The notes beneath the pieces are model-generated. The model made no database searches. It was not told the origin of the DNA and saw only the letters and a list, made by a program, of their open reading frames with translations. The position numbers were made by a program, and so were the translations under genes. Shown in pieces: positions 1 through 32,900 of a stretch of DNA of 32,900 bases; position 1 is the stretch's first letter; the number at the start of each line of letters is the position of its first letter. Location of the stretch: the NCBI GenBank assembly GCA_040386785.1, contig JAZKEW010000128.1:11152-44051 (forward strand). Reading direction: 5' to 3'. Origin of the DNA: Bdellovibrionota bacterium. GTDB lineage: Bacteria > Bdellovibrionota_B > Oligoflexia > Silvanigrellales > Silvanigrellaceae.

Positions 1-234
1 AAATGCGATGCCTACGTATTAACATGTGGAACAGCTCAAATGGATGCCAACGCTTGCATAAAGGCGGGCACAGAGGCTTCCTCGGGACTACTCGGTGGCC
101 TAGCCGCAAAAATAACCACAAGTGACATGGGAAAAACGGCTTCAGACAAAGCAGCCGGACAAGCCGCTAGCATGATGTGCAAAGACAAAATTGAAAAAGC
201 AGATGCTGCGTGCAAACCACAAGAAAAACAATAG
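1..234 (+). CDS. 3' end of a Cys-containing hypothetical protein (partial, runs off the left edge)
   Basis: Frame 1 is open from base 1 (KCDAYVLTCGTAQMDANAC...) to TAG at 232-234; five Cys in 77 codons; converges on the ferredoxin gene. Confidence 0.5.
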   Translation, partial: KCDAYVLTCGTAQMDANACIKAGTEASSGLLGGLAAKITTSDMGKTASDKAAGQAASMMCKDKIEKADAACKPQEKQ

Positions 235-265
235 CAACGAAGCATCAATAAATTTTTTTAAGCTG

Positions 266-619
266 CTACCAATAATCTGCTTGAACTTCTACATCATTAT
301 ACACTCGACATAAACACGCCAATCTGCATTCCGTAGGTTTATTATTTCTTTGTAAGCTTTCTTTCTCAAAGTCATTTTTAATAGAAATTGAATTTTCACT
401 CAGCTCTTTAATCTTAACATCACATGCAGCGCACACCCCAACACCCGAGCAAGCGGAACCAATAGGAAGTCCTCTTTTACGAAGAAAAACCCACAAATTC
501 ATCCCACCCCGCATAGTAAATTCATCAATTATTTTACCCTGCTTATCAAGGACTGTTACTTTAACTTGTTTGCCCAGTACTTCATTGGATGGAACTTTTT
601 CCATTGAACCTCGCAACAT
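266..619 (-). CDS. 2Fe-2S ferredoxin (adrenodoxin/Fdx-like)
   Basis: Cx5Cx2C motif (CSGVGVCAAC) plus downstream RLAC fourth ligand; the start could alternatively be ATG at 604. Confidence 0.85.
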   Translation of the reverse strand: MLRGSMEKVPSNEVLGKQVKVTVLDKQGKIIDEFTMRGGMNLWVFLRKRGLPIGSACSGVGVCAACDVKIKELSENSISIKNDFEKESLQRNNKPTECRLACLCRVYNDVEVQADYW

Positions 620-646
620 AACTATAATTTGTTAGAAATTGTATGC

Positions 647-1786
647 TTATTTTTTTGCTAATTCTTTATCAATTATACTCATAAATTCAGACTCTGCTTG
701 AGCGCCCATAATTAAAATCCCGTTGATATAAAATGCAGGAGTTGCATTGATACCTAAGCTTTGCCCATACTCAGCATCATTCATAACTTTTTCTCTTACA
801 GTTGAATCTTTAAAACAACTTTGAAACTTATTCATATCCAATCCAACTTTTTTTGCAAAAACATCATACACATTATCTGCGAGTTTCGCGTGATTTTCAA
901 AAAGAATGCCATGCATTTCCCAAAATTTACCCTGATTCTGAGCACATTCCGCTGCGACAGAAGCATTTACAGCTTGTGGATGCAGTTGAATTAAAGGGTA
1001 ACTTCTAAATACAAAGTGGATTTGGTTTTTATATTTTTCAGATATCGCCTTAACAGTCGACTCAACGGAATAACAATAAGGGCATTGAAAGTCTGCAAAT
1101 TCAACAATTGTAATAGGAGCCTTTGGAGAACCTTTACTTGGAGCGTTTGTAATATCAACTTGAATACGAGGAGACTCGGGCAATTGTACGCCTGTTACTT
1201 TAATAAGACCTTCTTCTTTTGCTTTTGCAACAACATCTCTAAAAAAATCTCCTGCAGCTTGTTGCGCTAAATAAGGCTTAACCAAACTCATTTGTTCTTC
1301 AGTCGACTTTCCCTTCAACTGTGGATTATCAATATTTTGTTGTATGAAATCCTTTATTTCTTTGTCGGCGACTTTAACATTCTCACTTATATATTCTTTC
1401 CGAGCCTCATTTTTATCCAGTATTTTTTTGTCTTTAGCATATTTTTCAATAATAGAATCAAAATATTTTCTTGCTAAAATATTTTCCTGCGCCTTGTATA
1501 TTTGAGTTTCTGCATCAAATAAACTTTGTTTTTCTTTTGGATTTAAATCAGATCGCTTCACAACAACGCCGTTATAGGAACCAATGTCCTCACTCGTGAC
1601 GCTAGTGCCACTTTGGCTTAACTTGGAAGACTCAAAGAAAAGATTCTTTTGCGAAGCTTCCTTTTCAGTATTTTCAACCTTTGAATGCATTGAATAACTT
1701 TTAAAATCACTCCTGAATAGTGGGACAACAGACACAACTGCTGCAAGAACAAAAATTCCACCAATAATAAACTTCGACGCTGACAT
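647..1786 (-). CDS. DsbA-family thiol:disulfide oxidoreductase with N-terminal membrane anchor and helical domain
   Basis: N-terminal hydrophobic segment; KG..APITIVEFADFQCPYC active site; cis-Pro loop GINATPAFYING. Confidence 0.9.
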   Translation of the reverse strand: MSASKFIIGGIFVLAAVVSVVPLFRSDFKSYSMHSKVENTEKEASQKNLFFESSKLSQSGTSVTSEDIGSYNGVVVKRSDLNPKEKQSLFDAETQIYKAQENILARKYFDSIIEKYAKDKKILDKNEARKEYISENVKVADKEIKDFIQQNIDNPQLKGKSTEEQMSLVKPYLAQQAAGDFFRDVVAKAKEEGLIKVTGVQLPESPRIQVDITNAPSKGSPKAPITIVEFADFQCPYCYSVESTVKAISEKYKNQIHFVFRSYPLIQLHPQAVNASVAAECAQNQGKFWEMHGILFENHAKLADNVYDVFAKKVGLDMNKFQSCFKDSTVREKVMNDAEYGQSLGINATPAFYINGILIMGAQAESEFMSIIDKELAKK

Positions 1787-1833
1787 ATTATTTTTTCCTT
1801 ATTCTAAAATAGCGACCGTACTTAAAGCGTGCC

Positions 1834-2592
1834 CTAGTCTACAATTTTTTTTATATCTAAAGCAAGATTGCGCTTGTAGTGGCTTTCTTCTTCTTTTCCA
1901 TCAACATCCGTCATTTTTTCTGCTTCCTGAAACAATTTTAAGGCCTTTTCCTTATCGCCTCCATCACTCTCAAGGGCTCCAAGATACGCTGTATTGAGAC
2001 GAAAATTAGGAGCAATTTTAATCGCCTTTTCAAAATATTCTTTTGCTATTTTCTTATCTCCAAAAGAAATAATTCCAGGAACTTCCTGATAATATCGTCC
2101 AAGCACTCTGTACGCACCGGCCCAGTGGTACATCGGATCTATTTTTGAAGCTTCAAGAAGAGCATCTCGTCCAATCTTGGCATTACTCAAGGCAGTTAAC
2201 ACACCTCTCGCAAGACCATATGAACCCAAATTAACGGCATACCAATAATGCCCTTCAACCCTATCTGGATTGAGCTTTCGTGCAATTTCTGCCGTTTTGT
2301 AGCCAAACTCAAACATTTTTATATGTTCGTCTTTAGAGAGTTTTTCGCCAATACCAAAATTACCACTAAAATAAACCAACCGAGACATCTGCCATGCAAT
2401 TTCAAAATTCTCTGGAATTTTTGGCTCACTCTGAATCAATTTTAGTATTTTTATTTGCCCATCTTCAGTCTCCCTGTCCGCCCAAGCTTTATTGAGAGAT
2501 GCAACAGTGAGAGGATTTTGCGCATACAAATTTAATGTTAAGCTACTCATTAATATGAAGAACATTTTTATAAAAAAAATTTTTAATCTCAC
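1834..2592 (-). CDS. Exported TPR-repeat protein
   Basis: TPR-like helices (EGHYWYAVNLG, AYRVLGRYY, AKEYFEKAIKIAP). GTG at 2592 follows GAGGA and gives a signal-peptide-like N-terminus (MRLKIFFIKMFFILMSSLTLNLYA-Q); the ORF-track start at 2685 is probably too long. Confidence 0.7.
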   Translation of the reverse strand: MRLKIFFIKMFFILMSSLTLNLYAQNPLTVASLNKAWADRETEDGQIKILKLIQSEPKIPENFEIAWQMSRLVYFSGNFGIGEKLSKDEHIKMFEFGYKTAEIARKLNPDRVEGHYWYAVNLGSYGLARGVLTALSNAKIGRDALLEASKIDPMYHWAGAYRVLGRYYQEVPGIISFGDKKIAKEYFEKAIKIAPNFRLNTAYLGALESDGGDKEKALKLFQEAEKMTDVDGKEEESHYKRNLALDIKKIVD

Positions 2593-2766
2593 GTGTTTTT
2601 TCTTCCTCACTATTTTTCCACAAACAACGCGCAACCATAGCTTTTTGGAGTGAAAAAGAAAAGTAGGGGGTTTGTAGTAGCTCAAAAGCCCTATACATGA
2701 TTTACCCAGTATGTTACGATTTGGTTAACACACCGGAGAGATTAGAAAGTCATTAGTAACAATTTA

Positions 2767-3495
2767 GTGCTAGATGCCAACCATGTTCATTTATGGAAAG
2801 TCTTCTTAACTGAAGATGAATTATGTATTCGGCAGTTAGAGCAAAGCTTATCTCAACATGAATTGGATCGAGCGAATGCTTTTCACAATAAAAAAGATCG
2901 TTCCTGCTTTATCACCGCTCGCTCCATTTTAAAAAAAATTCTTTCTAAATATACAAATATACCAATTCATAAAATAATTTTAAGTTACAGTGAATTTGGG
3001 AAACCATATCTTGCCTCAGAGGAAAATGTTTTACCAATTCAATTTAGTGTCACTCACTCCAATAATGTTATTGTTCTTGCGTTCACTCTTGAAAGCCCAA
3101 TAGGTGTTGATATTGAACAACTTAGCCCCATACCAGATTTTGATTCAATTGCAAAAATTGTTTTTTCCGAAATTGAATATGACACCTGGAGCAATATTTC
3201 ATTTGAAAATAAATTACAGTTTTTTTATCAATTATGGACTTATAAAGAGTCTGTTATCAAAGCATTGGGTTACGGTTTTTCTTACGATACAAAAAAATTT
3301 ACTATTACGGAGACAACAAAAAAACCAACAATTATTTTTCATGACAGCTCACAGAAGGCAAATTTATGGACTATAGAAAAAATTTTTGTGGACGATATGT
3401 ATTGCGCTGCTTTTGCAACACAACAATTGACACCAAAAGTACATTATTTTGAATATTGTTTAGATGCGTCAGCTTTTAATTGTGTCAAAAACTAA
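2767..3495 (+). CDS. Sfp-type 4'-phosphopantetheinyl transferase
   Basis: GKP, FSVTHS, IGVDIE and WTYKESVIKALG motifs; 242 aa is typical of the Sfp type. Confidence 0.92.
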   Translation: MLDANHVHLWKVFLTEDELCIRQLEQSLSQHELDRANAFHNKKDRSCFITARSILKKILSKYTNIPIHKIILSYSEFGKPYLASEENVLPIQFSVTHSNNVIVLAFTLESPIGVDIEQLSPIPDFDSIAKIVFSEIEYDTWSNISFENKLQFFYQLWTYKESVIKALGYGFSYDTKKFTITETTKKPTIIFHDSSQKANLWTIEKIFVDDMYCAAFATQQLTPKVHYFEYCLDASAFNCVKN

Positions 3496-3581
3496 ACAGA
3501 ACATTTCTACCTCCATAACGGGATTCTACCTCGTATGCTAGCATCTTAAACGGAAGCACCCACGTTTGGAGATAAAACCTT

Positions 3582-4064
3582 ATGACTGAAATAAAAAAAT
3601 TACACGGCATACCTAGTACACATTCAGGAAATAAATTAATAGATCCTTACAATAATCCAAGTTTCCAAAAAAACCGTCTTTCAACAAAAGGAATCCCTTC
3701 TGAAGAATGTTTTCAACAAGAAAACAACACTCAAGACTTTAAGGGAATATATAAGGATTATGGCTTAGAAGATTTTGTCTTGAAAGGACTTACTACAGAG
3801 GCTGAGTTGAAGAAAATTCATCAGGAAAATCCGACTTGTATAGAAGCATTAAAAGAAATTCCAGTGGTGGTTGCTTTGGGTATAGGCAATAACAATGCGG
3901 AGCAAAAACCTAAAATTTCTATAAAAGACCTACTCAGACTAGATTCTACAAAACTAGATAAAATTATATATAGATGCCGTACGTCTGAAGAAGTAATTGA
4001 AGAGGTTCAATCATCAATGAAACTTGTCCCTAATACAACACCAACATTGACGCGCCGAGCTTGA
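3582..4064 (+). CDS. Hypothetical protein (orphan-like)
   Basis: 160-aa ORF with GGAG SD upstream; fills the gap between the PPTase and metK; no motif recognised. Confidence 0.6.
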   Translation: MTEIKKLHGIPSTHSGNKLIDPYNNPSFQKNRLSTKGIPSEECFQQENNTQDFKGIYKDYGLEDFVLKGLTTEAELKKIHQENPTCIEALKEIPVVVALGIGNNNAEQKPKISIKDLLRLDSTKLDKIIYRCRTSEEVIEEVQSSMKLVPNTTPTLTRRA

Positions 4065-4079
4065 GTGGTTTGGCATTAT

Positions 4080-5324
4080 TTAAATACTATTTTTCAACTC
4101 TGTTACTTTATCCATTTTTTCCCAAGGAAATTTTTCGCGCCCAAAGTGTCCATAAGACGCTGTTTCTGCATATCTAAAACCTTGTTTATGCGGATGCAAA
4201 AGGTCAAACGCCTTCACAATTCCAGAGGGAGTCATGTCAAATACTTTTTTTACAGCATTTTCAATTTTTACTCGAGACACTTTTTCTGTGCCATAAGTTT
4301 GCACATTAACGCTTACAGGTTTTGCAACACCAATAGCATATGCAATTTGCACAAGTGCTTTATCGGCAAGGCCAGCAGCAACAATATTTTTAGCAATATA
4401 TCGGCCCATATAAGCAGCAGAACGGTCTACTTTTGTGGGATCTTTTCCAGAAAAAGCACCACCACCGTGAGCACCGTGACCACCGTACGTATCAACAATA
4501 ATTTTTCGGCCGGTAAGACCGCAGTCTCCTTGAGGACCTCCCACGACAAATTTACCGGTCGGATTAATATGGTACTTTGTGTTGGAGTCTAAGAGGTGCG
4601 ATGGAACTGTTTTTTTAATAATATTTTCAATAACAAAAGACTTTATTTGTTCTTGAGTGACATTTTCAGCATGCATAGTACTCACAACAACGGTATCAAC
4701 GCGACGAATTTCCCCGTTATGATATTCAACAGTAACTTGCGATTTTGCGTCTGGGCGAAGCCAATCTACAACTTTTTCTTTTCTAGCCTTAGAAAGATTG
4801 CTTAAAATAGAGTGAGCATATTGCAATGTTGCAGGCATATATTCTGGAGTTTCATTTGTAGCGTAACCAAACATCATTCCTTGATCGCCAGCTCCTTGTT
4901 CTTTGTGTAAGCCTTCGCCTTCATTCACACCTTGAGCAATATCTGGTGATTGTTCATCAAGTGCCACAATAACTCCGCAGCTTCTGTATTCAAATCCATT
5001 GGCAGGATCGTCGTAGCCAATTTCCTTAATAACCGAACGAGCAACGTCAGAATAACTTTTCATTTTACGATTTAGTTTAACTTCATTTTCACGAACAACT
5101 TCATTATTTAATGTAATTTCGCCAGCGATCACAACCAAACCTGTTTTGCATAATGCTTCGCAAGCAACGCGAGCTTTTGGATCGAATGTTAGCAGTTCAT
5201 CAAGAATGCTGTCTGATATTTGATCGGCAACTTTATCAGGGTGACCTTCGCTTACGCTTTCCGAAGTGAAAAAAGAAACTTCAGCAGCCTGCGATGAAGA
5301 AAAAAATTGATTGCGGTTGAACAT
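4080..5324 (-). CDS. metK: S-adenosylmethionine synthetase
   Basis: [28 protein letters not shown] and GHFGR signatures. Start moved to ATG 5324 (AAAGGA SD) because the 5375 start lies inside rnpB. Confidence 0.98.
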
Positions 5325-5363
5325 AAGCGAGTCCTTTCTAAACAAAATTAAACATAAAAAATA

Positions 5364-5721
5364 AGGGCAACCCATAAGCCGGATTCTGTACTAACTACAA
5401 TTTCTCTTGCCGTTACGTTACCGTAACAATCCTTGCAACCAACCCGAATGTCAAACGAATCGAGCAGATTCTTCACTCCTATTTGGTCTTGCTTCAGGTG
5501 GGGTTTGCCGTACTGGTTGTTGCCAACCACATATGTGAGCTCTTACCTCACAGTTTCACCATTGCCAGCGCAAGCGCTTACGGCTGTTTATTTTCTGTTG
5601 CACTTTCCGTCAAAGCCGAAGCTCCGCCTGGCCGTTAGCCAGCACCTTGCTCAATGAAGTCCGGACTTTCCTCACCGGCACAAATATTATATTGTGCCAA
5701 GCGCTGTAGTCGAATTGCCCT
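5364..5721 (-). ncRNA. rnpB: RNase P RNA, bacterial type A
   Basis: Minus strand carries GAGGAAAGTCCGG (P4 5'), AGTGCAACAGAAA, GGTGAAAC..GGTAAGAGC, GGCAAACCCCAC and ACAGAATCCGGCTTA (P4 3'). Terminal P1 pairing is AGGGCAATTCG / TGGGTTGCCCT; the P18 hairpin is GTTACG-GTAA-CGTAAC. Confidence 0.97.
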
Positions 5722-5801
5722 AGCAGCTACGTGTATAATTAATTAACCTATTAGGCAAGGGAAAGAATTTTTCTCCACTTAACAATACAAAGGTCCATCA
5801 A

Positions 5802-8800
5802 GTGATTCAAGCGACTCAAGCAAAAAACTTCCAAGAATTCATCATTTCTCTATGCCAATATTGGGTTAGCTACGGCTGTATTTGGAGCCAACCCTACGAT
5901 TCCCAAATGGGCGCAGGCACCTTTCACCCGCACACTTTTTTAAAAGGATTAGGGCCTGAACCTTGGAGGGGCGTTTATGTGCAACCTTGCAGAAGACCCG
6001 TGGACGGCCGCTACGGCAAAAGCCCATACCGTTTTCAGCACTACTATCAGTTGCAGGTTTTGCTAAAACCATCACCGTCAAATATTATTGATATTTTTCT
6101 TAAATCTCTAGAACATGTTGGAATTAATTTAAAAGATAACGATATTGGTTTACTGGAAGATGACTGGAAAGGACCAACACTGGGCGCATGGGGGCTTGGT
6201 TGGGAAGTCCGGGCAAATGCTCAAGAAGTCACGCAATTTACCTATTTTCAACAACTGGGTGGGCTTGATATAGATGTTGTTTGCGGAGAAATTACTTACG
6301 GCTTAGAACGCTTATATATGTACGCACATGGAATTAAAAATGGTCTTGATATTCCATTCAACGAACATTTTACTTATGGAGATATTTATTATCAAAATGA
6401 GTTTGAATTTTCTCATTTTAATTTTAAAGAAGCTAGTATTCAAGATTTACTCGCTCAGTTTGATAAGTGTGAAGAAAAAGTTTCTCAGCTTTGTGAAAAA
6501 AATTTAGTGCTGCCAGCCTACGATTATGTTTTGCAGGCATCACACGCATTTAATTTACTCGATGCACGCGGAGCAGTTTCAGTGAGCGAGCGCCAGCGTT
6601 ACATTGGCAGAGTGCGTGATTGCGCTAAAAAATGCGCTGCAGTATACAAAACAGAAAGAGAAAAATTAGGATATCCATTGTTAAATAGGTTGGATACTGA
6701 TGCGCGTAAGCCAATATATAATATAAAATCTGCTCCAAAAATAGACGCAGATACTCAAAAACATAATCGCACAGATTCAGAAAAAAATATGGAATGGGGT
6801 GGGATAAGTAAGAAACTTGTTAGTGTAACTTTCGAATTGGGAGTTGAAGAAATGCCTCCCTCATTTCAACAATCCGCCTTAAGAGAATTACAAAATAAAG
6901 TAAGATCATTCATCCACGAAGAAAAAGAAAAATATAAAACTAATTTTTTAGATGAATTAACACAAAAAATAACCATTTCTTCTAGGAGAATTGCTTTACA
7001 ATTTACAAATGTTCCTTCCCTCACTCCCGATGAAAAAATTGAATTCTGGGGCCCTGCAGAACGTATTGCTAAAAATACTGATGGAACATTAACCCAGGCT
7101 GGACTTGGATTTTGTAAAAAGAACAATATTGACGCAAATAAGGTCATATTTAAATCAAAAACCGATGGCACTTTTTTGTATTTTGAAAAAAATTCTCCGA
7201 GAAACCCTTTTCCTATACTGCTTGCAAATGGATTCAAAAAATGGATTTATTCCTTAAATGCACCACTAAAAATGAAGTGGTTGCCAGAAGAAATTAGTCC
7301 TTCATTTATTCGCCCTGTGCGCTCCGCACTCGCTCTTGCAGAAGATAAAATTATTCCTCTTGAAATGTTTGGCATTGAATCTGCAAACTTCATTTACGGT
7401 CAAGGAATTCAGTCACCACAACCAATTGAAATAAAATATGCAAGCGACTATGAACAAGTTTTACGAAGCTTAAATATTGAAATTTGCCCTCAAAAAAGAA
7501 AAGATTTTATTTTAAATGAAGTCTTAAAAATTACGGAAAAAATCGGCGGAAAACTTGTAATGGACGATAGCTTGTTAAATAAATGCGCTGGTTTATTTGA
7601 AAGCCCCTACGTATTTTATGCGCAATTTGAGCCGCATTACTTGAGGCTACCGAGGTCATTAATTTGTAGCGTGTTAAAAGAACATATGAATTATTTTACC
7701 GTTGAAAGCCTTAGCGGAGATGGATTATTGCCATTTTACATAGGCGTTGCAAATTACAAATGCAATCACATTGAAACCATGATTGAAGGAACAAAAAATG
7801 TGGTTACTGGCAGACTCGACGACGGCACATTTTATTATGACACAGACTTAGCAACTCCTTTTTCTGAATTTAGAGAACGCTTAAAAACGCAAACTTTCCA
7901 AGAAAACATGGGAACTTTATTTGATAAATCAGAGCGTTTAAAACAATTTGCAACACAAATACTCCTACAGAATTCCGTAGAGGAGTCACGAGAGGACATT
8001 TTACAAACCGCTGCGCTTTTCTGCAAGGCCGATTTAAAAAGCGGCTGTGTTCAAGAATTCCCCGATGAAATGCAGGGAATTATGGGAGGAATTCTTGCAC
8101 GCACACAAAATATTCTTAAAAATGAAAAAAATTCAAACGAAGTTGCCTCTGCCATTGAACAACATTATTTGCCCACAGGCGCTAATTCTGAACTTCCAAC
8201 AAACTTTTACGCACTCAATTTATCTCTTATAGATAAATTAGATTCCTTGTGCATGATGATTAATTCTGGCGTTGAGCCAAAAGGCAACAAAGACCCTCTT
8301 GGTATGCGCAGGCTCGCTCTTTCCATTGCAAGAATTGTCGGTTTAAAACAAGAAAAAAATATTTTAAATTTTTCCTTAAATTTATGCATACAGTTATGTC
8401 TTGAAAATATGGAAAAATCGTCCATTCACATCCACGAAAAAACCAAAGACAAGACCATTTTATTTTTGTTAGACAGAGTAAAAGCTTCACTAAAAGAAGA
8501 ATTTGACCCTCGCGCAGTAGACTCTTTAACCATCCAGCTTATGGAAAAACCATTGTCTACAGTTATTCCATTTATTAAAGTTATTGATCTACGTATAAAA
8601 GACACTCAATATTCGCTCATTGATGCGTTAAACCCCTACCGTCGTGCTCGCAATTTGACATCTCATGTGCAAATGCATTCTATTCAATTTGACTTATTAT
8701 TGGCGCAGGAAGAAAAAAATCTTTTTGAAGAGGTGAAAACGAAAAAAACACGACTCAGTCAACTTATTCAAGAACAAAATTATACAGACTTGTTAAATGA

Positions 8801-8954
8801 ACTTGAAAGCTTAGCACAGCCTCTTGCTCAATTTTTTGAAAACGTTATGGTCAACGACAGCAATCCCCAAATAAAGGCAAATAGACTCGCGCTTTTATTT
8901 CAGGTTCGCAAACTCTACGACGACATTGCCGATTTCTCGCTTTTACAGGTATAG
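5802..8954 (+). CDS. glyQS: Glycyl-tRNA synthetase, fused alpha+beta subunits
   Basis: The N-terminal ~300 aa are GlyQ (GAGTFHP, QPCRRPVDGRYG, EVTQFTYFQQ, EITYGLERL). A ~40-aa linker follows, then GlyS (FELGVEEMP, PVR, KADL..EFPDEMQG, DPLGMRR, FFENVMVN..NRLALL), all in one frame. Confidence 0.95.
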   Translation: MIQATQAKNFQEFIISLCQYWVSYGCIWSQPYDSQMGAGTFHPHTFLKGLGPEPWRGVYVQPCRRPVDGRYGKSPYRFQHYYQLQVLLKPSPSNIIDIFLKSLEHVGINLKDNDIGLLEDDWKGPTLGAWGLGWEVRANAQEVTQFTYFQQLGGLDIDVVCGEITYGLERLYMYAHGIKNGLDIPFNEHFTYGDIYYQNEFEFSHFNFKEASIQDLLAQFDKCEEKVSQLCEKNLVLPAYDYVLQASHAFNLLDARGAVSVSERQRYIGRVRDCAKKCAAVYKTEREKLGYPLLNRLDTDARKPIYNIKSAPKIDADTQKHNRTDSEKNMEWGGISKKLVSVTFELGVEEMPPSFQQSALRELQNKVRSFIHEEKEKYKTNFLDELTQKITISSRRIALQFTNVPSLTPDEKIEFWGPAERIAKNTDGTLTQAGLGFCKKNNIDANKVIFKSKTDGTFLYFEKNSPRNPFPILLANGFKKWIYSLNAPLKMKWLPEEISPSFIRPVRSALALAEDKIIPLEMFGIESANFIYGQGIQSPQPIEIKYASDYEQVLRSLNIEICPQKRKDFILNEVLKITEKIGGKLVMDDSLLNKCAGLFESPYVFYAQFEPHYLRLPRSLICSVLKEHMNYFTVESLSGDGLLPFYIGVANYKCNHIETMIEGTKNVVTGRLDDGTFYYDTDLATPFSEFRERLKTQTFQENMGTLFDKSERLKQFATQILLQNSVEESREDILQTAALFCKADLKSGCVQEFPDEMQGIMGGILARTQNILKNEKNSNEVASAIEQHYLPTGANSELPTNFYALNLSLIDKLDSLCMMINSGVEPKGNKDPLGMRRLALSIARIVGLKQEKNILNFSLNLCIQLCLENMEKSSIHIHEKTKDKTILFLLDRVKASLKEEFDPRAVDSLTIQLMEKPLSTVIPFIKVIDLRIKDTQYSLIDALNPYRRARNLTSHVQMHSIQFDLLLAQEEKNLFEEVKTKKTRLSQLIQEQNYTDLLNELESLAQPLAQFFENVMVNDSNPQIKANRLALLFQVRKLYDDIADFSLLQV

Positions 8955-8959
8955 GCTCA

Positions 8960-9949
8960 ATGATTAAAAATAATTTACCCTTTGAAGTTTACGGAAATAA
9001 AGACCTTATTCAAGATAAAAAACCTGTTTGTATCACGTTTGGAAACTTTGATGGCGTGCATCTTGGCCACAAGCATCTTATTGAGTCCATGAAAAGCATG
9101 GTGCAAAACAGCCCCATCGTGATTGTCACTTTTGATCCACATTCCTCAGACTATTTTTCTCCCCATAATCAAAAATCTCTCCTAACAAATCTTTCCAATA
9201 AAATTTCTTTACTTTTAAGCTATGGCGCAAGTGCCGTTGTTGTGCAAAAATTTGATGAAAAATTTGCCTCCCTTACCGCGGATGATTTTTGCGAACACTG
9301 GCTTAATACAAATTTTAATATCAACTATGTTATTCTTGGCCATGATTTTTGTTATGGAAAAAATAGACAAGGTGACTTTTCACACATGGAAAGTTATGGA
9401 GAAAAACAGGGCTGGATTGTCTCACAAATTTCTGCATTAGAAGATTCGATCACCAAAAAAGAACCTGTTTCTTCTTCAATTATTAGAAATGAAATTTCAC
9501 TAGGCAACATGGAAAATGTTGAAAATTTATTGGGAAGGCCATACACCCTTTCAGGAATCGTGGTGCATGGAGACCACAAAGGTCGTGGCATTGGATTTCC
9601 AACGGCAAATTTAAAACTTGATTGTAATTATGTTATCCCTAAGCATGGTGTTTATGCCTGCTTCATTGAAATTGATTATGAAGATACTCGCGGCACAAAA
9701 CTATTTCCTGCGGTGATGAACTGCGGTGTTCGGCCTTCAATGAGTGATGGTTTAAAATTGCAAATTGAAGCGCACATTTTGAATTTTGATGAAGATATTT
9801 ATGAAAAAAAAATCAAATTTTATCCTAAAAAATATATCCGTGGGGAACAAAAATTTTCTGATTTAGAACAACTCAAAAAGCAAATTTGTGAAGATATTAT
9901 TTCAGCTAATTTATATTTTAACGACAATATTCACACTAATCCCCATTAA
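8960..9949 (+). CDS. ribF: Bifunctional riboflavin kinase / FAD synthetase
   Basis: GNFDGVHLGH, SSSIIR, GRGIGFPTAN and IEAHIL motifs. Confidence 0.96.
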   Translation: MIKNNLPFEVYGNKDLIQDKKPVCITFGNFDGVHLGHKHLIESMKSMVQNSPIVIVTFDPHSSDYFSPHNQKSLLTNLSNKISLLLSYGASAVVVQKFDEKFASLTADDFCEHWLNTNFNINYVILGHDFCYGKNRQGDFSHMESYGEKQGWIVSQISALEDSITKKEPVSSSIIRNEISLGNMENVENLLGRPYTLSGIVVHGDHKGRGIGFPTANLKLDCNYVIPKHGVYACFIEIDYEDTRGTKLFPAVMNCGVRPSMSDGLKLQIEAHILNFDEDIYEKKIKFYPKKYIRGEQKFSDLEQLKKQICEDIISANLYFNDNIHTNPH

Positions 9950-10692
9950 TTCTGAATTGTACTGTGAACCTCAGTCGTTGCGGAGGGCTCCTCTGTTTCT
10001 GCCGCTGAATTCTGCACTGGCGGAACGTCCGTCATCTCGGGTGAAGAAGGAGCCTGAGGCGCTACTTTTTCAATTACATTCGTAGATACATCCTTAAATT
10101 TCAATGCTTTTGGCTTAAAATAAATTTCTGACCCCACAACCAATCTATCTGGATTTTTAATTTGTGGATTTTCTTTCCAAAGCACTCGCCAATTTCCAGC
10201 ATTCCCAAATATTGTTTGCGATACACCACTCAGCGTATCTCCTCTTTTCACAACTATTTTTGCACGCGGAGCATTTTCGTAAACCTCAGCGAAGGCCTTG
10301 CTAGCAGGAGCAAGTTCAAAGTGAATAAAGTCGCCGGCATAAATTTGGTTTGGATCTTTTAAATTATTCATCACTGCTAATTTTTTCCAAGCCGACGATG
10401 TTCCATATATTTTTTTAGAAATTTTAGATAAGTTATCTCCACTTTGCACATAATAGTACATGGTAATATTTTTATTTTCAGGAGGCACAGGCCCCTCCAC
10501 GATGTCCTTTGGCGGAGAAAGTGACTCCATAGAGGTATTTATTTGTTGCATACTATCTTGTAGAGCTTTAGCTTCGTTCTCGACGGGTGTTGGCTCTTGC
10601 ATATCTGCATCCTGTGTTGAATTACAGCCAAACAAGCTGAGAAGAAGAACAGCAAGAAATATAACTGAAATTTTTTTTAAAATGGATTTCAT
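9946..10692 (-). CDS. Lipoprotein with two LysM peptidoglycan-binding domains
   Basis: Lipobox LFGC; two LysM repeats (YYVQSGDNLSKIS...NNLKDPNQIYAG and VVKRGDTLSGVS...NPQIKNPDRLVVG); its stop overlaps the ribF stop (TTAA, 9946-9949). Confidence 0.9.
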   Translation of the reverse strand: MKSILKKISVIFLAVLLLSLFGCNSTQDADMQEPTPVENEAKALQDSMQQINTSMESLSPPKDIVEGPVPPENKNITMYYYVQSGDNLSKISKKIYGTSSAWKKLAVMNNLKDPNQIYAGDFIHFELAPASKAFAEVYENAPRAKIVVKRGDTLSGVSQTIFGNAGNWRVLWKENPQIKNPDRLVVGSEIYFKPKALKFKDVSTNVIEKVAPQAPSSPEMTDVPPVQNSAAETEEPSATTEVHSTIQN

Positions 10693-10792
10693 GATTTTCT
10701 ACCTTTTTTGCTAATGGTTCTTCATTATGAAATAAAAATGTTTGACCAAGATAGAACAACTATTGCATGGTAAAATTTTTCTGAGGTTAAAA

Positions 10793-11878
10793 ATGACTAC
10801 AACTTTCAATCACATCACAGTTCTAAAAAAAGAAACTATAGATAATTTATTCCCATCTGAAAGTTTGCTGAGCTGTCTCAAGAATAAAAATGAAAAAGAG
10901 TTGTTTTTTTTAGACGCCACCCTCGGCGGAGCTGGCCATGCTCTTTATTTAATAGATTCCTTTGCGCAAAGAGAAGAGCTAAAAAATTATCAATTAAATC
11001 TAATTGCTATAGATAGAGATCTTGAAGCTATTCAATATGCCGAAAATTTATTAAACGCTAAAAAAAATGAATTTCAAAATTTTAATTTTAAAATTTTTCA
11101 CGATAATTTTATGAATTCTCAAGATCTTTTATCTGCACACTTTCCTGGGCAAAAATTTCATGGTGTTTATGCAGACCTTGGCGTAAGTTCTCCGCAGTTA
11201 GACAAAAGCGATCGAGGTTTTTCTTTTTTGCAAGAAGGTCCGGTGGACATGCGTATGGACTGCACGCAAACGCTAACAGCCAAAGACGTCCTTCTCACCT
11301 ACTCAGAAAAAGAGCTCGTCAAAATATTTTTTGATTATGGCGAGGAACCAAAATCCAAGAAACTCGCCCAATGTATAGTTATGGATAGGTCAAAAGGCCT
11401 TCTTCCGGTAAATAATATAAAGGAGCTCGCCGCATACATGAAACGAGTGCTTGCTTACCCATCAAATAGCAGAAGCCATCCTGCAACTCGAGCATTTCAA
11501 GCTCTGCGAATTGAGGTTAATAGCGAATTGGAATCCATAGAAACTTTACTGAACAGTATTCCACAATTTGTGCATGATTTTGGCAAGGCGGCCTTCATTT
11601 CTTTTCATTCTCTCGAAGACAGGCTTGTCAAACGGGCTATGCGCAACTGGCAAAGCGGAAAAATGGCAAAAGAAAAAGCGGAAAAACAAAATGATTTTAA
11701 TTTACCCTTGCATATTCAACTTTGTTTATATGACAATAGGAAAGCAACATTTGGAAAAGAAACTCCGCGGGGGGGAATAATTCCAACTGAGGCTGAAATC
11801 GCGAATAACTCGCGCTCACGCTCTGCTCGTTTACGTTGTTTTGAATTTCATCGCACATCGGAGAACTCCAATGTTTAG
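10793..11878 (+). CDS. rsmH: 16S rRNA m4C1402 methyltransferase
   Basis: HITVL, DATLGGAGH, DLGVSSPQLD..RGFSF, FQALRIEVN, ISFHSLEDR and RSARLR motifs; start at ATG 10793 after GAGG. Confidence 0.97.
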   Translation: MTTTFNHITVLKKETIDNLFPSESLLSCLKNKNEKELFFLDATLGGAGHALYLIDSFAQREELKNYQLNLIAIDRDLEAIQYAENLLNAKKNEFQNFNFKIFHDNFMNSQDLLSAHFPGQKFHGVYADLGVSSPQLDKSDRGFSFLQEGPVDMRMDCTQTLTAKDVLLTYSEKELVKIFFDYGEEPKSKKLAQCIVMDRSKGLLPVNNIKELAAYMKRVLAYPSNSRSHPATRAFQALRIEVNSELESIETLLNSIPQFVHDFGKAAFISFHSLEDRLVKRAMRNWQSGKMAKEKAEKQNDFNLPLHIQLCLYDNRKATFGKETPRGGIIPTEAEIANNSRSRSARLRCFEFHRTSENSNV

Positions 11879-12158
11879 GCTTTTAAAAAAAATTGACATT
11901 ATGCTTGTCATCATTTTTTTTACAATATGTGTTGGTGTGCTCGTTATTACAATGCATTCAAAAACTTATTCTATTGGCTACGAAATTGCATCACTAAAAA
12001 ATAAAGAACGACAGCTGCGGCAACGGCAAATTGAATTGCAATCCGATCTCGCCTCTACAAGACGCATGGTGCGCGATAGATTACTTGCAGAACAAGATAA
12101 ATTTGGAAAACCAAAATATATTTTACCCGATCAAAAACACGTCCTAAGAGAAAATTAA
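11871..12158 (+). CDS. ftsL: Probable cell division protein FtsL
   Basis: Lies between rsmH and ftsI; single TM helix followed by a leucine-zipper coiled coil (IGYEIASLKNKERQLRQRQIELQSDLASTR); ATG 11871 follows GGAG. Confidence 0.75.
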   Translation: MFRLLKKIDIMLVIIFFTICVGVLVITMHSKTYSIGYEIASLKNKERQLRQRQIELQSDLASTRRMVRDRLLAEQDKFGKPKYILPDQKHVLREN

Positions 12159-12159
12159 A

Positions 12160-13971
12160 ATGGTTGTTCGGAATTTTTTTGAAGATATTTTTCATAGGGC
12201 TGTAGATTATTTTACTCCTTATAAAATTAAATCTGTGCCCAACCTTAATGCTCGCGCTTATGCCATAGCGGGTGTCTTTAGCGCAATGCTTGTTTGTATT
12301 TTAATACGATACGCTTGGCTTTCTTTTTTTCCTACTGCAATTCGCACAAGACTTGTTGATACTGGATCAAGACAATTTGAATCTGTTGTGACCTTAATGC
12401 AACCAAGAGCAACTATAAGTGACAGAAATGGCTCACCACTTGCCGTAAGTGTTCCCAGCACAAGTATTTTTATTTTGACAAAACGTATGCCAAAGGACAG
12501 AGAAACTATTGAAAAAATTTCAAAGCAACTCAATGTTTCCTTTAATTACCTTATGCAAATTAAAAAAGAAAAACATAATTTTGTGTGGTTAAAACGCCAA
12601 TTAACTTCTATTGAATTAAGCAAACTAGGGACGCTTAAAAGGTGGCAAAATTTCATTGGCACTGTTGATGAACCAAAACGTATCTACCCTGAAAAGGACA
12701 TTGCTGCACAACTCATAGGTTTTGTTGGAGCCGATGGCAATGGGTTAGAAGGACTCGAAAAAATATACAATTCACGCCTAAATTCAAAACCGACAAAAGC
12801 AGAAGTCATGCGGGATGCACGTGGTAATTTTGTGATGGTCACACCAAATGATGCTTCAAAACCAGCACAAGATGCAGCAAATTTAAAACTATCTATAGAT
12901 TTAACCATTCAACAAATTACACAAAATGCATTAAAGGCCGGTGTTTTGAGAGCAAAAGCCAAGGGAGGAAGCGCACTTGTCATGGATGTTAAAAGTGGCG
13001 AATTATTAGCAATCGCAAGTTATCCAACTTACGACTTAAATAATCCGCCAGAAAATGATCCTGAAGCGCGTCGTTTTCGCCCAATTATGGACGCCATTGA
13101 GCTTGGTTCCGTAGTGAAACCCATGTGGATTGCCAAAGCGCTTGATTTAGGACTTATCACACCACAAACAAAAATTTGGGCTGAAAATGGCCAACTTGCA
13201 CTACGGGGAGGGGTTATTCACGATACCCATCCACACCAATGGCTTACTCCCGAAGAAATTCTCAAGGTGAGCAGTAATATTGGCTCATACAAAGTTGTGT
13301 CAAAAATGGGGCGCACTGAATTTTACAAAGCTCTCATGCAAATTGGTTTTGGGCGCTTTCCTGGCACAGGGCTTCCGGGAGAGTGGGGTGGGCGCATTCG
13401 CAAGCCGCAACGGTGGCATGACATTGATTTTGCAAATATGGCATTCGGACAAGGCTTTGCTATCTCTCCGTTACAACTTTTACATGGACTTTCCATTATT
13501 GTTGGCGGTGGTGTAGACCATGGCGTGAATTTACTAAAAGTCGACCCCTTACAACAGGACGACACCGTTGGGCCGCCTCTTCGTTATATTAGTGCAAAGA
13601 CCAGCAAAACTGTGGCAAACATGATGGTAGCCGTGGTGGAAGAAGATGGTGGCTCTGGTGGTGTACATGCTCGTATTCCTGGGGTTCTGGTGGCAGGTAA
13701 AACGGGGACCGCGCAAATTTGGAATAAAGATGAGCGTTCTTATTCTGGCCGGACGCCTGTATTTGAAGGAATTATTCCGGCCAATGACCCTAAGCTCGCT
13801 ATTGTAGTGGTTATTGACAGGGCAGGTGTGCGGCCCGCGCAAGGGGGGCCTATTTCTGGGCCGGTGTTTGCAGAAATTGGTCGAAAGACTGTGGATTATC
13901 TAAATTCGAGGGGAATTTACAATATGGTTCCATACCAGAACCAGTATTTGAAGGCTGTGAGCAAAAAATAA
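12160..13971 (+). CDS. ftsI: Peptidoglycan D,D-transpeptidase FtsI (PBP3)
   Basis: RATISDRNG, RIYP and GLEGLE dimerisation-domain motifs; SxxK (SVVK), SxN (SSN) and KTGT; dcw position. Confidence 0.95.
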   Translation: MVVRNFFEDIFHRAVDYFTPYKIKSVPNLNARAYAIAGVFSAMLVCILIRYAWLSFFPTAIRTRLVDTGSRQFESVVTLMQPRATISDRNGSPLAVSVPSTSIFILTKRMPKDRETIEKISKQLNVSFNYLMQIKKEKHNFVWLKRQLTSIELSKLGTLKRWQNFIGTVDEPKRIYPEKDIAAQLIGFVGADGNGLEGLEKIYNSRLNSKPTKAEVMRDARGNFVMVTPNDASKPAQDAANLKLSIDLTIQQITQNALKAGVLRAKAKGGSALVMDVKSGELLAIASYPTYDLNNPPENDPEARRFRPIMDAIELGSVVKPMWIAKALDLGLITPQTKIWAENGQLALRGGVIHDTHPHQWLTPEEILKVSSNIGSYKVVSKMGRTEFYKALMQIGFGRFPGTGLPGEWGGRIRKPQRWHDIDFANMAFGQGFAISPLQLLHGLSIIVGGGVDHGVNLLKVDPLQQDDTVGPPLRYISAKTSKTVANMMVAVVEEDGGSGGVHARIPGVLVAGKTGTAQIWNKDERSYSGRTPVFEGIIPANDPKLAIVVVIDRAGVRPAQGGPISGPVFAEIGRKTVDYLNSRGIYNMVPYQNQYLKAVSKK

Positions 13972-13979
13972 AAAACTTT

Positions 13980-14022
13980 TTGACTGCATAGTCTTATTCA
14001 TGTACACTTGATATGTACATGA
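13980..14022 (+). promoter_or_regulatory. Sigma70-like promoter with palindromic operator for the antitoxin-MazF-kinase operon
   Basis: TTGACT (13980-13985), 17 nt, TACACT (14003-14008); perfect inverted repeat TCATGTACA-N7-TGTACATGA (13998-14022) covers the -10. Confidence 0.75.
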
Positions 14023-14049
14023 TTTAAGGCCTCAAAAAAGGAGAAGGTT

Positions 14050-14271
14050 ATGTCAGTGAAAAAAATTCGAACTGAAATACATGATGCCAAAGATGGCAAG
14101 CTCAATGTTTTAATATCTAGCGGCTTTTATAAAAACAAAACAGAGGCTGTTAATACTGCAATAGAAATGCTTTTCATGCACCATTTAAAACAAGAAAACG
14201 AGCGTTCAGCTCTAGAACAAGCAAATTTGTACGACAATGAAATGATTTCTGTCCAAGGAATTCATAAATGA
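14050..14271 (+). CDS. Putative ribbon-helix-helix antitoxin
   Basis: 73 aa; N-terminal beta strand then LNVLISSGFYKNKTEAVNTAI (CopG/Arc-like G.Y.N.SE.VR.A pattern); acidic C-terminus; ATGA overlap with the toxin; AGGAG SD. Confidence 0.7.
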   Translation: MSVKKIRTEIHDAKDGKLNVLISSGFYKNKTEAVNTAIEMLFMHHLKQENERSALEQANLYDNEMISVQGIHK

Positions 14272-14624
14272 GACAATGGGATATTTACTGTGTAAATCAA
14301 CCAGAATCTCGCCATTCAACGCAACCTAAACAGCCTGGGGACCCCTCAGACAAGAATCGTTATTACATTATTATTTCCAATGATTATCATCTTGCATACG
14401 GAGGCAATCCGACGGTTATTCCAATAGGCACTAGGTGTATTAACCGAGTAATGCACCTCAAAGTTCCAAAAGCAAAAGAAAGCGGACTTCACCACGACTC
14501 TTATGCTTGGTGCAATGAGATATACACAGTACCTAAGAAATTTCTTATTAAAAAAATTGGCCTTGTTCCTGCAGAAAATATTGAAAATATAAAAAACGCT
14601 CTGCAAGCTTATTTAAATTTTTAA
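14268..14624 (+). CDS. PemK/MazF-family endoribonuclease toxin (divergent)
   Basis: MRQWDIY..., KNRYYIIISND, VIPIGT, SGL..DSYAWCNEIYTV.K..L.KKIG and ..IKNAL..YL follow the PemK/MazF pattern. Confidence 0.85.
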   Translation: MRQWDIYCVNQPESRHSTQPKQPGDPSDKNRYYIIISNDYHLAYGGNPTVIPIGTRCINRVMHLKVPKAKESGLHHDSYAWCNEIYTVPKKFLIKKIGLVPAENIENIKNALQAYLNF

Positions 14625-14644
14625 TAAACACCATAGGAGGACTG

Positions 14645-15169
14645 ATGAAAATAGTTTTTATTTCAGGAGACGGTCATGGCGCAGGCAAAACCTATTTAGC
14701 ACGCAAATTTACCAATGGCAGCCACCAAATATTTTCAATTGCAAATACCATCCGTTTTGAAATATCTCAAAAATATAAAAATTATGCTTGGTATAACAAA
14801 TCACCCGAATATAAAGACAACACGATTGTAAAAGAAACAAATAAAACAATTCGAGAAATGCTTGATGAATTTGGTCGTAACAAAAAAGCAAAGAAAAAAT
14901 TATACTGGGCAATTGCTCTTGCCAATTCACTTATTTATGCAAAAGAAAACGATAAATTAGATATTGTGGTTATTGACGACTTACGTTTTGTAGATGAAAT
15001 GCGTTACATTAAAGACCGTTTTCCTCATGATACTTCTTGTCATTTTCATGTTATAAACCCAAAAGCCGTTCCTGAACCGCATTATGAAAATGAGAGACTT
15101 AGAAAGCTGGCGGATTATTTTGTGAGTGCGAATAGGAGTCTGGAGGGTGAGGAATCCGCGGTAGCATGA
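14645..15169 (+). CDS. P-loop nucleoside-monophosphate-kinase-like protein (phage dNMP kinase / phosphomevalonate kinase-like)
   Basis: N-terminal ISGDGHGAGKT P-loop, SIANTIR, TIREMLDEFG..YW and VVIDDLRFVDE motifs; strong AGGAGG SD; 20 nt after the toxin stop. Confidence 0.7.
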   Translation: MKIVFISGDGHGAGKTYLARKFTNGSHQIFSIANTIRFEISQKYKNYAWYNKSPEYKDNTIVKETNKTIREMLDEFGRNKKAKKKLYWAIALANSLIYAKENDKLDIVVIDDLRFVDEMRYIKDRFPHDTSCHFHVINPKAVPEPHYENERLRKLADYFVSANRSLEGEESAVA

Positions 15170-15205
15170 TAATTCATGCGATAATTTGAATCAAAAATAT
15201 GCAAT

Positions 15206-16075
15206 TTATGTGACATAAATTTTATTTATTTGATTATATAAATCTCCTATTAAGTAAGTTAGAAAATCCCATAAATTTTCCTGTTCAATTGTTTTTTTTA
15301 TTTGGGATACTGATAGAAATCTCTCCATTTCTTTCTTAAATTCTAACTTTAATTCAATATTTTTTATCAACATCTGTTTTCGTTCGTAAAATAAATTTAA
15401 GAAATATTCCATTGTATAATTTCGATCTCGAACCTTATGAGAGATAAATTCAAATCTTGGTTTTATTCCTTGACCATGAAGCCATACTATATCCCATAAA
15501 TCTCGATATTTAATTCGGTTTGGCCTAAATGCAAATGCAATTAATTTATCTGCATAAATTTCTTCACGACTTTGAGCTTGTACGATAAGCCCACTAGTTC
15601 CCATATCAACACCGTATGCATTTAATAACATCATAGGACGTTTTTCATAGGAAGGTACAGCGCAGATATCTATATTAATACGTTGTGCGGGTAAATTTTT
15701 CTGTTGTGGCCTAGTTTCTATTTTTATTTTCCATGTATCAACATTTTGTTTATCTTTTACAGGCTCGCTGACTTGAACCGAAAGTCCATATTTTTTATTG
15801 AGATTTTCAATTAATATTTTTCCCATTTTAGATAAACTACTCTGCGTAAAATCACTTCCTCCAGTAAAATCCAAATCTTCGCTCAATCTGATTCCACCAT
15901 AACAGCATCGCAAACAAGTGCCTCCTATAAAAGTCAAATTTGCTAATAAATTGTTTGCGCTAAGCACTCGCAATATATCATGATGTAATAATTCTTTTTC
16001 AACAACCACTCTTAATGAAGACAAATTAGGTTGATTTTTTATTGCCTCTGTGACTAATTTATCAAATAAATTCAT
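15206..16075 (-). CDS. AbiEii-family nucleotidyltransferase toxin (type IV TA)
   Basis: FIGGTCLRCCYGGIRLSEDLDF signature; EIYADKLIA and KYRDLWD C-terminal motifs; overlaps the upstream antitoxin. Confidence 0.92.
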   Translation of the reverse strand: MNLFDKLVTEAIKNQPNLSSLRVVVEKELLHHDILRVLSANNLLANLTFIGGTCLRCCYGGIRLSEDLDFTGGSDFTQSSLSKMGKILIENLNKKYGLSVQVSEPVKDKQNVDTWKIKIETRPQQKNLPAQRINIDICAVPSYEKRPMMLLNAYGVDMGTSGLIVQAQSREEIYADKLIAFAFRPNRIKYRDLWDIVWLHGQGIKPRFEFISHKVRDRNYTMEYFLNLFYERKQMLIKNIELKLEFKKEMERFLSVSQIKKTIEQENLWDFLTYLIGDLYNQINKIYVT

Positions 16076-16610
16076 TCGCAGTATCCCAATCTATTAAATC
16101 GCAATTGCGATGTGTTGCTTTCATATCTCGTAATGCTAAAGCCACATTAGCCCGCCATAATTTACAATCAACATCATATTCCAATGATTTCATAACATCG
16201 GTTGGTCTTTGTTTCGTATGAATAAATTCAATAGTACCAAACTCTCCACAGGAAATAATACTACTCCTACCAGAGGACATGATTGAAATAGAATGCATGG
16301 GAATTTGAGAAATAATACCCACGTCACTTAAAATAGTTTCAAGACTGACATAATTAAAATCGTTCGCACGCAAAAGCGCTGCCACATTAAATAATAGCAG
16401 TCCATTTCGAGGAATGGCCCTTCTGTACACGTAAATTCCACGGCACACACGCACTAAATCACCTGCATGTGCTGCTCTGCTAAGTAAAGTTTTAAAAGCT
16501 TTCTCAGACAAGCTAGGAAAAAGTGAACGCATATCTTGTGCGGTAAACAAATGGTGCTCCTTCCCCGCGTTTTGAATAAACCAGTTACACAAATACTTGA
16601 TAGGTTGCAT
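16062..16610 (-). CDS. AbiEi-family antitoxin / transcriptional regulator
   Basis: N-terminal wHTH ending LVRVCRGIY; YVSLETILSDVGIISQIP motif; directly upstream of AbiEii; ATG 16610 is 10 nt from GGAG (GTG 16616 is an alternative). Confidence 0.88.
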   Translation of the reverse strand: MQPIKYLCNWFIQNAGKEHHLFTAQDMRSLFPSLSEKAFKTLLSRAAHAGDLVRVCRGIYVYRRAIPRNGLLLFNVAALLRANDFNYVSLETILSDVGIISQIPMHSISIMSSGRSSIISCGEFGTIEFIHTKQRPTDVMKSLEYDVDCKLWRANVALALRDMKATHRNCDLIDWDTANEFI

Positions 16611-16615
16611 AAACA

Positions 16616-16669
16616 CATCACTCCACGGTAAGTTACACTAATTGTAACTTACCGTGGAGTGATGATCAA
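16616..16669 (-). promoter_or_regulatory. AbiE promoter and 22-bp perfect inverted-repeat operator
   Basis: CATCACTCCACGGTAAGTTACA (16616-16637), 5 nt, TGTAACTTACCGTGGAGTGATG (16643-16664); minus-strand TTGATC-17-TACAAT promoter overlaps the distal arm. Confidence 0.88.
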
Positions 16670-16733
16670 GGAGTCTTATTGTTCATCAAGAATCTCATGA
16701 ACAAGGCGTCAGGAAATCAAGTTTCGGTTTATC

Positions 16734-16761
16734 TTGACTTTTAGTCTGTTTTTGGTAGGGT
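16734..16761 (+). promoter_or_regulatory. Possible sigma70 promoter of the 1061-aa orphan
   Basis: TTGACT-16 nt-TAGGGT with TG extension, followed by an AGGAG SD; an 8-bp inverted repeat TTGTTCAT-N10-ATGAACAA lies upstream at 16679-16704. Confidence 0.4.
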
Positions 16762-16784
16762 TAGCTGGAATAGGAGAATAGAGT

Positions 16785-19700
16785 ATGTCATCACCATTGC
16801 CACTAAGAGCTGCGACAACGGGGCCCGCACTTAAACCAACGCCATCTAAACCAGGCAGTGACCCTGCAATGTCGAGTTCAACAAGCGCCTCGGTCCTGTT
16901 TACTCCAAAGGCTCCAGAGCGTGATGATGCACTTAAAGGTCTTTTTGAAAAAGGAAAAACACCTCCTAGAGATCTCCGTCTCTCTGAACGAAAAAAAATC
17001 TTTAAACTAGTCCAAACTGCACTCAAAAACCTGAAAGATGATAAATACGAGCCCAATAAAGACGTCCATTTGAGAGATAAAGCCGATGAAGCTTTATTCT
17101 TACTTGGAGTTTTAGACAATCTAGTCTCGGCAACGGGTTTTGGTGGTGAATCTCCATCTCATAAAAATGCTGTAGACGATGAAAAAATATCTATAGCTGC
17201 CGACGCTCCACTAAACCAAAAGCCCACAAATAATAGCCCAGATTATGGTTTTGATGTGTTGTATGCAGAAATTTGGACTTTCTACAAAGGTGGTTCGAGC
17301 ACGCTGTTTCAACTTTCAACAAGTGAGGAAGACAAGGCTCTCATAACACGAGCACGTCAGTTGGCAAACAGAGCGCCTGATGACAAAACACCACTCACAG
17401 CGGAGGAACTGTTCTTAGCAACCTACACCAAATTCACTGCAACTTCACCTGCGGTAATATCACTCAAAAATGAAGTTATTGAGCACTACACTGCAGCTGT
17501 TGATCGAGTGTTAGCCCTACTAGATATGCCAGAAGAAAAAGCAATACAACAATCGGATATTCATGCAATTCAAGCACTTATTAAAGATTTTATTGCTGCA
17601 TGCCAGAAAGAAATCAAAGAAAAGCCTAAAATAACTCTGCTTGAAACATCGCCAGAGTTTCAATCTAAAGTAAGTGAGCTAAAGAAACTTAAAGAAGAAC
17701 TGAAAAATGCTCAAACACTGGCTCAGTTTTTACTTGATTTAAAAAACGCACTCTCTACTACTGAAGGTGATAAAAGTCTGTACAAATATGACTCTAAAAA
17801 AATTGACACACTTAAAGCAGGCCTTACTGGGCATTCTGAAATTTTAACTTCTTTAAAAAATCTGACAAAATTCATTAATAATCAACTCACTATTCCTAAA
17901 AATAGTTTGGAGTATTTTTTAGACTCGGGAAATCAAAATCGTTCCACTTCTCCCATCAAGCTCATTCAATGCCAAAATCTTGTAGGAAAAAACTCTGACG
18001 AAGTTTTGGCTGTATACAGGGAAATAATCTCTCAAATCAATCAATTAGTTGGAGAAAACGAAGGAAAAAATGTTCGCTTTGTCTTTTGGTATGGCGACGA
18101 TGAGGGAGCTATTAACGTTCCGGATTATTTAAACTCTCCTGAATTTGTTCATGAGCTTTCAAAAAATGGCTTGGATCTAAGATCTACATTTGCAAAAAAT
18201 TCAGCTCACATCCCAGAAGTGAAAAACGCTGATAGTGGTTTAATTGCTATAGCTTTTTGCATAGCACATATTAAAATTACAAGAGCTGAAGCACACATAG
18301 CAGATCAAAAAATTGTAAAAGAAATGAGAGACGCTGCGCAGGCTCACGCAATAACCTGTGTAAATGAATTCACTGCTGCTGCTTTTGATTCAACAAAAAC
18401 AATGAAGCATGAAACAGCAAGCACAATGAATGAGCTTGTCCTTGATTTAATTGAAAAATGCAGCAAAGAAATTCAAGCAAAAGAAGGAGAAATTCAAAAG
18501 CAAACCACACAATCGGCCTTTGCTAACGCTTTGGAAGTGGATTATTCAAAAAAAATTGATGAATTAACAAAACTCCGAACACAATGGACTCAACTCATAA
18601 GTCTGATTGACTTGTTCACTTATATGTTTAATAAAGATGATCGTAAAACTGCTGATAAAGATGACTACAAATTCCAAGAAAACTTGTGGGCAGGGGTTTC
18701 TCTCGCAAATGGCCACACTACCTCACTGACAGATGAAAAAGATATACGGGGTCTTTTAAAGCAAGTTACTGACTCACTCATTCCTGAGCTATTCTCAGAC
18801 CAAGCAAGCGCAAGGCTTTCGCTTACTCATTTTATGACTACGGTTCGATCAAGTACAACTACACCACCGCAACACGTATTCTTAGTCACCCAGCCTCTGA
18901 GCACTGTTAGCGTAGCTGCCAAAATCATAGACGAGCATACTAAAAATACCTCGATACAATTTGCCTTTGTTATTAGTAACAATGATGGCAATTCGTCCGT
19001 TCCTGATCGGAACTTTTTTGAGTCTCTTAATAACGAGTTGTTGAGCCAAGGTTCACAAATTCAAATACAGCTGAAGGTCGGTATTCCGTCAAACCCCGTG
19101 CAAGAAACCCAGTCTGATGTGAATTCGATTATTAATTGCGTTGATTGGTGCGCAAAGGCCCTCATCGTGAAACAATCTGTACCAAAGCTTGCGAGCTTAG
19201 AAGTAAATGCAGATGCTGATAATAAGTTTGCTATGGAGCGAGTTATTACCACACCTGGGGCTGAGTATGCTCTAGACGATGTTACATATATGTTTGTAAA
19301 TGCTGTAAATTTTGCCAATACTTCTCCATTCAACATTCGCAACAATGGGTTGCGCATGACACAAAATTGCTTAAAAGAATACAAAAAATACCTTCTCGAC
19401 CACTACGGAAGTGAAAGCCTTGAATTAAGAATTTCGCTCATCAGATTAATAGAAAAACTTGCGACCGCATCGGATGCACCCACTTCAGGCTACAAAACAC
19501 TGACTTGTGACATTGAATTTATGAGCGATTTTAATGCTATTTTTGTTTACAATAAGGCTGTTTTCGCTGCTGCTTTTAAACCCGCCCAAGTCCGACCCCA
19601 AACTTCACAAACATTGCCAAAACTTCCTCCAGATCTTCCTACGGTGAATGGACCAAGCGCTCCGTCATGGTCGTCGCAAGCTCCTCTCGGTGGCAGTGGC

Positions 19701-19970
19701 CAACATAAAAACGGGAGCAGTAAAATATTTACAGACATACCACCCAACATGGTTGAAAGCGACGGCGTATGGGCCAGAGTACCTTCGCGTTCACAAGTAC
19801 CTAAACCCCCTAGCACAAGTGCAGCAGGGAAGGAGGAGATATTCATTTCGGGTCGTGAAGTTAGAGCTGAAGCAGGGAAGGCAGCACCCATATCCACTAC
19901 ACCCTCGAAAAAATCCTTATTAGACGGTTTTCCTACAGAAAATGAACTGTTTCAGAGTATTAAAAAATAA
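16785..19970 (+). CDS. Large hypothetical protein with Pro/Ser/Thr-rich termini and an internal tandem duplication
   Basis: 1061-aa uninterrupted ORF with AGGAG SD; no signal peptide; two similar ~290-aa modules visible by eye. Confidence 0.8.
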   Translation: MSSPLPLRAATTGPALKPTPSKPGSDPAMSSSTSASVLFTPKAPERDDALKGLFEKGKTPPRDLRLSERKKIFKLVQTALKNLKDDKYEPNKDVHLRDKADEALFLLGVLDNLVSATGFGGESPSHKNAVDDEKISIAADAPLNQKPTNNSPDYGFDVLYAEIWTFYKGGSSTLFQLSTSEEDKALITRARQLANRAPDDKTPLTAEELFLATYTKFTATSPAVISLKNEVIEHYTAAVDRVLALLDMPEEKAIQQSDIHAIQALIKDFIAACQKEIKEKPKITLLETSPEFQSKVSELKKLKEELKNAQTLAQFLLDLKNALSTTEGDKSLYKYDSKKIDTLKAGLTGHSEILTSLKNLTKFINNQLTIPKNSLEYFLDSGNQNRSTSPIKLIQCQNLVGKNSDEVLAVYREIISQINQLVGENEGKNVRFVFWYGDDEGAINVPDYLNSPEFVHELSKNGLDLRSTFAKNSAHIPEVKNADSGLIAIAFCIAHIKITRAEAHIADQKIVKEMRDAAQAHAITCVNEFTAAAFDSTKTMKHETASTMNELVLDLIEKCSKEIQAKEGEIQKQTTQSAFANALEVDYSKKIDELTKLRTQWTQLISLIDLFTYMFNKDDRKTADKDDYKFQENLWAGVSLANGHTTSLTDEKDIRGLLKQVTDSLIPELFSDQASARLSLTHFMTTVRSSTTTPPQHVFLVTQPLSTVSVAAKIIDEHTKNTSIQFAFVISNNDGNSSVPDRNFFESLNNELLSQGSQIQIQLKVGIPSNPVQETQSDVNSIINCVDWCAKALIVKQSVPKLASLEVNADADNKFAMERVITTPGAEYALDDVTYMFVNAVNFANTSPFNIRNNGLRMTQNCLKEYKKYLLDHYGSESLELRISLIRLIEKLATASDAPTSGYKTLTCDIEFMSDFNAIFVYNKAVFAAAFKPAQVRPQTSQTLPKLPPDLPTVNGPSAPSWSSQAPLGGSGQHKNGSSKIFTDIPPNMVESDGVWARVPSRSQVPKPPSTSAAGKEEIFISGREVRAEAGKAAPISTTPSKKSLLDGFPTENELFQSIKK

Positions 19971-20116
19971 AAAACCAACATATTTTGTCTATTTCTTCAA
20001 CAGCCAGTGCTAATCGAAATTGCCTTGCTTGTGATATCTAAAGCTACATCACATAAAATCAACTTCCCGTTAGTATATGTAAACCAATCCATTTGAACTT
20101 CATCAGCACTTTCAGC

Positions 20117-20149
20117 TTGACTAAATATATCATAAAATTTAATATTAAA
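20117..20149 (+). promoter_or_regulatory. Sigma70-like promoter of the MqsR-like TA operon
   Basis: TTGACT (20117-20122), 17 nt, TAATAT (20140-20145); the palindrome TTTAATATTAAA (20138-20149) spans the -10. Confidence 0.6.
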
Positions 20150-20179
20150 CATCTTATGACACATTATACAGAGGTCTAG

Positions 20180-20554
20180 ATGCAGCAAGATATTACTCTC
20201 ACAGAGGTAGCCGAATTTCTTCAAACGTTCAAAGAAAATGCACAAGGAATCCCCCAGCGGGTTTTTTTAGTGCCAAGGTCAAAAAATTTAGAATCCATAG
20301 CAGAAATGGGTTTTACAGAAAAAATAGCCAAAGAGGCTATCTTAAATATTTTACCCATCGAGTACTCACAGGGGCCTTTATTGGAAAAAAATTATAACTT
20401 TGGTGAACAAGAATTATGGGTTTTTGGGAAAGATGTTTTTGGCTTTGAAGTCTACATCAAAACCACTGTAGGAATTAAAAAAGACGAATGCAAATGTTTA
20501 TCTTTTCATAAATCAGAGCGTCCAATGATTTATATTTTTAAAACAAAGGAGTAA
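20180..20554 (+). CDS. MqsR/RelE-fold-like toxin
   Basis: PR.KN...AEMG, YSQGP, LWVFGK....EVYIK and CLSFH motifs; toxin-first order ahead of an MqsA-like gene. Confidence 0.8.
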   Translation: MQQDITLTEVAEFLQTFKENAQGIPQRVFLVPRSKNLESIAEMGFTEKIAKEAILNILPIEYSQGPLLEKNYNFGEQELWVFGKDVFGFEVYIKTTVGIKKDECKCLSFHKSERPMIYIFKTKE

Positions 20555-20559
20555 CACAT

Positions 20560-21540
20560 ATGCCAGTTAAAAATTGCCCTACTTGTGGGGCTCAAGGTTG
20601 CATTGTCAGTAGAACATCTCCTCGTAAAATAACCGTTAAGAAAGAAATTATTGAAATAAACGACCACTTTTTATTTTGCACACAATGCCAAGAAGAATTT
20701 AATAACCCCGATATTGAATTTGATGCTTTGGAAGAAGCCTATAAAATTTATCGTGCAAAACATCATTTTGTGACCCCAGAACAAATTACTTCTTATCGTA
20801 AAAGTTTAGGCTTGACTCAAATTGAATTCGCGAAGCTCTTAGGCTTTGGTGATGCCACAATTCAACGTTATGAAAGCGGTGCCTTGCAAGAAAACTCTCA
20901 CGATTCTGCTATTCAAATGGCAATGACCATGGACGGCCTCAAAAAACTTATTGAAAAGAATAGCTCCACCATTCCAGATGAAAAAATGGCCTTAATAGAA
21001 AGCTATGTGCGAAAAAAACAATTTGAAACAAATATTGAGCTCATTATTCCTCAAGAAATTAGCGAATTTACAGGAAACAAAAAATTTGACTGGAATAAAT
21101 TTAGAGATGTTATTGAAATTTTGTGCGCTAATGGGCAGTACTACACAAAACTTAACAAATTACTTTTTTATGCTGATTTTTATTATTACAAAATAAGAAC
21201 TGTTTCAATAACTGGCTGCGCTTATATTCATTTACCATATGGGCCAGTTCCATTTCATTATAGTGATCTTTACGATATGCTTCCCGCAGAAAGTTTTCTC
21301 CTCGCTGCGGAGGGCATTGGAACGAAATGCAAATCACTCAAGAAATCCTCTCCACAATTTCTAACAAAAGATGAAATTGACATTTTAAATGCTGTCTTAA
21401 ACTATTTTAAAGAAATAAATTCAAAAGAGATTTCCGACTTATCTCATTTAGAAGACGCTTATATTAAAACAAAAATGCACTCACAAATTTCTTATAAATT
21501 CTCTTCTTCATTAAAATTACAGCTAGAACCAACCAATTAA
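20560..21540 (+). CDS. MqsA-like antitoxin: Zn-ribbon + XRE HTH + DUF4065 (Panacea/SocA) domain
   Basis: CPTC...CTQC Zn ribbon; YRKSLGLTQIEFAKLLGFGDATIQRYESG HTH; TKLNKLLFYADF...YGPVP...SDLSH DUF4065 motifs. Confidence 0.88.
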   Translation: MPVKNCPTCGAQGCIVSRTSPRKITVKKEIIEINDHFLFCTQCQEEFNNPDIEFDALEEAYKIYRAKHHFVTPEQITSYRKSLGLTQIEFAKLLGFGDATIQRYESGALQENSHDSAIQMAMTMDGLKKLIEKNSSTIPDEKMALIESYVRKKQFETNIELIIPQEISEFTGNKKFDWNKFRDVIEILCANGQYYTKLNKLLFYADFYYYKIRTVSITGCAYIHLPYGPVPFHYSDLYDMLPAESFLLAAEGIGTKCKSLKKSSPQFLTKDEIDILNAVLNYFKEINSKEISDLSHLEDAYIKTKMHSQISYKFSSSLKLQLEPTN

Positions 21541-21638
21541 ATCTCCACCCACTGATGCAATAAAATCCCGAAACCTGTAAATAATAAACTCCAACTTTAC
21601 ATTTTCCGTAAAAAAATAAACCGAGAAGGCCACAACAT

Positions 21639-22783
21639 ATGAGCTTTACAAGGGAAATTAGCGAACTACTCAAAAAACAGGCCCGCCTATTTAAAATCTT
21701 TACTCTTCTAGGCCCCAGGCAAAGCGGCAAAACCACCCTGCTGCGCACGTTATTTCTGAATTACATCTATGTATCGCTAGAAAGCCCTGACGTTTTAGAA
21801 CGAATGATCTCCGATTTTCGCAGTTTTTTTAGAGACATTGGATTTTAGATGAAGCGCACAATTCCCCTCAATTATTTGCTTACCTTCAAGAATTTGTTGA
21901 TGACCCCACTCGTGAAAATAAATTTATTTTATCCAGCTCTCAGAATTTTTTATTGCATGAAAAAATTGCGCAAAGTTTAGCTGGGCGTATTGGCTTATAC
22001 GAATTGTTGCCACTCACTTATTCTGAGTACAAAACTTTTACTGAATTAAAAAATCTCACCTTGTTGGAATATTTATTTGGTGGTCAGTACCCCAGGCCAT
22101 ACAATGAAAAGTTGTCCATAAAAAAATGGATTGAAAGCTGCGTTGTTTAGGCTTAGATACGAAACTAGGGACATAAAAGACCTTGCAAAATTTAAATTAT
22201 TTATGAAGCTGTGCGCTGGATATCACGGACAACAATTCAATGCCCATCAAGTTTCCATTGATTGTGGCATATCGCAAACAACTGTACACAATTGGTTGGG
22301 AATTTTGGAATCTAGCTTTATTATATTTAAACTTCAACCATATTATAAAAACTATAATAAACGCTTGGTAAAGTCTGCAAAAATATACTTTTATGACTCT
22401 GCAATTGTCTGCTACCTTTTAGGCGTTGATTCCCTACAACATGTAGAACTTCATCCACAAAAAGGTGCTATTTTTGAAGGTTTTATAAGCGCTGAAATGA
22501 TAAAATTATCTAAGAATTTTGAAACTATAAGCAGCCTTATTATTGGCGCACTCATCAAGGACAAGAAATTGATGTCATTATTGATTCTTCACCCTTGAAA
22601 ATAGTGGAACTAAAATCTGGGGCTACTTTTCAAAAATCATTCGTGGAAAACATATTGAATTGGCAGTTGTTATCAGAAGATAATGCACAAGGATTTTTAG
22701 TGTATGGGGGAGAAGAAGATTTTGAATTTAAAAATATTCACGTACTACCTTGGCACAAAGTAGCGCAAATATTTCGCAGCTAA
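21639..22783 (+). pseudogene. Frameshifted AAA_14/DUF4143 ATPase-nuclease pseudogene
   Basis: Walker A GPRQSGKT, Walker B ILDEAH with SLAGR, KRLVKSAKIYFYD, and YYWRTHQGQEID..VELKS fall in four successive segments; frame breaks near 21840, 22140-22160 and 22525. Confidence 0.85.
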
Positions 22784-22827
22784 CTTGCCACATAAATTTT
22801 TCCCTAGACATAACTCCAATTACATTA

Positions 22828-22878
22828 TGTTATAAAAGTCGGTTTTACTGACATCATCACAAAAACCGACTTTTATAA
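22828..22878 (+). promoter_or_regulatory. 17-bp perfect inverted repeat with an extended -10-like element
   Basis: TTATAAAAGTCGGTTTT (22830-22846), 15 nt, AAAACCGACTTTTATAA (22862-22878); TGtTATAAA at 22828-22836. Could be an operator or a terminator. Confidence 0.55.
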
Positions 22879-23024
22879 ATTCCAATAATATTAAACTGTT
22901 GAATACTAAAAGGAAATTGGCTTTTAGAAAAAATACTCTCTAAAAATAAAAAAATTTTTTTCATTTTTCAGGAAAACTAAACTCTAAAAACAAAGAAACA
23001 AAAAAAGAATTTATATAAAAATAG

Positions 23025-23119
23025 AGCATATTTTCTGAAATAGATGATCTCTTAGAAAGAAAGTCGAGTTTGTTGACGTGGCAGAGAATATGAGAACTAG
23101 AAGACTTGTTCTAAAAACC
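23025..23119 (+). pseudogene. Possible relic of a minimal nucleotidyltransferase (MNT) gene
   Basis: With one base restored it reads SIFSEIDDLLERKVEFVDVAENMRTRRLVLKT, resembling the L..LL.RKVDLVD C-terminal MNT pattern. Confidence 0.3.
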
Positions 23120-23138
23120 AACCTACAGATTTAGCAAA

Positions 23139-23226
23139 TTGCTTTCTCAGCACGTTATCGGCATAATCAAATAGGCAGAAACGCCGATAACATGCCGAGA
23201 AAGTGCCGATAACATGCCGAGAAAAT
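23139..23226 (+). repeat. Fic promoter with 11-bp repeats (four direct, two inverted)
   Basis: TTGCTT-17-CATAAT (23139-23167); direct units GCCGATAACAT/GCCGAGAAAGT/GCCGATAACAT/GCCGAGAAAAT (23183-23226); an inverted double unit at 23141-23164 fills the promoter spacer. Confidence 0.8.
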
Positions 23227-24317
23227 TCTGCCCTACATATGCAATAACCCCCAAGATTGCTCAAGATCTTCTAAAAATTGAATCTATCAAAGAAAAAATT
23301 GTCCACTTGCCCCTAACACCAACAATACTCTCCTCATTACGAGAAACTGCACGACTTTTTACGACTCATTACTCCACCATGATTGAGGGAAATCGTCTTG
23401 AACTGCAACAAATAGATGATGTGTTAAAACATAAAGGCCACTTTCCAGGGCGCGAACGTGACGAACATGAAGTCAAAGGTTACTATGCCGCACTAACACA
23501 AATTGAACAGTGGGTCGCAAAAGAGACTCCTATAAATGAAAAAATGCTGCAAACTTTGCACGCCATGGTCATGAGCAGCGGTTCTGCTCGGGTCAAACCA
23601 ACTCCATACCGAGATGGACAAAACGTAATTCGTGACGGACACACAAAACAAATTGTCTATATGCCCCCAGAAGCTAAAGATGTCCCACACTTAATGGCAG
23701 CATTGATAAATTGGATTTCTGACAATAAAAATACTCTTCCTTGTCCAGTGGTCGCAAGTATTGTTCATTATCAATTTGCAACAATACACCCTTATTATGA
23801 TGGAAACGGCAGAACGGCGCGCCTTTTAACAACATTTATTTTGCACTTAGGAAATTATGATTTAAAGGGTTTATATTCTCTTGAAGAATATTATGCACGC
23901 AATTTATCAGGTTATTATAACGCAATTAGCATAGGCACTTCTCATAATTATTATATGGGAAGAGAAAATGCTGATATTACAAAATGGATAGATTATTTTA
24001 TTGGCGGCATGCTTATTTCATTTGAAAAAGTTTATGAACATATGCATGAAGCTCATCTCCACGGCGCAGCAGACAATACAGAACTTATTCGTAATTTAGA
24101 TGCCAAACAACGTAAAGTTTTAGAACTTTTTCAACAATTTTCTGTTGTCACTTCTAGTCAAATTGGAAATTTATTCGGATTTAAGCCTCGTACCAGTACT
24201 CAACTTTGTAAAAAGTGGACTGAAGCAGGTTTTCTTGAAATCATAAATTTTTCAAATAAGGGAAGAAAATATAGGCTTGCAAAATATTATGAAGAACTAC
24301 TTTGCAAGAAAAAATAA
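23214..24317 (+). CDS. Fic-domain protein (class II-like) with C-terminal wHTH
   Basis: HPYYDGNGRTAR Fic motif; N-terminal inhibitory-like STMIEGN; C-terminal wHTH (QRKVLE...TSSQIGNLFG..PRT). Confidence 0.93.
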   Translation: MPRKFCPTYAITPKIAQDLLKIESIKEKIVHLPLTPTILSSLRETARLFTTHYSTMIEGNRLELQQIDDVLKHKGHFPGRERDEHEVKGYYAALTQIEQWVAKETPINEKMLQTLHAMVMSSGSARVKPTPYRDGQNVIRDGHTKQIVYMPPEAKDVPHLMAALINWISDNKNTLPCPVVASIVHYQFATIHPYYDGNGRTARLLTTFILHLGNYDLKGLYSLEEYYARNLSGYYNAISIGTSHNYYMGRENADITKWIDYFIGGMLISFEKVYEHMHEAHLHGAADNTELIRNLDAKQRKVLELFQQFSVVTSSQIGNLFGFKPRTSTQLCKKWTEAGFLEIINFSNKGRKYRLAKYYEELLCKKK

Positions 24318-24324
24318 AGTAAAA

Positions 24325-25503
24325 CTAACAAATCTCTTCCAATGACTCCTCCAATCCGTACCAAGGAACCAAATCAAATTCCGTCCTAACTTGTTTTTCA
24401 ACCCCCCCATAAACAACAAAGGGGCGCTCAAGCTGAATATAATCTTTAACCGATCGAATTCCTTTTAAAAATTCATCTCGAAATGTTTCTGCAGATTTAA
24501 TTTCAATTGGATATAATTTTCCTCCATAGGAAAAAATAAGATCAATTTCATTATCTTTCGTATCACGGTAAAAATAAAACCGATGCTGTTTGCCTTGATT
24601 AAATCTCCATTTAATAGCTTCGCTCACCTGCATATTTTCAAAAATATTTCCCCGCAAAGGATGAGTCGTAACATGTTTTTCATTTTCAATTCCAAGTAAA
24701 AAACACACAAGCCCAACATCATAAAAATATAATTTCGGAGATTTAATAAGACGTTTCCCTATATTTTCAAAATATGGCTGCAATCTAAAAATAATAAAAG
24801 ATGCTTCTAAAACAGAAAGCCACTCTTCTACAGTTTTTGCTGAGATACCCACATCACGAGCAAGACTATCTTTATTCAAAATTTGCCCAACCCTACCAGC
24901 ACACAGTGTTATAAATTTTTTAAATAAAGAAAGATCTTTTATCATAATAAGTTCGCGAACATCTCTTTCAACATAAGTTTCAAAATAACTACTGTAAAAA
25001 AAATCACTCGATGTCTTTGAAGAGTAAATTCTTGGATAAAAACCTTTGATTAAAAACTCGTTAATATCTAAATTTTTTGGTATTAATAAATTAGATTGTT
25101 GCAATTCAGACAAGGAAAAAGGCAGCAAATGAAATACGGCTGTTCTACCAGCCAAAGACTGATTAATAGATCGCATCATTGTAAATTGATGACTTCCTGA
25201 CAAAATAAATTGCCCATTTCTTTTTTTTTCGTCTACAATAACCTGAATATAAGAAAGTAACTCTGGTACACGTTGAACTTCATCAAGAATAACTCCATCT
25301 GGAAACTGTCTTAAAAAAGATGAAGGATCCATTCTTGCAAAGTCTTGAACTTTAGGTTCTTCAAGATTTATGTACTTAAAATTTGGAAATTGCGTTTTAA
25401 TTAAAGTTGTTTTTCCTGACTGACGAGGCCCTGTGATTGTCACCACTGGAAACTCTTCCATGCCTTTTTGAACAGCTAAGGCTAGCTTGCGAGGCAAATC
25501 CAT
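24325..25503 (-). CDS. AAA_14/DUF4143 ATPase with C-terminal PD-(D/E)xK-like domain
   Basis: GPRQSGKT, ILDEVQ, LSGS, SLAGR, YVERD, central HTH (SLARDVGISAKTVEEWL), KSPKLYFYDVG and EIDL..IEIKS. Confidence 0.92.
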   Translation of the reverse strand: MDLPRKLALAVQKGMEEFPVVTITGPRQSGKTTLIKTQFPNFKYINLEEPKVQDFARMDPSSFLRQFPDGVILDEVQRVPELLSYIQVIVDEKKRNGQFILSGSHQFTMMRSINQSLAGRTAVFHLLPFSLSELQQSNLLIPKNLDINEFLIKGFYPRIYSSKTSSDFFYSSYFETYVERDVRELIMIKDLSLFKKFITLCAGRVGQILNKDSLARDVGISAKTVEEWLSVLEASFIIFRLQPYFENIGKRLIKSPKLYFYDVGLVCFLLGIENEKHVTTHPLRGNIFENMQVSEAIKWRFNQGKQHRFYFYRDTKDNEIDLIFSYGGKLYPIEIKSAETFRDEFLKGIRSVKDYIQLERPFVVYGGVEKQVRTEFDLVPWYGLEESLEEIC

Positions 25504-25520
25504 TGCTAAATTTCCCTTTA

Positions 25521-25579
25521 ATTATAGAATGTTAAATAAAATGGTGTAAATCAGGAGTTCAACTCACGATTTACACCAT
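25521..25579 (-). promoter_or_regulatory. Promoter with 19-bp inverted repeat upstream of the 24325-25503 ATPase
   Basis: Arms 25541-25559 and 25561-25579 (ATGGTGTAAATC..GAGTT-C-AACTC..GATTTACACCAT, 2 mismatches); minus-strand TTTACA-18-TATAAT with the -35 inside the proximal arm. Confidence 0.65.
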
Positions 25580-25607
25580 CGTACCTTGAACATTCAAAAG
25601 ATACAAA

Positions 25608-26753
25608 TCAAATAATTTCATCTGCCCACAATTTTTTTATAAACTCCATGGCGGGTAAAATTTCAATACCATCCTCTGTTTTGCGTCCTTGCGTTTCCAT
25701 ACAAACAATAATTCTCTTTTTTACACGGGGGATTTCTTCATATAAAACACGCATATTTTTTAGATGATCGGCTTTTATACTTTGTGATGATTTGCATTCA
25801 AGAGCCACTTCCATGTCATTTAAAATAAAGTCAATTTCCACACCATTATCCATACGCCAAAAGCTAATGTCATAAAATTTATCCGTATACTGGCTATGGG
25901 CGCGCAATTCATGAAAAACCCAATTCTCAAATGCTTTTCCATATAATTCTGTGCCTATTTGAATTTTTCCTCGTTTATTCAAAAAATTCACCACACCCAC
26001 ATCAAAAAAATAAAACTTAGGGTTAGAAATGGTTTTTCGTTTTTCTCTTTTTGCATAAGAAGGTAATATATAACCGACAAGAGTGTCTTGTAAAATTTCA
26101 AAATATTCTTTTATAGTTGGGCTAGAAACACCACAATCACGAGCAATAGTACTATAGTTAATAATTTCCGTGTCTGAAAAAGAAGCCGCATTTAAAAATC
26201 GAGTAAAGACAGGTAAATTTCTAACTAAACCTTCTGCAGCAATTTCCTCTTTTAGATAATCATTTATATAGGCCTGCAACATTCTTTTTGGATTTTCAGC
26301 CAAATAATGACGAGGCAAATACCCATGGTTTAAGGCTTTTTCAAGATTAAATTCTGCACCAATTTCTTGTGCAATTAAGCCAAATAATTCATACCTTAGA
26401 GCACGTCCACCAAGTAAATTCGCATGTCCACGTTTTAATTTTCGTGCACTAGAACCACAAAGGACAAATTTAACCCCTTTATTTTCAATAAGCCAATGAA
26501 CTTCATCAAGAAGTTCTGGTATTTTTTGAACCTCGTCCACCAGAACAATAGAATCATTGGAAAGGAGAATTTCTTCTCTAAGTAATGAAGGGTTATTTTT
26601 GTATTTCATGTAAACATTATTTTTTAAAAGATCGATCCGGGTTGCCATTGGAAAAATGAAATGCAACAATGTGCTTTTGCCCGTTTGCCTTGGTCCCCAT
26701 ATGAAAATAGACTCTTGGCTGGTGGTATCAAGCATCAGTTTACGGTTAAACAT
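25608..26753 (-). CDS. AAA_14/DUF4143 ATPase with C-terminal PD-(D/E)xK-like domain (second intact paralogue)
   Basis: GPRQTGKS, LVDEVQK, LCGSSARKL, LLGGR, YLKEEI, HTH (IARDCGVSSPTIKEYF), PKFYFFDVG and EIDF..LECKS. Confidence 0.92.
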   Translation of the reverse strand: MFNRKLMLDTTSQESIFIWGPRQTGKSTLLHFIFPMATRIDLLKNNVYMKYKNNPSLLREEILLSNDSIVLVDEVQKIPELLDEVHWLIENKGVKFVLCGSSARKLKRGHANLLGGRALRYELFGLIAQEIGAEFNLEKALNHGYLPRHYLAENPKRMLQAYINDYLKEEIAAEGLVRNLPVFTRFLNAASFSDTEIINYSTIARDCGVSSPTIKEYFEILQDTLVGYILPSYAKREKRKTISNPKFYFFDVGVVNFLNKRGKIQIGTELYGKAFENWVFHELRAHSQYTDKFYDISFWRMDNGVEIDFILNDMEVALECKSSQSIKADHLKNMRVLYEEIPRVKKRIIVCMETQGRKTEDGIEILPAMEFIKKLWADEII

Positions 26754-26763
26754 AGAGAATCCT

Positions 26764-26859
26764 TAAAGCAGTACTTTAAATTAAACGGTAAAATTTAAAG
26801 TGCTACTTTAAATTATTCACGGTAAAGTATAGTTTATTCAAGTATTTACACCAAGTCAA
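26764..26859 (-). promoter_or_regulatory. Promoter and 19-bp inverted repeat upstream of the 25608-26753 ATPase
   Basis: Minus-strand TTGACT (26859-26854), 17 nt, TAAACT (26836-26831); inverted arms 26764-26782 and 26792-26810 (2 mismatches); TACTTTAAATTA..ACGGTAAA is also repeated directly. Confidence 0.7.
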
Positions 26860-26938
26860 CGATCAAATTTCAAAAACGGAACCTCATTCAAACCTTACGA
26901 CCACCCCATGGTGGATCTGCACAGAACTGGAACTCAAA

Positions 26939-27214
26939 ATGGAACTTACCAACTTGCCCATGCAAATCACCTCTCTTGTTGGCGCTTTTATTGTCTTAAC
27001 AGCGTATATTGGCCATCAATTGAAATGGAAGATATTTGACCCCGACAAATACATCTACAATATTTGTAATTCTGTGGCATCAATTCTATTAACTTACGTT
27101 GCATTCGAGCCATTCCAAGCAGGCTTTGTTATTATGGAAGGCACTTGGGGTATTGTGAGTATTTACACGTTGATGCGTGTGTACAAAAAAAATAAACAAA
27201 AAAACAAGGCTTAA
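26939..27214 (+). CDS. Small three-TM membrane protein, CBU_0592-like
   Basis: 91 aa with the pattern G...L.AY / Y...N...S..L...A / F..ME..W..VS; ends 5 nt before murE. Confidence 0.7.
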   Translation: MELTNLPMQITSLVGAFIVLTAYIGHQLKWKIFDPDKYIYNICNSVASILLTYVAFEPFQAGFVIMEGTWGIVSIYTLMRVYKKNKQKNKA

Positions 27215-27219
27215 CTTTT

Positions 27220-28824
27220 ATGTCTTTTACAATCCCACAGCCATTTATATCAATAAAAGAAATTGTAAAAACCTGCGCTGAAGATGAAATTTATAGTTTA
27301 AAATTGCCTATTTATTTTCACTCTTCTTACATTGAAGAATTATTAAAAACAAATTCCACCACTCCACGATTTATTTACATTGCGCGCAAAGGGCAGAAAT
27401 TTGATGGCAATAATTTAGCAAAAAAAATATTGAACTCTGGAAATTTCTTTATTGGAGAAATGGAAAGCATTCAAAAAATTTACGCCTCCGAAGCTCAAAA
27501 ATTATTCGAAAATAAGTTATTTATTTCTGTAAAAAGTACAGAACAGACATTGAATATGGCTCTTGAAAAATCTTTTAAAATTCAAACAGAAAATTTTTTT
27601 ACCATTGCAGTCACTGGCACCAATGGAAAAACATCTGTCACGCAAATAACCGCTAATTTACTTCAAGAACTATACAAGGAAAATATTTTAAAAATAGGCA
27701 CACTAGGTGTGCAGTTTGGAAATATCATTTTACCCGTTTCCCACGTCACAACTCCTGACTACCCTGCATTTTTAAATATTTTAGCCACAGCTCAGGAAAA
27801 TAATGTCAAAAAAATAATTTTAGAATACACTTCGCACGGGTTACAAGAAAATAGACTAGGCAAATGGCCCATAGACATCGCTATTTTCACCAACCTAACA
27901 CAAGATCACCTTGATTATCATAAAACCATGGCAAATTACCGCTCTGCAAAGCAATTGCTATTTAGTCAATGTTTAACTAAAAATGGGACTGCAATTATTA
28001 ACATTAATAACAATGAGTGGGAACATTTTATAAATGCAGCACTTGGTAAAAATAGGAATTTAATTGCTGTTGGCAATAGTAAATTACATGCAGAAATTAA
28101 AACCCGCTATGGAGAAAATTTTAATTCTATTACATTTGTTTATATTGAAAATACCATTTCGAACTTAAATGGCATAAGTGGAAAATTAGTTGTTCAAAAC
28201 CTTCAACGCATAGAACATCAATTTTCTTGCCTACTCATTGGAGAATTTCAATTTGAAAATATTTTGTGTGCAGCTGGGGTAGGGATTGCTCTCAAATTTT
28301 CACTGGAACAAATTTGTGGAGCAGTCAGCAAAATACAAAATATTCCAGGGCGCCTTGAAAAAATAGATGCATCGCAAAAGCTATTGCCAACAGTACTTGT
28401 GGACTATGCTCACACACCAGACGCCCTTGAAAAATCTATTCAAACCTGCAAAAAAACCCTTTCTCCAAATGGAAAATTAATTACTGTTTTTGGTTGTGGT
28501 GGTGACAGAGACGCTTCTAAACGACCTCTTATGGGAAAAATTGCCTTTGAACAATCGCATTTTGTTGTCGTCACATCAGACAATCCGAGGACAGAGGACC
28601 CAAATAAAATCATAGATGACATTTTTGGCGATGCACATGAAACCGAAAAACACATGCGCGAGTGCGACAGAAGAAAAGCCATTGAAAAAGCAATTTTACT
28701 GGCCTCAAAAAATGATGTGATTCTTGTTGCAGGAAAAGGACATGAGGATTATCAAATTATTGGGACAACAAAATATCCTTTTTCTGATGCTGATGTGGTA
28801 AAATCAATTTTAGAAAAACTGTAA
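27220..28824 (+). CDS. murE: UDP-MurNAc-L-Ala-D-Glu:meso-DAP ligase
   Basis: VTGTNGKTS, TTPD, FTNLTQDHLDYH, DYAHTPD, FGCGGDRD, DNPR (DAP specificity) and AGKGHEDYQ. Confidence 0.97.
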   Translation: MSFTIPQPFISIKEIVKTCAEDEIYSLKLPIYFHSSYIEELLKTNSTTPRFIYIARKGQKFDGNNLAKKILNSGNFFIGEMESIQKIYASEAQKLFENKLFISVKSTEQTLNMALEKSFKIQTENFFTIAVTGTNGKTSVTQITANLLQELYKENILKIGTLGVQFGNIILPVSHVTTPDYPAFLNILATAQENNVKKIILEYTSHGLQENRLGKWPIDIAIFTNLTQDHLDYHKTMANYRSAKQLLFSQCLTKNGTAIININNNEWEHFINAALGKNRNLIAVGNSKLHAEIKTRYGENFNSITFVYIENTISNLNGISGKLVVQNLQRIEHQFSCLLIGEFQFENILCAAGVGIALKFSLEQICGAVSKIQNIPGRLEKIDASQKLLPTVLVDYAHTPDALEKSIQTCKKTLSPNGKLITVFGCGGDRDASKRPLMGKIAFEQSHFVVVTSDNPRTEDPNKIIDDIFGDAHETEKHMRECDRRKAIEKAILLASKNDVILVAGKGHEDYQIIGTTKYPFSDADVVKSILEKL

Positions 28825-28853
28825 TCTCTCTTCTTCAATTCGAGAAAATATCC

Positions 28854-29969
28854 ATGATTTACTTATTCATTACTAAATTAATCGCTCTCGACCCAAGGTT
28901 CTCTGGCCTGCATGCGTTCACTTATTTATCGAGTCGCGCTATTCTGGCAATCATAACAAGCATTGTCATATCCATGTTTTTATATCCAAAAACCATTCGT
29001 CTGTTGCGCTCTTTAAAGGCAGGACAACCCATTCGTGAACTTGGCCTTGAAGAACAAATGCAAAAAAAAGGTACGCCCACCATGGGAGGCATTGTCATTA
29101 TTTTTGCGACCATGGTCAGCGTGTTACTTTGGATGGATGTAACAAACAGACATTTTTTTACCCTCAGTGTTGTTACTTTAGGTTTTGGCTTAATTGGTTT
29201 TTTAGACGACTATCTCAAAATCTCCAAAAAAAATACCAACGGCCTTTCTAGCAAAAAGAAAATGCTTGGTTTGCTCATTTTCGGCTTCATTGCCATTTGT
29301 TGGCATTTGTGGTCCACAAACCATTTAGTTCCTCTCACGCAATTTTCAATCACACCAACCTCTGTCAACGTTCCATTTTTCAAAAATCTGGTTATAGAGC
29401 TCGGACTTTTGTATGCACCCTTCGCAATTCTAGTTATGGTAGGGTCAAGCAATGCTGTAAATTTAACCGACGGCCTTGATGGTCTCGCAATTGGCCCAGT
29501 CATCACTTGCGCACTCACACTGCTTATTCTCAGTTACGTCACAGGAAATATTGTTTTAGCCAAATATCTTTACTACCACTACATTCCTGGCGCAGGTGAA
29601 ATTAGTGTTTTTTTATCTGCACTTATTGGTGCTTCCATTGGGTTTCTTTGGTACAATACCTTCCCTGCGCAAATTTTTATGGGCGATTCCGGAGCTCTTG
29701 CGTTAGGTGGTATCTTAGGCACCGTTGCTGTTATTACAGGCCACGAAGTTCTTTTAGTCGTTATGGGTGGAATTTTTGTTGCTGAAGCGGTAAGTGTGAT
29801 TATACAAGTTGCGTCATTCAAAACTCGTGGCAAAAGGGTTTTTAAAATGGCTCCCTTGCATCACCACTACCAAAAAAAGGGTTGGCCCGAACAAAAAATT
29901 ACCGTGCGAATTTGGATTATTAGTTTTATTTTAAGTTTGCTCAGTATTTTAACCTTAAAGTTAAGATAG
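28854..29969 (+). CDS. mraY: Phospho-N-acetylmuramoyl-pentapeptide transferase
   Basis: KKGTPTMGG, DDYLK, NAVNLTDGLDGLA, FMGDSG and MAPLHHH. Confidence 0.98.
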   Translation: MIYLFITKLIALDPRFSGLHAFTYLSSRAILAIITSIVISMFLYPKTIRLLRSLKAGQPIRELGLEEQMQKKGTPTMGGIVIIFATMVSVLLWMDVTNRHFFTLSVVTLGFGLIGFLDDYLKISKKNTNGLSSKKKMLGLLIFGFIAICWHLWSTNHLVPLTQFSITPTSVNVPFFKNLVIELGLLYAPFAILVMVGSSNAVNLTDGLDGLAIGPVITCALTLLILSYVTGNIVLAKYLYYHYIPGAGEISVFLSALIGASIGFLWYNTFPAQIFMGDSGALALGGILGTVAVITGHEVLLVVMGGIFVAEAVSVIIQVASFKTRGKRVFKMAPLHHHYQKKGWPEQKITVRIWIISFILSLLSILTLKLR

Positions 29970-29991
29970 TTTGACCCCTCCGTAAGGCGTT

Positions 29992-31560
29992 ATGAAAAAT
30001 ATCTCTCATCTTAAAAATACCAATTTTACCATTGCAGGCGCTGCTCGTAGTGGAATATCTTGTGCTAAATTATTAAAAAAATTTGGTCTCAAAGTTTTTT
30101 TAACCGAAGAAAAAAAACTCTCCACAGAAACAGAGGCTATCTTAAAAGAAATAGGAATTTCCTTTGAACAAGAAGGACACTCCATTGATAAAATTATCAA
30201 TAACACCGACATTCTTATTATTTCTCCTGGTATTTTGCTCAGCTCACCTCTTGTCATAGCAGCAAAAAAAAACAATATTCTTGTAGCAAGTGAAGTTGAA
30301 GTTGCGTCTTGGTTTTTTCCTGAAAATGTGATTTGCTGCGGCATTACCGGAACAAATGGGAAAAGCACGACCACGCATTATTTGGCTAACCTTCTAAAGC
30401 TAGAGCACGCTGCTGTTGCTTGTGGAAATATAGGCACACCAGTTTCAGAAGCCGTATTCAATTTATATGAAAAAAATTTACTCGAAGACAATTATTATTT
30501 GTGCATTGAATTGAGTAGTTATCAGCTGGAAACTATTTATTCTATGGGTCCCTTGTGCACCTGCTTTTTAAATTTACAAAATGATCATCTTGCTCGTTAT
30601 GAAAATATGGATGAATATTTAAAAGCAAAATGGCGTCTCATTTTACTCACAAGAGACGACGGCCTTGCAATTATAGAAGAAAATGTTCTCGCTCGTGCAG
30701 TCCATCTAGGGCTATCCATGCCAAAATGTAAAATTTTTGTTCTCACAGAACACAAACCATTTACACACAGACAGCAACAAAGTGAATATAAAAATACTGG
30801 CATCAATTTACCAATAGCAATTTATAAAGAACTTAAAAATCTGTCTATAGAACAACTTATTCCGTCTTCATCACTTAACCATGCACATGTTGCCTATGAT
30901 GCAAATACAAATTCTGCACAAATTAATTTTAATGACCATGAAAAATGGGATGTGAAAAATTCTTGTTTAAATGGAAAACATAATATCATTAATATTTTAG
31001 TGGCGAGTTTAATGGCTGAGTTTTCCGGACTATATAAAAATAGAATATTAAGGCAATGGGAAAAAGAAACGACAAAATATGCCCCTCTTCCGCACAGGCT
31101 CGAACATATTGGAAGTGCAAAACAAATTTATATTGATTCTCATAAAAATAAAAAAACAGTTACTATTATAAATGATTCCAAAGCAACTAATGTAGAAAGC
31201 ACACTCGTTGCTTTGCAAGCCTTTCATAAACCTATTAGGCTACTGCTTGGCGGGGAAGCGAAAGGCGATAGTTATTTACCCATTATTGAAATAACGAATA
31301 AAGATAATTTAATTATTTACCCATTTGGAAAAGCAGCCCCTATAATTCGTGAGCAGCTCTCTCAATTTAAAAATGTTCGTCCTCATAATTTTTCAAATAT
31401 GCTTGCAGCTGCTAATGAAGTACTTTTGGAATGTGAAAATGGAGACATCATTCTTCTTTCACCTGCCTGCAGTAGTTTTGATGAGTTTAAAGATTTTGAG
31501 CATAGGGGCAATGTCTTTCGCGCGTGGGCAATTTCATGTTTTGAGGAAAATAAATCTTGA
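29992..31560 (+). CDS. murD: UDP-MurNAc-L-Ala:D-Glu ligase
   Basis: GAARSG, SPG, ITGTNGKSTT, ELSSYQLE, DHLARY, NDSKATN and LLSPACSSFDEF. Confidence 0.96.
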   Translation: MKNISHLKNTNFTIAGAARSGISCAKLLKKFGLKVFLTEEKKLSTETEAILKEIGISFEQEGHSIDKIINNTDILIISPGILLSSPLVIAAKKNNILVASEVEVASWFFPENVICCGITGTNGKSTTTHYLANLLKLEHAAVACGNIGTPVSEAVFNLYEKNLLEDNYYLCIELSSYQLETIYSMGPLCTCFLNLQNDHLARYENMDEYLKAKWRLILLTRDDGLAIIEENVLARAVHLGLSMPKCKIFVLTEHKPFTHRQQQSEYKNTGINLPIAIYKELKNLSIEQLIPSSSLNHAHVAYDANTNSAQINFNDHEKWDVKNSCLNGKHNIINILVASLMAEFSGLYKNRILRQWEKETTKYAPLPHRLEHIGSAKQIYIDSHKNKKTVTIINDSKATNVESTLVALQAFHKPIRLLLGGEAKGDSYLPIIEITNKDNLIIYPFGKAAPIIREQLSQFKNVRPHNFSNMLAAANEVLLECENGDIILLSPACSSFDEFKDFEHRGNVFRAWAISCFEENKS

Positions 31561-32726
31561 ATTTAAATGCGACAACGAGAAAAGAAGAGCCTGAAATCAT
31601 GTACCAACTAACACCAAACGCATGGACAGCCTACGGTGGTGGAGTGCTGTGGATTCCTGTATTTGCTCTTTCTGGATTTGGAATTTTATTTGTGTACAGC
31701 GCGTCATCGGTTTATGCGCTGCAAACCTATGGCAATGAGTTTTATTTTGCAAAAAAACAAGCTCTATTCTTAATTCCATCTTTTATTGCGGCTGTTATTG
31801 GCGCAAAAATTCCACTTGAATTTTTTTATAAGCACATCAAATTTATTTTTATAGCTATGGTCATGCTTACTTTTGCCACACACCTTCCACACATTGGCAG
31901 ACGAGTCAGCGGTGCACCCCGTTGGTTAAACTTAGGGCCTTTTCCTGTTCAGCCCGCTGAATTTTTAAAGTCTTTCACGCTTATGTTTATGGTGTATGTC
32001 ACAACAAAAACCCAAACAAATTTTTTCTCTGGTAGTGGTTACAAAAAATATGCTCCTTTTCTTAATTATTTTTGCTTAGCTCTTGCTCCAATTGCTATTA
32101 TTTCACAAAAAGACTTAGGGACAACCCTTGTTGTTGTGAGCGGATGCCTTGCTATTTTATTTATGAATGGTTTGCCAAAACGTTTTTTTGCTGCAATTTT
32201 TGGATTTCTTTGCCTAAGTGTAATTGCTTTAATTCTTGCTGAACCCTATCGAATTGCGCGTGTTATGACATTTTTAGATCCCTTTAAAGATCCTTTAGGT
32301 GCAGGATTTCAAGTCATTCAAAGCTTTATTGCAGTGGCAAATGGTGGAGTATTTGGTCGTGGTATTGGAGAAAGTCAACAAAAACTTTTCTTTTTACCCG
32401 AAGCTCACACGGACTTTATTTTAGCGGTTATCACCGAAGAAATGGGGTTTGTCGGTGTGCTTGTCCTAACTATTTTATATGGCGTGTTGTACTATGCTAT
32501 TTTAAGACTGGTGCTTTACGCTAAAACCCACACGGACAGACTTTTTGCAGCTGGTGTTTTTACCATGATTGTCTTAACCACCATTATTAACATGGGAGTT
32601 GTTGCAGGCGCGCTCCCAACAAAGGGTTTGCCTTTGCCATTTATTTCCAATGGCGGATCAGCTCTCATTGCAAATTTTTTTATTATTGGACTTTTATCGC
32701 AAATATCCAAAAGAATACATGATTAA
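31557..32726 (+). CDS. ftsW: SEDS peptidoglycan polymerase FtsW
   Basis: VYSAS, RWL..QPAEF.K, GFQVIQS, LPEAHTDFI..EEMG and PTKGLPLPFISNGGS; dcw position. Confidence 0.95.
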   Translation: MNLNATTRKEEPEIMYQLTPNAWTAYGGGVLWIPVFALSGFGILFVYSASSVYALQTYGNEFYFAKKQALFLIPSFIAAVIGAKIPLEFFYKHIKFIFIAMVMLTFATHLPHIGRRVSGAPRWLNLGPFPVQPAEFLKSFTLMFMVYVTTKTQTNFFSGSGYKKYAPFLNYFCLALAPIAIISQKDLGTTLVVVSGCLAILFMNGLPKRFFAAIFGFLCLSVIALILAEPYRIARVMTFLDPFKDPLGAGFQVIQSFIAVANGGVFGRGIGESQQKLFFLPEAHTDFILAVITEEMGFVGVLVLTILYGVLYYAILRLVLYAKTHTDRLFAAGVFTMIVLTTIINMGVVAGALPTKGLPLPFISNGGSALIANFFIIGLLSQISKRIHD

Positions 32727-32741
32727 TTTATTGGAGTCTCA

Positions 32742-32900
32742 ATGTTTAACACAATTAAAAACATTCATTTTGTTGGTATTGGTGGGAGTGGCATGTCTGG
32801 AATTGCAGAAGTTCTTTTCCATTCTGGCTACATTGTTTCTGGCAGTGATATTAAAGAAACTCCAACAACTGACAAATTAAAAAGCTTTGGCATAAAAATT
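32742..32900 (+). CDS. murC: UDP-MurNAc:L-Ala ligase, 5' part (runs off the right edge; not in the ORF track)
   Basis: ATG 32742 after GGAG; translates to [36 protein letters not shown]. Confidence 0.93.

What the first reader, a model, noticed from the sequence alone, without database searches (positions are those of the whole stretch)
13972..26860. Integrase-free array of self-regulated toxin/defence cassettes inside the dcw cluster
Seen: ftsI and murE are separated by ~13 kb holding about eight units in mixed orientation. Six intact units have a sigma70-like promoter overlapped or closely followed by a unit-specific palindrome (13998-14022, 16616-16664, 20138-20149, 23141-23226, 25541-25579, 26764-26810), and four promoters use the same TTGACT -35. 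Intact, frameshifted and relic cassettes coexist, and no integrase, transposase, attC or tRNA is visible. Known: TA, Abi and defence genes cluster in hotspots flanked by core genes. Inference: a high-turnover hotspot of promoter-operator-gene modules, exchanged by recombination through essential cell-wall genes; its unannotated members are candidate new defence systems.
Basis: partly seen in the sequence, partly recalled or inferred. Interest (0 to 1): 0.75.

Follow-up and report, generated by a model that had tools for sequence, protein, structure and literature searches.

The report
Toxin-gene pile-up splitting a cell-wall operon
A 13-kb block that splits a cell-wall gene cluster in one uncultured bacterium holds known toxin-antitoxin and candidate phage-defence genes, four or five of them behind their own promoter palindrome that likely lets each protein switch off its own gene; related species have nothing at this site, so it is likely one lineage's pile-up of a gene type scattered through its genome rather than a new kind of element.

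Summary
The block is real: 13.25 kb separate ftsI from murE, whereas 12 of 12 congeners have the genes adjacent. It holds RHH-MazF, AbiEi/AbiEii, MqsR-like/Panacea, a Fic-HTH, two intact and one broken AAA_14-DUF4143 (PDC-S01) genes, a CBU_0592 gene, a 1061-aa orphan and a displaced genus-native kinase; no integrase, tRNA, attC or att repeat. Four of six claimed palindromes beat all shuffles, one is borderline, one is chance; TTGACT is simply this genome's commonest -35. The same palindrome-plus-gene modules sit singly between housekeeping genes all over this genome (19 DUF4143 matches versus 0-1 in congeners, polyphyletic), so the block is the densest heap of a genome-wide habit. The palindromes travel with their genes and track the protein tree, and the ATPase-nuclease has a winged helix, so self-repression is likely. 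The scan reported those PDC-S01 operators before on other DNA; I found no paper on them. A high-turnover hotspot exchanged through ftsI/murE is neither shown nor excluded, because no conspecific sequence was available. Nothing in it is a new defence system; the orphan looks more like a secreted effector.

The parts
12160..13971 (+). ftsI (PBP3), left core flank; the dcw orthologue, not the second ftsI paralogue of congeners
   Evidence: Pfam; trees of both halves group it with dcw copies
13980..14022 (+). promoter (TTGACT 13980, TACACT 14003-14008) overlapped by a 9-bp-arm palindrome 13998-14022; likely RHH operator, statistically borderline
   Evidence: 12 of 200 shuffles
14050..14624 (+). 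RHH-type antitoxin (14050-14271, weak Pfam hit below cut-off) and MazF/PemK toxin (14268-14624)
14645..15169 (+). nucleotide-kinase-like gene native to the genus, displaced from its place beside the LysM gene upstream of rsmH
   Evidence: 49-58% identical in 9 of 12 congeners, in 6 of them 2-5 kb from rsmH; PMVK/dNMP-kinase weak hits
15206..16616 (-). AbiEi (16616-16062) and AbiEii (16075-15206), type IV toxin-antitoxin / abortive infection pair
   Evidence: Pfam, PADLOC, NCBIfam over cut-off
16616..16669 (-). abiE promoter with perfect 22-bp-arm inverted repeat (16616-16664), -10 TACAAT in the loop
   Evidence: 0 of 200 shuffles; same design as IR1/IR2 of abiE in PMC3985639
16785..19970 (+). 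1061-aa orphan, helical, with S/T/P-rich disordered ends; no significant palindrome; candidate secreted effector (inferred)
   Evidence: no family, no homologue, pLDDT 37; genome has a non-flagellar type III secretion cluster
20117..21540 (+). promoter (TTGACT 20117), MqsR-family toxin (20180-20554) and MqsA-Zn-finger/HTH/Panacea antitoxin (20560-21540); palindrome at chance level
21639..22783 (+). broken AAA_14-DUF4143 gene in four pieces, no operator left upstream
   Evidence: upstream palindrome score 6, 85 of 200 shuffles
22830..22878 (.). orphan inverted repeat in a 430-bp AT-rich gap: operator of a lost gene or a terminator
   Evidence: no protein match in the gap
23142..24317 (+). Fic protein with C-terminal helix-turn-helix-like region (23214-24317; PADLOC SoFic) behind one inverted and two direct copies of a TGCCGATAA/GCCGAGAAA motif (23142-23224)
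   Evidence: motif and layout kept before the orthologue in G010
24325..25579 (-). intact AAA_14-winged helix-PD-(D/E)XK gene (PDC-S01; 25503-24325) with operator palindrome 25541-25579 over the -35 box
25608..26859 (-). second intact PDC-S01 gene (26753-25608) with palindrome 26763-26811 and promoter TTGACT 26859
26939..27214 (+). CBU_0592-family small membrane protein, 5 bp before murE; not found with this query in 12 congeners
27220..28824 (+). murE, right core flank

Best explanation
The block is a lineage-specific insertion between ftsI and murE that likely grew by serial, independent arrival of small self-contained promoter-operator-gene modules of known toxin-antitoxin and candidate-defence families, each of which likely represses its own promoter through the palindrome in front of it. 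Shown: the gene content, the empty site in all congeners, the absence of integrase/att/attC/tRNA, the same modules scattered singly between housekeeping genes elsewhere in this genome, their polyphyly, and operators that move and diverge with their genes. Inferred: that the AbiEi, RHH, Fic-HTH and AAA-winged-helix proteins bind these palindromes; that once ftsI and murE were uncoupled (murE needing its own promoter near 26754-26938) the gap became a tolerated landing place, also for a displaced native kinase and an orphan effector-like gene; that entry is by homology-assisted or illegitimate recombination of foreign DNA (a ComEC-family gene is present), with self-repression and addiction letting a module survive arrival without any host regulator.
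For: Empty site in 12 of 12 congeners and 7 of 7 other class members and in 2 of 2 close metagenome loci. DUF4143: 19 matches in this genome, 0-1 in congeners (2 of 12 have any); copies fall in many clades beside proteins of other families; nearest in-genome paralogue only 56% aa / 69% nt. 10 of 15 scored DUF4143 genes have an upstream inverted repeat scoring >=13 versus 16 of 1606 other genes; in other genomes 20 of 38 score >=11 versus 16 of 233 controls. Upstream similarity rises with protein identity (Mantel r 0.21, 0 of 5000 permutations); in the pair L060/L107 homology begins exactly at the palindrome and the flanks are unrelated; -10 boxes lie in the loops, so the left arm is not transcribed and the site works as DNA. 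Confident model (pLDDT 94.9) shows a winged helix at residues 191-241 between ATPase and nuclease, with AAA+/winged-helix neighbours SSO1545, Paby2304, Cdc6/Orc1. AbiEi binding to 23-bp inverted repeats is published (PMC3985639). Solo modules abut housekeeping genes such as trmFO, rlmD, ychF, fabH, lysA, map, lspA, pnp, bioB; a second heap follows ftsZ on C6.
Against: No binding was measured. Five of 15 DUF4143 genes, 4 of 9 ATPase_2 and 7 of 9 Fic genes of this genome have no strong inverted repeat; 18 of 38 foreign DUF4143 genes score <11. The rank correlation between protein identity and upstream similarity is weak (Spearman 0.054, p 0.059), and 5 of 9 pairs above 50% identity share no strong upstream match. 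Two of the block's units (MqsR-Panacea, orphan) have no significant palindrome. The order of arrival and the entry route cannot be read from one genome; no promoter for murE was identified.
Confidence: 0.7

Rival explanations
1. Species-level hotspot (minimal-mobile-element type): strains of this species carry different cargo between ftsI and murE and swap it by homologous recombination in the two essential flanks. Compatible with the best explanation as a later stage.
For: MGE-free hotspots with recombining core flanks are common (PMC5635113, abstract); a ComEC-family gene is present; intact, broken and orphan-operator states coexist; the block is the densest operator cluster of the assembly.
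Against: No second allele exists in anything searched: congeners are empty, metagenome scans found no conspecific, the two other runs of the study hold no long piece of it; both halves of ftsI give the same placement. Congeners put their variable cargo elsewhere, at a tRNA-Arg(CCG) island.
Confidence: 0.15
2. Remnant of one conventional mobile element (prophage, ICE or satellite) that has lost its integrase and att sites.
For: AbiE, Fic and TA pairs are common cargo of such elements (established knowledge); the genome has 11 tyrosine-recombinase matches.
Against: No phage, conjugation or recombinase gene or fragment among the block's ORFs; longest repeat shared by the borders is a 10-bp A-rich word that occurs 443 times in the genome; a genus-native kinase lies inside; the three ATPase-nuclease genes belong to different clades.
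Confidence: 0.07
3. The ATPase-nuclease modules are self-mobile selfish genes: the protein binds its palindrome and uses its PD-(D/E)XK nuclease and TnsC-like ATPase to promote its own insertion next to host stop codons.
For: Module boundary coincides with the palindrome; genes sit singly and often within a few bases of a host stop codon; weak profile match to TnsC (E 5e-4); 10-22 copies in some genomes, 0-1 in others.
Against: No near-identical copies in the genome (best 69% nt), no 3' end repeat or target duplication seen, no strand-transfer enzyme; unrelated families (AbiE, Fic, RHH-MazF) show the same habit.
Confidence: 0.05
4. Assembly chimera joining foreign DNA into the dcw cluster.
For: Low-depth metagenome assembly (3-7x); the right border (26753-27220) was not among the listed bridging pieces.
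Against: Run X1 gives even depth over all 30 bins, no joints, no differences, and one contig (13142-14274) bridges the left border with 0 differences (X1 may be the source sample); the block holds a genus-native gene and a gene 69% identical to a paralogue on C23; GC matches the host.
Confidence: 0.03

Closest known systems
MGE-free gene-transfer hotspots between core genes (Oliveira et al. 2017, PMC5635113, abstract read) and Neisseria minimal mobile elements, including insertions in the Neisseria dcw cluster (titles seen in the reference list of PMC1538595; content recalled)
   Same: Accessory genes between two conserved housekeeping genes, no integrase or att site, a competence gene in the genome, even the same gene cluster as host.
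   Different: Those are defined by variable cargo among strains and recombination in the flanks; here only one allele is known and all congeners are empty.
AbiE type IV toxin-antitoxin system (Dy et al. 2014, PMC3985639, passages read)
   Same: Bicistronic abiEi-abiEii, winged-helix antitoxin, about 22-23-bp inverted repeat on the promoter.
   Different: Nothing material; an ordinary member.
PADLOC phage-defence candidate PDC-S01 (Pfam AAA_14 + DUF4143; Payne et al. 10.1101/2024.01.29.577857 and PMC12988326, passages read)
   Same: Single gene, ATPase fused to a PD-(D/E)XK domain, invariant Walker A/B and D-ExK residues; very common and untested.
   Different: The clade-specific promoter palindromes and the likely self-repression through the internal winged helix were not found in the passages or searches; earlier reports of this scan noted them on other DNA.
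MqsR-PanA (Panacea/DUF4065) toxin-antitoxin pairs (Kurata et al. 2022, PMC8832971, passages read)
   Same: MqsR-like toxin upstream of an HTH-Panacea antitoxin; MqsR-like is the commonest annotated PanT class there.
   Different: No significant operator palindrome here; neutralisation was not shown for the one MqsR pair tested in that paper.
Integron cassette arrays / CALIN (recalled)
   Same: Array of small toxin and defence genes without a nearby integrase.
   Different: No attC, mixed orientation, each unit has its own promoter, palindromes are unit-specific and at the 5' end.

Membership tests
Integron / CALIN | attC sites (RYYYAAC...GTTRRRY hairpins) between cassettes | tested here: not met
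   pattern scan of all 11 intergenic stretches, both strands, no hit; no shared non-A-rich word between spacers; no repeat family at unit borders. IntegronFinder itself was not available.
Integron / CALIN | promoterless cassettes in one orientation | tested here: not met
   mixed strands, own promoter-like sites
Integrative element / prophage / tRNA island | integrase or transposase in or beside the block | tested here: not met
   (11 PF00589 matches, none on C128); transposase families were not searched genome-wide
Integrative element / prophage / tRNA island | att direct repeats or tRNA at the borders | tested here: not met
MGE-free hotspot / minimal mobile element | accessory genes between two core genes adjacent in relatives | tested here: met
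MGE-free hotspot / minimal mobile element | different cargo at the same site among strains of the species | tested here: inconclusive
   no conspecific found; congeners empty
MGE-free hotspot / minimal mobile element | raised homologous recombination in the flanking core genes | not testable with these tools
   needs population data; only a deep half-gene tree was possible
AbiE (type IV TA) | abiEi-abiEii operon with both domains | tested here: met
AbiE (type IV TA) | long inverted repeat on the promoter | tested here: met
AbiE (type IV TA) | toxicity, antitoxicity, abortive infection | not testable with these tools
   bench work
PDC-S01 (AAA_14 + DUF4143) | both Pfam domains over cut-off in one ORF with Walker A/B and D-ExK residues | tested here: met
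   for 24325-25503 and 25608-26753
PDC-S01 (AAA_14 + DUF4143) | anti-phage activity | not testable with these tools
   validation pending for most PDCs (PMC12988326)
MqsR-PanA | MqsR-like toxin followed by Panacea antitoxin | tested here: met
   Panacea, MqsA and HTH hits; toxin matches plasmid proteins annotated MqsR at 33-37%, no HMM hit of its own
Type II MazEF-like TA | PemK toxin overlapping a small DNA-binding antitoxin gene | tested here: met
   PemK over cut-off; RHH hit below cut-off; 4-bp overlap

The most novel reading that the evidence does not exclude
The palindrome-plus-gene unit is an unrecognised minimal selfish element: AAA-winged-helix-PD-(D/E)XK (PDC-S01) proteins, one of the commonest untested gene families in prokaryotes, recognise private clade-specific palindromes not only to silence themselves but to license their own integrase-free spread, and the broken dcw operon of this host-associated bacterium is their landing pad.
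Probability: 0.06. Interest if true: 0.85.

Novelty: new member of a known kind. Interest (0 to 1): 0.32.

Why it matters
As a locus it is an ordinary example of accessory-gene accretion between core genes, made of catalogued families. Its useful by-product is a ready test set: gene-specific operators for PDC-S01, reported as the fourth most common defence candidate in prokaryotes and still untested (PMC12988326), and for a Fic-HTH family. Cognate/non-cognate operator swaps would show directly whether these ATPase-nucleases are DNA-binding self-repressors, and native promoters would allow fair phage challenges. It also shows a Silvanigrellaceae lineage with type III secretion genes that collects such solo modules far more than its congeners.

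Tried and rejected
ftsI chimera idea: 10 fetched loci of a second ftsI paralogue in congeners all lie beside tRNA-Arg(CCG) and a variable island; I tested whether recombination between paralogues had carried that island into the dcw cluster; both half-gene trees and the diagnostic columns place the window's ftsI with dcw copies (the whole-gene tree did not finish). Conspecific comparison: metagenome scan with murE found nothing, with mraY only 74-82% relatives; genome-contig scan with ftsI gave one irrelevant hit; the closest MraY proteins (86-89%) lie on 2-7-kb contigs that could not be fetched. No RNA holder listed. Runs X2 and X3 hold only short foreign matches. The right border was not among the listed pieces. 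1061-aa orphan: two homology searches, three HMM libraries, PDB search and an internal-repeat test gave nothing; the single-sequence model is unusable; the protein atlas did not answer. Dot/Icm and VirB4 families were not found in this 87%-complete assembly (the first control rang nowhere). The shared AAAAAATAAA word at several unit borders is just a Lys-Lys-stop ending (22 of 1799 genes; 443 copies). Literature: 'DUF4143' is held by 4 papers, 'PDC-S01' by 7, and the COG1373/inverted-repeat/autoregulation search listed none holding COG1373 among the top 20; passages read from four of these sources and from the PADLOC preprint mention no operator; supplements were not seen and subscription journals are not covered, so 'not in print' is limited to these searches.


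Full report
Setting. The window is G000:C128:11152-44051 of a 2.46-Mb, 232-contig assembly, 87% complete. Its MraY is 82-83% identical to proteins named Fluviispira vulneris and Spirobacillus cienkowskii and 74% to a Silvanigrellaceae MAG, so it is a Silvanigrellaceae lineage without a close sequenced relative.

Observation. ftsI (12160-13971) and murE (27220-28824) are 13,248 bp apart. Pfam, PADLOC and NCBIfam name the contents: RHH-type antitoxin and MazF; a kinase-like gene; AbiEi/AbiEii; a 1061-aa orphan; a 124-aa protein that matches plasmid proteins annotated MqsR before an MqsA-HTH-Panacea antitoxin; an AAA_14-DUF4143 gene broken into four pieces; a Fic protein (SoFic model); two intact AAA_14-DUF4143 genes (PDC-S01); a CBU_0592 membrane protein. 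There is no tRNA, no Rfam family in the block, no attC-like pattern in the 11 spacers and no border repeat longer than a 10-bp A-rich word, and none of the genome's 11 tyrosine-recombinase matches is on this contig. Five inverted repeats scoring >=13 lie in the block, against 0 in 38 and 1 in 2 of 40 shuffles. Per unit, the AbiE, Fic and two ATPase palindromes beat 200 of 200 shuffles; the RHH-MazF one is reached by 12 of 200; the one before the MqsR-like gene by 153 of 200. TTGACT precedes four units but is the commonest TTGACN -35 before genes genome-wide (18 versus 12 TTGACA), and the promoter scan is only weakly above shuffles (61 versus 47.3+-7.5).

Assembly. Only one run holds the stretch (X1, possibly the source). 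It covers all bins at 3-7x with no joints or differences, and one contig bridges the left border. The right border was not among the pieces listed. A genus-native gene and a 69%-identical paralogue on C23 tie the block to this genome.

Relatives. In 12 of 12 congeners the ftsI and murE matches lie 25-285 bp apart, and in 7 of 7 other class members with both on one contig 220-1094 bp (partial murE matches); eight junctions read directly show gaps of -113 to +20 bp (the negative values come from my first-start ORF calls); two close metagenome loci are also empty. So the site is no hotspot at genus level. Congeners keep variable cargo at another place, a tRNA-Arg(CCG) island beside a second ftsI (10 of 10 loci fetched); the window's ftsI is not a chimera with that paralogue. 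The kinase is not foreign: 9 of 12 congeners have it at 49-58% identity, 6 of them beside the LysM gene upstream of rsmH; in this genome its usual neighbours are on C77. At DNA level only the kinase and one Fic gene (G010) match the block in congeners.

A genome-wide habit. This genome has 19 DUF4143 matches, 8 ATPase_2 matches over cut-off and 8 Fic matches; congeners have 0-1 DUF4143 (2 of 12 any) and 0-4 Fic. Of 198 strong inverted repeats in the assembly, 66 lie at 5' ends of ORFs, many before these solo genes, which sit singly between housekeeping genes such as trmFO, rlmD, aspartate kinase/ychF, fabH, lysA, map/ribD, lspA, pnp and bioB. A second heap (RES toxin, ATPase_2 with its palindrome, an 818-aa orphan) follows ftsZ on C6. 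The DUF4143 copies are polyphyletic, most with nearest relatives in other families (FastTree, 51 rows), which points to repeated import, not duplication. The ftsI-murE block is the densest such heap (5 strong repeats in 13.25 kb; next best elsewhere 3).

The palindromes as operators. Of 17 DUF4143 loci probed, 15 could be scored: 10 have an upstream repeat scoring >=13, against 16 of 1606 other genes; ATPase_2 5 of 9 score >=11; Fic 2 of 9. I fetched 40 of about 75 DUF4143 matches in other genomes of the class, the higher-scoring ones; 38 could be scored: 20 reach >=11 and 14 reach >=13, against 16 and 7 of 233 control genes. Upstream similarity follows protein similarity (Mantel r 0.21, 0 of 5000; but Spearman 0.054, p 0.059; 4 of 9 pairs above 50% identity, 9 of 81 at 40-50%, 10 of 1135 below 40% score >=12); kin are not independent, so this is indicative. 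In the pair L060/L107 homology starts exactly at the palindrome and the flanks are unrelated, so promoter, operator and gene move as one unit. In several cases the -10 box lies in the loop, which argues for a DNA site rather than an RNA hairpin. The Fic orthologue in G010 keeps the TGCCGATAA motif in the same inverted-plus-direct layout. A confident model of the 24325-25503 protein (pLDDT 94.9) has three helices and a wing at 191-241 between ATPase and nuclease, and its nearest solved folds are archaeal AAA+/winged-helix proteins and Cdc6/Orc1; Walker A/B and D-ExK residues are invariant in 48 sequences. AbiEi repression through 23-bp inverted repeats is published (PMC3985639, passages). Binding by the ATPase-nuclease and Fic proteins is inferred, not shown.

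The orphan. The 1061-aa ORF has no homologue among 5.8 billion clustered proteins (7996 candidates scored) or 1.84 billion representatives and no usable model. It has no significant palindrome. Its low-complexity S/T/P ends (seen in the sequence), and a type III secretion cluster on C191 (SctD-like below cut-off, TyeA, SctU, FliN-like), ankyrin and Wip-like genes elsewhere make a secreted effector more likely than a defence gene; this is inference. A Legionellales amoeba symbiont likewise shows expanded AAA/DUF4143 families and many TA and PADLOC genes (10.64898/2026.04.11.717937, passages).

Mechanism. Most likely the ftsI-murE junction was opened once in this lineage, the downstream genes gained their own promoter (not identified), and the gap then tolerated successive arrivals of self-repressing modules, as happens singly elsewhere in the genome. 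Entry is probably by recombination of taken-up DNA (ComEC-family gene present), but the route is not shown.

Comparison with what is known. It works like an MGE-free hotspot or minimal mobile element (PMC5635113, abstract; Neisseria minimal mobile elements and dcw insertions seen only as reference titles in PMC1538595, content recalled), but the defining strain variation is untested. It fails the tests for integron/CALIN and for integrative elements. All toxin and defence members belong to catalogued families (PMC8832971, passages; PMC12988326, passages; 10.1101/2024.01.29.577857, passages). The PDC-S01 operators were not found in print in my searches (supplements unseen), but eight earlier reports of this scan describe them on other genomes; my tests were made before that look-up.

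Verdict. Real, lineage-specific, made of known parts: a new member of a known kind, interest 0.32. The part worth bench work is the operator set of the PDC-S01 and Fic-HTH genes.

Noticed in passing
L031-L040 (second ftsI locus of congeners): Ten congener loci carry a second ftsI paralogue (59-65% identical to the window's) next to tRNA-Arg(CCG), followed by cargo that differs in each genome and often includes a 385-aa integrase-sized ORF family; this genome has one ftsI match only and its tRNA-Arg(CCG) is on C200.
   Followed up: partly
G000:C191 (L206:2023-8931): Non-flagellar type III secretion cluster (TyeA-domain gatekeeper, SctU, FliN-like, SctD-like); with ankyrin-repeat (L055:3521-5293) and Wip-like (L068:2762-4522) genes this suggests a host-associated lifestyle.
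   Followed up: partly
G000:C6 (L052:3796-9010): Second heap right after ftsZ: small ORF plus RES toxin, ATPase_2 gene behind a doubled palindrome, and an 818-aa ORF with no family.
   Followed up: partly
G000:C123 (L064:221-1214 in contig coordinates): The same AbiE-type palindrome occurs twice about 930 bp apart, once before a DUF4440 region and once before an intact AbiE pair: a duplicated or orphaned operator.
   Followed up: no
window 5802-8954: glyQ and glyS are fused in one 1050-aa ORF; the same length is seen in G001 (L043:11430-14582).
   Followed up: no
window 5359-5722 (-): RNase P RNA (RF00010) directly upstream of metK on the same strand.
   Followed up: yes
window 3582-4064: 160-aa ORF with no Pfam family and no paralogue in the genome, convergent with metK.
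   Followed up: partly
L193/L202 and L192/L201: Two congeners carry the kinase-like gene as a tandem pair; three others hold it beside a DODA-type dioxygenase-like ORF away from the dcw cluster (two read).
   Followed up: partly
G000:C128:7325-8839 (L051), upstream of the window: A further 504-aa Fic-domain gene between argininosuccinate synthase and acetyl-CoA synthetase, without a palindrome.
   Followed up: partly
L054:11327-11947: 206-aa ORF with a weak IscB-family (HNH-type) match beside an AAA_14-DUF4143 gene.
   Followed up: no
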